64,000 bases of DNA from a bacterium. Its GTDB lineage: Bacteria; UBA8248; JACPRG01; G963555815. The DNA lies in NCBI GenBank assembly GCA_963555815.3, contig CAUVWX020000001.1, positions 1,355,665 through 1,419,664 on the forward strand. Reading direction: 5' to 3'. Under the pieces are notes generated by a model, which worked only from the letters and a program-made list of their open reading frames with translations, was not told the origin of the DNA and ran no database searches. A program made the translations under genes and the position numbers. The first letter of the stretch is position 1. Every line of letters begins with the position of its first letter. Of this stretch, positions 1 through 64,000 are shown in pieces.

Positions 1-834
1 GCGGGAGATTTCACCGCCGAGAACTTTGGTGGGCGCAACTTCCACTTCGGCGTCCGCGAGAATGCGATGGCGTCCATCTTGAACGGGATGTCGCACTGCA
101 AGGCCCGACCGTATGGGTCTGGATTCCTGATCTTCAGCGATTACTGTCGGCCTGCGATTAGATTGGGCGCGCTCATGGAACTCCCGGTCATCTATGTCTT
201 CACGCACGACTCGATTGGGGTCGGGGAGGACGGGCCGACTCACCAGCCCGTCGAGCAGCTGGCTTCCTTGCGAGCGGTCCCCGGGCTCATCACGCTTCGC
301 CCAGCGGACGCCAATGAGGTCGTCGAAGGCTGGCGCGTGATCATGCAGCTTCGCCACGAGCCAGTGGCTCTCGTGCTGTCCCGACAGCGGCTACCCATCT
401 TGGACCGCTCCAAGTACGCTTCGGCCTCCGGACTTGCAAGAGGGGCCTATGTGCTGGTGGACGCCTACGGCGGAAATCCGGACATCTTGCTTTTGGCCAG
501 CGGCAGCGAAGTCTGGCTGTGTATTCATGCATACGAGCAGTTGAAGGCGGAGGGTGTCAAAGCCCGCGTGGTGAGCATGCCGTCGTGGGAGCTATTCGAG
601 CAGCAAAGCCAGGAGTACCGGGACGGCGTCATCCCCCCCGAAATCACCGCGCGAGTTTCTGTGGAGCAGGCCTCAACCTTAGGGTGGGCTCGATACGTTG
701 GTTTGAGCGGCCACAGCATCGGGATGGAGACATTTGGCGCTTCGGCGCCACTGAAAGAGTTGCAAAAAAAGTTTGGATTCACCCCCGAGCACGTGGTTGC
801 CACAGCTAAAGCGCAATTGGTGAAAGCGAGATAA
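1..834 (+). CDS. tkt: transketolase, C-terminal part (gene starts before the window)
   Basis: Frame open from base 1 (GRNFHFGVRENAM). Contains THDSIGVGEDGPTHQPVEQ and the C-terminal ASGSEV/VVSMPSWELF/FGASAP motifs. Confidence 0.97.
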   Translation, partial: AGDFTAENFGGRNFHFGVRENAMASILNGMSHCKARPYGSGFLIFSDYCRPAIRLGALMELPVIYVFTHDSIGVGEDGPTHQPVEQLASLRAVPGLITLRPADANEVVEGWRVIMQLRHEPVALVLSRQRLPILDRSKYASASGLARGAYVLVDAYGGNPDILLLASGSEVWLCIHAYEQLKAEGVKARVVSMPSWELFEQQSQEYRDGVIPPEITARVSVEQASTLGWARYVGLSGHSIGMETFGASAPLKELQKKFGFTPEHVVATAKAQLVKAR

Positions 835-837
835 GCC

Positions 838-1317
838 ATGCGAATCGCGATTGGGGCCGATCACGCAGGGTTCGAATTGAAGAAAAGCATGGTGGCTTAC
901 CTTCGCGAACTGGAGCACGAGATCGTGGACGTGGGCACGCACAGCACCGATCCGGTGGACTACCCGGACTTTGCCGAGGCCGTCGGGATGGCCCTTTGGG
1001 ATGGGCGGGCAGAGCGGGGCATTCTGATCTGCGGCAGCGGGGTTGGCGCGGCCATAGCGAGCAACAAGCTTCCCAACATTCGAGCAGGGCTCTGTCACGA
1101 CACCTATTCGGCTCACCAGGGCGTGGAGCACGACGATATGAACGTCCTGGTGCTGGGTGGACGTGTGATCGGCCCTGTGCTGGCCGAGGAGCTTGTTCGT
1201 GCGTTCCTGGGGGCGGAGTTCGAAGGTGAGGAGCGCCACCGCCGGAGACTCGAAAAGGTCTCAGCGCTGGAGGCGCGCTACGGCAGCCAGGCGAAGACCT
1301 TGAAGGAGAAGAAGTAG
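838..1317 (+). CDS. rpiB: ribose-5-phosphate isomerase B
   Basis: [19 protein letters not shown] and ICGSGVG motifs. Confidence 0.97.
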
Positions 1318-4166
1318 TGAACCCTTTGAGAGCGCTGAACCCATACGGCCAATCCCCCTGGTTGGACTACATTCGGCGAAGTCTCATCACGGGTGGCGAG
1401 TTGCAGCGCCTGGTGGATGAGGATGGATTGGGGGGCGTCACCTCGAACCCGGCCATCTTTGAGAAGGCAATCACCGGCAGCACGGATTACGCAGATGCCC
1501 TGGAGGCCCTTCAGGACAAAGATTTGAGCCCCATGTCAACGTACGAGCAACTGGCCATCCGGGATATTCAAGACGCCGCCGACGTGTTGAGGCCAGTCTA
1601 TGAGAAAACGAAAAGGCGTGATGGCTACGTCAGTTTCGAGGTCTCGCCCTATCAGGCTCACAACACAGAGGGAACAATAGAGGAGGCAAGACGGCTTTGG
1701 CGGGCCGTCGGGCGCGACAATCTGATGATCAAAGTGCCGGCCACGACCGAAGGCATCCCCGCCGTCGAACAGCTCATCAGTGAGGGCATCAACGTCAACG
1801 TCACCCTGCTCTTTGCCCGGAAGACCTACGAACGCGTTGCCGAAGCCTACATCGCGGGTCTGGAAACGCGCAGAGCGCGGGATGGTGATGTGAGTGAGAT
1901 CGCCAGCGTCGCCAGTTTTTTCATCAGCCGCATTGACGCTGCCATTACCGCCGTTGCGAAGGCTCGACTCAAGACCGCCAAAGATGAAGAACGTGCGCTG
2001 TTGCGAAGCGTCATGGGTAAAATTGCCATTGCCAACGCGAAGCTGACCTATCAACGGTATAAGAGGATTTTTGAGGGCGATCGCTGGCAGGCGCTCGCAA
2101 ACGCGGGCGCGCGAACTCAGCGCGTCTTGTGGGCAAGCACGAGCACCAAGGACCCGAATTACCGCGACGTGCTTTATGTCGAGGAACTCATCGGTCCTGA
2201 TACGGTGAACACGATTCCCCCGTCTACTTTCGACGCATTTCGGGATCACGGGCGCCCCCGTGCGAGCCTCGAAGAGGATGTCGAGGCCGCCCGTGACACA
2301 ATGGAAACGCTCGAGCAATTAAATATCTCAATGAAAGATGTCACCGACAATCTACTCAGGGACGGGGTGCGACTGTTCGCCGAGGCCTTTGATAAATTGC
2401 TGAACGCGGTGGACAAGAAGTGCAGAAGGACATCGGATGCGCAAGTCAACCGGCAGTCTTACACCCTGCCGGAGGATCTCACGGCCCAGGTCAAGGCGTC
2501 CCTCGAGGATTGGCGAATCAACGGCAAGGTGCGCAGGCTCTGGGCGCGTGACGCGTCTCTGTGGACGGGTTCGGACGAGGGGAGTTGGCTCGGTTGGTTG
2601 GGAATCACCGAGGACCAGCTGGCGCACAGTCAACACCTTCGAGAAATTGCCGGTGAGGTGAAAGCCGAGGGGTTCTCGCACGTCCTGCTTCTCGGCATGG
2701 GCGGGTCAAGCCTGGGCCCGGAAGTGCTGAAAATGACGTTTGGCAGAATTAGTGGGTATCCCGAGTTGCACGTCCTCGACTCCACTGATCCTTCGCAGAT
2801 CAAAGCGACCGAAAACAAAGTGGATCTCGCCAACACCCTCTTCATCGTGTCTAGCAAGTCGGGCACGACACTGGAACCCAATATCTTCAAACAATATTTC
2901 TTTGAGCGGGTAAAGGAAGTCGTCGGCGCTGACAAAGTGGGCGATCGTTTCATCGCCATCACGGACCCCGACTCGAAGCTCCAGCAAGTCGCTGAAGGTG
3001 ACGACTTCCGTCACGTTTTCTATGGCGTGCCCAGTATCGGTGGCCGGTACTCAGTGCTGTCCGACTTCGGCATGGTGCCGGCGGCGATCGCCGGCATTGA
3101 CGCCCCGAAATTTTTGGACCGTGCCGATGAGATGGCGATTTCGTGCTCGTCGTGCCTCCCAGCAAAGGACAACCCTGGCGTGGTGCTGGGCACCATCTTG
3201 GGCGTCTTGGCCAAAGGCGGACGTGACAAGGTGACCCTGATCAGCTCGCCCGGCATCTGGGGTTTTGGCGCATGGCTGGAGCAGTTGCTCGCGGAGTCAA
3301 CTGGCAAGGGGGGAGAAGGGCTCATCCCTGTTGACTGCGAGCAGTTGGGCCCCCCCAGCGTGTACGGCGACGATCGCGTGTTCGTCTATGTGAGATTGGA
3401 ATCCGGGCCGGATGAGTCTCAGGATGCGGCGATTTCAGCCCTCGAGCAGGCCGGGCAGCCTGTGATCCGCATCTCGGCCGCTGACCCCTACGATTTGGGC
3501 CAAGAGTATTTCCGCTGGGAAATTGCAACGGCGGTGGCAGGCTCCATCATGCATATCAACCCATTCAACCAGCCAGACGTGGAAGCGAGCAAGGTGGCGA
3601 CGCAGAAGTTGACGACTGAATATGAAAGGACAGGCTCGCTCCCGTCTGAGACGCCGTTGCTGGAAGTGAACGGAAACAAATTGTTCGCAGACGAGAAGAA
3701 CGCCGCGTCGTTGACGGCGGCAGCGGGACAGGACAAGTCACTGGTTGGTTATCTCCGAGCACACGTGAACCGACTCAAGGCCGGCGATTATTTTGCGCTC
3801 CTGGCCTATATCGAAATGAATGAGGCCCACGAAGAACGGCTTCAGGCGATGCGTCATGCTGTCCGCGACCGGCATCGTGTGGCAACGTGTCTGGGCTTCG
3901 GTCCCCGCTTCTTGCATTCGACAGGACAGGCGTACAAAGGTGGACCCAACACCGGCGTCTTCTTGCAAATCACCTGCGACGATGCCGTGGACCTGCCCGT
4001 GCCCGGACAGAAATACACTTTTGGTGTCGTGAAGGCGGCGCAGGCGCGTGGCGACCTCCAGGTGCTGGCGGATCGGGATAGACGCGCGCTGCGAATTCAT
4101 TTGGGCGCCGACGTGCTGGGTGGTTTGACGACCTTGGAGATAGCCGTTCGCCAGGCGTTGGCTTAG
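1317..4166 (+). CDS. bifunctional transaldolase / phosphoglucose isomerase
   Basis: N-terminal transaldolase (GVTSNPAIFEKA, MIKVPAT, NVTLLF, LWASTSTK) fused to a PGI-like SIS module (GMGGSSLGP, SSKSGTTLE, GGRYS, NPFNQPDVE). Confidence 0.95.
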   Translation: MNPLRALNPYGQSPWLDYIRRSLITGGELQRLVDEDGLGGVTSNPAIFEKAITGSTDYADALEALQDKDLSPMSTYEQLAIRDIQDAADVLRPVYEKTKRRDGYVSFEVSPYQAHNTEGTIEEARRLWRAVGRDNLMIKVPATTEGIPAVEQLISEGINVNVTLLFARKTYERVAEAYIAGLETRRARDGDVSEIASVASFFISRIDAAITAVAKARLKTAKDEERALLRSVMGKIAIANAKLTYQRYKRIFEGDRWQALANAGARTQRVLWASTSTKDPNYRDVLYVEELIGPDTVNTIPPSTFDAFRDHGRPRASLEEDVEAARDTMETLEQLNISMKDVTDNLLRDGVRLFAEAFDKLLNAVDKKCRRTSDAQVNRQSYTLPEDLTAQVKASLEDWRINGKVRRLWARDASLWTGSDEGSWLGWLGITEDQLAHSQHLREIAGEVKAEGFSHVLLLGMGGSSLGPEVLKMTFGRISGYPELHVLDSTDPSQIKATENKVDLANTLFIVSSKSGTTLEPNIFKQYFFERVKEVVGADKVGDRFIAITDPDSKLQQVAEGDDFRHVFYGVPSIGGRYSVLSDFGMVPAAIAGIDAPKFLDRADEMAISCSSCLPAKDNPGVVLGTILGVLAKGGRDKVTLISSPGIWGFGAWLEQLLAESTGKGGEGLIPVDCEQLGPPSVYGDDRVFVYVRLESGPDESQDAAISALEQAGQPVIRISAADPYDLGQEYFRWEIATAVAGSIMHINPFNQPDVEASKVATQKLTTEYERTGSLPSETPLLEVNGNKLFADEKNAASLTAAAGQDKSLVGYLRAHVNRLKAGDYFALLAYIEMNEAHEERLQAMRHAVRDRHRVATCLGFGPRFLHSTGQAYKGGPNTGVFLQITCDDAVDLPVPGQKYTFGVVKAAQARGDLQVLADRDRRALRIHLGADVLGGLTTLEIAVRQALA

Positions 4167-4294
4167 GGAAACGAAAAAATTTCTAAGCGAATCAGCTTGC
4201 AGACGGTCTAGGGCCCAGGAGAGGGGAAGACGAACCCTTTGACGTCCCCGCGCTCTCTGCGGTGATAGGCGACTTCCAGAAAGGGGCGACAGAC

Positions 4295-5278
4295 ATGCAG
4301 CTCGGCATGATTGGTCTGGGAAGAATGGGCGCCAACATGGTGCGCCGCTTGATGCAGGGTGGGCATCAGTGTGTGGTGTTCGACCTGAACCCCGATCACG
4401 TGAAGCGGCTGGCCGGCGAAGGGGCAACCGGCGCGACGTCACTGGACAATTTTGTGAGCAAACTGACCACTCCACGGGTGGCGTGGGTCATGGTGCCCGC
4501 CGGGTCGCCGACAGAGCAGACCGTCGGAGCGCTGGCCGAGCGGATGGAGGCTGACGACATCATCATCGATGGCGGCAATTCATACTTTAAAGATGATGTG
4601 AGGCGGGCAGGGGTTCTGAAGGAGAGGCGTATTCATTACGTGGACGTGGGCACAAGCGGTGGCATCTGGGGTGTGGAACGGGGTTACTGCCTGATGATCG
4701 GTGGAGAGACAGAAGCCGTCAAACATCTGGCGCCCCTTTTCAAGACGCTTGCCCCGGGGCGTGGCGAGATCCCCCGTACCCCAGGACGCGAGAGCATGAA
4801 GGGCACTGCCGAGGACGGCCACTACCACTGCGGTCCGCCCGGCGCCGGCCATTTCGTTAAAATGGTCCACAATGGCATCGAATACGGATTGATGCAGGCT
4901 TATGCCGAGGGCTTTGACATCTTGCGGAACGCTCACTCAAAGGACCTGCCCGAAGAGCACCGCTATGACCTTGACATGGCCGACATTGCGGAGGTGTGGC
5001 GGCGCGGCAGCGTGGTTGGCTCATGGCTGCTCGATCTGACGGCGATGGCTCTCGCAGAGGACCCGACGCTTTCCAATTTTACGGGCTTTGTGCAGGATTC
5101 TGGCGAAGGTCGCTGGGCGATTATGGCTGCCATTGAGGAGGCGGTGCCCGCCGACGTCCTCTCCGCATCGCTCTACACGCGTTTCAGATCCCGGCAGGAG
5201 CACACATTTGCTGAAAAGTTACTGTCGGGCATGAGGCACAAATTCGGCGGGCATGTCGAACGCCCCTCGGGAGGCTAG
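4295..5278 (+). CDS. gnd: 6-phosphogluconate dehydrogenase, decarboxylating (short type)
   Basis: [43 protein letters not shown] at 4295 follows a purine-rich RBS. Confidence 0.95.
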
Positions 5279-5401
5279 AAATGTGCGAAAAAGAGATCGC
5301 AGGCTAGAGGCTGATCAAACGTCACCGTTTATCAGCTCTTCGTCCTACTATTGCTGTCGGTTCATTGAGGGAGAGGGAAAGAGGTAAAATCTGGCAAGGA
5401 G

Positions 5402-6919
5402 ATGAACGTGACCGATGAGCAGGCCGGGCAGCCCGGCGACCCCTGTGTCATGGTCATCTTCGGTGCGTCCGGAGACTTGACCAAACGCAAGCTCATTCCC
5501 GCGCTATACAACCTTGCGAGGGACAATTTGTTGTCCAAGGAGTTCGCCGTTGTCGGACTCGCCCGGCGCGAGATGAGCACCGAGGACTTCCGAGAAAAGA
5601 TCAGTCAGGACATCAAGGAATTCGCCACAGGCCCAGTCGATTCCGATCTTTGGCAGCGGTTTGTCCGGCGGCTCTACTATCTGCCGGGCGATGTTCAGGA
5701 CGCGGACACTTACCGACGGCTTCAGGGCTTGTTAACAGAAGTCGACAAAGAGCACGGCACGCGAGGAAATTACTTTTATTACCTCGCAACGGCTCCGGAT
5801 TTTTTCTGCTCAGTTATTCAGCGATTGGCGGACGCTGGGCTTGTCCGGGAAAGCAGTGAGCAGTGGCGGCGGGTCATCATCGAGAAGCCGTTCGGACATG
5901 ACCTCGATTCGGCGCGGACCCTCAATCGTGAGATACAACAAGTCCTGGACGAGAACCAGATTTACCGCATTGATCACTATCTGGGCAAGGAGACGGTACA
6001 GAACATCCTGGTCTTCCGCTTTTCGAACGGCATTTTTGAGCCGATTTGGAACCGCCGCTATGTGGACCATGTACAAATAACGGTTGCCGAGAGTCTTGGT
6101 GTCGAGCAGCGGGGTGGCTACTACGACACGGCGGGGGCGCTGCGGGACATGGTGCCGAACCACATTTTTCAGTTGATGAGCCTGACGGCGATGGAGCCCC
6201 CGATTTCCTTTGAAGCGAATGCTGTGCGGGACGAGCAGACCAAGGTTTTGCGCGCCGTTCAAATCCTGTCCTCGGAGGAAATCCTCAATCGCACGGCGCG
6301 GGGTCAATATGGAGAAGGCACGGCTGACGGCAATCGAGTGCCCGGGTACCTCTCGGAACCGAAGGTCTCGCCCGATTCCCACACCGAGACGTTCGTCGCA
6401 CTCAAGTTATACATAGATAACTGGCGCTGGGCGGATGTGCCGTTCTACCTGCGGACTGGTAAATCCCTTCCCAAACGCGTCACCGAGATTGCCATTCAAT
6501 TCAAGCGCGCCCCCTTTGTGCTGTTCGAAAAGACGCCTGTTGGAGAACTGGCGGCGAATCGGTTGATCCTCCATCTCCAGCCCGAGGAAGGCATCTCATT
6601 GAGCTTTGGCGCCAAAGTGCCCGGACCGCTGGTGCGCATGGGGACGGTCGATATGAATTTTAAATACAAGGACCACTTTGGATCCACGCCGAGCACTGGC
6701 TACGAGCGATTGCTGTATGACTGCATCATGGGGGATTCGACCTTGTTCCAGCGCGCCGACATGGTTGAAACCAGCTGGTGTCTGGTGGCGCCCATCTTGG
6801 ACGTTTGGAAGGCGCTGCCGCCACGGCACTTCCCCAACTACGCTGCGGGGACCTGGGGGCCAAAGGAGGCGGATGACTTGATGCAGCGTGACGGACGAGC
6901 GTGGAGGAAGTGCGACTAG
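5402..6919 (+). CDS. zwf: glucose-6-phosphate 1-dehydrogenase
   Basis: [36 protein letters not shown]. Confidence 0.97.
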
Positions 6920-7896
6920 TGATTTTGGCAGGGGACATCGGCGGCACGAATACGAGGCTTGCGTTTTTCGATGATGAGGGAGAGCGACCGAAACCCGTTG
7001 TCGTGGACGTGTTCCCCAGCGGCGCGCACAAGGGGCTGACCGAAATTGTCTCTCGGTTCGTCACGACACATCGCCTGCCTGTCGAGGGCGCCTGCTTCGG
7101 CGTTGCCGGACCCGTCATACACGGGCGTTCCGAGACGTCAAACCTGGCGTGGATAGTGGACGCACGCGAGTTGGCGGACGAGCTGGGTTTGGAGACCGTT
7201 CATCTCATTAACGACCTTGAAGCCAACGCCTACGGCATCGCTGCTCTTGGACCCGATGACTTCGCTATCCTCAATAAAGGAACCCCCAACGCAGGCGGTA
7301 ACGCGGCCCTCATTTCAGCCGGCACGGGACTGGGTGAAGCGGGTCTTCACTGGGAGGGCGACCGCCATCAGCCCTTTCCTTCCGAAGGGGGGCACGTTGA
7401 CTTTGCACCACGCAACGAAATAGAAGTCGAGTTGTTTCTCTACCTCCAAACCCGATTCGAGCACGTTAGTTATGAGCGTGTCGTTTCCGGCCCGGGCTTG
7501 TACAACGTTTATCAGTTCCTACGAGATACGGGGCGGGGCGATGAGCCGGCGTGGCTCGCCGATCGGATTCGCCAAGAGGACCCCCCTTCCGTCATCTCAT
7601 CGGGCGCGATTGAGGGCGATTGCAAGCTGTGCGTTCAGGCGCTTGATCTGTTCGTGTCAGTGTACGGTGCGGAGGCGGGCAACTTAGCCCTGAAAGTCAT
7701 GGCAACAGGCGGTCTGTTTGTAGGGGGGGGAATCGCTCCAAAGATCTTGCCGAAGCTGAAAGATTCTATATTCATGAAAGCCTTCACGGCAAAAGGCCGC
7801 ATGAAGGCGTTGCTCGAAGCGATACCCGTTCATGTGATTTTGAGCGACGAGACGGCTCTGGTCGGCGCCGCACGCTTGGCCGCGCACGGGCATTAA
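6919..7896 (+). CDS. glk: glucokinase
   Basis: ILAGDIGGTNTR, NDLEA, GTGLG, SEGGH, GGGIAPK. The GTG start overlaps the zwf stop. Confidence 0.95.
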   Translation: MILAGDIGGTNTRLAFFDDEGERPKPVVVDVFPSGAHKGLTEIVSRFVTTHRLPVEGACFGVAGPVIHGRSETSNLAWIVDARELADELGLETVHLINDLEANAYGIAALGPDDFAILNKGTPNAGGNAALISAGTGLGEAGLHWEGDRHQPFPSEGGHVDFAPRNEIEVELFLYLQTRFEHVSYERVVSGPGLYNVYQFLRDTGRGDEPAWLADRIRQEDPPSVISSGAIEGDCKLCVQALDLFVSVYGAEAGNLALKVMATGGLFVGGGIAPKILPKLKDSIFMKAFTAKGRMKALLEAIPVHVILSDETALVGAARLAAHGH

Positions 7897-7960
7897 ACGC
7901 CAAAATTCCATCTGGACAGCCGCGGTGTCCCACCCCCGATGGTGGCCTTGGGGAGACCTG

Positions 7961-8968
7961 ATGGCGAGCATAGGCACGACGCTGAATCGGCACATCTTAG
8001 AGGAGGAGCAAAGGCACCCGGAGCTTGCCGGGCAGCTCCCGGCGCTGCTTGCTCAGACCGCCTTTGCTGCCAAAATCCTCTCACGCGAGATCAGTCGGGC
8101 GGCCCTGGTGGGAAAGCTGGGTTTGGTGGGGGAGAAAAACCCGACGGGTGACGCGCAGAAAAAGTTGGATGTATTCAGCAATGAGATAGTCATTGAAGCC
8201 TTTGCCAACACCCGCTTGGTCGCCGCCATCGCTTCCGAGGAGCTGGAAGAGGTGAAGTGCATAGCGTGTGAAACCGACGCCCAGTATGTCTTGTGCATGG
8301 ACCCCCTCGATGGGTCATCGAATACGGACATCAACGGCGCCCTGGGGACCATATTTGGCGTTTACAAACGGAAAGCCGGCGCTCGCCGGGACGCAGTGGA
8401 AGACTTTCTTCGAAAAGGCTCGGAGCAGGTGGCGGCCGGCTACGTGATGTACGGCACGAGTACGGTCCTGGTCTACACTTTTGGCCACGGTGTCCATGGA
8501 TTCACCCTGGACCGCGACCTCGGTGAGTTCCTTCTTTCACACGAGAGCATCCGTTGCCCCACACGTGGACGGACGTACAGCGGCAACCTGGCGCACTATC
8601 AAGAGTGGCATCCGAGCATCCAAAAACTCATCAATTATCTGGGAGAACGCGATCCAGCCACAAAGCGGCCCTACTCACTGCGATACACCGGGGCGCTGGT
8701 TTCCGATCTGCACCGCAGCCTGCTTGAGGGAGGGCTTTATTTCTACCCGACAGATGAAAGGAATCGTGACGGCAAGCTGCGACTGCTGTATGAGTGCGCC
8801 CCATTGGCGTTCGTCGTGGAGCAGGCGGGCGGCCGTGCCAGCACGGGCACACAACGGATTCTGGACATCCAGGTTGAATCCATTCATCAGAGGGTGCCAT
8901 TTGTGATCGGCAGCGCCGAGGACGTGACGCTTTACGAGAAGTTCTTGAAGGATGGGAAACCGTCATAA
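7961..8968 (+). CDS. fbp: class I fructose-1,6-bisphosphatase
   Basis: QKKLD, SEE, DPLDGSSN, RYTGALV, GKLRLLYE. Confidence 0.95.
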   Translation: MASIGTTLNRHILEEEQRHPELAGQLPALLAQTAFAAKILSREISRAALVGKLGLVGEKNPTGDAQKKLDVFSNEIVIEAFANTRLVAAIASEELEEVKCIACETDAQYVLCMDPLDGSSNTDINGALGTIFGVYKRKAGARRDAVEDFLRKGSEQVAAGYVMYGTSTVLVYTFGHGVHGFTLDRDLGEFLLSHESIRCPTRGRTYSGNLAHYQEWHPSIQKLINYLGERDPATKRPYSLRYTGALVSDLHRSLLEGGLYFYPTDERNRDGKLRLLYECAPLAFVVEQAGGRASTGTQRILDIQVESIHQRVPFVIGSAEDVTLYEKFLKDGKPS

Positions 8969-8980
8969 GGGGAAAAGGTG

Positions 8981-9904
8981 ATGACCGGGCGAGTACAAGA
9001 GATCCTGGGGTGGTATGGAAGTGATAATCCGGGAACGTTAACCAACCTTGCCCGGCTGATGAACCACGGCGTGCTGGCGGGCACGGGCAAAATGGTCATC
9101 CTGCCGGTGGACCAAGGTTTCGAACATGGTCCGGCGCGCAGTTTTGCGTCCAACCCGCCCGCCTACGACCCACAGTATCACTTTGGGCTCGCCGCTGAGT
9201 CTGGCTGCAATGGCTATGCCGCGCCCCTGGGTTTTTTGGAGGCGGGGGCGCGGGAGTTCGCAGGCGAAGTCCCGCTGATCCTCAAAGTGAACGATCACGA
9301 CGCGCTCCTCGACGAGAAGGACCCCTGTCAGGCGTTGACCGGCAGCGTGGCGGATGCGCTCCGCCTGGGGTGTGTGGGGATCGGGTTCACCATTTACCCG
9401 GGCTCAGCACGCCGGATCGAGATGTATCAACAGATTCGCGCTTATGCGGAAGAGGCGAAGCGCTGCGGCTTGATCGTCGTAATCTGGTCTTATGCTCGGG
9501 GGTCGGGCCTGAGCAGACAGGGTGAGACGGCCATTGACGTCGTTGGCTACGCCGCACATATCGCCGCGCAATTGGGGGCTCACATCGTCAAGGTTAAGCT
9601 GCCAGGCGCGAATGTTGAGCAAGAGGCGACGCGCAAAATCTATGAAAGAGAAAAAATTCCAATTGAGACGCTCGCGCAGCGGGTGCGTCATGTGGTGGAA
9701 TGCACCTTTAATGGGAGGCGGATCGTCATCTTCTCCGGCGGGCCTCCTGAAACTGACGACGCACTATTAGAAGAAATCCGCGCTATCCGCGATGGCGGCG
9801 GATCCGGATCGATTATCGGGCGAAATTCGTTCCAGCGAAAGAAGGCCGATGCGCTTCGTTTGCTCGACAGCATCATGAAGATTTACGCTGGAGAAACGAC
9901 ATAG
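8981..9904 (+). CDS. fbaB: class I fructose-bisphosphate aldolase (DhnA/FbaB type)
   Basis: ILPVDQGFEHGP, TIYPGS, WSYARG, IVKVK, GSIIGRNSFQR. Confidence 0.9.
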   Translation: MTGRVQEILGWYGSDNPGTLTNLARLMNHGVLAGTGKMVILPVDQGFEHGPARSFASNPPAYDPQYHFGLAAESGCNGYAAPLGFLEAGAREFAGEVPLILKVNDHDALLDEKDPCQALTGSVADALRLGCVGIGFTIYPGSARRIEMYQQIRAYAEEAKRCGLIVVIWSYARGSGLSRQGETAIDVVGYAAHIAAQLGAHIVKVKLPGANVEQEATRKIYEREKIPIETLAQRVRHVVECTFNGRRIVIFSGGPPETDDALLEEIRAIRDGGGSGSIIGRNSFQRKKADALRLLDSIMKIYAGETT

Positions 9905-9946
9905 TCTTCCACGTCGGCGCAGGGGAGGCGTCGCTGGGTCGCAGCG

Positions 9947-10720
9947 ATGAAAGAAAATCCCATATTATCAGCAAAAGGCGAAATCCGAATCCTGGCAAAC
10001 CCTGATGAATTGAACCGCAGGGCAGCAGAGGAATTTGTCTGTTTGTCGGGGGAAGCGGTACAGGCAAAAGGGTTTTTTACGGTCGCGCTCTCTGGCGGGG
10101 GGACGCCTAAGAGCCTCTACTCGCTCCTGGCAAGTGAAGGCGACTCATTTCGGTCGCGGGTGTCATGGGACAAGATTCATTTTTTTTGGGGTGATGAACG
10201 TCACGTTTCACCTGATCGTCCCGATAGCAACTACCGCATGGTACAAGAGGCCATGCTGTCAAAGGTGCCTGTTCCGCCAGAGCATATACATCGGATCAAA
10301 GGCGAGAATCCAAACGCCAGTGAGACGGCACAGGAGTATGAGCAAGAACTGCGCAAATTCTTCTGGTTGGGTGCAGGGCAATTGCCCCAGTTTGATTTGG
10401 TCCTGTTGGGGTTAGGCCCAGATGGGCACACCGCTTCTATCTTTCCTGGGACCGACGTCATCCTCGAGCAAAGACGCCATGTGGTCGCCTCCTGGGTCGA
10501 GAAGTTCAACGCCCATCGGGTCACGCTGACTCCCCCGGTGTTCAATAACGCTGCCTGCGTTATCGTTCTCGTCACTGGCGGAGAGAAAGCAGAAACGTTG
10601 CGGGCGGTCCTTCACGAGGAGTATCGGCCTGAACGCTTGCCAGCGCAGCTCATCCGCCCCACAAGAGGAAGGCTGCTCTGGCTGGTGGACCGTGAAGCGG
10701 CACGACTCCTGCCGCCTTAG
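9947..10720 (+). CDS. pgl: 6-phosphogluconolactonase
   Basis: ALSGGGTP, WGDER, LGLGPDGHTASIFP. Confidence 0.95.
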   Translation: MKENPILSAKGEIRILANPDELNRRAAEEFVCLSGEAVQAKGFFTVALSGGGTPKSLYSLLASEGDSFRSRVSWDKIHFFWGDERHVSPDRPDSNYRMVQEAMLSKVPVPPEHIHRIKGENPNASETAQEYEQELRKFFWLGAGQLPQFDLVLLGLGPDGHTASIFPGTDVILEQRRHVVASWVEKFNAHRVTLTPPVFNNAACVIVLVTGGEKAETLRAVLHEEYRPERLPAQLIRPTRGRLLWLVDREAARLLPP

Positions 10721-11817
10721 GAGCTTTCGAAGAAATGGAGGCCGCGGCAGGGAGTGCTCCTCAAGACAATCTGTTCATCAGGGACCTGGGACGGCCTTTC
10801 AACGGAGGGAGAGGCTGCGAGCGGTGGCAGGTTCAGGGCCCTCCGGAGTTCCCTCCGGAGTTCAGACCTGCGTCTTGCCACGAGCTCCCAGTTGGGCTGG
10901 AGGAGGGAAACGTCCGAGAGGGCGGGTAGACCCTCGGGGGGCGGGATGTCCGCCCGCGAGGGGTATATCCCCTTCAGGGCAAAGAGCTTCTGCACCTGGT
11001 CCGAGAGGAGAAATTCAAGGAGAATTTCTCCGGCCTTTGGATGCGGGCTCCCTTTGATAAGGGCGGCGGGGGCCGGAACCACAGGGACGCCCTCTTCAGG
11101 AAAAGTGAGAGAAAGGGGCTCCCCGCGTTGAAGGGCCCGCCAGGCCGCATCCCCCTCCACGGCAATGGCAGCACCCCGGTCTCCCTGGGCGACCAACGTG
11201 AGGGCTTGCGGAGAAACCTCCTTGACGAGGAGCTGGTTTTGCGCGAGCCCACGCAAAAAGTCCCACCCGTAGAGATTCACCGCCGTCATTGACCAGTAAA
11301 AAGAGGTGACGGAGCCCTCTGGGTCCGGGAGAACGAGGCGGTCTTTAAACCCCTCCAATTCGCGCCATGTCTTCGGGGCCTCCTTTTCTTCTCCCTGTGT
11401 CCGGTGGACGAGGAGGGCGGCCGTGGCCCGGGGGGCGATCCAGGAATTCTCGGCGTCCTTTAGCCAGGCGGGGACCTTGGCGGAGGTCTCAAGCTGGCGG
11501 GGGCGCAGGAGCCCCTCCTTTTTCAGTTCGAAGAAGGGCCCCGGATCGTTGAGGTGGAGGACGTCAGGGGGATTTTGCCGAAGTCTCGCCAGGACCTCCT
11601 GATTGCTTCCCAAGAAGGGGACGACCCGGATCCCGTGAGCCTCCTGGAAGGCCCGGCCGATCTCCTCCGCAAGCGCCTTGTCGAGATTGGCATAGAGAGT
11701 AACCTCTCCCTCCTCCTGTGCGCCTTGGAGGTCGAGGGAATCGGGGTGCGGGCCAAGGGCCACGGGTCCACAGCACCCCGCGAGAAAAAGAAAGAGGAGG
11801 CTTCGAATCTTCACCAC
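10717..11817 (-). CDS. ABC transporter substrate-binding (lipo)protein, AfuA/Fe3+-like family; no cognate permease in the window
   Basis: Hydrophobic signal ending LAGC, with EGEVTLY, PKTWxEL and LIKGSPHPKAG...EFLLS..VQ patterns. Confidence 0.8.
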   Translation of the reverse strand: MVKIRSLLFLFLAGCCGPVALGPHPDSLDLQGAQEEGEVTLYANLDKALAEEIGRAFQEAHGIRVVPFLGSNQEVLARLRQNPPDVLHLNDPGPFFELKKEGLLRPRQLETSAKVPAWLKDAENSWIAPRATAALLVHRTQGEEKEAPKTWRELEGFKDRLVLPDPEGSVTSFYWSMTAVNLYGWDFLRGLAQNQLLVKEVSPQALTLVAQGDRGAAIAVEGDAAWRALQRGEPLSLTFPEEGVPVVPAPAALIKGSPHPKAGEILLEFLLSDQVQKLFALKGIYPSRADIPPPEGLPALSDVSLLQPNWELVARRRSELRRELRRALNLPPLAASPSVERPSQVPDEQIVLRSTPCRGLHFFESS

Positions 11818-12018
11818 TATTGATTAACTCCCATCGGTGGAAATGTGACCTCTTGCTTGTGGACAAAGCATATCAAGAGATCCCCTGTCCGTCCAAAAGG
11901 ATTTCTGCTTGGATTTGGAGGGCACACCCAGGGCCGCCGTGGTAAAATTTTCTCTGGAATAAATAAGCCTTTGGGAGGTTTTTCAGATAGGCCGAGTCGA
12001 AGCGAGAGGGAGGGTGTG

Positions 12019-12327
12019 ATGGCGGATTTTGTGAGCGTCTGTAAGGCCGAGGAGCTGGAGTCGGGAAAGGGTATGGTCGTGGACGTCGGAGGGACATCTG
12101 TCGCCCTCTTCAACGTGGGGGGGGCCTTCCACGCCATTGACAATACCTGTCTTCACCGCCAAGGACCCCTTGGGGAGGGAGAGCTGGACGAGGCAATCGT
12201 GACCTGCCCCTGGCACGGCTGGCAGTATGACGTGACGACAGGGAAAAACGTCATGAACGAGGACATCTGCGTTGCCAGATATGAGGCCAAGGTGGAAAAC
12301 GGGCAGATCATGGTGAAGATGGGATAG
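12019..12327 (+). CDS. small Rieske [2Fe-2S] ferredoxin (NirD-like)
   Basis: CLH...CPWH Rieske motif. GAGGGAGGG RBS before the ATG at 12019. Confidence 0.9.
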   Translation: MADFVSVCKAEELESGKGMVVDVGGTSVALFNVGGAFHAIDNTCLHRQGPLGEGELDEAIVTCPWHGWQYDVTTGKNVMNEDICVARYEAKVENGQIMVKMG

Positions 12328-12500
12328 AAGGAGAACGTGCTTTGACAAAGGGCCCCCATCCTGCCCTGAGAAGCCCCCCCTTTTTCGGTCGAAGGGTGCG
12401 CCAGTTTTTGCTATATTGTATGGACTTTAAATTTTCGGTTTTTATCTCCCTGCAGAGAGGGTTGCCCATTTTTGGGCCATGTGGATGAAGGAGAAATCTC

Positions 12501-13578
12501 ATGGGCGCGGGTATTGGAATTCGGCTGGGTGTCAAAGTCCTGGGGCTCCTCCTGCTGATCGGAGTCCTGGCTGACGGGCTTTCTGCGTAAGTACGGCCCG
12601 AGATCCATTGTCAGGGGTGGGGCCTCTTTTGAGACCAAGATCCAGCGCATCCGAGCCATCTCCCCGGAAGGGTCCACCTTTGACATCATCGCTTTTCGGT
12701 TGTGCGAGGCCGTCCAGAACGGACTCATCACGAAGGACTTTTACGAGCAGGCTCTGCTGACCCGTCTCGCCCCTGAGGGCGGCGCGGCGATAGTGAAGTG
12801 GAACCTGAGCGGGGATGTCAATATCCAGGGCAAGAACGCGGAGCACCTGGCCGATGTGGAGATCGAGCTGGGCTTTGAGCCGCCGCGGGTGACGACGACC
12901 TTCCCCGACGGCACATTTAGCTTTCGCATGAGGCCGGAAGATGCCGAACGGGCCATCGTCCTTCGGGCGCGAAAGGCGGGCTATCAGATGCATGTCGAGC
13001 GACTCCGCCTGCACCCCAACATGGCCGCTGTGAGCATCTCCATGACACCCCTGGTGGACACCTTCACCGTGGGAGGGCGCATCGGCGATGAGGAGGGCCA
13101 GGAGCCCCTGGAGGGGGTCCTGGTTTTCCTGGAAATTGAGCCTCCACTTGAGATGGTCACCCGAACGGACGGGGCCTTTCGGTTCGACGTGCCGCGAGAC
13201 AGCCTGGAGAAGTTTGTCAGCGTCGAGGTCGACCGGAGAGGCTATCGGCCCCATGTCCAGGAGTTCAAGTTGCAGGAAGAGATGCCGCCCATTGTGATCC
13301 TGCTTCGGAAGGCCGTTTTCCCCGTGACAGGCCGCATACGCTCCAGGGACACGGGGAGGGAGTTGGAGGGGGTCTAGGTGACATTGCAGGTGGAGCCTCG
13401 GATCGAAGCGGTCAGCCGCAGTAACGGCGCCTTTCGGCTCCTCATCCCGGACTCCCACGACGGGGCCTTTGCGACCCTTCGGGCCGAGAAGCCGGGGTAT
13501 AGGCCCTACACCCTCGACGTAGAGCTTCTTAAGGAGGGGATTGCCCCCCTTGATTTGGAGATGACACCCGACTTTTAG
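12501..13578 (+). pseudogene. disrupted secreted protein with carboxypeptidase-regulatory-like beta-sandwich repeats
   Basis: Signal-peptide ORF from ATG 12501 hits TAA at 12588 and changes frame near 12600. An in-frame TAG at 13375 lies inside the repeat LEGV*VTLQVEP..SRSNGAFRL (compare LEGVLVFLEIEP..TRTDGAFRF). Confidence 0.7.
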
Positions 13579-13599
13579 GCGGAAAAGGGAGATAGTCTC

Positions 13600-16500
13600 A
13601 TGAAGTCTCGGGTTTTCTCTATCCTTGTCCTGAGTCTGCTCTTTGTCTTCGCCGAAGTGTCCTTGGGCCAGGCCTATCAGGGACTGGAGGGCACGGAGGC
13701 GGAGGAAGAAGAGGGCACCCTAGCCCCCCTGGCCCCGCTGGGCGAGGAGGAGGAGGGGTTCAAGTTTCAGGAAAGGGAGGGATTAGAGGAGGAGTCCGGG
13801 GAGGTCAGAAGGCCCGAGTACATCCCCGAGGCCCCCACGGGGGACATCTATCCCGTGACGGTGGAGGCCCTGAAGGGGGGTGCAGGAGAGGCCCTTGTCA
13901 ATCAGCAGGTCCTCCTCAAGGTTTATTTCGGCAAACGGGGCTCCCTCGAGGCGAAGCGCTATGGGTTGAAAGGGAAGTATCACCACTTCACTGTTCGCAA
14001 TCGCAATCTGGATGTCCTCGGCCGCGTCTGGATTCCTGAGGGAAAGGAAGAGATCCTCGGGAAGCTCCGCCGGGGAACCCAGATCACGATCCTGGCCCGA
14101 GTCCATGACGTCACAACGCTTCTAAGAGAGCCCGTCCTTGACGTTTCCGACATAAGGCGTGGATGGAACTGGAGGGCAGAAGACTTCCTGCTGGGGGGAG
14201 AAGAAGTCGTTGCGGCACCTTCGCCGACTCCGCCGACAGAAGGCGCTCCCTCGGAAGAGGCCCTTCCACCGGGTGTTCTTGCCATCGGTTCCCGTCCCGG
14301 CGGGGCGGACCTCTTTATCAACGGCGAGGATAAGGGCAAAACTTGGGAGGGCGGTCTGCGGGATTTCGAGCTTCCTCCCGGCGCTTACATCATTGCCCTC
14401 CACAAGGATGGTTATCATTCCTTTCGCTTTCGATATGAACTCGAACCCGAGCAGCGACGCGAGATCCGACCCGAGCTAGAGCTTTTGCGGGAGGAGGCCC
14501 CGCCCGTCGCTCGTACGATCACGGTTCCCAACGTCGTGGGTCTGTCGTTAGAGGTCGCCCAAAATGTTCTGGGCGAGGCAGGGTTTCGGGGAGCGGAGGC
14601 TGGCACGGCTCTCACCACAGACCCGGGTCAGGTGAACAACGTGGTGAGCCAGAGTCCGGTGGGAGAGACTCAAGCGCCTTCGGGTAGCGATGTGAGCCTC
14701 GTCATCGGTCACAGCGAAGGCCCGCCGTCCCAAACTCCGCCCTCGCGCAAGGTCATGGTCCCCGACGTGGTGGGGAAGTCCCTCGAAGACGCCCAGGCTG
14801 CCTTGGGCGAGGCGGGGCTTGACGCGAAGGTGGTGGGCCACCAGGACACGTCAGATCCCGCCCTTCAGGACCAGGTGGTGCATCAGGCTCCCCCGGGGGG
14901 GACTGAGTTGCCCCGTGGGAACCATGTGAACCTCAGGCTCTATCGCATTGCCGCGGCCCCGCCGTTCCAAACTCCGCCCTCGCGCAAGGTCATGGTCCCC
15001 GACGTGGTGGGGAAGTCCCTCGAAGACGCCCAGGTTGCCCTGGGTCAGGCGGGGCTTGACGCGAAGGTGGTGGGCCACCAGGACACACCGGACCCCGCCC
15101 TTCAGGACCAGGTAATGCATCAGGCTCCTCCGGGGGGGACTGAGTTGCCTGAGGGGAACCATGTGAACCTCAGGCTCTATCGCTTTGCCACGGCCCAGCT
15201 TGTAGATGTCCATCGGTGGTTCCATCCCAGGAGCGGGGACCACTTCTACACCACCGACCCGAGCGGAGAACTCGCCTCTCGATCTGGCTATACCAGTGAG
15301 GGGATCGGCTTTAAGCTCTGGCGCTCGGAGGTCGGAGACAGCACCCAGCTTTACCGCTGGTTCAACCCCGGGACCGGAGACCATTTCTATACGACAGACC
15401 CGACAGGGGAGCTCGCGCCTCAGTCCGGCTACCAGGCCGAAGGGGTGCTCGCCTGGATTTTGAAGAGTGAGGCGCCAGGGACTGTTCCCCTTCGTCGGTG
15501 GTTTCATCCTGGGAGCGGCGACCATTTTTACACGACCGATCCCAGTGGAGAACTCGCCCCTCGCTCTGGCTACACCAATGAGGGCGTGACGGGCTACGTC
15601 ATGCCAGGGGGAGGCGCAGCGCCCCGTCCCGAGCCGACCCTCCTCCCGGTCCCCAATGTCCAGAATGACCCACTTGAAGTGGCCAAGGGCAAGTTGCGCG
15701 AGGCGGGGCTTGAGGCGAAGGTGGTAGGGAACCAGGGGACACGCGATGCCGCCCTCAAGGATCGCGTGGCGGTTCAGGCGCCTGGGGCAGGGGCCCGGGT
15801 GTCCCGCGGAAGCGTAGTGGACCTCACGCTTTACAGCTTGATCACGCCCCCACCGCGAGAGTCGCCGCCCGGGCTCAGCTGGACCCCTGGGGCCTCTATG
15901 CCCACCCCGCGGTTTTCCCCCCACGCCGCAACGATCGATGGGCTTCTTTATGTCGTAGGGGGCCACGATGGTAGGGCGGACACGCCTGTGCTGGAGGCGT
16001 ACAACCCGTCAACGGCGACGTGGAAGAGTTTGGCCTCCCTGCCTAGAGCGGGTTCTGGCAACCTGGGTCGGTATGGCGGCGTGATTGGGGTGATTAACGA
16101 CAAGATCTATCTGGTGGGCGGGTGGCGCATTTCCCCCCCCCTTCCCACGGGCACACTGCATATCTACGACCCGAAGGCGAATAGCTGGACCCGAGGGGCC
16201 TCCATCCCGGTCCCGTCCTCTCGACTCAGCGCTTGCTCCGCCGGTGGGGTGATCGGCGGGAAGCTCTATGTCCTGACGGCCTGCAATGGTCACAGCGGCT
16301 TTTTCAAATTCTTCCATGTCTATGACCCCGGTCAGAACAGATGGACCCAACTTCGCGATGCGCCCAATATCCACGCCGATGCGGCTGCAGGGGTCATCGG
16401 TGGGAAGCTCTACGTGGCGGGTGGTGGCATATGGGGTAACCCCTCGGCCACACTCGACGTCTATGACCCTGGGACAAATAACTGGACCACCAAGACCTCT

Positions 16501-16797
16501 ATGCCCACGGCCCGCAACGGGATGGCCGGCGGGGTTATCGATGGGAAGCTCTACGTGGCGGGGGGCGCTGATAAAAACAACAACAGACTGAACACGGTGG
16601 AGGTGTACGATCCAACCAGCGATACCTGGACCACCCATCCCTCCATGCCCACGGCCCGCTCAGCGGTGACTGCCGCGGTCATCAATGACCAGCTCTATGT
16701 CGTGGGGGGCCATGATGGCACGAGACCCGTGGGCGGGATGGAAATTCTCGGTCGCCCCGGCGTCGTCCTCCCGCGGGTGCCGGGCCGGCTCCGTTAG
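13600..16797 (+). CDS. large secreted multidomain protein: signal peptide, PEGA, PASTA repeats, three HFYTTD repeats (DUF5648-like) and a C-terminal Kelch beta-propeller
   Basis: SRPGGADLFING (PEGA); VPNVVG/VPDVVG...QxP (PASTA x4); RWFHPxSGDHFYTTD x3; GG-KLYVAGG...YDP...W Kelch repeats. Confidence 0.85.
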   Translation: MKSRVFSILVLSLLFVFAEVSLGQAYQGLEGTEAEEEEGTLAPLAPLGEEEEGFKFQEREGLEEESGEVRRPEYIPEAPTGDIYPVTVEALKGGAGEALVNQQVLLKVYFGKRGSLEAKRYGLKGKYHHFTVRNRNLDVLGRVWIPEGKEEILGKLRRGTQITILARVHDVTTLLREPVLDVSDIRRGWNWRAEDFLLGGEEVVAAPSPTPPTEGAPSEEALPPGVLAIGSRPGGADLFINGEDKGKTWEGGLRDFELPPGAYIIALHKDGYHSFRFRYELEPEQRREIRPELELLREEAPPVARTITVPNVVGLSLEVAQNVLGEAGFRGAEAGTALTTDPGQVNNVVSQSPVGETQAPSGSDVSLVIGHSEGPPSQTPPSRKVMVPDVVGKSLEDAQAALGEAGLDAKVVGHQDTSDPALQDQVVHQAPPGGTELPRGNHVNLRLYRIAAAPPFQTPPSRKVMVPDVVGKSLEDAQVALGQAGLDAKVVGHQDTPDPALQDQVMHQAPPGGTELPEGNHVNLRLYRFATAQLVDVHRWFHPRSGDHFYTTDPSGELASRSGYTSEGIGFKLWRSEVGDSTQLYRWFNPGTGDHFYTTDPTGELAPQSGYQAEGVLAWILKSEAPGTVPLRRWFHPGSGDHFYTTDPSGELAPRSGYTNEGVTGYVMPGGGAAPRPEPTLLPVPNVQNDPLEVAKGKLREAGLEAKVVGNQGTRDAALKDRVAVQAPGAGARVSRGSVVDLTLYSLITPPPRESPPGLSWTPGASMPTPRFSPHAATIDGLLYVVGGHDGRADTPVLEAYNPSTATWKSLASLPRAGSGNLGRYGGVIGVINDKIYLVGGWRISPPLPTGTLHIYDPKANSWTRGASIPVPSSRLSACSAGGVIGGKLYVLTACNGHSGFFKFFHVYDPGQNRWTQLRDAPNIHADAAAGVIGGKLYVAGGGIWGNPSATLDVYDPGTNNWTTKTSMPTARNGMAGGVIDGKLYVAGGADKNNNRLNTVEVYDPTSDTWTTHPSMPTARSAVTAAVINDQLYVVGGHDGTRPVGGMEILGRPGVVLPRVPGRLR
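14721..15190 (+). repeat. intragenic tandem duplication, 237-bp period (two near-identical PASTA units)
   Basis: CAAACTCCGCCCTCGCGCAAGGTCATGGTCCCCGACGTGG occurs at 14731 and 14968, with continuing near identity. Confidence 0.9.
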
Positions 16798-16879
16798 TCT
16801 CACAGTCCCTGGGTGTGCAGTGGGAGGGGCTAAGGAACAGTCTTTTCTGAAGGTGGGATAGCGGATTTAGAAACGTCTT

Positions 16880-17896
16880 TTACGGTTTGATAATTACCTT
16901 AATAGATTCCTTGGCGTCGGCGACGAGCTGAAATCCCGTCTGTATCTCTTCCAGGCTCAATCGATGCGTGATCATGTCCCTCACGTTCACCCGCCGGGAA
17001 CGAATGAGTTCTATCGATTCCTCAAGATCGACCGGCGCAGCGCCGTAAGTTGACACCAAAGTGATTTGATCATTCCAGAGGTGGTTTAAATGGACAGGCG
17101 TTTCAACCCCTGGGCTTGGGGGTGCGAAAAGTTGGACCACGCCTCCCCTGTCAGCGCAATTTAACGCCTGATCAACAGCCGACACAGCGCCAGTGCAAAC
17201 GATGATCCGGTCCGCCAGCCTGTCGCCGTTTACCTGACGCAGATATCCCGGCACATTTTCGGCCGCGTGCACCACGTCTGCCCCGAATTTTTTGGCGGCG
17301 TTCAGCCGGCTCTCGTTAATATCCGTTGCAATCACCTTTTTGGCCCCCGCCGCGATGGCCAATTGAATGTGCAACAGGCCGGAAATCCCGCTTCCGATGA
17401 TCAACACGCTGTGACCGGGCTCCAGTCTTGCCAGCCTTTGCCCGCGCACCACACAGCCCAGTGGCTCAATGAACACGCCGTCTTCATAAGACAATTCGTC
17501 CGGTAAAACATACACACCTCTGTCGACGTTTATTTCCGGTATGCGTATATGCTCTGAAAAGCCACCGGGGTCGAAATTTGTCCGGTGCAAAGTGTCACAG
17601 GCCGTGTGGTGGCCATCCGAGCAATATTTGCACGTGAGGCATGGGACATGATGTGAGACAAAGACTCTGTCGCCGATTTTGTATCCTTTTACTTTCTCCC
17701 CAACCTCGACGATTTCCCCCGTGATTTCGTGGCCCAGCACCCTGGGGGCCGTTTTCACCCGGTACCACTCCATCACGTCACTGCCGCAGATCCCGCTGGC
17801 AGCCACCTTGACCAACAACTCGCCGGGTTCGATTTTAGGCATGGGAATCTCTTCGACGCGGACGTCGCTATTGCTGTAATACATGCCTACGCGCAT
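16880..17896 (-). CDS. zinc-dependent alcohol/polyol dehydrogenase (MDR family)
   Basis: GICGSD, GHE, CxxCxxC...C structural zinc site, GSGISG. Confidence 0.9.
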   Translation of the reverse strand: MRVGMYYSNSDVRVEEIPMPKIEPGELLVKVAASGICGSDVMEWYRVKTAPRVLGHEITGEIVEVGEKVKGYKIGDRVFVSHHVPCLTCKYCSDGHHTACDTLHRTNFDPGGFSEHIRIPEINVDRGVYVLPDELSYEDGVFIEPLGCVVRGQRLARLEPGHSVLIIGSGISGLLHIQLAIAAGAKKVIATDINESRLNAAKKFGADVVHAAENVPGYLRQVNGDRLADRIIVCTGAVSAVDQALNCADRGGVVQLFAPPSPGVETPVHLNHLWNDQITLVSTYGAAPVDLEESIELIRSRRVNVRDMITHRLSLEEIQTGFQLVADAKESIKVIIKP

Positions 17897-17941
17897 CGTG
17901 ATGGCCCGGAATTTCTTAATGCAACTTGGCCGTTGGGGGTC

Positions 17942-18850
17942 TCAGACTGCAATGGGTTCGCTACTTTTGAGCTCCAGGAAGAGCTCATATGCTTCCTTGG
18001 CCTTAAAATTCTCGTGGACGACTGATCTGACGGCCCTGATCATGGCGACAGGATGATCACTCTGAAAAATGTTCCTCCCCATGTCAACTCCAGCGGCCCC
18101 GGATTGAATCGCTTGGCAGGAAAATTCCAGAGCGGCCTTCTCAGCCACCTTTTTTCCGCCCGCAATAACAATGGGGACGAAACATCCATTGACCACCTTC
18201 TCAAAGTCCTTACAGTAATAAGTTTTCACAATGTCAGCGCCATGCTCAGCAGCAATTCTGGAGGCCAGACCGAGATAACGGGCGTCCCTTTCCATTTCTT
18301 TGCCCACAGCGGTTATTCCCAGAACAACAAGTCCCTCTCTTTTCGCGTCGTCCGACATCTTGGATAGGTTCAAGATGGTCTGTCTTTGATACCTGGAGCC
18401 GACGTAAATCGAGACCGATACCCCATCCACCTTCAACCGCTTCGCTTCTTCAATCGAGACCGTAATTCCTTCATTCGATAATTCCCTGTTTATTATTTCC
18501 CCTGCCACTCTATCTCGAAGTGCTTTCAACTCTTTGGTGGTTTTGACCCCCTGGCTTCTGATCTTAAATTCTCTTTCTAACTCAACAGGATCGTTGTAGA
18601 CTACGCTGTTGCCACCGGAGGCCCTGAGAATGATAGCCGTCTCTGCTTCCGGATGTACGCAGTGGATCAGAACACCTTTCGTGGGGCTCAGCGCATCACA
18701 GTGAGAGAGGAGAGGTTTGATGGTTTGACCTGGATCCTCCAATCCACTCGTGGGTCCCTGAAAGTAACCGTGGTCAACCGCCAGCATGACAGTCCTGCCG
18801 GTCTCTGGCTTTATTATCTTTGCCAGATGGCCCTCTATTTCAGAATGCAT
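17942..18850 (-). CDS. LsrF-like class I aldolase/thiolase
   Basis: MLAVDHGYFQGPT, RASGGNS, ADIVKTYYC, IAGGKK, GVDMGRNIFQS. Confidence 0.85.
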   Translation of the reverse strand: MHSEIEGHLAKIIKPETGRTVMLAVDHGYFQGPTSGLEDPGQTIKPLLSHCDALSPTKGVLIHCVHPEAETAIILRASGGNSVVYNDPVELEREFKIRSQGVKTTKELKALRDRVAGEIINRELSNEGITVSIEEAKRLKVDGVSVSIYVGSRYQRQTILNLSKMSDDAKREGLVVLGITAVGKEMERDARYLGLASRIAAEHGADIVKTYYCKDFEKVVNGCFVPIVIAGGKKVAEKAALEFSCQAIQSGAAGVDMGRNIFQSDHPVAMIRAVRSVVHENFKAKEAYELFLELKSSEPIAV

Positions 18851-19126
18851 GTGGGTTCCTCCGAACTGGAAGAGGAGACTTTTCTTTCTGTAGTCTCGAA
18901 TTTAAGTGTACTTGACGCCCTTGACCAGCGCAATCTCCACTGATTCGGCTTTCCCTCGGCTTAAATCCGGGGGACGATGAGAACGGAAGTTTATGCCCCC
19001 AGGATATTGACAGTCGCCAAGGGTCTATGGTAGGTGATTTTGGTCTATTCAGGGACATCTGAGATGTGCTGGCTTTTTTGGCGGGACGGCGATTTGCGCC
19101 TTGCAGGGTAGTGATTTGCGCCTTGA

Positions 19127-19522
19127 ATGGGGAGGCAGACGATGCGGGGTTCAGAACCAAGGGCTGAAAGAGGGGTTCCAAAAAGGGTAGAAGAGGTTTC
19201 TCCCGCTGACTCAGCCCTTCGGGGTGAGGCCCTCGAGGGCTGGAAGGCCGTCGTGGAGGCCGCGTGGTCCCTTTCAAATCTCCGTTCCGGCTTGGTGGAT
19301 GTGACGCCCCGCCTGAAGGGTATCCCTGAGGCGCTAAACCTCCTCAAGGAGTTCGTCTCGTCTATCCAGCGAACCTCGACCCTAGACACGGTGGAAGGGG
19401 AGATCCAGGGGGCGGCGGCCGACCTCAAAACTTTCTCGGAGGATCTTCTGGGGGTCCGGGGGATCTTGGAGGAGGCCCTCCAGGCCGTCTGGAGGAGGCG
19501 AAGCACCCTCAAGCCCTCCTGA
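19127..19522 (+). CDS. hypothetical helical protein
   Basis: 131-aa ORF with host-like codon usage and no recognised motif. Confidence 0.5.
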   Translation: MGRQTMRGSEPRAERGVPKRVEEVSPADSALRGEALEGWKAVVEAAWSLSNLRSGLVDVTPRLKGIPEALNLLKEFVSSIQRTSTLDTVEGEIQGAAADLKTFSEDLLGVRGILEEALQAVWRRRSTLKPS

Positions 19523-19644
19523 ATTCAGCGGCCCCCCCAGAGGGCTCTGTGCGATGTCTTCTGCCACGAGGGTTTTCTCCACCAATCACCATTTGGGCCA
19601 TCGAAGGACTCGCCGTGTACAACGACTTCTGCTCCCAAGGTTTT

Positions 19645-19887
19645 ATGCTGAAAAGGTCCCTCACCCTCGACACGATCCAGGTCTGTCTGGCCGGCCTTGG
19701 AAAGATGGTCAGTCTTGGCCCAAGAGGGTTTCGCTTCATCCCGAAGGATCGAAGGTGGCCGCCCACCTACTTCAACCCCGATGGGTCTTTTGAAGTCATC
19801 ATGAAGGACCTGGATTATGACGATGTCTTGAACTACGTGGACGAATTGAGCTTGCGCCTGGGTGTGGAGGTCCTCCGGGGCGCCTGA
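19645..19887 (+). CDS. small hypothetical protein
   Basis: Host-like ORF directly upstream of the CoA ligase. The start is uncertain. Confidence 0.5.
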   Translation: MLKRSLTLDTIQVCLAGLGKMVSLGPRGFRFIPKDRRWPPTYFNPDGSFEVIMKDLDYDDVLNYVDELSLRLGVEVLRGA

Positions 19888-19902
19888 CCAGGAAGGGGGA
19901 AG

Positions 19903-21249
19903 ATGGATCGGAACTGCTTCCAGCCGGAGGTAGAGACCCTACCGGTCGAGAAGCTGAAGGCCCTTCAGCTGGAACGGCTTAAATCCATCGTGGATCGTGT
20001 CTATCATCAAATCCCCTTCTACAAGAAGCTCTACGACGAAGCAGGGGTTAAACCCTCGGACATCCGCCATCTGGAGGATGTCCGACGATTGCCCTTCCTG
20101 GAGAAGGCCTCGGTACGCGGGGCCTACCCCACGGGGAATGTCCTCGCCCCGCGTGAGGAACTCCTGGAGATGCACAGCACCTCTGGCACCACGGGGAAGC
20201 CGGTCCTCGTCTTCGCCACCCGAAAGGACCTGGACCTCTGGGGGGATCTCAACGCCAGGGAGCTTTGGATGGTGGGGCTTCGACCGGGAGATAGTCTCCT
20301 CAACGCCTATGGTTATGGCCTTCCGACAGGGGGGTTTGGCTTCCATTACGGGGCTCACAAGATGGGCGTCCTCGCCATCCCCACCGGCTCCGGTCAAGTG
20401 GACCGCCAGATCGACCTCCTAGTGGATCTCGGTGTGACGGCCTTTTGTATGACCCCCTCCTTCGCTCTCTACGTGGGACAAAGGGCCAAAAAGCGGGGGC
20501 TGGACCTGGCAAAGGGGGCCAAGTGCCGAATCGGTCTCTTTGGTGCTGAGCCCTGGCCCTGGTCCACCCGAATGAAGATCGAGGCGCTCTTTGGGATCAC
20601 GGCCTATGACGAATTCGGAATGACGGAGTTCCTGGGGCCCGGGATGACGTGTGAGTGCCCTCTTCGCCACCGGGACCAGGGCATGCACGCCTGGGCCGAT
20701 GCCTTTCTGGCCGAGTGCATTGACCCCAAGACAGAGGAGCCCGTCCCGGAGGGGAGCCCGGGGGAGATGGTCTGGACGACGCTGGCCTTTGAGGGCAGCC
20801 CCTTCATCCGCTACCGGAGCCGTGACCTCGCCTCTTTCACCTGGGCGTCCTGTGGGTGCGGCCGGACCCACCCCCGCATGGGGGCGATCAAGGGGAGGAC
20901 GGACGACGCCGTCCCCATCAGCGGTTTCATTGTCTTCCCGAGCCAGGTGGAGGAGGCCCTCCTTCAGTTTGAGGAAATGGGCGCCAACTTCCGCATGGTG
21001 ATCAATACCGATAAGCGGGGCATGGACCATTTCAGCCTGCAAGTGGAGGTGAAGGACCCAGACCTCCTCGGCCGGCCGGAACAGTGCGAAAACCTCGAGA
21101 AGAAAATGCAGGGGGCTGTCCAGTCGGTGGCGGGAGTCAAGCCCAAGATTGTTTCGCTCCTGAAGCCCGACGCCCTTCCCCGGGTGACGGCTGGGGAGGG
21201 AAAGACGGCGAGCGCCAGAGTGGAAGACCATCGGAAAAAGCACGATTAG
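19903..21249 (+). CDS. phenylacetate-CoA ligase family protein
   Basis: HSTSGTTGKP, YGYGLPTGGFG, FGAEPW, IRYR, GRTDD, FPSQVEE. Confidence 0.9.
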   Translation: MDRNCFQPEVETLPVEKLKALQLERLKSIVDRVYHQIPFYKKLYDEAGVKPSDIRHLEDVRRLPFLEKASVRGAYPTGNVLAPREELLEMHSTSGTTGKPVLVFATRKDLDLWGDLNARELWMVGLRPGDSLLNAYGYGLPTGGFGFHYGAHKMGVLAIPTGSGQVDRQIDLLVDLGVTAFCMTPSFALYVGQRAKKRGLDLAKGAKCRIGLFGAEPWPWSTRMKIEALFGITAYDEFGMTEFLGPGMTCECPLRHRDQGMHAWADAFLAECIDPKTEEPVPEGSPGEMVWTTLAFEGSPFIRYRSRDLASFTWASCGCGRTHPRMGAIKGRTDDAVPISGFIVFPSQVEEALLQFEEMGANFRMVINTDKRGMDHFSLQVEVKDPDLLGRPEQCENLEKKMQGAVQSVAGVKPKIVSLLKPDALPRVTAGEGKTASARVEDHRKKHD

Positions 21250-21282
21250 AAATTCCGAGTTCACCGAGCGAGGATGCGACTG

Positions 21283-22416
21283 ATGGCCCAAGGAAAGATC
21301 GTGACAGCAAAGGAGGCTGTCCAAAAATTCATCAAGCCCGGGACTTGTCTTTGCGTCGGCGGCTTCAGCTATACGCGAAGGCCGATGACGCTCGTTCGGG
21401 AGGTCGTCCGCCAGGGGATTGGGGACCTCTTTGTGACGATGAACGGCGGGACCGCGGCTGAGGAGATTTTGGCGGCCAACGACCTTATCCGGTGGCTGGA
21501 GACGACCTATGTAGGCCTGGAGGGGATCCAACCGGTCGCCCACAGCATCCGCCGCCGGATCGAGGACGGCTCCATTGAGCTCATCGAAGACTACAGCAAC
21601 TTCGGTTTTGCCCAGCGGACCGTCGCGGCGAGGTATGGATGGCCCTTTGCTCCCCTCGTGAGCGAGCTCGGCTCAGACCTCTTGGAGTACGACGTCTTCG
21701 GCAAGGCCGGCCTTCGCGGCAAAAATCCAGACGGGAGCTGGAAGCATCCCTCCATCCCACCCAAGAAGTTCCACGTCATCGATGACCCCTTCGAGGGGTT
21801 TGGCTACCGCCCTCACGCTTTTCGGGGGGGGGATAACGTGGCGAATCAGACGGCAAACCTGAAGGAGTCCCTTGGCTCGACGAAGTACACAGGGAAAAAG
21901 GGCATCAAGGTGGTCCTCGTTCCCCCCATCATGCCCGAGGTGACCATCATTCGGGCCCAGCGGGTGGGGCACGAAGGGACGGTGCGTCTGGAGGGTATCT
22001 GGGGGCCTGACAATGAGCAGGCCATCGCGGCGAAACACCTCATCGTCGAGTGCGAGCGGATCGTCCCCGAGCAAGAACTCCGCATCCGGCCCGACCAGAA
22101 CCACATTGCCGCCCACCTGGTGGACGCCATCGTGGAGCAGCCCTTCGGGGGCTACCCCTCGGCTGTCCCCAACTACTACGATTACGACTGGGATTTCTGG
22201 GTGAACTACGGCCGGATCAACAAGGGGTCGAAGGAGGCCGTCCGGGATTACTGGCGGAAGATGGTGGTCGAGACGGCGGACGACTGGGAATTTTTCTTTG
22301 AGAAGGTGGGGACTGACTATCAGTGCAAGAGCGGGAAGAAAGGGTTCGAGCGCCTCTTTGAGCTTCGTGCCGACGCCAGGTACGGCTATAAGCCGGACCT
22401 GGAGCGGCCAATGTAA
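21283..22416 (+). CDS. CoA-transferase subunit A (glutaconate CoA-transferase-like)
   Basis: GGFSYTRRP, LGSDL, IVECERIV, PFGGYPS..YDYD. Paired with the downstream B subunit. Confidence 0.85.
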   Translation: MAQGKIVTAKEAVQKFIKPGTCLCVGGFSYTRRPMTLVREVVRQGIGDLFVTMNGGTAAEEILAANDLIRWLETTYVGLEGIQPVAHSIRRRIEDGSIELIEDYSNFGFAQRTVAARYGWPFAPLVSELGSDLLEYDVFGKAGLRGKNPDGSWKHPSIPPKKFHVIDDPFEGFGYRPHAFRGGDNVANQTANLKESLGSTKYTGKKGIKVVLVPPIMPEVTIIRAQRVGHEGTVRLEGIWGPDNEQAIAAKHLIVECERIVPEQELRIRPDQNHIAAHLVDAIVEQPFGGYPSAVPNYYDYDWDFWVNYGRINKGSKEAVRDYWRKMVVETADDWEFFFEKVGTDYQCKSGKKGFERLFELRADARYGYKPDLERPM

Positions 22417-22433
22417 GGAAAGGGGGCAGGCTG

Positions 22434-23351
22434 ATGGCGACGCATGTCAGCGACCAGGATTACCAGGCTTACTGCGAGGCGCGGGGCCTTCAGCCCGAGG
22501 CGGACTCCTACACCATGATGGAGCTCCTGGCGGTGGCGGTCGCCCGAGAGATCTCCGACGGGGCCTTTATGTTCGCCGGGACAGGGCTTCCCCTTCTCAG
22601 CTCCATGCTGGCCCTTCACACGGTCGCTCCCCAGGCCACCCTCATCCTGGAGGCCGGGATCGTGGGGCCCACGGTGGAGCACCTGCCTATCTCTGTCTCA
22701 GACCCCCGGGGCTGCCACATGGGCAGCACCGTCACCAACATGGCCGACACCTTCGGGACAACGGCTCTTCGTGGCTTTTGTTCGGTTGGGATCCTGGGGG
22801 CTGCGGAGTGCGACCGCTATGGAAACCTGAACTCGACCGTCATCGGCCACTATTGGCCCGGCGGGGTTTCTGAGGACGGAAAGGGTCCAAAGGTCCGCTT
22901 CGCCGGAAGCGGCGGGGCCAACAACATCGCCACCCTCGCCGACCAGACCATCGTCATGATGGTCATGGAGAAGCGGCGTTTTCCGGAAAAGGTCCAATAC
23001 ATGACCAGCCTTGCCGGAAACCGGGGGCCAGAGGGTGAGACCAAGGCCGATTACGGCATCGCCCGGGGGGGGAGTTGCGTCATGATCAGCGACCTCTGTA
23101 TCATGCGAAACTACCCACCGGAAGACAACGAGCTCAAGCTTGAGCGCATCTACCCGGGAGTGGCCCTTAAGGATGTTCTCGAGAACGTTGGGTGGGAGCT
23201 CCACGCTGTCGAGGGCAAGAGGGTGACGGAGAAATCCCGCATCCCGGTCATGGACCCCCCGACGCATGAAGAGCTTAAGATCCTTCGCTTCGTTGTGGAT
23301 CCTGAGCGAATCTATCTCGGCAGGAAGGGCAAGCGGGAGCTCGCGAAATAG
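22434..23351 (+). CDS. CoA-transferase subunit B
   Basis: FAGTGLP, LEAG, GAAECDRYGNLNST, GSGGANNIA. Confidence 0.85.
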   Translation: MATHVSDQDYQAYCEARGLQPEADSYTMMELLAVAVAREISDGAFMFAGTGLPLLSSMLALHTVAPQATLILEAGIVGPTVEHLPISVSDPRGCHMGSTVTNMADTFGTTALRGFCSVGILGAAECDRYGNLNSTVIGHYWPGGVSEDGKGPKVRFAGSGGANNIATLADQTIVMMVMEKRRFPEKVQYMTSLAGNRGPEGETKADYGIARGGSCVMISDLCIMRNYPPEDNELKLERIYPGVALKDVLENVGWELHAVEGKRVTEKSRIPVMDPPTHEELKILRFVVDPERIYLGRKGKRELAK

Positions 23352-23429
23352 GCCAAATAGCCGTTCTTCCCATTATGGCTGAAGAGCGACTTTGGGAGGG
23401 GCGTCTCAACCGACGAGGACTGACTCAAC

Positions 23430-23720
23430 ATGGTGACGAAAATCTGTCAAATTGTGACGAGGGATTGGCTGGAGGATCTCCTCTCTGGGCCTCTGGATGA
23501 ACCCCTCAAGGAAAGGTATGAATCGCTCCAAAAACATCTTGTCGAGGGGATAGACGGTCTCCCCGTTGTCCGCTCGAACCTCCTCGACGCTTATCGGGCC
23601 AGGCTTTTTATCCAGCTGAACCTCCAGGGAGAAAAGATTGAGATGGATATTCCCATGGAGCACTACAGCGCCCTCAAGATGGGAAGGGTGAATCTGGAGA
23701 CAATGAACTTCCAGAAATAG
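23430..23720 (+). CDS. hypothetical protein
   Basis: 96-aa ORF with a GAGG RBS. Confidence 0.55.
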   Translation: MVTKICQIVTRDWLEDLLSGPLDEPLKERYESLQKHLVEGIDGLPVVRSNLLDAYRARLFIQLNLQGEKIEMDIPMEHYSALKMGRVNLETMNFQK

Positions 23721-23739
23721 CGCTTCCCCTTCAAACGGA

Positions 23740-24282
23740 ATGCCTCTCGTTTTCTCCCCTCAGACGCCGAACCTCCTCCTGACCGGGACCTCAGGTGTGG
23801 GGAAGAGCACGGTGATCCAGAGAACGCTCTCCCTCCTCTCCTCTCCGGCGGAGGGTTTTTTTTCGACCGAGATCCTGGAGGGAAAAAGACGTCTTGGTTT
23901 TAGGATCATCACGCCATCGGGTGAGGAGGCCATTCTTGCCCACCGCGAGTTTCAGGGAGGGCCGAGGCTTGGACCCTATGGGGTGGACCTGGAGGCCCTG
24001 GAGAGGGTCGGCATCGCGGTCCTCAGGCGCGCCCTTTCGGACAAAAATTCGCTTATCGTCCTTGATGAGATCGGAAAGATGGAGATGAAATCGGAGATTT
24101 TTGGGGAAGTTGTCTTTGAGTGTCTTGAGGACCCAAGGCGGCTTCTGGGGGTGATGGGGAAAGGGATCGCTGAAGAGGAGAAGATCCGGCGGAGGTCCGA
24201 TGTCCTCTGTCTTGAGGTCACCGTCCAGAACCGAGATGAACTCCCAAAGATGCTTTCCGCTTGGGCGAACTTAAAATTGTAA
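23740..24282 (+). CDS. nucleoside triphosphatase (THEP1/NTPase_1 family)
   Basis: LTGTSGVGKST Walker A, VLDEIGKME, VTxxNRD. Confidence 0.9.
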   Translation: MPLVFSPQTPNLLLTGTSGVGKSTVIQRTLSLLSSPAEGFFSTEILEGKRRLGFRIITPSGEEAILAHREFQGGPRLGPYGVDLEALERVGIAVLRRALSDKNSLIVLDEIGKMEMKSEIFGEVVFECLEDPRRLLGVMGKGIAEEEKIRRRSDVLCLEVTVQNRDELPKMLSAWANLKL

Positions 24283-24398
24283 CTGGGTTCGCAGCATGGG
24301 AAATAAAAAGGCCATGAAAAGGTGGGATGACGGAAGGGTGGCCCCGCTCGAGGCGGGCTAAAAGCTTCCACTCTGTTAGGGTGATCCCCTCGTGTCGG

Positions 24399-24791
24399 TT
24401 ACTCCGCCTTCGTCACGGTGATCCTTGTTCCCTGTGGAACCCGGGACCATATCCGGGGGTCCCCCTCTAGACGGCCCAAGGGGTTGACGGGGCTGGCCGC
24501 TTTGGGCTTCTCGTCCGTGCTGGCGGGGGTTGGACCGAAAAAGAGGCAAAGGGCACGGCCCGAGGGCCAGTAGGCGAGTTCTCCCACCTCGACCCCGTCT
24601 CGGGCATCAGGGGAGATCTGGGCTTCGACCGGGGTTTCAAAATAGACCTCCTCGCCCCACCTTTGGACGGAACCGGTGATGGGAAGGGCCTCCCATAGGA
24701 GATGGGCAGTCGGGCTCGTATTGAGCTCGGTGAAGGATTTGACCTCTCCAGCTTGTATGAGGACCCGTAGGGTCTTCTTGTGATCTTTCAT
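24399..24791 (-). CDS. cyclophilin-like fold protein (DUF369-like)
   Basis: LPI...WGEEVYF, GELAYWP.G.ALCLFFGPTP, ASPVN. Confidence 0.85.
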   Translation of the reverse strand: MKDHKKTLRVLIQAGEVKSFTELNTSPTAHLLWEALPITGSVQRWGEEVYFETPVEAQISPDARDGVEVGELAYWPSGRALCLFFGPTPASTDEKPKAASPVNPLGRLEGDPRIWSRVPQGTRITVTKAE

Positions 24792-24931
24792 GTTTTTCTC
24801 CCCCGCTTACGGTGAAAAGAGTTGACAAAAAGAGGGGGGCAAAGGCTAAATGGGGGTGTATCGTTCAGCCTGCCGAGGACCCTCATTTGAGCCAGATTTT
24901 ACAGCGGCGGGGAGCACCTTTCCAGCGGCCG

Positions 24932-25909
24932 ATGCGCTTTGAAGATGTCGTGGAGGGCGTTCGCTCCGAGCTCGACGAAGTAGATAATGCCCTCCTGACC
25001 CATCTGGAGTCGGACGTTCCCCTCATTCCCGAGATCGGGAACTATCTGGCCCGGGGCGGTGGGAAGCGGGTTCGGCCGATGCTCGTCCTGCTCACCTCTC
25101 GGCTTTGCGGCTATGAGGGGACCCGCTATATCACCCATGCCTGCGTTGTAGAGTTCATCCACACGGCAACCCTGTTGCACGACGATGTGGTGGACAGCTC
25201 TCAGTTTCGCCGCGGGGGATCCTCGGCCAACGCCCGATGGGGGAACGAGGCGAGCGTCCTGGTGGGGGACTACCTCTTCGCCAAGTCCCTGTGGCTTTTG
25301 GCCTCCGACCGCGACCCCAGAATCACCCAGGCCGTCTCCGACGCCACGGTCTACCTCTCTGAGGGTGAGGTCCTTCAGCTCATCAACGAGTTCAACCTAG
25401 CTGCCAGCGAGAAGAGCTATCTGGATGTCATCTATCGAAAGACGGCTGCCCTCATCGCTTCTTGCTGCCAGATTGGGGCTATCCTTGGCAATGCGTCGCC
25501 GGAGCGTGAGCAGGCCCTGACGGAGTTTGGGCGAAATGTGGGTTACGCCTTCCAGCTGGTGGACGATGTCCTGGACTATACGGCAAAGAGCGAGAAGCTC
25601 GGCAAGCCCGTAGGGAAAGACCTCACGGAGGGCAATGTGACCCTCCCTCTCATCCACCTCTATCGTCTCGCAGACGAGGGGGAAAAGCAGATCATCCGGG
25701 AGCTCTTCCTTGAGCCCAACGGGAACCCCGACGGCCGCCTCCAGATCATCCTGGAGCTGATGAAGAAACACGGGGCCATTGAGTACACCATGAAACAGGC
25801 CCGGGACTATGCGGAGCGGGCTAAGGCCATCCTGAGGAAATTCGAGACCTCCCACCATCAGCAGGCCCTCCTCTCCCTGGCCGATTACGTCGTGGAGCGA
25901 GAGCAGTAG
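24932..25909 (+). CDS. polyprenyl (octaprenyl-type) diphosphate synthase
   Basis: GGKRVRP, TLLHDDVVD..RRG, FQLVDDVLD, GKPVGKDL.EG. The start is uncertain. Confidence 0.95.
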   Translation: MRFEDVVEGVRSELDEVDNALLTHLESDVPLIPEIGNYLARGGGKRVRPMLVLLTSRLCGYEGTRYITHACVVEFIHTATLLHDDVVDSSQFRRGGSSANARWGNEASVLVGDYLFAKSLWLLASDRDPRITQAVSDATVYLSEGEVLQLINEFNLAASEKSYLDVIYRKTAALIASCCQIGAILGNASPEREQALTEFGRNVGYAFQLVDDVLDYTAKSEKLGKPVGKDLTEGNVTLPLIHLYRLADEGEKQIIRELFLEPNGNPDGRLQIILELMKKHGAIEYTMKQARDYAERAKAILRKFETSHHQQALLSLADYVVEREQ

Positions 25910-25920
25910 CACCTCATCCC

Positions 25921-26435
25921 TTGGTCGAATTAGCCCGGCAAGCCATCCACCACTACCTGGAGGTGGGGAAGATCTTTGAGATCCCAGACCCCCTCCCTCC
26001 GGGGTTCGACCGGCAGGCGGGCGTCTTTGTATGCCTCCACCGCGAGAAGAAGCTCCGGGGTTGTGTAGGGACGCCGGTACCCCGATCTCCTTCGGTGGCC
26101 AAGGAGACGATTCAAAACAGCATCGGCTCGGCCACCAAGGACCCGCGCTTCCCCCCACTCAGCCTGGAGGAGTTGGAAGGGCTTTCCATCTCGGTGGATG
26201 TCCTCTCGCCCCTGGAGCCCACCCCTTCCGAGACCCATTGGGACGTGAGGCGCTACGGCGTGCTGGTGGACCAGATGGGTCACGCCGAGGGATTCTCCTG
26301 CCGGGCGTAGAAGGGGTGGCGACGGCCCAGGAGCAGATCGAGATAGCCTGCCGCAAGGCGGGGATAGATCCCAAGTCGTCGTTCCGTGCCCAGCTTTTTC
26401 AGGTGGAGCGTTTTGGGGAGGAAGAGGGGAGCTAG
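25921..26435 (+). pseudogene. AMMECR1 / AmmeMemoRadiSam protein A domain, frameshifted near 26280
   Basis: GVFVCL..LRGCVGT..DPRFPP..VDVLS in one frame, then RRGILLPGVEG..QIEIACRKAGI in another frame. Confidence 0.8.
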
Positions 26436-26699
26436 ATGGGCGCCAGGGCCATCGGGTCTCTTGTTCTCTTTATGGTGGGCTGGGGCCTGGTGGGGGCGAT
26501 CCTCGGCAAGGTTTTGGGGGCTCTATTTGGGGAAACGGTGTTGGAGCCGTTAATCACCTAGGGGATCACGATAGAGGTCGACCCCCCGATTTACCTTTTG
26601 GTCGTGACCCTTCCCTATGGCTTTAGCTTCAGGCTGACGCTCCTCGCCATGTTGGGGATCCTCACTGGGGTTGCGATGTTTGCGACGCGAAGGCTATGA
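26436..26699 (+). pseudogene. tandem paralogue of the downstream small membrane protein, with an in-frame TAG at 26559
   Basis: Translates as MGARAIGSLVLFMVGWGLVGAILGKVLG...LIT*GITIEV...GFSFRLTLLAMLGIL, collinear with 26748-27011. Confidence 0.8.
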
Positions 26700-26747
26700 G
26701 TCCAACTCTTTCATGTGGGACGTCGTGGAGAACTGGAGGGAGGCTAG

Positions 26748-27011
26748 ATGGCCGGAAAGGGAGTAGGGGCTCTTCTTCTCTTTATGGTAGTTGGCGGTCT
26801 GGTGGGGACGATCCTCGGTGAGATCCTGGGGAGCATCATAGGCGGTTCGGGTATCGGACTCCTCTTCAGCCGGGGGGTCGAATTCGGCCTCAATGAGCCG
26901 ATGAAGGTTGACCTTCGAATCCTGACCTTCACCTTCGGCTTAAGCTTCAAGCTGACGCTCCTCAGCGTGCTGGGGGTCCTCTTCGGGGTCTATCTCTCGC
27001 GAAAGTTCTGA
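26748..27011 (+). CDS. small membrane protein (DUF4321-like)
   Basis: G.ILGE.LG...DL.ILTFTFGLSFKLTLLSVLG pattern, located upstream of maf. Confidence 0.75.
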   Translation: MAGKGVGALLLFMVVGGLVGTILGEILGSIIGGSGIGLLFSRGVEFGLNEPMKVDLRILTFTFGLSFKLTLLSVLGVLFGVYLSRKF

Positions 27012-27015
27012 TGGG

Positions 27016-27651
27016 ATGACTCCCGCGAGGCGGCATCAGACAACCGGGTCTCCAACAGGGCGCAGCTCCCGCAAACGCTCAGGGCTCCCACCCATCATCC
27101 TTGCATCCGCTTCGGCGAGGCGCCGGGCCCTGCTCCGGCAGATCGGGCTCCCCTTCAAGGCCGTCCCGGCTCGGGTCGAGGAGGTCTATCGGGGTGAGCC
27201 CCCTGAAACCTTCGCCCGAAGGATGTCAGCTCTAAAGGCGGCGGAGGTCTCCTCGAGACACAAGGGGTCCATCGTCATCGGGGCTGACACCATCGTGGTC
27301 CTCGGACGACAGGTCCTGGGAAAACCCAAGGACCCCGCCTCGGCCCTGGCCATGGCGAAGGCGCTGAGCGGGCGGGTCCACCGGGTCGTCACCGGAGTGA
27401 CGGTACGCAAGGATGCAAAGAAGTTCACGGGAGCCGAGACGACCCGGGTGAAGTTTCACCCCCTTCGGCCTGAGGCGATCTCCCGTTATGTCGAGAGTGG
27501 AGAACCCATGGACAAGGCGGGGGCCTACGGGATCCAGGGGAGAGGAATTCTCCTCGTTGAGCGGATTGAAGGGTGCTACACCAACGTGGTTGGCCTTCCC
27601 CTTGGGCTCCTTTCGGAGCTCCTTGAGCGCCTGGGTGTCCGCCTCCTATGA
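27016..27651 (+). CDS. maf: Maf family nucleotide pyrophosphatase
   Basis: ILASASARR, GADTIV, GKP, DKAGAYGIQG, NVVGLP. Confidence 0.95.
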   Translation: MTPARRHQTTGSPTGRSSRKRSGLPPIILASASARRRALLRQIGLPFKAVPARVEEVYRGEPPETFARRMSALKAAEVSSRHKGSIVIGADTIVVLGRQVLGKPKDPASALAMAKALSGRVHRVVTGVTVRKDAKKFTGAETTRVKFHPLRPEAISRYVESGEPMDKAGAYGIQGRGILLVERIEGCYTNVVGLPLGLLSELLERLGVRLL

Positions 27652-28823
27652 GGTCTCAGACCGCCCTTCTCATTGTCGATATGCAACGGGACCTGGCAGC
27701 CCCCGGCGGGGTCCGCTATCACCCGAGGGCCGCGGCGGTCATTCCGGCCGTCGTCCGCCTTCGAATGGGGGCCCGCCGCCGCCGTTGGCCCGTCGTCTAT
27801 ACACGGCTGGTCCATGAGCGGACGTTTTTTCCTCCCAAAAGCAGAAAACCCTGGTGCCTGCGAGGGAAGCCCGGAGTTGAGATTGTCCCGGAGCTCAAAC
27901 CCGCCCGCTCTGAGCTGGTGGTGCGAAAGAGGACGTATAACGCCTTTTTCGGCACCGAGCTGGATCAACTCCTGAGAGGGCTCGGGGCCAGGCGTCTTGT
28001 CCTGGCTGGCCTCCATTCGCACACCTCGGTCGTCATGACGGCCGGTGAGGGGGCGCTCCTTGGCCACGAGATCGTGCTCCCGGTCGACGCCATCGCTGCC
28101 CCCACTGAGTTCGACCATCAGGCCGCCCTCCGAGAGATTTCCTTCCTCTACCGGGGAACCCTGACCACGACCAGGGATCTTTTGTCGTCGGCAATGGGGA
28201 AACCCATTGCGTCGGTCTCTCCCAATCTGGACGTGAGATTGCCCCGTCCCGCCGTCCGACGCCGGGTCCGCCTCCCAGCGGCCAAAACAGCGCTCATCGT
28301 GGTGGACATGCAGAACGATTTTATCCGGAGGGGAGGGGCTCTGTTTGTGCCCGGCACGCGTCAGACCCTTTTGCCCATCCAGCGCCTCCTCAAGAAGGCG
28401 CGGAAGAAGGGGGTGATGACCGTCTTCACCCAGTGCTGGCATCAGGCTGACGACCCGGAGTTTCAGATCCGGGGCGCCCACGCCCGTGCAGGGACCCCCG
28501 GGGCCGAGATTTTCCGCACCCTTTCCCCCCGGCCCCAAGATATTTTCATCAAAAAGCTCACCTATGACGCCTTTCACGGCACGAGCCTGGACCTCCTTCT
28601 CCGCCGTCAGGGGATCCGAAACGTCCTCATTGTGGGGACGGTCTCCAACATCTGCGTCCTCCACACGGCGGGCAAGGCGAGCCTCTATGGCTACCGGGTC
28701 GTGGTGGCCGAGGACGGAGTTTCCTCCCTGATCCCCTTCGACCAAGCCTTCGCCCTTCGCCAGGTGACCGAGGTCTACAGGGGGACCGTGACCCGGGCGG
28801 CCCAGGTGTCCTTTGAGGGGTGA
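27648..28823 (+). CDS. tandem two-domain isochorismatase/cysteine hydrolase family protein
   Basis: Two TALxxVDMQ.D domains. The second has SNICV (Cys nucleophile), while the first has HTSV at that position. Confidence 0.85.
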   Translation: MRSQTALLIVDMQRDLAAPGGVRYHPRAAAVIPAVVRLRMGARRRRWPVVYTRLVHERTFFPPKSRKPWCLRGKPGVEIVPELKPARSELVVRKRTYNAFFGTELDQLLRGLGARRLVLAGLHSHTSVVMTAGEGALLGHEIVLPVDAIAAPTEFDHQAALREISFLYRGTLTTTRDLLSSAMGKPIASVSPNLDVRLPRPAVRRRVRLPAAKTALIVVDMQNDFIRRGGALFVPGTRQTLLPIQRLLKKARKKGVMTVFTQCWHQADDPEFQIRGAHARAGTPGAEIFRTLSPRPQDIFIKKLTYDAFHGTSLDLLLRRQGIRNVLIVGTVSNICVLHTAGKASLYGYRVVVAEDGVSSLIPFDQAFALRQVTEVYRGTVTRAAQVSFEG

Positions 28824-28850
28824 GGGGGCGGAGCGACTGAATCCCTTTGA

Positions 28851-29573
28851 TCAGGGCTGTTGGCCGGTGGGCGCCAGGAGAATCTCACGGACGCAGACGT
28901 TCTGCGGCTGATTGTAGGCGTAGAGAATCGCGCCGGCGATGTCCTCGGCCGACAACACGCCGCCGATGCCCTTTTTCCAATCTTCATAGCCTTGCTTGAT
29001 CTCGTCCGAGGTGGTGTGGCTCAGAAGCTCGGTTTCCACTGCGCCAGGGGCAATGACCACGAACCGGACGTTATGCTGGGCGACCTCTTCGCGGATGTTC
29101 TCTGTGATGGCGTGCACCGCGAATTTGGTGCCGCAATAGGCCGCATGGTTCGCTAAAGTCTTTCTGCCGGCGACCGAGCTGATGTTAATGATCGTCCCGT
29201 CCCTCCGCTCGATCATCCCTTTTAAGACGACGTGAATGCCATTGAGGATCCCTTGAACGTTGACGTCCAGCATTTTTTTCCATTCAGCTGGATTCTGCGT
29301 ACTGACCTGGCCCAGCAGCATGACACCCGCGTTGTTCACGAGGCAGCCGACGGGCCCGTGGGTCTCCTCGGTTTTCTTGACAGCCTCTTTGAGGCCCTCA
29401 AGATCGGTCACGTCAACCTTCGCACAAATCGCCTTCGGCAGATTCAGCGCTTCGAGACGTTTAGCACGACGCGCTAACAGCAGAAGGGGATGACCCTGTT
29501 CAGAGAATTTCTGAGCGGCCGCAGCCCCAATGCCGGAGCTCGCGCCTGTGATGGCGACTAGCGGTTTCGCCAT
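28851..29573 (-). CDS. short-chain dehydrogenase/reductase
   Basis: TGASSGIG, NNAG, YCGTK. Confidence 0.93.
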   Translation of the reverse strand: MAKPLVAITGASSGIGAAAAQKFSEQGHPLLLLARRAKRLEALNLPKAICAKVDVTDLEGLKEAVKKTEETHGPVGCLVNNAGVMLLGQVSTQNPAEWKKMLDVNVQGILNGIHVVLKGMIERRDGTIINISSVAGRKTLANHAAYCGTKFAVHAITENIREEVAQHNVRFVVIAPGAVETELLSHTTSDEIKQGYEDWKKGIGGVLSAEDIAGAILYAYNQPQNVCVREILLAPTGQQP

Positions 29574-29703
29574 TTTTGTCTCCCCTTTTCAGGCTGATGT
29601 GAGAATCTTCGGCCCGACAGATCTGCCCCGGAATGGCGATAGCCCTAGACGTGCTCGTCATGCGTGGGCCCTCTGCCCGAAACGGAGGAAATCACGGACG
29701 TCT

Positions 29704-30012
<309 letters not shown>

Positions 30013-30152
30013 CTATCTTATCTTCCAGATAGAAGAGAAAGAGGGGCCACCCTTCAGCAGGGGCTGGCGCCTTGACAAAGCCCCTGGGGGGAGGATAAAA
30101 AAAGGTCATCTCAACCATCCTACTGCAATTTCTGGATAAGTCTCTACGCGTT

Positions 30153-30230
30153 GCGCCCTTAGCTCAGCATGGATAGAGCGACGGACTACGGATCCGTAGG
30201 TCAGAGGTTCGAATCCTCTAGGGCGCGCCA
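30153..30230 (+). tRNA. tRNA-Arg(ACG)
   Basis: GCGCCCT/AGGGCGC acceptor stem, ACGGA-CTACGGA-TCCGT anticodon arm, GGTTCGAATCC T arm, encoded CCA. Confidence 0.97.
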
Positions 30231-30754
30231 TGAAATTCGGGGGTTCGTCGGTGGCCCTTTGTAGCGAGCTGAAGAAGGCTGTTTCTTCTTGGACCTCGGA
30301 CGACAAGCGCTGGATGGTTTGGGCCCTTGTCTTGGCAGAGGAGGCCTTTCGTGCGGAGGAGGTCCCGGTGGGCGCTGTGGTCGTCATGGGGGGGCGTGTC
30401 GTCGGCGAGGCCCGAAACGAGGTGGAGGGCCTGAAAGACCCAACGGCCCACGCGGAGATTCTGGCCCTTCGCCGGGCGTCAAAGGCCGTCGGCCAAGAAC
30501 GGCTGACAGGGGCTTCTCTTTACGTGACACTGGAACCCTGCGCTATGTGCGCCGGTGCCCTCATCTGGGCGCGGGCGGAGCGCCTCATCTTCGGTGCCCG
30601 AGACGAGAAGGCCGGCTGTGCAGGGAGTCTCTATAACCTCCCCCGGGACTCTCGTTTCAATCACCGGCTGGAGGTCCAGGGGGGGCTGATGGCGGAGAAG
30701 GGAATAAAACTCCTTCAGACTTTCTTCCAAGAGCGCCGCAGCGTGTCGCGTTGA
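30230..30754 (+). CDS. tadA: tRNA adenosine(34) deaminase
   Basis: EVPVGAV, DPTAHAEI, LYVTLEPCAMCAGA, FNH, FF..RR. The true start may lie downstream of 30230. Confidence 0.93.
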   Translation: MKFGGSSVALCSELKKAVSSWTSDDKRWMVWALVLAEEAFRAEEVPVGAVVVMGGRVVGEARNEVEGLKDPTAHAEILALRRASKAVGQERLTGASLYVTLEPCAMCAGALIWARAERLIFGARDEKAGCAGSLYNLPRDSRFNHRLEVQGGLMAEKGIKLLQTFFQERRSVSR

Positions 30755-30811
30755 GTGTTCTTATCCTCTTTCTTTTCGTCAAAAAGCGGTGTCAGCCTTA
30801 CGGCGAGTGTC

Positions 30812-32083
30812 TCAAGGCAAATACAACCTGAGGTCTGGAATGGTCCCGGCGACAGAGAACCAGAAAGCCCGTCTTGAAGGGAGGGGTTCCAGACGGGAGC
30901 CCTGAAGCGGACCGCTCACCGCCTGGCCCGAAAAGTCCCACGTGCTTTCGGTTTCCCGGTCCATAAATTTGCCGTCCTTGAATTGGAAGGTCAGTGGCTT
31001 GTCGTCAACCACCGCGGAATAAGCGAATCCGGCAGACTCCAGGGAGAATATCACCACCGGCTGATCTCCCACCTTGTCGTTCACCGCATTTTCCCCAATG
31101 AGGCCGATAGGATAGGCCTTGATGCCGGAATTCACCTCTGCCGTGATGACGACCTCACCGGCCCGAAGTCGGCTGTCCAGCTTGTCCTGGGAGATAGGGA
31201 AGGCGAAGCGTCCCTGGTTTAGTGAATCCGAATACCCGACAAAGGGGTCAAGGGCGAGGCGCCGACTGAAACCATCTCCATCGTCACCCACGAGCAAGCG
31301 GGTGTCTGGGTAAACGCGCTTCCACTCTCCCCAGCTCACCGTCGTGGATGGTAGGAGCGTGAGGCGCTTCCCCGTCAGCTCCCCGACAATCGCCTCGCCT
31401 CCCACCTGGAACCAGTAGGAACCCGTCTCGTGGTCGTACATGACGAGGTCCGAATGGTAGAGGGCGCTGGTGTTTCCGAAGAGCAGCGTTTTTCCTTCGA
31501 GGTTCCGGCTGTAGACGGCGCCGCTGCCACAGAGGGGGCAATAGCTGACCAGGATGGGGACGCCGTCAATCTCGTCGTTCACCAGCTCGCGGAAGTTCAG
31601 GGGCTTGATGGGGTAAGCGTAAGCACCGCTCTTGGACGTAAAGCCGATCACCAGATCATCATCCTTGAGCCAACTCAAGCCGCCCTTGTCGCCGTAGTCG
31701 GGGTTGTAGATGGGCTTGATGGCGTCCCTCAGGCGGCGGATCACGCGCTCAGAGGCCTCGGGGAGCCTCACGAATCTCCCGTCAAAGGTGTCAAACACAA
31801 CTTGGTCGAGAGCAACACCAAACTTCGTCATGTCTAGTTTGGGTACTGCATCCAAGTCGACGTCGACGCCTGCAACCTGAAAGATGGGATTGGCAGCAGG
31901 AATCTCATTCACCCTCGATATCAGGGCTGCGAGGAGAAGTGCCCCCAGGCCCAGCCCTGCGTACTTGAAGACAGCGCCTGAGATGCGAAAACGACCAGGC
32001 CGTTTGAACCGGCGAAGTCTTGCTGTGACAAAGCGCCAGCCACCGGGCTTCCAGGTCAACCGGGAAAGGGGATCCCTATCCAT
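30812..32083 (-). CDS. DUF3179-like membrane-anchored protein
   Basis: DAIKPIYNP, AYP, VND, SYCPLCGS, LVMYD.ET.S.W.Q..GEAI.G.L.G, FWF. Confidence 0.8.
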   Translation of the reverse strand: MDRDPLSRLTWKPGGWRFVTARLRRFKRPGRFRISGAVFKYAGLGLGALLLAALISRVNEIPAANPIFQVAGVDVDLDAVPKLDMTKFGVALDQVVFDTFDGRFVRLPEASERVIRRLRDAIKPIYNPDYGDKGGLSWLKDDDLVIGFTSKSGAYAYPIKPLNFRELVNDEIDGVPILVSYCPLCGSGAVYSRNLEGKTLLFGNTSALYHSDLVMYDHETGSYWFQVGGEAIVGELTGKRLTLLPSTTVSWGEWKRVYPDTRLLVGDDGDGFSRRLALDPFVGYSDSLNQGRFAFPISQDKLDSRLRAGEVVITAEVNSGIKAYPIGLIGENAVNDKVGDQPVVIFSLESAGFAYSAVVDDKPLTFQFKDGKFMDRETESTWDFSGQAVSGPLQGSRLEPLPSRRAFWFSVAGTIPDLRLYLP

Positions 32084-33270
32084 CAGATGGCGCCCTCCGC
32101 CCTCAACTTTTCGATCCTGGCCGGGTCGTAACCAAGAAGCCCCTGGAGGACTTCCTGCGTATGCTCCCCCAGGACTGGGGGAGGTGTCCGGATCTCAGCG
32201 GGGGTATCCGTGAATTTCACGGGGAGGCCCACGAGGCGGATCCGACCGGCCCTGGGGTGGTCGATTTCTTCGACCATCTTCCGGTGGAGGACCTGGGGGT
32301 CCTGAAAGACCCGGTCGAGGGTATTGACGGGGCCGCAGGGGACCCCGGCCGAAGAGAGGATCTGGAACCACTCCGCCGCTGTCTTTGTCTTCAGCCTCTC
32401 TTGGAGGATCTCCTCCAAAGCGTCTCGGTGCTTCACCCGGTCGGGATTGGTCTTAAAGCGAGTGTCCTCGGCCAACTCGGGAATGTCCAGGACGTTGCAG
32501 AGCTTTCGGAAAAGCTCGTCATTTCCCGCCCCGACCGTGACATAGATATCTTTGGCCTTGAAAGCCTGATAGGGAACGATGGAGGGGTGGTGGCTTCCCG
32601 CGCGTTGGGGGATTATCCCGGCCAGGAGGTAGTTGCTCGCTTGATTGATGAGGACAGAGACCTGGGTCTCGAGGAGGGAGAGGTCGATCCTTTGTCCCTT
32701 TCCCGTCTTCTCTCTGGCATAGAGGGCCGCCGAGATGGCCCCCTGGGCCATGATCCCGGTCGACACGTCGGTGACAGCGACGCCCACCTTGCAGGGCGGT
32801 CGGTCTTTCTCGCCCGTGATGCCCATGAGCCCGCCCAGGGCCGAGATAATGACGTCGTAGCCGGGATAATTCCGATAAGGCCCTGTCGGTCCGAAGGCGG
32901 AGATGGAGCAGTAGATGAGGCGGGGGTTCATGGCCGAAAGGGCCTGATACCCCAGCCCGAGTCTTTCCAGGGTGTCTGGCCTGAAATTCTCGACAAAGAC
33001 ATCTGAGCGCCTGGCCAATTCCAGGGCGATCTTTAGCCCCTCCGGATGCTTGAGGTTCAGACTGAGGCTCTTTTTGTTCCGGTTAAGGCTGAGGAAATAG
33101 GCACTCTCCCCTTCGATGAAGGGGGGCCCCCACTGGCGGGTGTCATCTCCCCGTTCCGGACGCTCCACCTTGATGACCTCCGCCCCCAGGTCTCCAAGGA
33201 GCATGGTGCAGTAAGGGCCGGTCGCCGCCTGGGATAGGTCCAGGACGCGGATGCCTTCAAGCGGTCCCAA
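32083..33270 (-). CDS. CaiB/BaiF family (class III) CoA-transferase
   Basis: PLEGIRVLDLS, LGAEVIKVE, NRNKKS, ENFRP, PGYD, LGEHT. Confidence 0.95.
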   Translation of the reverse strand: MGPLEGIRVLDLSQAATGPYCTMLLGDLGAEVIKVERPERGDDTRQWGPPFIEGESAYFLSLNRNKKSLSLNLKHPEGLKIALELARRSDVFVENFRPDTLERLGLGYQALSAMNPRLIYCSISAFGPTGPYRNYPGYDVIISALGGLMGITGEKDRPPCKVGVAVTDVSTGIMAQGAISAALYAREKTGKGQRIDLSLLETQVSVLINQASNYLLAGIIPQRAGSHHPSIVPYQAFKAKDIYVTVGAGNDELFRKLCNVLDIPELAEDTRFKTNPDRVKHRDALEEILQERLKTKTAAEWFQILSSAGVPCGPVNTLDRVFQDPQVLHRKMVEEIDHPRAGRIRLVGLPVKFTDTPAEIRTPPPVLGEHTQEVLQGLLGYDPARIEKLRAEGAI

Positions 33271-33493
33271 CGGCCCTCCTTGCCGGATAGGGGACTATGC
33301 CCGGCAGATGTGCAAGGCTGGACGGCTACGTTCTGAATCCAAAGCGACCTCCTCTCCGGACGTTCACCCTGGGGGTCGAGTGGATCGCCACCATAGTAAC
33401 AGGGGACGTAAAATCAGAAAGATATAAAAATACATAAAACAAAAAATCGTATAGAATCAATAAGTTCCATATTATCTTGAGGGGAGGCCGCAA

Positions 33494-34891
33494 ATGACCG
33501 ACGAGCCGCTCTATTATCTCGAGATTGCAGAGGCGGCCGCGCGCATCGAAAAGAAGGCGCTTTCGCCTATCGAACTGACCCGCGCGGTGCTTGATCGAAT
33601 CGACGAGAAGGATGGTGAGGTCAAGGCCTTCGTGACGTTATTGCGGGATCAGGCCCTTTCGGATGCGGAGGCCGCCGAAAAGCGGGTGCAGGTTGGAGAA
33701 TACCGGGGGCCGCTCGACGGAATCCCCATAGCCATCAAGGATATCTACAATACGGCCGGCGTGCGCACGACCTCATGCTCCAAGGTGCGCGAAAGCTTTG
33801 TGCCCGACCAGGATGCCACAACAGTGGCTAAGCTCCGCGCGGCGGGCGTGGTCATCCTCGGGAAGGTCGCAACCTACGAATTCGCCGTCGGCTTCGATGC
33901 GCCGCCGGCTGGCAATCCGTGGAACACCGACCACACCCCATCGGGTTCGAGCGGCGGATCCTGTGCGGCGCTCGCGGCCGGTTTCTGCCTCGGTGCGACC
34001 GGCAGCGATACGGGCGGATCGATCCGCGCGCCGGCGGCGGCTTGTGGTGTGTCTGGCATCAAGCCAACCTATGGTCGCGCGAGCAAGCATGGGGTGACCG
34101 TGTTGAGCTGGAGTCTGGATCACACCGGGCCTTTGACGCGATCGGCACGGGACCTTGCCTTGATGCTCAACGTCATGGCTGGCCACGATCCGCTTGATCA
34201 GACAACGATCGACGTGCCTGTACCGGACTATTCGGCGGCATTGAATGGGGACATCGCCGGCGTCAGGGTTGGCGTGCCACAAAATTACTTCTTCGAGCAA
34301 GTGAATCCGGCCGTTGAGGAAATTGTACGCGCCGCTATTAGCCAGCTTGAATCGCAGGGCGCCCAGCTGCTGGACGTGACTATTGGCAATCTCGATAACC
34401 TTGTGGAGAGTTTTCTAAGTATCGTGCAATCCGAGGCGGCAGCCTACCATCTGGAAACGTTCAAGACACACGCAGGCGCATACAACGATGATAATCGCCT
34501 CTACCTCGAACAAGGGCAGCTCATTCTTGCAACAACCTATGTCAATGCCCTGCGGTCAAGGGAAGTGATTCGCGATAGCTTCCGGGAGGCATTTGCCGAT
34601 ATTGATGTCATGGTGACGCCAGGGTTGCCCGTAACGGCGCCGCGCAAGGATCAGGAGACCTATTCCTGGCCGGAGGGGGAGGAGCCGGTCTTCCGCGCCC
34701 ATGCACGGCTCAATTGCCCCTTTAATCTGTCGGGACTGCCGGGCGCCACTGTTCCCTGCGGTTTCGCGCCTGACGGACTTCCGGTGGGTATACAGATCGT
34801 AGGCAAACCGTTCGAGGAAGGCATGGTCCTGCGCGTCGCTGACGCCTATCAGCAAGCAACGGACTGGCACAGGAGGCGGCCATCTCTCTGA
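33494..34891 (+). CDS. amidase signature family enzyme (GatA-like)
   Basis: IAIKD, SGSSGGS, GSDTGGSIRAPA, GIKPTYGR. Confidence 0.92.
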   Translation: MTDEPLYYLEIAEAAARIEKKALSPIELTRAVLDRIDEKDGEVKAFVTLLRDQALSDAEAAEKRVQVGEYRGPLDGIPIAIKDIYNTAGVRTTSCSKVRESFVPDQDATTVAKLRAAGVVILGKVATYEFAVGFDAPPAGNPWNTDHTPSGSSGGSCAALAAGFCLGATGSDTGGSIRAPAAACGVSGIKPTYGRASKHGVTVLSWSLDHTGPLTRSARDLALMLNVMAGHDPLDQTTIDVPVPDYSAALNGDIAGVRVGVPQNYFFEQVNPAVEEIVRAAISQLESQGAQLLDVTIGNLDNLVESFLSIVQSEAAAYHLETFKTHAGAYNDDNRLYLEQGQLILATTYVNALRSREVIRDSFREAFADIDVMVTPGLPVTAPRKDQETYSWPEGEEPVFRAHARLNCPFNLSGLPGATVPCGFAPDGLPVGIQIVGKPFEEGMVLRVADAYQQATDWHRRRPSL

Positions 34892-34989
34892 TCGCTCGGC
34901 TTATGGGACCGGGCTCTTATCGGCGTCCGGCCCCGGTGGCGCCCCGGGCCGGAGCGAATTAATCGGACAAGACTCCAGAGGAGGCCGCG

Positions 34990-36051
34990 ATGGATATGGA
35001 ACAGCGGATCAAGGTCTGCGCCGCGCATGTGGCGCCTGTGTTTCTCGACGCGGTCGCCACGGTCTCCAAGGCCTGCAAACTTATCGGTGAGGCTGCGGCA
35101 AATGGTGCCCGCCTGATCGCCTTTCCCGAATCCTATGTGCCGGGCTTTCCCGTATGGGCCGCACTGCGCGCGCCGATCCATAATCATGAATACTTCAAGG
35201 CGATAGCCCGGCAATCCATTGAGGTGCCGGGCCCGCTTACGGACCAGCTCTGCAATGCCGCCAGGCGACACCAGGTCTTCGTGTCCGTCGGGATCAGCGA
35301 GGGCACACGCGCAAGTGTCGGCTGCCTGTGGAATTCCAACCTGCTGATCGGCGAGGACGGGTCGATCCTGAACCATCACCGCAAAATCGTCCCGACGTTC
35401 TACGAAAAGCTCATCTGGGCCAACGGAGATGGGGCAGGCCTTCGGGTCGTGGAGACGGCGATCGGGCGGCTCGGCATGCTGATCTGCGGCGAGAACACCA
35501 ATCCGCTGGCGCGCTACGCGCTCATGGCGCAAGGCGAGCAAATCCACGTCTCGTCCTATCCGCCGGTCTGGCCGACCCGCGATCCGTCCGAGGGCGGCAA
35601 CTATGATTTTGCCGCCGCGATTCGTATTCGGGCCGGTGCCCATTCCTTCGAAGGCAAATTGTTCAATGTCGTCGCCTCCACTTTTCTGGATGTGGGAACG
35701 CTGCGAGCGCTGGAACCGGCGGGAGCTGATGCCCTACGAATTCTACGCGAGACGCCGCGGGGAATATCGGTCGTTATCGGGCCGTCCGGACTACCGGTCA
35801 GCGATACGCTGTGCGATGACGAGGGTCTCTTGTACCACGACGTCGATCTTGGAGATTGTGTGGAGCCGAAGCAGTTCCACGATGTCGTCGGCTCTTATAA
35901 CCGGTTCGACATCTTCAAGCTGACGGTCAACCCCTCGGCCAACATGCCGTTGAGCTACGACGACACGGCAAGCACCCGCCCGGTCTCCTTCGATCCGCCG
36001 CTGGAGGAGGAAGCGACGGCGGGCCGTGTCGATAATCTGATCGGGTCCTAA
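34990..36051 (+). CDS. nitrilase (carbon-nitrogen hydrolase)
   Basis: FPES, HRKIVPT..E, ICGEN catalytic triad, and C-terminal DVVGSYNRFDIF. Confidence 0.92.
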   Translation: MDMEQRIKVCAAHVAPVFLDAVATVSKACKLIGEAAANGARLIAFPESYVPGFPVWAALRAPIHNHEYFKAIARQSIEVPGPLTDQLCNAARRHQVFVSVGISEGTRASVGCLWNSNLLIGEDGSILNHHRKIVPTFYEKLIWANGDGAGLRVVETAIGRLGMLICGENTNPLARYALMAQGEQIHVSSYPPVWPTRDPSEGGNYDFAAAIRIRAGAHSFEGKLFNVVASTFLDVGTLRALEPAGADALRILRETPRGISVVIGPSGLPVSDTLCDDEGLLYHDVDLGDCVEPKQFHDVVGSYNRFDIFKLTVNPSANMPLSYDDTASTRPVSFDPPLEEEATAGRVDNLIGS

Positions 36052-36111
36052 GCGCAAAAGAGGCGCCGTCAAGTTTTAGTTTAAGTTCTATAACCCAGGG
36101 AGGAAGGGGAA

Positions 36112-36951
36112 ATGGAAGAGACATGGGTGCCCGTACCGACCGAAGACGACATCAGGAAATCCGAGGAAGGCAAGTCGAACTTTATCGGACCTGAAGGCCA
36201 GCAACCTCCGGCTACGCTTGAAATGCCGGGCGGAGGAAAAAGTCCTCAGAAAACCTGGGCCTCTTTCACTTATGTCCCCGCGCCGCCGATAATCGATATG
36301 CGGAGCTGGAGGTTTGAAACGTACGGACTCGTAAATGAACCCCTAAGCCTTACTTACGACGAGTTCAAGAAACTCCCGATGATGACTAGCACTGAAAATC
36401 ACACCTGCATTGATCAGGTCTATGCGCCGGGTCATGAGTTTGGAGGCGTTGATTTCAAGACGATTGTAGAGCTCACGAAGCCTGACTCTGACTGCAAATG
36501 GATCCTGTACGAATGCAACGGCGGATACACGATAAGTCATTCGATCCTCCGAAGCATGATGTTGGTGTACACGCGGCATGGAGAGCCACTCGACCCAGCC
36601 CATGGATACCCCCTAAGGGCCTGGATTCCCGCAGAGTGGGGATTCAAGAATCCGAAATGGGTAACGAGGATCAAGTTCTGCGAAGAGCGGGAGCCGGATT
36701 TTTGGATGGCGTGGATGAAGCAGAAGGGTATCGACTTGGAGGTTCTGGCGGGCGGCTACGATACGAATGTCTCATCCGGTGTTGATTTTGACACAATCGA
36801 GAAGTTCAACAACTTCATGTACCTAAATTGGCAGAAAGAGATGCGCCAGAATATTTTGGGGCCCAGAGGAAGGGGGCAATCGATGCACCGTGCGCCAATC
36901 ATAATCGGCGACGATACCTGGAATGGCGAAAACTTCAAGTACACGATGTGA
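36112..36951 (+). CDS. molybdopterin-dependent oxidoreductase (sulfite oxidase/MsrP-like catalytic domain)
   Basis: W.F...GLV..P..L, HTCI (candidate Mo-ligating Cys), GEPLDPAHGYPLR, GFKNPKW. Confidence 0.8.
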   Translation: MEETWVPVPTEDDIRKSEEGKSNFIGPEGQQPPATLEMPGGGKSPQKTWASFTYVPAPPIIDMRSWRFETYGLVNEPLSLTYDEFKKLPMMTSTENHTCIDQVYAPGHEFGGVDFKTIVELTKPDSDCKWILYECNGGYTISHSILRSMMLVYTRHGEPLDPAHGYPLRAWIPAEWGFKNPKWVTRIKFCEEREPDFWMAWMKQKGIDLEVLAGGYDTNVSSGVDFDTIEKFNNFMYLNWQKEMRQNILGPRGRGQSMHRAPIIIGDDTWNGENFKYTM

Positions 36952-36979
36952 TGACCAACTGTCCAGGGAGGGACTCACG

Positions 36980-37396
36980 ATGACGGTTGAAGGGCCAAAG
37001 AAGTGGTATTTTGCTTGCAAGGCAAGCCAGATTGCCGAAGACCGCCAAAAAATGCAAGTTCACGTATTTAATACAGAAGTGCTTATCATAAACGCTGGCG
37101 GCGCTTACCATGCGATGGAGCCATGGTGTCCTCATAACGCGACGCCACTGGTTCATGGGCACGTGAAGAAGGATCCTGAGTCGCTGACTCTGGTCTGCGC
37201 CGAACATGCAATGCAGATCGATATAAAAACGGGGAAAAACCTATGCGGCCCATACGGGTCCGAGAGCGGGCATTTGGGACAAGTCTGGACGTATCCGACT
37301 AAGGTTGAAAATGGAAGAATTTATGTTCGGCTAAAGAAAGACTCCGAAAAAGAAGAGCATTACAGGAACTTAGAGATTCCTTTTAAAGCGCAGTAA
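36980..37396 (+). CDS. Rieske [2Fe-2S] domain protein
   Basis: CPH...CAEH motif with a GGAGGG RBS. Confidence 0.85.
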   Translation: MTVEGPKKWYFACKASQIAEDRQKMQVHVFNTEVLIINAGGAYHAMEPWCPHNATPLVHGHVKKDPESLTLVCAEHAMQIDIKTGKNLCGPYGSESGHLGQVWTYPTKVENGRIYVRLKKDSEKEEHYRNLEIPFKAQ

Positions 37397-37576
37397 GGCA
37401 TTGTCAGATTAACAGGGCATGAGCTGGCTGATCGGAAGCGTCCCCCCGTGTCCCCCTTCGCTCACCTTTCGTCACCTTGCATCAACCTCGTTTCTTTACA
37501 GCCAAGCTCTCCATCTCCTGTAAAGAAAAGGGGTTGCGTGGCTTACGGTGCGTGATATCTTGATCCGTAGACTGAC

Positions 37577-37667
<91 letters not shown>

Positions 37668-37927
37668 GCCCTTACATCTTTGATATTGCTACGTGTTTTG
37701 TGGATCTCGTCCCCGTTTTTCTGCCCAAATCCCGGGCGCTTGCCGATGCTTTGGTGAGGGGCTTCGGTTGGCAGAGACGCTTCTGCGTGGCGTTGGCGTA
37801 GTGTTTTCACACGCCCGTCTCTCAAGCCCTTTTCAGTGGTACGGGTTTCGAGGGCGTCATCGGTTGACACGGCTCTCTATGATCTGTGCCCAGCGACAGA
37901 ACCGGCCGGCTTGGGATGGACCGGAGA

Positions 37928-39679
37928 TTAAGCGGGCGCGAACCCGAGCCGCTTCCTCTGGGCTTCCCAACTGAGCGGCAGACGGGTGTTTCTCATGAGC
38001 TTTTCGGCGGTCAGCTCGGGCGGTTGCTGCCCGTCGACGATGGCGGTGGCGATGTCCGGGGCGAGGTAGCTCAGCCGCAGCAACCGGGTGACATAGGAGG
38101 GTGAGACGCCTTCGACCTCGGCGATCCGCTGCAGGGTGAGATCGGGGTTTTGCTCCAATCGATCCTGGATGGCGAAGGCGCGCAGCAGCAGCCGGATCAG
38201 GCCCGGGGCGCACTTGGCATTGTTGCGGGCGCCGGGGACGACTAGTTTCATGCCCGTGCCAGCGCGCTTAAGGGCGATTGGAATATCCAGGATGATCGGA
38301 TGTTTGGCTGGCTGAGCGTCCTGCCTCGATCTTTTTATTGAGACGACGTCCGGTCCTGCCAGGAGGGTGGCCAGGGCCCGCTCGCCGTCGATCTCGATCA
38401 CGACGCGGGCGGACTCGACGATCACCCGCCGGAGAAGCGCATTGAGATAGGCCTTGGCCTGGTGCGGTTTCAGCTCAGGCCACCGGTCCGCGAGCGATTG
38501 CGCCTGGGTGATCAAGCTGGCATGAGCCGATGCCTCTTGAGGGTCTCCATCGATGACAGCGCTGATCGCGGCCGCATCAGCGAGCCAGTCCCTGAGACGG
38601 ACAGTAACGAGGCCTTCGAGATCCGCCGCCGGGAGGCGCCACCCCTTGCGGCCGGCTCGCTTGCCCTCGAGGATGAGATGGCGGGAGACGTAGTAGCGAT
38701 AGCGCCGTCCCTTCTTGACGGCATGGCTGGGTGAGAGGCCCTCGCCCTGCTCGTCAACGACCAGGCCCGTCAGCAGGCTCGGTTGCCGGGTCCCTTCTCG
38801 GCGCTCGCCGTTCGTGTTGGCGGCCAGGGTGGCTTGAACCTCATCCCACAGCGCTTCATCGACAATGGCCTCATGCTGGCCGGGATAGGCCTTGTCCTTG
38901 TGGACCATCTCGCCCCGGTAGAGGCGATTGTGGAGCAGGTGATACAGCGCCCCGCGGTTGATGGGTTTGCCGCCGACAATACTGCCGTCGCGCCTCACTC
39001 GCCGCTTGCTGGTGACGCCTTCGGCGGCGAGCCGGTCGCGCAGTTCACGCACGGATTCGATTTCCCGGTACTGGCGGATGATAGACCGGACCGTTTCGGC
39101 CTCGGCCTTGTTGACGATGAGCTTTTTGTCCTTCACATCGTAGCCCAAGGGCGGGTTGCCGCCCATCCACATCCCCTTCTTCTTCGAAGCGGCGATCTTG
39201 TCGCGGATGCGTTCGCCCGTGACCTCGCGCTCGAATTGGGCGAAGGAGAGCAGGACGTTCAAGGTCAGACGCCCCATCGAGGTGGTGGTGTTGAACTGCT
39301 GGGTGACCGAGACGAACGAGACGTCCTTTCGGTCGAAGATCTCCACAAGCCGGGCAAAATCCGACAGCGTCCGGGTCAGCCGGTCGACCTTGTAGACGAC
39401 GATCGTGTCGATCCGCCCGACCTTGACATCGGCGAGCAGGCGTTGCAACGCCGGGCGCTCCAGGGTGGCGCCGGAGACGCCGCCATCGTCGTAACAGGTG
39501 GGCAGCACGATCCAGCCCTCGTGCTTCTGGCTCGCGATATAGGCCTCGCAGGCCTCCCGCTGCGCCTGCAGCGAGTTGAAGTCCTGCTCAAGGCCTTCTT
39601 CGGAGGATTTGCGGGTGTAGATGGCGCAGCGCACCGTGGCCAGACTCCTCGCCCGTGGTGATTTCCGATGCTCAGCCAT
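37928..39679 (-). CDS. large serine recombinase (resolvase domain, recombinase domain and C-terminal HTH-like tail)
   Basis: CAIYTRKSSEEG, RPALQRLL, YKVDRLTR, FAQFERE, PLGY, NRLYRGE, HEAIVD. Confidence 0.95.
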   Translation of the reverse strand: MAEHRKSPRARSLATVRCAIYTRKSSEEGLEQDFNSLQAQREACEAYIASQKHEGWIVLPTCYDDGGVSGATLERPALQRLLADVKVGRIDTIVVYKVDRLTRTLSDFARLVEIFDRKDVSFVSVTQQFNTTTSMGRLTLNVLLSFAQFEREVTGERIRDKIAASKKKGMWMGGNPPLGYDVKDKKLIVNKAEAETVRSIIRQYREIESVRELRDRLAAEGVTSKRRVRRDGSIVGGKPINRGALYHLLHNRLYRGEMVHKDKAYPGQHEAIVDEALWDEVQATLAANTNGERREGTRQPSLLTGLVVDEQGEGLSPSHAVKKGRRYRYYVSRHLILEGKRAGRKGWRLPAADLEGLVTVRLRDWLADAAAISAVIDGDPQEASAHASLITQAQSLADRWPELKPHQAKAYLNALLRRVIVESARVVIEIDGERALATLLAGPDVVSIKRSRQDAQPAKHPIILDIPIALKRAGTGMKLVVPGARNNAKCAPGLIRLLLRAFAIQDRLEQNPDLTLQRIAEVEGVSPSYVTRLLRLSYLAPDIATAIVDGQQPPELTAEKLMRNTRLPLSWEAQRKRLGFAPA

Positions 39680-40160
39680 GGTCCGCCGCCGATGCGCTCT
39701 CGCCTGAAGGCCGCAGGCCGAAGAAGCGGGGACCGGACCAGTGCGCGCCCGTGATCCGTTGGGCGATAGCGGTCAAGGAACCATAGGCCTCCCCGTCGTA
39801 ATTGAAGCCGCCTTCGGTCGCGGTGACGACATGGGTCCGGCCCTGCCATTCGCGCACCAGCCGTGTGCCGGGGCGCACCTTGGTGCCGTTGTCGGGGGCG
39901 ACCCGGCCGGTCTCGGAGAAGGCTTTGGCCAGGGTCCGGAGACGCCGCCGCGTCGCACGGCTTAAGCCGCCATACACTTGCTCCTGGCGCTTGTAGGCGA
40001 TCCCCCGGATAAGCAGGTCCCGGCTGAGCCGCCGGGGCGGGGGCGCCCGGTGATGGCGGCGCCATTCATCGCGCAGCGCCGGCAGGTCCATCTCCTGGAT
40101 CTCGGTCATTTGGGTCTCGATCGTCGGCATCTTGTGGCCTCCTCCGGGCAGGCTCGTCAT
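39672..40160 (-). CDS. DUF2924-like protein
   Basis: IAYKRQEQVYGGL, PGTRLVREWQG, SLTAIAQRITGAHWSGPRFFGL. Overlaps the LSR start. Confidence 0.88.
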   Translation of the reverse strand: MTSLPGGGHKMPTIETQMTEIQEMDLPALRDEWRRHHRAPPPRRLSRDLLIRGIAYKRQEQVYGGLSRATRRRLRTLAKAFSETGRVAPDNGTKVRPGTRLVREWQGRTHVVTATEGGFNYDGEAYGSLTAIAQRITGAHWSGPRFFGLRPSGESASAADHG

Positions 40161-40774
40161 CGATGATTGCCGCCCGGGTCACCTCCATTGACGCTCCGTT
40201 GCCCGGTGGAAGTCCAGTCCGAAAGCGAATTTATCAGGCTCGTGCAAAAAGGGAGGGCGTCTCTGTGTGGTGAAGCGGCTCATGAGCGTCCAATGTCGTC
40301 CGTTCGCAGGCTGTAAGCTTTTACGAACGGCTCCGTCGATGAATCTCGCGGCGGCCACTGTTGGCCCCCTCAATGCAGTCATCGCGACTGAAACAGGGAG
40401 CCGCATATGTTAGCGTCATCTTCGGGGTGAGCAGTATGGGAATCACGGTGGGGATCCGTCGGCGCCTGCGTTGCCGGTCCCACTGCCAGCGCAAAAACTG
40501 CGTGGAACGGCCTCGAAGGCATGTTCGTCTGGTATCTCGGACCTCGAACGGGGGCTAAGTGCGCACGATACGCGTTTCAGGTACCTTGCCGCGGCCACCT
40601 CACCGCTGCGGCCGTTGCGGTGGCTGCCACCCCAGAAACCGGCGGCGAGGCCCCCACCCAACCCCGCTCGAAGTCCGCCTGCGTCCAGTCGCCGCACATC
40701 GGGCGGCACCGAGACCCAGCACCCGCAGGACATCCGGCTTCGTCACCAGCTCGGCGGGCGGCGTTCCAAGTCCA

Positions 40775-41164
40775 TCACGCTGTCTCCCCTTCCGCGATCA
40801 ACTCCCGCAGGCCGCGCAGGTCCTCGTCGGTCAGCGGGGACAGGTCGGGCCGGGTCTCTTTAGGTACGTGTTTTTCCAGCTTCTCGGGCACGTGTTTATC
40901 GATCAACTGGAGCAGCTTGATCTGATCGTTCATCGACCCGTGGAGCGCTTTCGAGACCAGGCTTTCCACCAGCGCCTCGAACACGGTCACCCTCCGCGTC
41001 CTGCCGTTCTCGCGGAGAGTCACCTTGCGGTCGATCACTTCCCGGATCACCGAGCGATTGTTCCTGCGGCCCCTGGGCCGGCCCGCCGGGTTGCCCGACC
41101 GGCCTGGCTGGAACCGGTTCCGCTCCGGCGGTTTGCCGTAGCCGATCTCGTAGCCTTCCATCAT
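40775..41164 (-). CDS. DUF5681-like protein (terminase small subunit-like N-terminus)
   Basis: YEIGYGKPP...FQPGRSGNPAGRP. Confidence 0.8.
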   Translation of the reverse strand: MMEGYEIGYGKPPERNRFQPGRSGNPAGRPRGRRNNRSVIREVIDRKVTLRENGRTRRVTVFEALVESLVSKALHGSMNDQIKLLQLIDKHVPEKLEKHVPKETRPDLSPLTDEDLRGLRELIAEGETA

Positions 41165-42516
41165 GGCGATTCCCGTTCGAGCTCGGCCAACGTTCGTCCG
41201 CTTTCGGTCTGCACCGGCTCCTGGCCTGTGAAGTCCCGGAAGCGCTTAAGCGTCGCGTCGACGTATTTCGGGTCGAGTTCGAGGCCGAAGCCGCGCCGGC
41301 CCGACCGCTCCGCCGCGAGCAGCGTGGTGCCCGAACCGGAGAAGGCATCGAGCACGATGCCGCCGCGCCGCGAGCAGTCCAGGATGGCGTCTTCGACCAG
41401 CGCCACCGGCTTGACTGTCGGGTGCATGGCCAGCTCGGCGTCGCGGTCCGCGCCGAAGGCGTTGACGCCGGCATAGTCCCATACATTGGTGCGGTAACGC
41501 CCGTGCGCCCCCAGCGCGACGTTGTTGATGTGTGGCCCCCGCCCGGCCTTGAACACGGCGACTAGCTCGTGCTTGGAGCGGTACAGCGATCCCATCCCGC
41601 CGTTGGTCTTGTTCCAGACGCAGAGGTTCTTCAACTCCTCGTAGACCTTCCGCCCCGCCGTCAGCAGCTCGAACAGATGCCGCCAGTCCATGCACACGAA
41701 GTGGATGGCGCCGTCGTTGCTGTGCAACGCGAGTTGGCGGAGCACCGTCTCGAGAAACGCCGTGAACTCCGCTTCCGACATCTCGCCCGCGGCCATGGCG
41801 AATTCCCCATGGCGCGCCCGGCCCCGGCCGCAGACATGGCCGTCGATGGGCACGTTGTAGGGCGGGTCGGTGAACACCATCTGGGCGATCTTGCCGTCCA
41901 GCAGGCGGTCATAGGCACCCGTCCGGGCCGCATCCGCGCACAACAGCCGGTGCCGGCCGAGCCGCCACAGATCACCGGGCCGGGTGATCGGCGCCGTGTC
42001 GTCGATCGCGGGCAACCGGTCGGCATCGTCCTCGCTCCCGGCGCCGCTCAGTCCGGCGATCAGCGTATCGATCTCGGCCGTCTCGAAGCCCGTGATCTCG
42101 ATGTCGAAGTCGAGGTCGATGGTCGTGAGCGTTTGCAGCTCAATCGCCAGGAGTTCCTCGTCCCAGCCCGCCAGCTCCGCCAGGCGGTTGTCGGCGATGA
42201 GGTAGGCCCGCTTCTGCGCCTCGTTCAGGTCGCCAATGCAAATCGTGGGCACCTGGGACAGCCCGAGCCGCTTCGCCGCCTCAAGCCGGGCGTGCCCGGC
42301 CATCACCTGGCCGCGCTCGTCGACCAGAATCGGATTGGTGAAGCCGAACGTGCGGATGCTGTCGGCGATCCGCCGGATCTGGCGTTCGGAATGCGTGCGC
42401 GGATTGCGCGCGTCGGGCTGGAGGGCCAATATCGACTGATAGGTGATCGACGGCCGGCTGTGGGCGCAATCGGACGTCGAGCGCGTCGGGGTTTCCGCTT
42501 TCGCTGTTTCCTTCAT
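41161..42516 (-). CDS. ParB-N-domain DNA methyltransferase (N6/N4, beta class)
   Basis: NPRTHS..FGFTNPILVD..GHAR..ADNRL (ParB), then FTDPPYN, HPTVKP, LDAFSGSGTT. Confidence 0.92.
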   Translation of the reverse strand: MKETAKAETPTRSTSDCAHSRPSITYQSILALQPDARNPRTHSERQIRRIADSIRTFGFTNPILVDERGQVMAGHARLEAAKRLGLSQVPTICIGDLNEAQKRAYLIADNRLAELAGWDEELLAIELQTLTTIDLDFDIEITGFETAEIDTLIAGLSGAGSEDDADRLPAIDDTAPITRPGDLWRLGRHRLLCADAARTGAYDRLLDGKIAQMVFTDPPYNVPIDGHVCGRGRARHGEFAMAAGEMSEAEFTAFLETVLRQLALHSNDGAIHFVCMDWRHLFELLTAGRKVYEELKNLCVWNKTNGGMGSLYRSKHELVAVFKAGRGPHINNVALGAHGRYRTNVWDYAGVNAFGADRDAELAMHPTVKPVALVEDAILDCSRRGGIVLDAFSGSGTTLLAAERSGRRGFGLELDPKYVDATLKRFRDFTGQEPVQTESGRTLAELERESP

Positions 42517-42831
42517 CAAAAACCTCAATCGAGATCTATTAACATCCTAGAATCAGCTGCCGGTGCGCGACATCGCCGAGGATCCACCGAAGGATTGGAC
42601 AGGGTTGACCAACGGTGGAGGAACCGCTCTCGTGAAGCGAAGTCGCATGGCGACAACATTCCGGCTCTTGAAAGCTTTAATGTTGAACCTGATCGGTTCC
42701 AGTGCAGGATTTTTTTGGCGCATTTGGCAAAACCCTCGGGTCATAAGCGGACCATTCGGGGAATCTAGTCACCGCTCGGCGGATTATCGAACTGATGATT
42801 CCGGCGGTAATGTTCGTTACGGCTCCAATGT

Positions 42832-43419
42832 TCATTTCGCCTTTTTCAACCGGGCAGTTATTTCGTTTACGTCCCGTTTCATTTTCAGCCAGACGCTCAA
42901 GACCCCGTTGTAGGTCCGTCCCAATTCCTTTGCGACCGCATCGCAAGCCGAATGCCCCACGGAGGCGTCGTTGCGCGTCGCCGTCATCCCACGGCTGACC
43001 AGTTCGTTGATCGCCTCCCAAATGAGCAGGTTTCGATGGTAGAGGCCTGATTTACTTGGACCCGTTTTCCGCTTCGGCGGCTCTATGTTGTCAGTCAGCA
43101 CGTCGGCAATGAAAAGGCGCAAACCGTCCGCGAGCGGCACGTTGTTGCGCAGAAGGCACCCCGCGAAGACACACAGGGCATCCCACCACTCGCGATCCTG
43201 GTGGGCGAGTTTGATGTATTCCGCCAACAGGCTGGGCAATAGGTCCGGTTTGCCCAAAGCCACAATAGCCAATTCCGAGCGCACCGGCCCGGCCGAAGTC
43301 ACCGGTCCATCCCAGAGTGCCTCCCCGGACGGGTGGCCCGTCACAACCATGTGATCAGCTAAAGAGAGGTAAGCGCGAGCGATTTTCCTCGCGTCCTCGA
43401 ACGTTATCGGCTCCGTCAT
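42832..43419 (-). CDS. hypothetical protein, possibly with a C-terminal DNA-binding helix pair
   Basis: 195-aa ORF co-oriented with and upstream of the left element. Confidence 0.6.
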   Translation of the reverse strand: MTEPITFEDARKIARAYLSLADHMVVTGHPSGEALWDGPVTSAGPVRSELAIVALGKPDLLPSLLAEYIKLAHQDREWWDALCVFAGCLLRNNVPLADGLRLFIADVLTDNIEPPKRKTGPSKSGLYHRNLLIWEAINELVSRGMTATRNDASVGHSACDAVAKELGRTYNGVLSVWLKMKRDVNEITARLKKAK

Positions 43420-43439
43420 GGTCCCACCATCGCGATACG

Positions 43440-43769
43440 GTGCAGCCTAGCAAAGCCTACAGACAATCCTTTCATCGAAGCCTTCAACAGTCACTTCCGA
43501 GCCGAGTGTCTCAATCAACACTGGTTCCCAGACCTGGAGGACGCCACAATGAAGATCAACGATTGGCGGCAGGACTACAATCAGATCCGACCCCATGGAG
43601 CCATCGGCAATCGGGTGCCAATGGACCTCCTGAAACCGACCGATCCGCCAGGGCGAATCGGTCCAAAATAACCGGATCTCTGACCTCTCAAGTGGCCCAA
43701 GTCTCGGGTAGCAGACCATCAACGGGCAATACTCACCTTGGGGGTGGATCTATTTTTGGGAGGAGATCA
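43440..43769 (+). mobile_element. IS3-family remnant: integrase C-terminus followed by two successive right-end-like sequences
   Basis: Reads PTDNPFIEAFNSHFRAECLNQHWF.../WRQDYNQIRPHGAIGNRVP. Ends at GTGGCCCAAGTCTCGGGTAGCAGACCA (43718) and GTGGATCTATTTTTGGGAGGAGATCA (43769). Confidence 0.7.
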
Positions 43770-43912
43770 GTTGTTCTTGGTGTCGGACTCCTCCGCGACC
43801 CCGTCCACGCACGCTCCGTAGCAGTAATTTCAGGGGTCCATGGGGCCGTCCGAATTGGAGTGGGTAGTCGTTATTCGGTCCGTAGATATGTTTCACGATT
43901 TAATCTCCTTGC

Positions 43913-45027
43913 GGCGTTGGTGCATGAATCGGAACTGGCCCGCAACGAACCCGACTCACAGGTCCATCACCTACCAAGAGCGTACGACGATGGCCTACCG
44001 CGCTCGGCCATCCGGTTGAGGATGTGACACCCGATCGCGGCTTCTCTGCGTTGCGCCTTGCCGTGCCTCGCCTTCAGGTCGCCTCCGAACACGGACTTGT
44101 ATCGGAAGAAGCTGTTTTCAACGCGCGCCTGCTGTCGGTAGCCCGACTCCTTCTGCCACTCCCGTCGCCCGACCTTGCGAATCCTCTGAAGAGACGCTGT
44201 CACGCTGCGCCCAGGGGCCGTCGGTGGGCACCGCCGACAGCGCAGAGCGACGAGGGGGGATCACAATCACGACGTTCTCTGTACCGGCCGCGCTGGCCCG
44301 ATCGTAGACCGATCTGTGGTCGTAGGCCCCGTCCGCCGTGAAACGCCGGATGGGAACTTCGAGCGGGGCGAGAAGATCAGGGAGTGTGGAGGCGTCGTCC
44401 CGGCTGCTCGCTGTGAGTTCGGCCGCCACAATGAACCCCTCCGCATCCACTCCGATGTGCAGCTTCCGCCAATCCCGGCGTTTCTTTGATGTCTTGTGCT
44501 TGTGCGCGTTCCATTCGCCGCGACCCAGAATCTTGAGCCCTGTGGAATCAACGATCAGGTCGATCGGGCCGTCGTGGGCTCGGGTCAGGGGCGGCACCAC
44601 AACAATTTGGTTCCGGCGCGAGAGGGTGGTGTGGTCCGGGGCCTTGAGGTCGTGGCTCCATCAAGCGGAGCAGCGAGTCCAGGAACCCCTCCGTCTGGCG
44701 AAGCGGTAGGCCGAAGACGACCCGCAGCGTCAACGCGGTCCGGATCGCGAGGTTCGAGTTATCGACGCTGCCCTCCGCGGAGACCGTTCTTCGGTGGTAT
44801 CCACGCGGCAATCGCATCCTCGCTCAGCCAGATCGTGACGTCTCCGCGGCTCCTGAGGCCACGCTCGTACTCCCTCCAGTTCCGGATTCTGTACTTCGCC
44901 TTGTACTGGCGGTTGACTCGGCTCGACTTCCCTGCGGCCATGACGTTGCCCCCTTGATCTCCATGATGGACCGGAACCCTCCGCCGATGCTAGCGTGCCC
45001 GCTTACGCCGATTCATGCACCAATGCC
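43913..45027 (-). mobile_element. IS5-family (IS903-like) insertion sequence, copy 1, with a frameshifted transposase
   Basis: TIRs GGCGTTGGTGCATGAATCGG / CCGATTCATGCACCAATGCC. Transposase motifs NWREYE..L..RG, DSTGLK, WRKLH, ADGAYD, RVEN. Confidence 0.92.
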
Positions 45028-45399
45028 GCCCTGGAGGACAAGTCCGGAGTGGACGTGGAGATGATCATAGAAGAATAAGGGCCAGCCCGGTGTGCTAGAA
45101 AGGGAGGGGTCGCGAGGCAAGTTCAGCGACCCGGTCCCCTGATTATCAAGACATCACTATTCTAGTACGCTGGGCCTTTATGAGGAGGAGTCATGAAACA
45201 AAAGCCTAAGACCGTTGAGCTAGTGAAGTCCACCTATCAGCCGAAACACCAAGGCCGAGCAGGAGGAGGAGTTCCGGGCGGGGGCCTCCATGGAGGAGAT
45301 TGCCGATGCTGTCCTGAGCCCGGTCAACGTCCGATGGATTGATAAGCCCCGCAACCGTAGGAAGCGGTAGGGGTTTCGGGACTTTTAGATATAATCCCC
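45028..45399 (+). mobile_element. probable IS1595-family (ISNwi1-like) end remnant with a small passenger ORF
   Basis: Ends in ATATAATCCCC (reverse complement GGGGATTATAT). A short frameshifted ORF at 45193-45370 (MKQKPKTVELVKSTYQP...PVNVRWIDKPR) follows a strong RBS. Confidence 0.45.
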
Positions 45400-45477
45400 A
45401 TACGTTAATGAGGATGCAGAACAGCTACGACATCGCCCAGAACCGTTGCATGAGTCTTCTTCAGAGGGTGTGTCGCT

Positions 45478-48400
45478 TTGACTAACCCATTCTTCGACCA
45501 TCCCATCCTGAACTCGCCCTACGAGCCCCCACAGCGGCACTGGGAGCTGGACTCCCAGGGGCAGCCGACCCAGCAGGTCTTGGAACGCCGTCGGCGCGCC
45601 GAGTTCATCACACCGATCCCGAAGCCGAAGAAGCGAAAAAAAGCCCGGCAGCAGGCCGCAATGGTGTTCGACGAAGGGAAGGGTCTCTCCACTAAGGAGC
45701 AGCAATACGATCCGACCTCCATCATCAATGAAGTGCGTCAGAACGTGGATCGGTGGCGGGCCTTGCCCAACCTAGCCCAGTGGCAGGTCAGCCCGGAAAC
45801 GGCGCGCTTGCTCCAGCACTGGCGGCACCACCCGTTCGGCAGCATCCGCCCGTTCTTTTGTCAGGTGGAAGCCGTTGAAACCGCGATTTGGCTAACCGAG
45901 GTTGCGCCGCACTTCAAGGGCGGAAAACGATTGCTCGGCCACTTGGCCAGAGCCAACAAGGACGCCAATCCAGAATTGATGCGCCTCGCGCTGAAGCTAG
46001 CCACCGGGGCTGGCAAGACAACTATCATGGCCATGTTGATCGCCTGGCAAACGGTCAATGCGGTCCGCCATCCCGCCAGCAAACACTTCACCCGAGGTTT
46101 CCTGGTCGTAGCCCCCGGCCTGACCATCAAGGATCGGCTCCGCGTCCTCCAGCCGAACGACCCAGACAGTTACTACGCCAGCCGCGAACTTGTGCCGCAC
46201 GACCTGCTCGACGACGTTAACCGCGCCAAGATCGTCATCACCAACTACCACGCCTTTAAGTTACGCGAGCGCATCAAAATATCTTCCAGCGGACGCGCGT
46301 TGCTCAAGGGCCGTACCGGCGACGAGCTGCACACCACTGAGACCGAAGGCCAGATGCTCCAGCGTGCCATGCCTGATCTGATGGGCATCAAGAACATCCT
46401 CGTGCTCAACGACGAGGCGCACCATTGCTACCGCGAGAAGCCACCGGAGCCGGACGATGCGCATCTGAAGGGCGACGACAGAAAAGAGGCCGAAAAGAAC
46501 AACGAAGCAGCCCGCCTCTGGATATCGGGTCTCGAAACCGTGAATCGTAAGCTCGGCCGCTCTCGTGTGATCGACCTGTCTGCCACACCCTTCTTTCTGA
46601 GCGGGTCCGGCTATGCCGAGGGCACACTCTTCCCATGGACGATGAGCGACTTCTCGCTGATGGACGCCATCGAGTGCGGTATCGTTAAACTGCCGCGCGT
46701 CCCGGTGGCTCAAAACATCCCTGGCGACGAAATGCCCGTCTATCGCAACCTCTGGGAGAACATCCGCAAGGAGATGCCCAAGAAGGGGCGCGGCCAGGGC
46801 GGAGAACTCGACCCACTCAAACTGCCGACCCGGTTGCAAACCGCTCTTGAGGCGCTCTACGGGCACTACGAGAAAACCTTCAAACTATGGGAAGAGAAGG
46901 GCATTCGTGTGCCGCCCTGCTTCATCATCGTTTGCCAAAACACCGCCATCTCGAAGCTGGCCTATGACTTCATCTCCGGTTTTCAACGAAAGAACGAAGA
47001 CGGGACCACCACACTGGAAAACGGTCGCTTGGCCCTCTTCCGAAATTTCGATGAAACCACGGGGAATCCGCTCGCGCGTCCGAACACATTGCTGATTGAC
47101 AGTGAGCAGTTGGAAGCTGGCGACGCCCTCGACGATAAGTTTCGTGGCATGGCCGCCGATGAGATTGCCCGTTTCCGCCGCGAGATCATTGAGCGCACCG
47201 GGGATGCCCGTGCAGCGGACAACCTCAGCGACCAGGAGTTGCTGCGTGAGGTCATGAACACCGTGGGCAAGCACGGCCAACTCGGCGGCTCCATCCGCTG
47301 TGTCGTCTCTGTGTCCATGCTGACGGAAGGCTGGGATGCGAACACCGTCACCCACGTCCTCGGCATCCGCGCTTTTGGCACCCAGCTCCTCTGCGAACAG
47401 GTCATCGGACGCGCGCTTCGCCGCCAATCCTACGACCTCAATGAAGAAAACCTCTTCAACGTTGAATATGCAGACATCTTCGGCATTCCTTTCGACTTCA
47501 CGGCCAAACCCGTTATCGCTCCCCCGCAGCCGCCGCGTGAGACGGTTCAGGTCAAGGCCATGCGCCCGGAGCGAGACGGCCTTGAAGTCCAGTTCCCTCG
47601 CGTCGAAGGCTACCGCGTCGAACTGCCCGAGGAGCGCCTCACGGCCGCCCTCACCCCCGATTCTATTCTCGAACTCAGCCCCGATCTGGTTGGCCCGTCC
47701 ATCACACGGAATGCGGGAATCATCGGCGAAGGCGTGGATCTGAACCTGGAGCATTTAGGGGACATGCGGCCGTCCACGCTGCTCTTCCACGTCACCCAGC
47801 GCCTGCTCTACACGAAATGGCGCGATCCGGGGGAAGAGCCGAAGCTCTATCTGTTTGGCCAGCTCAAACGCATCACGAAGCAGTGGCTCGACACCTGTCT
47901 CGTCTGCAAGGGCGCCACTTATCCCGCCCAGCTGATGTATCAGGAGCTGGCCGACATGGCGTGCAACCGCATCACCGCTGGCATCACCAGATGCGTTGGA
48001 AGATCACCGCCCCATCAAAGTCCTGCTCGACCCCTACAATCCCACCGGCTCCACGGCCCATGTCAGATTCAACACGTCCAGGGCGGACCGCTGGGACACC
48101 AGTGGTCCGCCGCCCAAGAACCATGTCAACTGGGTGGTGCTCGACAGCGACTGGGAAGCTGAGTTCTGCCGCGTCGCCGAGTCTCATCCGAAGGTCGTGG
48201 CCTACACAAAGAACCACAACTTGGGCCTCGAAGTGCCGTATCGCTACGGTTCCCAGCTACGGAAGTATCTACCCGACTTCATCGTCTTGGTAAACGACGG
48301 CCACGGCCACGGCGACCTGCTGCGCCTGGTCGTCGAGATCAAGGGCTATCGGCGCGAGGACGCGAAGGAAAAGAAGTCCACGATGGATACCTACTGGGTG

Positions 48401-48556
48401 CCCGGCGTGAATAATCTCAAGACGTATGGACGCTGGGCCTTCGCCGAGTTCACCGAGGTCTACATGATCGAGACCGACTTCGCGGCGAAGGTCGGAGACA
48501 AGTTCGACAAAATGATCGACACCGCGACCGCATATCCGATGACTAGGGACAGCTAG
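45478..48556 (+). CDS. type III-like restriction endonuclease/SF2 helicase subunit (BPTD_3080-like), frameshifted near 47990
   Basis: LATGAGKT, NDEAHHCY, LSATP, MLTEGWD, QVIGRALRR. The PD..EIKG nuclease domain lies in the next frame (47996-48556). Confidence 0.88.
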
Positions 48557-48558
48557 CT

Positions 48559-51493
48559 ATGGCCAAGAGGCGCGGCACTCGCAAGACCGTCGAAACAATC
48601 ACGCACGACGAGTCCAAGCGGAAGAACATTCCATCTGCCGAGCATCAGTCCGTGCTCCGACCAGACGATGCCACGCCACGGCCGGTGAAGTATCCACGGA
48701 ACACCGATCTCGACCCCCAGTTCGTCTGGCGTGGGAAGGATGAGCAGGACTGGAGCGATCTCGTTGTCTACGCCCCGCCGCTCTACATTCAGGAAAAGGT
48801 TCATCCGAAGGTATTGATCGACGATCTCCTTCGGCAGACAAAAGAAGCACAAACGGAGGCCATCGGAGCACAGACCAACCTCTTCGCCGACTTCAACGGT
48901 ATTCCAGATGGAGTTGACAGAACTGAGTTCTACCAACACGACCAGAACTGGTCGAACCGCATGATCCTCGGTGACTCCCTCCAGGTCATGGCCAGTCTGG
49001 CCGAGCGCGAGGGCCTGCGCGGCAAGGTGCAGTGCATCTACCTCGACCCGCCCTACGGCATCAAGTTCAACAGCAACTTTCAGTGGTCCACGACCAGCCG
49101 CGACGTCAAGGACGGCAAGGCGGATCACATTACACGCGAGCCGGAACAAGTGAAGGCGTTCCGGGACACGTGGCGGGATGGGATTCACTCTTATCTGACG
49201 TATCTGCGTGACCGACTGACCGTGGCACGGGACCTGTTGACGGAGAGCGGCTCGATCTTCGTTCAGATTGGAGACGAGAATGTTCACCGAGTGCGGACGC
49301 TGATGGAGGAGGTGTTCGGGGAGGATAATTTTGTCAGCGAAATCATCGTCAGCACGACGACTAGCGCAACTTCGCGTTATCTAGCAGGAACTTGCGATTA
49401 CATTCTTTGGTCTGCGAGGAACTATAAGACGTTGAAATATCGCCAGCCGTTCCGTGAAAAGAAAGCGGGCGAGGCAGGAGCCGCCTTATATAACCGCATT
49501 CAAAGTATTGATGGCGGCACCGTTCGCACTTTGTCCAAGAATGAGGATTACGAGCGAGATATTTCTCCCGATGATTGGCATCTCGTAACATCCGACAACT
49601 TCTCATCACAGTCAGGAGGAAAAACGACACGACAACCAGTTCTATTGAAAGGTGAGTCATATAGCCCGGCGACTGGGGGATGGAAGACGAACTCGGAAGG
49701 CGTGAAACGTTTAATCGCAGCATCTCGTTTGGCGAAAGGTGGACGAGCCGTGCGGTATATTCGCCGTATCCAAGATTTTCCTGTCTCTCCCATTGCAAAT
49801 GTCTGGGATGACATGTTGACAGGTAGTTTCACTGAAGAAAAACTCTACGTAGTGCAGACCGCTGCCAAGCTAGTCCAACGCTGCATCCTGATGACCACTG
49901 ACCCGGGTGACCTCGTGCTTGACCCGACCTGCGGTTCCGGCACCACCGCCTATGCCGCCGAACAATGGGGCCGCCGCTGGATCACCATTGACACTTCCCG
50001 CGTTGCCTTGGCCCTCGCCCGCGCCCGCATCATGGGCGCGCGCTATTCTTACTACCTGCTCTCCGACAGCCGCGACGGGCAACTCAAAGAAGCCGAGATC
50101 GCTAGCAGGGCACCCGCCGACACGCCCACCTACAACAACATTCGACAGGGGTTCGTGTACGAGCGGGTACCCCACATCACGCTCAAGTCCATTGCCAACA
50201 ACGCCGAGATCGACGTGATCTGGGAGAAGTGGCAGGAGATGCTGGAACCGCTACGCGCAGAACTGAACGCCTCCCTCAACCGCGACTGGGAGGAGTGGGA
50301 GATTCCCCGGGAGCCGGGCGACCCGTGGTCCGCAACAGCGACGGCGGCGTGGAGCAAGTTCCAGGCGGGGCGCACGAACGAAGCAAAGTCGGCGGCGCTT
50401 TGCGTGTTGAACCAGGAGTTGGGCCGAAATTACGCACTGGCTGACGTGCCCGATCGGCCTCGAAACCCGTGGGAGTCCACTCCCACCAACCTCCACCGCC
50501 GCTGGTGGGAACAACGCATCGCCCGGCAGAAGGAGATCGACGCCTCCATCGCCGCTAAGGCCGACTACGAATACCTCTACGACAAGCCTTACGAGGACAA
50601 GAAGAAGGTCCGTGTCGCCGGACCTTTCACGGTCGAGAGCCTAAGCCCCCACCGCATGCTTGGCGTGGGTGAGGACGATGAATTGATCGACATCGGGAAG
50701 GAAGACAGCATCGCATACGGAGCAAAGCAATCCTTCCCACAGATGATCTTGGAAAACCTCAAAACCGTCCGGTGTGCAGCAAGCGCACAAAGAGGACCGG
50801 ATTGCCTTCACCGCCCTCACCCCGTGGCCCGGCGAGTTGGTCTGCGCGGAAGGCCACTACCCCGAAGGCGAAACTGAGAAGCGGGCCGCCATCTTCATCG
50901 GCCCCGAGTTCGGCACCGTGCAACGCGCCGATCTTGTCGCCGGAGCCCGTGAGGCCGGCGATGCTGGGTTCGATGTGTTGATCGCCTGCGCTTTCAATTA
51001 CGAGGCCCACGCCACGGAATTCAGCAAGCTGGGACGCATCCCCGTGCTCAAAGCCCGGATGAACGCCGACTTGCACATGGCCAAGGATCTCAAAAATACC
51101 GGTAAGGGAAACCTGTTCGTCATCTTCGGCGAACCAGACATTGAACTCCTGCCGGAGCAGGATGGCCGATTGCGCGTGAAAGTGAAGGGCGTCGATGTCT
51201 TTGTCCCCAGCACAGGAGAAGTCCGTAGCGACGGCGCCGATGGCATCGCCTGCTGGTTCATTGACACCGACTACAACGAGGAAAGCTTCTTCGTCCGGCA
51301 GGCCTACTTCCTCGGCGCCAACGACCCCTACAAATCCCTCAAGACTACTCTCAAGGCTGAAGTCAACCGGGAAGCCTGGGAAACACTCCACAGCGACACC
51401 TCCCGGCCGTTTGACAAACCAAAATCCGGGCGGATCGCCGTGAAGGCGATCAACCACCTTGGCGATGAAGTGATGAAGGTGTTCAAGGTCTAG
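48559..51493 (+). CDS. adenine-specific DNA methyltransferase (type III Mod-like), frameshifted near 50770
   Basis: NRMILGDSL, YLDPPYG, VLDPTCGSGTT. The C-terminal domain (IGPEFG, WFIDTDY, IAVKAINHLGDEVMKV) is in the next frame. Confidence 0.88.
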
Positions 51494-51497
51494 CCCT

Positions 51498-53609
51498 ATG
51501 GACTTCCGTATCGCCGACACTTTCACAGGCAGTCTTGCCAGATTAACGGGCGACGAGCAGAAGGCTGTCAAGACGACGGCCTTCGACTTACAGCTCAGCC
51601 CCGCCAATCCTGGTATGAGCTTCCACAGGCTCAACAAGGCCAAAGACAAGGACTTCTGGTCGGTGCGGGTTAGTGATGACATCCGGCTGATCGTGCACAA
51701 GAGCGAGATTAGCCTCCTGCTCTGCTATGTCGGCCATCACGACAAGGCGTATGACTGGGCGGAACGGCGGCGGCTGGAGGCACACCCCAAGACGGGTGCC
51801 GCCCAGCTCGTGGAGATTCGAGAGACCGTTCAGGAGATTCTCATCCCGACGTATGTGGAGGCTCCGAAGCCAGCGGTGGCCAAGCTGCCACTGCTGTTTG
51901 CGGGCATGTCCGATGACGATTTGCTGACCTACGGGGTACCCCCGGAGTATCTGTCAGACGTGCGCCAGATCGACGAGGACAATCTCCTGTCGATGGCCGA
52001 CCGACTACCAGCCGAGGCCGCCGAGGCGCTCTTGGAACTGGCCACTGGCGGCAAGCCGCTTCCACCTCAGCCGGGCTCGCCGACGATGAATCCGCTCGAT
52101 CATCCCGACGCGCAACGCCGATTCCGGGTGATGAGCAGTGTCGAGGAACTTCAGCGCGCCCTGGAGTTCCCGTGGGACAGGTGGTCGGTGTTCCTCCATC
52201 CCGAGCAGCGGCAGCTGGTTGAACGGGACTACACCGGGTCCGCGAGGGTTTCCGGCTCCGCCGGCACGGGGAAGACGATTGTGGCGCTGCATCGCGCCGT
52301 CTTCCTGGCCCGCGCCAACCAGAATGCGCGCGTCTTGCTGACGACGTTCTCGCACATGCTGGCGAATGCCCTCCGCACCCAACTCAGGCGACTCATCAGC
52401 AACGAGCCGCGCTTGGCAGAGCGACTGGAAGTCCATTCGATCAACGCTACCGGAGAGCGCCTCTACAAGTCCCACTTCGGTCAGATTAATCTGGTGCCGC
52501 TAGAGGTCGTCCAAGAATTGTTGCGGGTTGCCAGCGAACGTGGAGAGAACCACAAGTTCAGTGGGAGATTCCTGCTCACCGAGTGGGAGCAGGTTGTTGA
52601 TGCGTGGCAGTTGGACACCTGGGAAGCGTATCGAGATGTCGCACGCCTCGGTAGAAAAACGCGGCTCCCAGAAGCCCAGAGGGAGATCCTCTGGTCAATG
52701 TTCGAGCAGGTCCGAGCGGGCCTTGCGGCGCGGAACATGATCACGCGCTCAGCAATGTTCACGAAGCTGGCGGCAGCCGTTGCGGAAAGTAGGAACCCGC
52801 CGTTTGACTTCGCCGTGGTCGATGAGGCGCAAGATATCGGAGTGGCCCATCTCCGATTCTTCGCAGGGCTCGGTCGGCATCGGTCCGACGCGCTTTTCTT
52901 CGCTGGCGACCTCGGCCAGCGCATTTTCCAGCAGCCGTTCTCGTGGTTGGCCTTGGGTGTGGATATTCGGGGCCGGTCGAAGACGTTGCGGGTCAATTAC
53001 CGCACGTCGCATCAGATCCGGGTGCAGGCGGACCGACTGATCGGTCCCGAGGTGTCCGATGCCGATGGCAACAGGGAGGAGCGACGCCACACCGTCTCCG
53101 TCTTCAATGGCCCGGCACCGGAGATTCAAGTTCTGCGCAGCCAAGAAGAAGAAGTTGAACACGTTGGCCAGTGGTTATCAGGACGTGCGAAGGACGGTGT
53201 CGCGCCCCACGAGTTTGGTGTTTTCGTGCGATCCGCCGCAGAACTGGGCCGCGCACGGTTGGCTGTGCAGCTCTCTGAACTCCCGTTCAAAATTCTAGAT
53301 GAAAACGTCGAAACCACCAGCGGTCACATCTCGATTAGCAACATGCATCTCGCCAAGGGGCTAGAGTTCCGAGCCGTCGTCGTGATGGCCTGCGACGATG
53401 AAATCATCCCGTTGCAGGAGCGCATCGAGACGGTCGGCGACGACGCGGATCTGCAGGAGGTTTATGATACCGAACGTCATCTTCTATATGTCGCCTGTAC
53501 GCGGGCCAGAGACCACCTGCTTGTCACCAGCGTCACGCCAGCATCGGAGTTTCTCGATGATATGCAAGGTGCGGGTATGGCCGCAACACAGGTTAGTGAG
53601 TCAGTTTGA
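51498..53609 (+). CDS. SF1 (UvrD-like) helicase with an N-terminal RelE/ParE-like domain
   Basis: N-terminus F..SL..L....QK.V....NPGM.FH.L....WSVRV..DIRLIVH..LCYVGHHD.AY, then GSAGTGKT, VDEAQD, GDLGQRI, NYRT, AKGLEF, LYVACTRAR. Confidence 0.88.
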   Translation: MDFRIADTFTGSLARLTGDEQKAVKTTAFDLQLSPANPGMSFHRLNKAKDKDFWSVRVSDDIRLIVHKSEISLLLCYVGHHDKAYDWAERRRLEAHPKTGAAQLVEIRETVQEILIPTYVEAPKPAVAKLPLLFAGMSDDDLLTYGVPPEYLSDVRQIDEDNLLSMADRLPAEAAEALLELATGGKPLPPQPGSPTMNPLDHPDAQRRFRVMSSVEELQRALEFPWDRWSVFLHPEQRQLVERDYTGSARVSGSAGTGKTIVALHRAVFLARANQNARVLLTTFSHMLANALRTQLRRLISNEPRLAERLEVHSINATGERLYKSHFGQINLVPLEVVQELLRVASERGENHKFSGRFLLTEWEQVVDAWQLDTWEAYRDVARLGRKTRLPEAQREILWSMFEQVRAGLAARNMITRSAMFTKLAAAVAESRNPPFDFAVVDEAQDIGVAHLRFFAGLGRHRSDALFFAGDLGQRIFQQPFSWLALGVDIRGRSKTLRVNYRTSHQIRVQADRLIGPEVSDADGNREERRHTVSVFNGPAPEIQVLRSQEEEVEHVGQWLSGRAKDGVAPHEFGVFVRSAAELGRARLAVQLSELPFKILDENVETTSGHISISNMHLAKGLEFRAVVVMACDDEIIPLQERIETVGDDADLQEVYDTERHLLYVACTRARDHLLVTSVTPASEFLDDMQGAGMAATQVSESV

Positions 53610-53667
53610 ATTCGACGGTCTTTGGAGTTGCTCGTGTGTCCAGCGCCAATCAATTTTCCCTTCATAT

Positions 53668-53921
53668 CTAGGGTAGCGACCAGATTACTGTTGAAATACA
53701 ACATAAGGCCGGTCGGGCCTTATGTTCAGCTTGGGACGATCTTTCGAGTCTCGCGATGAAGTGGTAGAGGGCAGAGCGGGAGACGTCCAGGATCTTGGCA
53801 ATGGAGGCCTTTGAGACATTCTTGCCCAGCAGCACTCGGATATCTTGCTCCTTGTCATCGAGCCTGGATTTTCCTAAGGCCCCCTTAGGCCGTCCGAGCA
53901 GCTTCCCTTGGGCCTTCGCGG
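53668..53921 (-). pseudogene. C-terminal HTH fragment of a small resolvase/invertase, truncated by IS copy 2
   Basis: AKAQGKLLGRPKG...VSKASIAKILDVSRSALYHFI begins exactly at the IS terminal repeat. Confidence 0.75.
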
Positions 53922-55034
53922 GGCGTTGGTGCATGAATCGGAACTGGCCCGCAACGAACCCGACTCACAGGTCCATCACCTACCAAGAGCGTACGACGAT
54001 GGCCTACCGAGCTCGGCCATCCGGTTGAGGATGTGACACCCGATCGCGGCTTCTCTGCGTTGCGCCTTGCTGTGCCTCGCCTTCAGGTCGCCTCCGAACA
54101 CGGACTTGTATCGGAAGAAGCTGTTCTCAACGCGCGCCTGCTGTCGGTAGCCCGACTCCTTCTGCCACTCCCGTCGCCCGACCTTGCGAATCCTCTGAAG
54201 AGACGCTTCAGGCTGCGCCCAGGGGCCGTCGGTGGGCCCCGCCGACAGCGCAGAGCGACGAGGGGGGATCACAATCACGACGTTCTCTGTACCGGCCGCG
54301 CTGGCCCGATCGTAGACCGATCTGTGGTCGTAGGCCCCGTCCGCCGTGAAACGCCGGATGGGAACTTCGAGCGGGGCGAGAAGATCAGGGAGTGTGGAGG
54401 CGTCGGCCCGGCTGCTCGCTGTGAGTTCGGCCGCCACAATGAACCCCTCCGCATCCACTCCGATGTGCAGCTTCCGCCAATCCCGGCGTTTCTTTGATGT
54501 CTTGTGCTTGTGCGCGTTCCATTCGCCGCGACCCAGAATCTTGAGCCCTGTGGAATCAACGATCAGGTCGATCGGGCCGTCGTGGGCTCGGGTCAGGGGC
54601 GGCACCACAACCATTTGGTTCCGGCGCGAGAGGGTGGTGTGGTCCGGGGCCTTGAGGTCGCGGCTCATCAAGCTGAGCAGCGAGTCCAGGAACCCCTCCG
54701 TCTGGCGAAGCGGGTAGGCCGAAGACGACCCGCAGCGTCAACGCGGTCCGGATCGCGAGATTCGAGTATCGACGCTGCCCTCCGCGGAGACCGTTCTTCG
54801 GTGGTATCCACGCGGCAATCGCATCCTCGCTCAGCCAGATCGTGACGTCTCCGCGGCTCCTGAGGCCACGCTCGTACTCCCTCCAGTTCCGGATTCTGTA
54901 CTTCGTCTTGTACTGGCGGTTGATTCGGCTCGACTTCCCTGCGGCCATGACGTTGCCCCCTTGATCTCCATGATGGACCGGAACCCTCCGCCGATGCTAG
55001 CGTGCCCGCTTACGCCGATTCATGCACCAATGCC
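53922..55034 (-). mobile_element. IS5-family (IS903-like) insertion sequence, copy 2, in direct orientation to copy 1
   Basis: Same TIRs and near-identical sequence to 43913-45027. The transposase is split near 54712. Confidence 0.92.
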
Positions 55035-55780
55035 GGATATAGGTGATGTCGGCGCACCAGACCTGATTGGACCGGTTGATCGACATGCCCTTGAGCAGAT
55101 AAGGGTAGACCCGGTGCTCGGGATGCGGATTCACTGGTGCGTGGCGCCCGGTAGATCGCCTGAAGCCCCAGCAGGCGCAGCAAACGACTGGCCCGGCGAC
55201 GACCGATGCGCACACCCTCAAGGCGCAGATGACGCGCCCATCTGGCGGGCTCCGTAGAACGGATGCTTCAGGAACAACTCATCGATGCGCTGCATTAGCG
55301 CAAGGCTCTCCGCACTCTCGCCCTTGGGCGTGTAATAGAGCGAGGATCGCCCGATCGATAGCAAACGGCATTGACGGCTCAAACTCGGCCCAGGGTGAGG
55401 GCGCGTCACCATCGCCCAGCGCTCGGCCCGGCTCATCGACCGGACCCGCTGGACAAAAAATCCCGTTCACCCGTCAATTCTCCGATCTTGGCGTGAAGCT
55501 CATGGACCTCGCTTTCATGGTCTCGCCGACGGCGGTCCACACCGTTCGAGAACACCTCGCCAAGCCCTTCGATCGCCTGGCGCTTCCATGTGCTCACCTG
55601 GTTCGGATGAACCTGGTGCTTCGAGGCAATCTCCTGCAGCGTCCGGTCGCCCCGAAGCGCTTCCAGTGCCACCTTCGCTTTCAAGTCACCAGAAAACCTG
55701 CGTCTCCTCCTCATCGCATACCCCTCCTTCGTCGGTGGAATACACCTTAAACAATTGTCCGATTTTCCGGGGCCACCTCA
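55035..55780 (-). mobile_element. IS3-family element, truncated (orfA and the 5' part of orfB)
   Basis: Left end TGAGGTGGCCCCGGAAAATCGGAC. OrfA RRRFSGDLKAKVALEA..VHPNQVSTWK. OrfB LS.SRQC.LL..YGAR..YPYLL..NQVWCADITYI is cut by IS copy 2. Confidence 0.88.
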
Positions 55781-55793
55781 GTGCGAGGGGGAC

Positions 55794-55834
55794 TTGACAG
55801 GGCGTCGCAAGCGTTATACGCTAATCAGCGGATC
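55794..55834 (+). promoter_or_regulatory. sigma70-like promoter overlapped by a putative XRE operator
   Basis: TTGACA (55794)-17 bp-TACGCT (55817). The palindrome CGCT-aatc-AGCG lies within ATACGCTAATCAGCGGATC. Confidence 0.7.
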
Positions 55835-55845
55835 GCCAGTGGGGC

Positions 55846-56178
55846 ATGGGACACTTGAGCACATTCGGCCGGATCATTGCGGACGCGCGCAAGGCGCTCG
55901 GCATGAGCCAGAAGGAATTGGCAGCGAGAACACGTAAAGAAGGCGGGGGTGCGATCTCGCCGCAGTATCTCAACGACATCGAACACGACCGACGAAATCC
56001 GCCGTCGAAGTACATCATCGAGCAGCTCGCAGGACATTTGGGGCTCTCGAAGGAGCCTCTGATCGCCGCGGCGGGTCTCTGGCCAACGGACCTGCGGGAG
56101 GAGCTCCCGGGGTCTGATCCGCAGCGAGTCGAGAAGGCCTTCACTGCTTTTCGGAAGGTGCTCAAGGACAAGCCATGA
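55846..56178 (+). CDS. XRE-family helix-turn-helix regulator
   Basis: FG..I..ARK..GMSQKELA...ISPQYLNDIEHDRR.P. Confidence 0.92.
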   Translation: MGHLSTFGRIIADARKALGMSQKELAARTRKEGGGAISPQYLNDIEHDRRNPPSKYIIEQLAGHLGLSKEPLIAAAGLWPTDLREELPGSDPQRVEKAFTAFRKVLKDKP

Positions 56179-56202
56179 ATCCGAGATCAAAGGACTATCG
56201 CC

Positions 56203-56904
56203 GTGAAATGGGTGCGTGACAACTCCGGGCGGTTTCGAGAGCGACCACACTACCATCCCGACGAGCTCGAACAGCTCTGTGAGGATACGATGACTCGCTT
56301 TCTGTGGGACCGTCACGGCAGGGTGGCCTTCCCGGCCAGCACTGAGGACCTCACGGTCCTCCTTGAGCGGGAGGTCGACGATCTGGACAATGGCTGCGTG
56401 CTCGAGGACGGTGTCGACGGGTTGACGGATTTCTTCCCGCGAAGGAAGCCGCACGTCAAGATCGCCAGTCGTCTACAGGCACCCAATTACGAAAATCGCC
56501 TTCGCACGACACTCACGCACGAATACGGCCACGTGCTTGTGCACGGCTTCCTGTTCGCTCTGGAGGACGGACTCGGAAGGTTGTTCGCGGGCGAGCCGCG
56601 GAAAACACGCAACACCTGTCACAGAGACGCGATCGCCGCGCCCAGCAGCGACTGGATGGAATGGCAGGCGGGGTACGCCTGTGGGGCGTTGTTGATGCCA
56701 AGAACCGAACTTGTGCGGGTTGTCCGGGCGTTCCGTGCCAGCGAAGGCCTCATGTACAGCAACATAGCCGTCGGATCGGAGGCCGGGCAGGCCATGATCG
56801 ACCGCATCGCGGCGGCGTTTCACGTGTCCCTCGAGGCTGCGCGAGTGCGACTGGAACAGCGGCGAATATTGGTCAAGACGGCGGTTCCTGGTTTGTTCGG
56901 CTAG
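56203..56904 (+). CDS. ImmA/IrrE-family zinc metallopeptidase
   Basis: R.RTTLTHEYGH, EWQA...GALLMP, F.VS..AARVRL. Confidence 0.88.
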   Translation: MKWVRDNSGRFRERPHYHPDELEQLCEDTMTRFLWDRHGRVAFPASTEDLTVLLEREVDDLDNGCVLEDGVDGLTDFFPRRKPHVKIASRLQAPNYENRLRTTLTHEYGHVLVHGFLFALEDGLGRLFAGEPRKTRNTCHRDAIAAPSSDWMEWQAGYACGALLMPRTELVRVVRAFRASEGLMYSNIAVGSEAGQAMIDRIAAAFHVSLEAARVRLEQRRILVKTAVPGLFG

Positions 56905-56921
56905 TTTTTTTTGGCATGCTA

Positions 56922-56961
56922 ATACGCTAGACAGCGGATCAGCGGTATGGCGAGTTATAAT
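56922..56961 (+). promoter_or_regulatory. second copy of the putative operator, with a nearby TATAAT
   Basis: ATACGCTAGACAGCGGATC (17/19 identical to 55816-55834). TATAAT at 56956. Confidence 0.65.
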
Positions 56962-57115
56962 GGAGGATGAGATCAGAAGGGCGACCGCCTCGGTCCATCG
57001 GGACTCTAGCGGCCGCTAAGGACGGAACGACGACGTGAACCCATTAGGAGGAAGAGCAATGAATGCAGGTAGGAAGATCTTGCGGGGTGTTCATAGATCT
57101 TGATAAAGGTTTTTG

Positions 57116-58507
57116 ATGAAGGAAACAGCGAAAGCGGAAACCCCGACGCGCCCGACGTCCGATTGCGCCCCCAGCCGGCCGTCGATCACCTATCAGTCGA
57201 TATTGGCCCTCCAGCCTGACGCGCGCAATCCGCGGACCCATAGTAAACGGCAGATCCGGCAGATCGCCGACAGCATCCGCGCGTTCGGTTTCACCAACCC
57301 GATCTTGGTCGACGAGAAGGGAAGCGTGATGGCCGGGCATGGGCGGCTGGAGGCGGCGAAGTTGCTCGGCATCCGTCAGGTTCCCACGATCCGCATTGGC
57401 GACCTGACCGAGGCGCAAAAGCGCGCTTACGTCATCGCGGACAACAAGCTGGCGGAGAACGCCGGGTGGGACAGCGAGCTGTTAACCGAGGAGCTTCGGT
57501 TCCTGACGGATCTGACGCTGGGTTTCGACGTCACCGTCACCGGTTTTGAGATGGCCGAGATCGATCTCCTACTCGATGAGGCGCGGTCGGGCGAAGAGAC
57601 GGATCCGGCCGACAAGCTGCCCGCTATCGACGACGCGCCGCCGGTTTCGCGCATCGGCGACCTGTGGCGCCTGGGGGCCCACCGGTTGCTGTGCGCCGAC
57701 GCCAGGGATCCTTCTGCGTTCGAGCGGCTGCTGGGCGGGGAAAAGGCCGGGCTGGTTTTCACCGACCCGCCCTACAACGTGCCGATCCGCGGCAACGTCT
57801 GCGGCAGAGGCCAGGCGCGCCATGGAGAGTTCGTCATGGCCTCGGGCGAGATGTCCGAGCGGGCCTATACGGATTTTCTGGGGAAAGCGTTTCGAAACCT
57901 TGCCGAGCATAGCCGCGATGGCTCGATCCACTATGTGTGCATGGACTGGCGTCATCTCGGCGAGGTGCTCGCGGCCGGCCAATCGGTCTATTCGGAGCTC
58001 AAGAATCTGTGCGTTTGGAGCAAGACCAACGGCGGTATGGGCTCGCTCTACCGTTCGCGGCACGAACTGGTCTTCGTTTTCAAGCATGGCGCGGCGCCCC
58101 ACATCAACAACATCGAACTCGGCCGCCACGGGCGGAACCGGACCAACGTTTGGGAGTATGCGGGCGTCAATGCGTGGGGGCCGGACCGTCTGGACGATCT
58201 CGCTCTGCATCCGACGGTCAAGCCGGTGGCGATGATCGCCGACGCGATCAGGGATTGCTCAAGACGCGGCGGAATCGTACTGGATGGCTTCGCCGGCTCG
58301 GGCTCGACGTTGATCGCGGCCGAGCGCACCGGGCGGCGCGGGTTCGGCATCGAGCTGGACCCAAAGTATGTCGACGTCGCCATCGAGCGCTACGAGCGGC
58401 TGACCGGTCACTCTGTGGTTCACGCTGCCAGCGGGACGGCCTTCGCCGAGATCCGGCCAAGCCGCCGGTCGACCGACACCTCCCGACAAAATGCAACGGA
58501 TTCATGA
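57116..58507 (+). CDS. ParB-N-domain DNA methyltransferase, paralogue of 41161-42516
   Basis: Same architecture: NPRTHS, FTDPPYN, HPTVKP, LDGFAGSGST. Confidence 0.92.
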   Translation: MKETAKAETPTRPTSDCAPSRPSITYQSILALQPDARNPRTHSKRQIRQIADSIRAFGFTNPILVDEKGSVMAGHGRLEAAKLLGIRQVPTIRIGDLTEAQKRAYVIADNKLAENAGWDSELLTEELRFLTDLTLGFDVTVTGFEMAEIDLLLDEARSGEETDPADKLPAIDDAPPVSRIGDLWRLGAHRLLCADARDPSAFERLLGGEKAGLVFTDPPYNVPIRGNVCGRGQARHGEFVMASGEMSERAYTDFLGKAFRNLAEHSRDGSIHYVCMDWRHLGEVLAAGQSVYSELKNLCVWSKTNGGMGSLYRSRHELVFVFKHGAAPHINNIELGRHGRNRTNVWEYAGVNAWGPDRLDDLALHPTVKPVAMIADAIRDCSRRGGIVLDGFAGSGSTLIAAERTGRRGFGIELDPKYVDVAIERYERLTGHSVVHAASGTAFAEIRPSRRSTDTSRQNATDS

Positions 58508-58509
58508 CG

Positions 58510-58923
58510 ATGGCTGGAGAGTACGAAGTCGGCTACCGCAGACCGCCCAAGACAACGCGGTTCAAGCCCGGCCAATCGGGCAATCCCAAGGGCCGTCCCG
58601 CCAAGGCGCGCAACTTCAAGAGCGACGTGAAAAAGACGCTTGAGACCCCCATTCGGCTTGTCAAGGATGGCAAGCCGCAGACCGTGTCGACCCAAGAAGG
58701 GGTGCTCCTGCGCTTGCGTGAGAAGGCGCTCAAGGGGGATGCCCGATCGATGGATCTCCTGGTGGAGCTCGCGCAAGCCTACAACGCGGAAGAGCTGGCC
58801 ACGGCCGCCGGCGGCGTATTGGGCGCGTCGGATCAAGAGATTCTCGAAAACTACCGAGAGCGGGTTTTGCGTCAGGGGACAAATGCTGAAGCGAACGAAC
58901 CGGAGGAGCCCGGCGATGCCTGA
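58510..58923 (+). CDS. DUF5681-like protein (candidate terminase small subunit)
   Basis: YEVGYRRPP..TRFKPGQSGNPKGRP. Overlaps the start of the terminase gene. Confidence 0.82.
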   Translation: MAGEYEVGYRRPPKTTRFKPGQSGNPKGRPAKARNFKSDVKKTLETPIRLVKDGKPQTVSTQEGVLLRLREKALKGDARSMDLLVELAQAYNAEELATAAGGVLGASDQEILENYRERVLRQGTNAEANEPEEPGDA

Positions 58924-60349
58924 CGCGAGCGTCCTGGCGGCCGCGATGCGGTCGGATCTGGCGGCGTTCATCCAGAAAGCGTTCCAGACGGTCTCGCCGG
59001 AGGACAGATACCGGCACAACTGGCACATTGAAGCCATCGCCTATCAATTGGGCCGTTGCTTGGATCGCCAGTGCCGGCGCCTGATCATCACGCAACCGCC
59101 CCGCTCCCTGAAATCGATCTGCGCATCCGTCGCTTTCGTCGCCTGGGCCTTGGGCCGCAACCCCAAGCTGCGCTTCATCTGCGTGAGCTATTCCGACGCC
59201 CTGGCGGCCGCGCTGGCCCGGCAATTCCGGCAGGTCGTCAACAGCGGCTGGTACCGCGCCCTTTTTCCGGGCACGCGGCTTAGCAAAGACGCAGGGACCG
59301 AATGCGTGACGACCGTGGGCGGGGGCCGCCTGGCGACCTCCATCGGCGGCACCCTGACCGGACGGGGCGCGGACATGATTATTGTCGACGATCCACTCAA
59401 GGCCGAGGATGCCAGCTCCAAGACCGTCCGCGACGATGTCAACGAATGGTATACGACGGCCCTGGTCTCCCGCCTCAACGACAAGGCGCGCGATGTGATG
59501 ATCGTCCTCATGCAGCGGCTGCACGAGGACGATCTCGCCGGCCATTTGCTTCAAAGCGGCACGTGGCACCATTTGAACCTTCCGGCCATCGCCGAGGAGG
59601 ACCAATCGATCGCCCTGGGGCCGGAACAGACCCACGATCGCAAGCGCGGCGATGTGCTTCATCCCGGGCGGGAATCGCTTCAGACGCTGATGCGCATCAA
59701 GGAGGAAGTCGGTAGTCTCACCTTTTCCGCGCAATACCAGCAAAGGCCCGTGCCCCATGAGGGCAATCTGATCAAAAGAGAATGGCTGAAGTACTACGAC
59801 CAGCTACCGGAGCGGGACATCGGCTGGCAGATCGTGCAAAGCTGGGACGTGGCCACGACGGTCAACAAGAGCAGCGATTACTCTGTGTGCACGACCTGGG
59901 CGGTGCACCGGCAAACCTGCTACCTGGTCGAGGTGTGGCGCGGCCAGCGGGATTACCCGGGCGTCAAGCGCGCCATCGTCCAGCGGGCCCTGGCTCAACG
60001 CGTAAACACGATCCTGATCGAAAAGGCGGGGCCGGGGCTGCACCTGGTTCAGGAGCTGCGCCACAACGGCGACGCGCGTGTGCCGGCTCCCATCGGCATT
60101 CAGCCGGAGGGCGACAAGCTGTCGCGCACCGAGGCTCAATTGACGGATTTCGAGTCGGGACGAGTCATCCTTCCCAGGCACGCGCCCTGGCTGGGCGAGT
60201 TTCTCAATGAGCTGCTCGCCTTTCCCAACAGCCGGCACGACGATCAGGTCGACAGCGTCACGCAGTTTCTCGGTTGGCAGCGGGGCCGGCAACGCAGGCA
60301 CCGCCGGATCTCCCCCGTGGCTCCCACCCTGGTACTCATGGAGGGTTGA
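58916..60349 (+). CDS. phage terminase large subunit
   Basis: ATPase motifs LIITQPPRSLKS, IIVDDP, MQRLHEDDL, AQYQQRP; RNase H-like nuclease QSWD..DYSV..IEK..FPN..HDDQVDS. Confidence 0.9.
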   Translation: MPDASVLAAAMRSDLAAFIQKAFQTVSPEDRYRHNWHIEAIAYQLGRCLDRQCRRLIITQPPRSLKSICASVAFVAWALGRNPKLRFICVSYSDALAAALARQFRQVVNSGWYRALFPGTRLSKDAGTECVTTVGGGRLATSIGGTLTGRGADMIIVDDPLKAEDASSKTVRDDVNEWYTTALVSRLNDKARDVMIVLMQRLHEDDLAGHLLQSGTWHHLNLPAIAEEDQSIALGPEQTHDRKRGDVLHPGRESLQTLMRIKEEVGSLTFSAQYQQRPVPHEGNLIKREWLKYYDQLPERDIGWQIVQSWDVATTVNKSSDYSVCTTWAVHRQTCYLVEVWRGQRDYPGVKRAIVQRALAQRVNTILIEKAGPGLHLVQELRHNGDARVPAPIGIQPEGDKLSRTEAQLTDFESGRVILPRHAPWLGEFLNELLAFPNSRHDDQVDSVTQFLGWQRGRQRRHRRISPVAPTLVLMEG

Positions 60350-60542
60350 CTCCAACGCGTCTGAAACCCGCTGTTTCTGACGACGATGAGCGTGTTGAGG
60401 CGGCGGTCCGGGGGAGGGAGTTCGCCTCAGACGTGTTGGTCTGGTCGCCCATCCTCCCCCAGCACGATTGATCTTCACTTTCGGACTAGACTTCCACCGG
60501 GCAACGGAGCGTCAATGGAGGTGACCCGGGCGGCAATCATCG

Positions 60543-61031
60543 ATGACGAGCCTGCCCGGAGGAGGCCACAAGATGCCGACGATCGAGACCCAGATGACCG
60601 AGATCCAGGAGATGGACCTGCCGGCGCTGCGCGATGCATGGCGGCGCCATTACCGGGTGCCCCCGCCCCGGCGACTCAGCCGTGACCTGCTGATGCGCGC
60701 CGTCGCCTATAAGCTCCAGGAACAGGTCCACGGAGGGCTCTCCAAGGCGGCGCGGCGGCGGCTTCGGGCCCTGGCCCAGGCCTTCGCCGAGACCGGTCGG
60801 GTCGCCCCGGACAACGGCACCAAGGTGCGCCCCGGCACACGGCTGGTGCGCGAATGGCGAGGCCGCACCCATGTCGTCACCGCGACGGAAAGCGGCTTCG
60901 ATTACGACGGGGAGGCCTATGGTTCCTTGACCGCTATCGCTCAACGCATCACGGGCGCGCACTGGTCCGGTCCTCGCTTCTTCGGCCTGCGGCCTTCAGG
61001 CGAGAGCGCATCGGCGGCGGAGCATGGCTGA
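60543..61031 (+). CDS. DUF2924-like protein (copy 2)
   Basis: Near-identical to 39672-40160. Confidence 0.88.
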   Translation: MTSLPGGGHKMPTIETQMTEIQEMDLPALRDAWRRHYRVPPPRRLSRDLLMRAVAYKLQEQVHGGLSKAARRRLRALAQAFAETGRVAPDNGTKVRPGTRLVREWRGRTHVVTATESGFDYDGEAYGSLTAIAQRITGAHWSGPRFFGLRPSGESASAAEHG

Positions 61032-62779
61032 GCATCGGAAATCACCACGGGCGAGGAGTCTGGCCACGGTGCGCTGCGCCATCTACACCCGCAAATCCTC
61101 CGAAGAAGGCCTGGAACAAGACTTCAACTCGCTGCAGGCGCAGCGGGAGGCCTGCGAGGCCTATATCGCGAGCCAGAAGCACGAGGGCTGGATCGTGCTG
61201 CCCACCTTTTACGACGATGGCGGTGTCTCCGGCGCCACCCTGCAGCGGCCGGCGTTGCAGCGTTTGCTCGGCGATGTCAAGGTCGGGCGGATCGACACGA
61301 TCGTCGTCTACAAGGTCGACCGGCTGACCCGGACGCTGTCGGATTTTGCCCGGCTTGTGGAGATTTTCGATCGAAAGGACGTCTCCTTCGTCTCCGTCAC
61401 CCAGCAGTTCAACACCACCACCTCGATGGGGCGTCTGACCTTGAACGTCCTGCTCTCCTTCGCCCAGTTCGAGCGCGAGGTCACGGGCGAACGCATCCGC
61501 GACAAGATCGCCGCCTCGAAGAAGAAGGGGATGTGGATGGGCGGCAACCCGCCCTTGGGCTACGATGTGAAGGACAAAAAGCTCATCGTCAACAAGGCCG
61601 AGGCCGAAACGGTCCGGTCTATCTTCCGCCAGTACCGGGAAATCGAATCCGTGCGTGAACTGCGCGACCGGCTCGCCGCCGAAGGCGTCACCAGCAAGCG
61701 GCGAGTGAGGCGCGACGGCAGTATTGTCGGCGGCAAACCCATCAACCGGGGGGCGCTTTATCACCTGCTCCACAATCGCCTCTACCGGGGCGAGATGGTC
61801 CACAAGGACAAGGCCTATCCCGGCCAGCATGAGGCCATTGTCGATGAAGCGCTGTGGGATGAGGTTCAAGCCACCCTGGCCGCCAACACGAACGGCGAGC
61901 GCCGAGAAGGGACCCGGCAACCGAGCCTGCTGACGGGGCTTGTCGTTGACGAGCAGGGCGAGGGCCTCTCACCCAGCCATGCCGTCAAGAAGGGACGGCG
62001 CTATCGCTACTACGTCTCCCGCCATCTCATCCTGGAGGGCAAGCGAGCCGGCCGCAAGGGGTGGCGCCTCCCGGCGGCGGATCTCGAAGGCCTCGTTACT
62101 GTCCGTCTCAGGGACTGGCTCGCTGATGCGGCCGCGATCAGCGCTGTCATCGATGGAGACCCTCAAGAGGCCTCGGCTCATGCCCGCTTGATCACCCAGG
62201 CGCAATCGCTCGCGGACCGGTGGCCTGAGCTGAAACCGCACCAGGCCAAGGCCTATCTCAATGCGCTTCTCCGGCGGGTGATCGTCGAGTCCGCCCGCAT
62301 CGTGATCGAGATCGACGGCGAGCGGGCCCTGGCCACCCTCCTGGCAGGACCGGACGTCGTCTCAATAAAAAGATCGAGGCAGGACGCTCAGCCAGCCAAA
62401 CATCCGATCATCCTGGATATTCCAATCGCCCTTAAGCGCGCTGGCACGGGCATGAAACTAGTCGTCCCCGGCGCCCGCAACAATGCCAAGTGCGCCCCGG
62501 GCCTGCTCCGGCTGCTGCTGCGCGCCTTCGCCATCCAGGATCGATTGGAGCAAAACCCCGAGCTCACCCTGCAGCGGATCGCCGAGGCCGAAGGCGTCTC
62601 ACCTTCCTATGCCACCCGGTTGCACTGCGTCTTGAGCTACCTTGCCCCGGACATCGTCACTGCCATCGTCGACGGGCAGCAACCGCCCGAGCTGACCGCC
62701 GAAAAGCTCATGAAGAAACACCCGCCTGCCGTTCAGGTGGGAAGCCCAGCGAAAGCGGCTTGGGTTCAAGCACGCTTGA
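61024..62779 (+). CDS. large serine recombinase (copy 2), with indels near 62625 and 62715
   Basis: Near-identical to the left LSR. The homologous C-terminus AQRKRLGFKHA* ends at TGA 62779 in a shifted frame. Confidence 0.92.
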
Positions 62780-63041
62780 CCTCTGATCCATCCCAAGCCG
62801 CGGCCGGTTCTGTCGCTGGGCACAGATCAGAGAGAGCCGTGTCAACCGATGACGCCCTCGAAACCCGTACCACTAAAAAGGGCTTGAGAGACGGGCGTGT
62901 GAAAACGGTACGCCAACGCCACGCAGAAGCGTCTCTGCCAACCGAAGCCCCTCACCAGAGCATCGGCAAGCGCCCGGGATTTGGGCGGAAAACGGGGACG
63001 AGATCCACAAAAAACGTAGCAATATCAGAGATATAAGGGCG

Positions 63042-63131
<90 letters not shown>

Positions 63132-63408
63132 GAAACCTGCCCAATAGCATAGCATTTCCTCCATGCCCAGATGTTGTATTTTCCAGCCGCCCCGCCCGAC
63201 ACCAGGGGGAAACATCATTCTATGAGGAAGGCACCGACGGGGTAGATGGGAGAATAGAGGTAGGGATGCCCGCCCGACTCAGGATAGTGAGATTTCCTTG
63301 TCGAATGGGGACAGCTCGACTGGAGGCGTTAGCGGGCTAAACTTGAGTATTGAGCAGTACCAGAACAGCTGCAGCCAGGGTTATGATAAGTTCAAAATGG
63401 AGGTATCA

Positions 63409-64000
63409 ATGACAGACAGCATTCGAGTGGCTGCTGGCAGTATTCGAGATGCCACCGACGAAGTCCTCACGTTCGTGGCCCAGATGGGCTGTAGCGGAGT
63501 TATCCTGAATACACCGGCACTCACTGGACAAACTCCCTTCGGCTCCAGCCCGGTCGGTGCTACCTACTGGCACGATCCAACAGCAGAGAGCGCACCAGCG
63601 CGTTGGACTTCCTGGAACTACTCCAGCTCCGGACCCGGATCGAGTCGTATGGCTTGCGTCTCGAGGCTATTGAAAATGTTCCCCTCCACTTCTACCAGAA
63701 GTGCATTCTGGGGTTACCCGGAAGAGATGAACAGATCGAGAACTACCAGGAAACGATCCGGAACCTGGGACGGGCTGGGATCCCCATCCTGGGGTATCAC
63801 TGGATGGCCAACAGCGTCTGGCGTACGGCCAAGCATGAGCCGACGAGAGGCGGAGCCAGGACCACAGTCTATGACCACGCCCTGGTCGAGGACTCCCCAA
63901 TGAGCTTTGGACGGGAGTACACCGAAGAGGAACTGTGGGCGAACTACGAGTACTTCATTCAATCAGTCCTCCCGGTCGCCCAGGAGTCCGGAGTCACCCT
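63409..64000 (+). CDS. uxuA: mannonate dehydratase family protein, partial, frameshifted near 63606
   Basis: After the shift: GLRLEAIENVP..LGLPGRDEQIENYQETIRNLGRAGIPILGYHWM..EELWANYEYFI..VLPVA. Confidence 0.8.

Follow-up and report, generated by a model that had tools for sequence, protein, structure and literature searches.

Head-less tRNA-end islands with their own terminase and defence cargo: candidate phage satellites

The locus described here, located within a 64,000-nucleotide stretch of a bacterial contig (the window), raises the question of what a terminase does in an island in which no head genes can be recognized. The original prediction listed a ParB-methylase, DUF5681, an intact large terminase subunit (TerL), DUF2924 and a large serine recombinase (LSR), and Pfam and PHROG matches demonstrated that all five genes were present and co-oriented. 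The features of this copy, termed copy A, are as follows (window positions).

55846..56904, + strand: Xre repressor and IrrE/ImmA-type peptidase pair (domain matches; same pair ahead of the module elsewhere)
57113..58507, + strand: ParB_N and N6/N4 DNA methyltransferase (Pfam PF02195 and PF01555; phrog_498)
58504..58923, + strand: DUF5681, predicted small terminase subunit (PF18932)
58916..60349, + strand: TerL, ATPase and nuclease motifs intact (Terminase_6C PF17289; phrog_38, E 1e-109)
60543..61031, + strand: DUF2924 (PF11149)
61024..62779, + strand: LSR (PF00239, Resolvase, and PF07508, Recombinase)
62780..63047, + strand: recombinase-side arm with the 6-bp core TGGCGG (core 63042-63047), common to copies B and C and Acidobacteriota loci
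63042..63131, - strand: tRNA-Ser(GGA), target of copy A, foreign to the host (tRNA comparison)

Overlaps of 4 bp (methylase/DUF5681), 8 bp (DUF5681/TerL) and 8 bp (DUF2924/LSR) join these genes, and both the DPPY and DGFAGSG motifs are present in the methylase. Alignment with the LSR of a second copy (copy B) located a +1 frameshift near 62713; the stop homologous to that of copy B is at 62777-62779, while the copy A reading frame runs on to 63036. The Xre and IrrE/ImmA-type pair, likely to be a damage-inducible switch, also precedes the module in L001, L002, G042:C3 and L387 but is found with some copies only. Contigs from RNA runs spanned the module, although such coverage is no sign of transcription.

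The absence of portal, capsid and tail genes noted originally was borne out. No head genes were found in the host genome (95.7% complete), with 0 matches for PF04860 and for 10 portal/capsid seed proteins, and the copy A TerL was the sole match in a phrog_38 search. Among the loci nearest to the module, a portal or major capsid gene was present in 0/80 from GTDB and 0/80 from IMG/VR (0/160, with at least 2.5 kb of downstream sequence in 67 and 41, respectively), indicating that homologues do not usually sit in complete prophages. The methylase and DUF5681 adjoined TerL in 68 of the 80 GTDB and 65 of the 80 IMG/VR loci, and the flanking sequence retrieved with TerL included DUF2924 and LSR in 36 and 62, respectively. 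PHROG scans of 118, 75 and 63 neighbours yielded no portal or major head protein, while the same library did detect portal/head genes in control prophages. DUF5681 was never observed together with a portal or capsid gene among 288 TerL loci scanned with 10 of 11 portal/capsid seed profiles, and units complete from end to end contained no structural genes. In L038, L047 and L050, genes labelled 'tail' by PHROG were rejected as virion genes, as no further structural genes adjoined them. The islands thus differ from tailed prophages, in which a portal and major capsid gene lie downstream of terL.

These counts have largely refuted an origin from prophages that decayed through loss of the head and tail modules, now a very improbable explanation. 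Its basis would be provirus G211, in which the methylase, a DUF5681-like gene, DUF2924 and LSR accompany a lambda-like terminase, portal and capsid, together with a DUF3489-DUF2924 pair adjoining a head module (L236), tail genes upstream in L055 and the single archaeal element NitKor-E1, which resembles the islands in having TerS-TerL without other virion genes and toxin-antitoxin and restriction cargo but has a tyrosine integrase and was judged likely to be a relic by its describers (Krupovic et al. 2019, PMC6563490). Three of 19 close TerLs in an Alphaproteobacteria sample also lay in prophages, but none of the three was accompanied by DUF5681, methylase or DUF2924. In phylogenetic trees, 16 portal-linked TerLs formed one 100/100 clade with zero element TerLs inside, and none paired with any individual element TerL. 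Monophyly of the element TerLs had a FastTree support of 0.62, and IQ-TREE placed the phage clade among the element TerLs with weak root support.

The islands are bounded by a 6-bp tRNA-end core (CCGCCA) at one end and a 210-bp CAGGGAA repeat arm at the other. Reconstruction of attB, attL and attR for copy B demonstrated TGGCGG in all three; a long duplication of the tRNA 3' end was not found, the core being only 6 bp. The LSR is transcribed outward, facing the tRNA, and recombinase-adjacent tRNAs were Ser in 17/23 cases. The CAGGGAA arm was detected in 41/178 loci, being positioned 0.5 to 2.4 kb ahead of the methylase in 16 loci, and in 0/65 portal-linked loci. A structured RNA was ruled out for the arm by a value of -1.1 kcal/mol and zero compensatory pairs. 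No terminal repeats of at least 15 bp were found in 80 IMG/VR loci, and 5/5 IMG/VR records examined were 'linear'. In run X4, a contig with a depth of 59 ran from the recombinase arm directly into the far-end arm, which fits an excised circle or a tandem array alike.

The ATPase and nuclease of TerL proteins depend on the Walker A/B motifs and on RNase H-like acidic residues, respectively. TerL residues R63, K66, S67, D158, D159, D311, E369, D443 and D446 were retained in 155 to 156 of 156 sequences. Walker A had Leu in place of Gly in 145/156, and the DD Walker B of these proteins occurs also in solved structure 8dgc. The median dN/dS of TerL was 0.14 at a dS of 0.15 to 0.6 (12 disjoint pairs), with 0.13 for LSR (2 pairs); among near-identical copies values were 0.28 to 0.74, and the overall median was 0.34. 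TerL therefore exhibits purifying selection with its motifs kept, rather than relaxed selection or loss of catalytic residues. Five IMG/VR contigs had an unrelated TerL family (phrog_2) in the same slot, with no blastp similarity to the copy A-type TerL, and three of the five retained the arm; a phrog_2-type TerL was detected at E<=1e-20 in 1/161 Alphaproteobacteria, as a partial match. The near-invariant motifs, the five swaps and the 0/160 count uphold a recurring capsid-less element type as opposed to prophage debris.

The module is not the 'minimal mobile unit' proposed at first but the core of 19- to 73-kb islands with cargo. Junction spacings in G042:C4 were 19.2, 40.0, 45.7, 52.6, 52.7, 69.6 and 72.9 kb, and single units of 34.0 kb (G041) and 28.2 kb (G042:C3) were observed; a typical headful is given as ∼45 kb in the part of PMC12829572 consulted. 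Islands stack head to tail into arrays of >350 kb that are rich in restriction systems, and the cargo consists mostly of restriction and other defence genes. No replication cluster was conserved in 80 loci or in four intact units, save one RepA_C. The dominance of defence cargo and the lack of conserved replication genes would suit a terminase pair acting as an anti-phage device, jamming portals or cutting phage DNA within a defence island that is itself unpackaged; this is quite unlikely, as such a device would account neither for a repeat arm that marks the end of the island nor for units of headful-like size and their fixed link to the recombinase.

Two further copies were found in the host genome: copy B, also within the window, and a terL-less third copy (C) at G000:C1:688650-695006. 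The features of copy B and of the intervening cargo are as follows.

37577..37666, + strand: host tRNA-Ser(CGA), target of copy B, core CCGCCA at 37661-37666 (empty site in same-genus genome G001)
37928..40160, - strand: copy B DUF2924 (39672-40160) and LSR (37928-39679) (domain matches, alignment with copy A)
40437..40504, - strand: 3' remnant of the deleted copy B terL (82% identical to 60259-60326)
40775..42528, - strand: copy B ParB-methylase (41161-42528) and DUF5681 (40775-41164) (ORFs, domain matches)
43913..55780, no strand assigned: cargo between copies A and B (ORFs, domain matches)

The conserved gene order claimed for two sibling copies holds for copy B (37928-42528), but its terL is gone except for the 68-bp remnant, which translates as the TerL C-terminal tail. 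In the cargo, two near-identical DDE insertion sequences flank type III restriction-modification genes and a UvrD-like helicase, followed by an IS fragment. Copy B was 93% identical over 6 kb to copies in Acidobacteriota whose DnaX is 38 to 40% identical to that of the window host; transfer between hosts so far apart is difficult to reconcile with the host range of one helper. The tRNA-Ser(GGA) by copy A matches the host's tRNA at 71/90 bases and those of the Acidobacteriota loci at 84 to 85 of 90, and copy A and its tRNA probably originate in a different organism and were attached where the contig ends. A search of the genome for the far-end arms of copies A and C found neither, the sole match (C2:1692-1893) being that of island B.

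Copies without terL have thus spread themselves, as might be expected if a DUF2924-LSR tRNA island moved by vesicles, transformation, generalised/lateral transduction or conjugative helpers, with the methylase-TerS-TerL block as an optional passenger or own-end processor. DUF2924 was present in 38 of 161 sampled Alphaproteobacteria, nearby TerL is missing from most DUF2924 loci (only 13/65 matches in these 161 genomes were within 30 kb of a full-length TerL of the element clade), and methylase, DUF5681 or TerL was found on 0/25 DUF2924 metagenome contigs of at least 4 kb (55 shorter contigs having been dropped). Array units hold one partial MobA and one RepA_C, and DUF2924 directly precedes LSR as an integration module in phages AcaML1 and WO also; these phages, unlike the islands, have head and tail genes, and AcaML1 has no CAGGGAA arm. 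We consider this explanation unlikely, as both TerL domains are conserved, the TerL slot has been refilled by another TerL family, the packaging block has a fixed place after the arm and no relaxase is conserved across loci.

Functions can be suggested for two of the genes. DUF5681 lies directly ahead of terL in element loci, and a homologue directly precedes terL and portal in Leptospira phage LE3, so that its position predicts a small terminase subunit; a fold search gave no clear match (NV1 TerS: Z 3.5, rmsd 5.4, 52 aligned, rank 20). Structural modelling of DUF2924 predicts a SAP/HeH-like helical N-domain and a RAMA-like C-domain, with middling matches to the CcrM C-domain (Z 5.9, rmsd 3.6, 61 aligned) and MPND (Z 5.7, rmsd 4.0, 63 aligned), and RAMA PF18755 matched 9/30 members (best E 5e-4). 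PDB sequence searches with either protein yielded nothing useful. DUF2924 is likely to be a DNA-binding partner of LSR; a complex prediction scored 0.04, which is uninformative either way.

Our preferred explanation, to which we assign a probability of about 55%, is that these headless tRNA-end islands, arranged in tandem with defence cargo, package themselves into helper-phage capsids by means of their own predicted TerS and TerL. It draws on the gene set, the selection on TerL, its swap and tree, the island ends, the arrays and the spread. LSR would catalyse integration and excision with DUF2924 as an accessory; DUF5681 would bind the CAGGGAA arm, which would thereby serve as the equivalent of a pac or cosB site; and TerL would cut at the arm and then dock on a foreign portal. 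The methylase would mark element DNA, a mark that the RAMA-like domain may read, while terL-less copies, with TerS and methylase only, would borrow the TerL of a sibling or helper in a PICI-like manner. Counted against this satellite reading were the linear form of the IMG/VR records examined, the frequent lack of TerL, the spread of terL-less copies, the few genuine prophages with parts of the module, the lack of a conserved replication gene, the assignment of TerS by gene position, the Walker A Leu, the higher dN/dS among near-identical copies, the weak monophyly of element TerLs and the transfer between distant hosts.

The integrase of PICI/SaPI is of the tyrosine type, whereas the islands have an LSR with Resolvase and Recombinase domains. 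The cf-PICI carry their own terminase pair, but also their own portal, protease and capsid, as opposed to 0/160 island loci with portal or capsid. As far as the consulted portions of PMC12829572 and bioRxiv 10.1101/2020.12.28.424599 describe them, PICI/SaPI, like the islands, are integrated and head-less and occur in tandem, and the islands may also parallel them in lateral cotransduction and in redirection by a small terminase. In PICI/SaPI a small terminase or Rpp redirects the TerL of the helper, a part that DUF5681 might play to judge by its gene position, although the islands have a TerL as well. PICI/SaPI are induced and packaged by a helper phage, whereas the host genome of copy B yielded no helper head genes. 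The terL-less copies are closest to PICI/SaPI; the islands differ in having their own TerL, a methylase, no primase/replicase and units of 19 to 73 kb versus 10 to 20 kb for PICI. Tycheposons (bioRxiv 10.1101/2020.12.28.424599) and VEIMEs (PMC9618062) are similar in tRNA-end integration, island building and cargo, and some have serine recombinases or TerS. In the accessible parts of these descriptions, they contribute no packaging genes beyond TerS or capsid, with TerL assumed to be supplied by a helper whereas the islands bring their own; no ParB-methylase/DUF2924 core was found there; and the tycheposon integrase is lineage-specific, inward-facing and mostly tyrosine (910/937 elements), in contrast to the LSR facing outward toward the tRNA. 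In phage ParB-terminase loci (PMC4738411), a ParB-methylase adjoins the terminase, with predicted DNA modification during packaging, but these phages are complete. No description of this island family was found in the literature searched, subscription journals and supplements apart.

We tentatively suggest a new class of satellites that have neither shell nor replicon but bring along an entire packaging motor, which can be swapped, and a methyl mark of their own. Such elements might fill the capsids of unrelated phages with 20- to 50-kb defence islands, possibly direct from chromosomal tandem arrays, carry defence genes from one phylum to another and give rise to tRNA-end arrays of hundreds of kilobases, with recombination perhaps tied to the methylation state through the RAMA-like DUF2924. 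The consulted parts of PMC12829572 and PMC11389934 treat the movement of chromosomal defence islands as an open question, and this family offers a candidate vehicle that has defined ends and can be put to the test, cultured carriers being available in Bradyrhizobium, Methylobacterium and Microvirga. A TerL match alone does not establish a virus, as these islands make up many of the short records in IMG/VR. The family also suggests what DUF5681 and DUF2924 may do, and its recombinase has a tRNA-end core of 6 bp.

Head-less islands carrying a terminase form a real and widespread family. Three module copies were detected in the host genome (G000; 2.08 Mb, 95.7% complete), at tRNA-Ser GGA, CGA and GCT, and no portal or capsid genes were found in this assembly.

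Window 57113-63047: copy A, with genes for the ParB-methylase, DUF5681 protein (predicted TerS), TerL, DUF2924 protein and large serine recombinase (LSR)
Window 37928-42528: copy B, a terL-less sibling
G000:C1:688650-695006: copy C, terL-less
Window 63042-64000: tRNA-Ser(GGA) and uxuA fragment, with a depth unlike that of the host in three public sequencing runs, and so probably a chimeric end of the contig

All five genes of copy A were present, on the same strand and overlapping, as originally described. The module was present three times, with terL restricted to copy A; copies B and C retained the methylase and DUF5681 genes and only a 68-bp terL tail. The copy A LSR ended ~260 bp short of the 3′ end of tRNA-Ser(GGA), located on the opposite strand, and its C-terminus was frameshifted relative to copy B, possibly through sequencing error, as indels occur near the same spot in public contigs. 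Three related type III restriction-modification loci were also observed (window 45478-53609, with res and mod both frameshifted; G000:C1:279911-288286; G000:C1:696127-701722).

The copy A tRNA-Ser(GGA) matched Acidobacteriota loci more closely than the host's own tRNA. The flank beyond this tRNA had a depth of ~5 in run X1, where host genes 24400-37400 were essentially uncovered, and of 14 versus 5 for the host in X4 and 10 versus 4 in X12. Because of this match and these depths, copy A and its flank probably derive from another community member, having been either captured recently or joined chimerically close to where the contig ends. Copies 95 to 97% identical were present in several Acidobacteriota assemblies, which shows the element to be genuine. 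A DDE insertion sequence (window 43913-45028 and 53922-55035) reached depths in the thousands in sponge-type runs and was shared with Acidobacteriota loci at 97 to 98% identity.

TerL relatives were sampled as the best 80 of at least 556 GTDB matches and the best 80 of 284 IMG/VR matches, with record titles indicating Alpha-, Beta- and Gammaproteobacteria, Acidobacteriota, Nitrospirales, Myxococcota, Isosphaeraceae and Spirochaetaceae. In these samples, methylase and DUF5681 genes lay beside TerL in 68/80 GTDB and 65/80 IMG/VR loci, and DUF2924 and LSR genes accompanied it in 36/80 and 62/80. The prediction of a recurring capsid-less type was supported, a portal or capsid being detected in none of these 160 nearest loci (0/80 in each sample). 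PHROG scans of 193 GTDB-locus proteins (chiefly co-oriented ORFs of ≥240 aa, from ~745 unassigned called genes) and 63 more detected no portal or major head protein, and upstream tail and virion genes in only one locus, L055. Among 161 evenly drawn Alphaproteobacteria genomes, 38 contained DUF2924 (a tally including the unpublished G077, which is used for no conclusion), and 16 contained 19 TerL matches at E<1e-90. DUF5681 adjoined 14 of these 19 and DUF2924 lay within 28 kb of 13; three were in prophages with portal and capsid, lacking module genes.

TerL was intact, as originally described: the catalytic-motif residues R63, K66, S67, D158, D159, D311, D321, E369, D443 and D446 were conserved in 155 to 156 of 156 sequences. 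In the TerL-based and hence biased search, 75/80 GTDB matches were near full length in one frame, four were broken and one was at a contig edge. Crude dN/dS had a median of 0.34 over 54 disjoint pairs, was 0.14 at mid divergence and ranged from 0.28 to 0.74 among near-identical copies. In L264, L276, L284, L292 and L294, a phrog_2 TerL (412 to 415 aa) replaced the usual TerL in the same slot. The closest cultured-phage TerL was 39% identical. FastTree placed 112/112 element TerLs (161 sequences) in one clade without portal-linked members (support, 0.62). IQ-TREE, with 42 of these sequences, did not recover element monophyly and grouped 16 portal-linked TerLs as a clade with 100/100 support. 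Both phylogenies count against recurrent decay from these portal-linked prophages.

The tRNA-Ser(CGA) site was unoccupied in the same-genus genome G001, where the tRNA continued directly into the counterpart of G000 C2:1888 onward. TGGCGG, corresponding to the CCGCCA end of the tRNA, was common to attB, attL and attR. A tRNA lay within 5 kb of 23/69 full-length recombinases (Ser in 17/23). At the island end opposite the LSR is a 210-bp arm, detected in 41/178 loci by profile search, with four to six copies of ACAGGGAA in the two arms counted (genome background, 0.03 per kb). No RNA structure was seen in this arm, making a DNA protein-binding array likely; by analogy, it may parallel lambda cosB, which has three TerS sites (PMC9026076). 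Just inside the island B arm, G000:C2:180-1430 (L174) contains a probable toxin-antitoxin pair and a fragment putatively similar to phage late-control protein D, with no Pfam match for the fragment. Variable uncharacterised genes of 140 to 250 aa occupied the slot between arm and methylase (window 42832-43419; L003, L026, L028, L077), with no Pfam or PHROG match. A divergent layout, with DUF2924-LSR facing away from methylase-TerS-TerL, was observed in L091, L114, L125, L131, L137, L151 and others, the arm adjoining the LSR in several.

Copy B was 93% identical to copies in the array carrier G041, indicating that terL-less copies have spread. This TerL was near only 13/65 DUF2924 matches in the 161 Alphaproteobacteria genomes and was in 0/25 DUF2924 metagenome contigs of ≥4 kb; both counts weigh against islands packaging themselves as satellites. 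DUF2924-anchored IMG/VR loci carried this TerL in 34/73 cases, the other TerL type in 5/73 and phage structural genes in 2/73 (L236, L289); the provirus G211 plausibly represents an ancestral state. Two DUF5681 genes in a row were seen in terL-less variants (L396, L398, L401), and doubled DUF3489-DUF2924-LSR / DUF2924-LSR cassettes with no packaging genes nearby in L226-L228, L238-L241, L257, L258, L303 and L305.

Arrays were also detected. G042:C4 contained eight recombinase-arm/far-arm junctions on one strand, spanning 353 kb, and shorter arrays in G041 and G042:C3 ended at tRNA-Ser; TerL-bearing, broken and TerL-less units were intermixed. Cargo scans (Pfam, 72 proteins, 70 from array units; PHROG, 110 of 148 selected) detected type I and GmrSD restriction genes, DUF499-DUF1156-SNF2, HerA, reverse transcriptases, KAP NTPase, a MazF-like toxin, AIPR, ThiF, LRR/WD40/fn3 proteins and numerous IS, with a single partial MobA, a single RepA_C and no head or tail genes among the scanned proteins. 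The LRR, WD40 and fn3 cargo was eukaryote-like (L199:3114-5465, L217:17287-18111, L218:1-3432).

A DUF5681 homologue lies upstream of terL-portal in phage LE3, and a Salmonella phage particle proteome included a DUF5681 protein (PMC8954984). The DUF2924 model combined SAP/HeH-like and RAMA-like domains. RAMA domains are predicted to read N6-methyladenine, and a role in packaging has been predicted for ParB-terminase methylases (PMC4738411); hypothetically, DUF2924 would read the element's own methyl mark. RecE-like exonuclease and/or Erf-like annealing genes, observed after TerL or before DUF2924 (L015, L016, L022, L029, L030, L084, L107, L118, L235), could circularise packaged linear DNA.

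The islands differ from PICI, cf-PICI and tycheposons, failing membership of each. Krupovic et al. (PMC6563490) state that no terminase had been recognised among mobile elements of non-viral kind, and they term NitKor-E1 enigmatic. No prior description was found in the literature searched, and the family is apparently undescribed. We consider it most likely (roughly 55%) that these islands work like a phage satellite, packaging themselves with their own predicted TerS and TerL into helper phage capsids.
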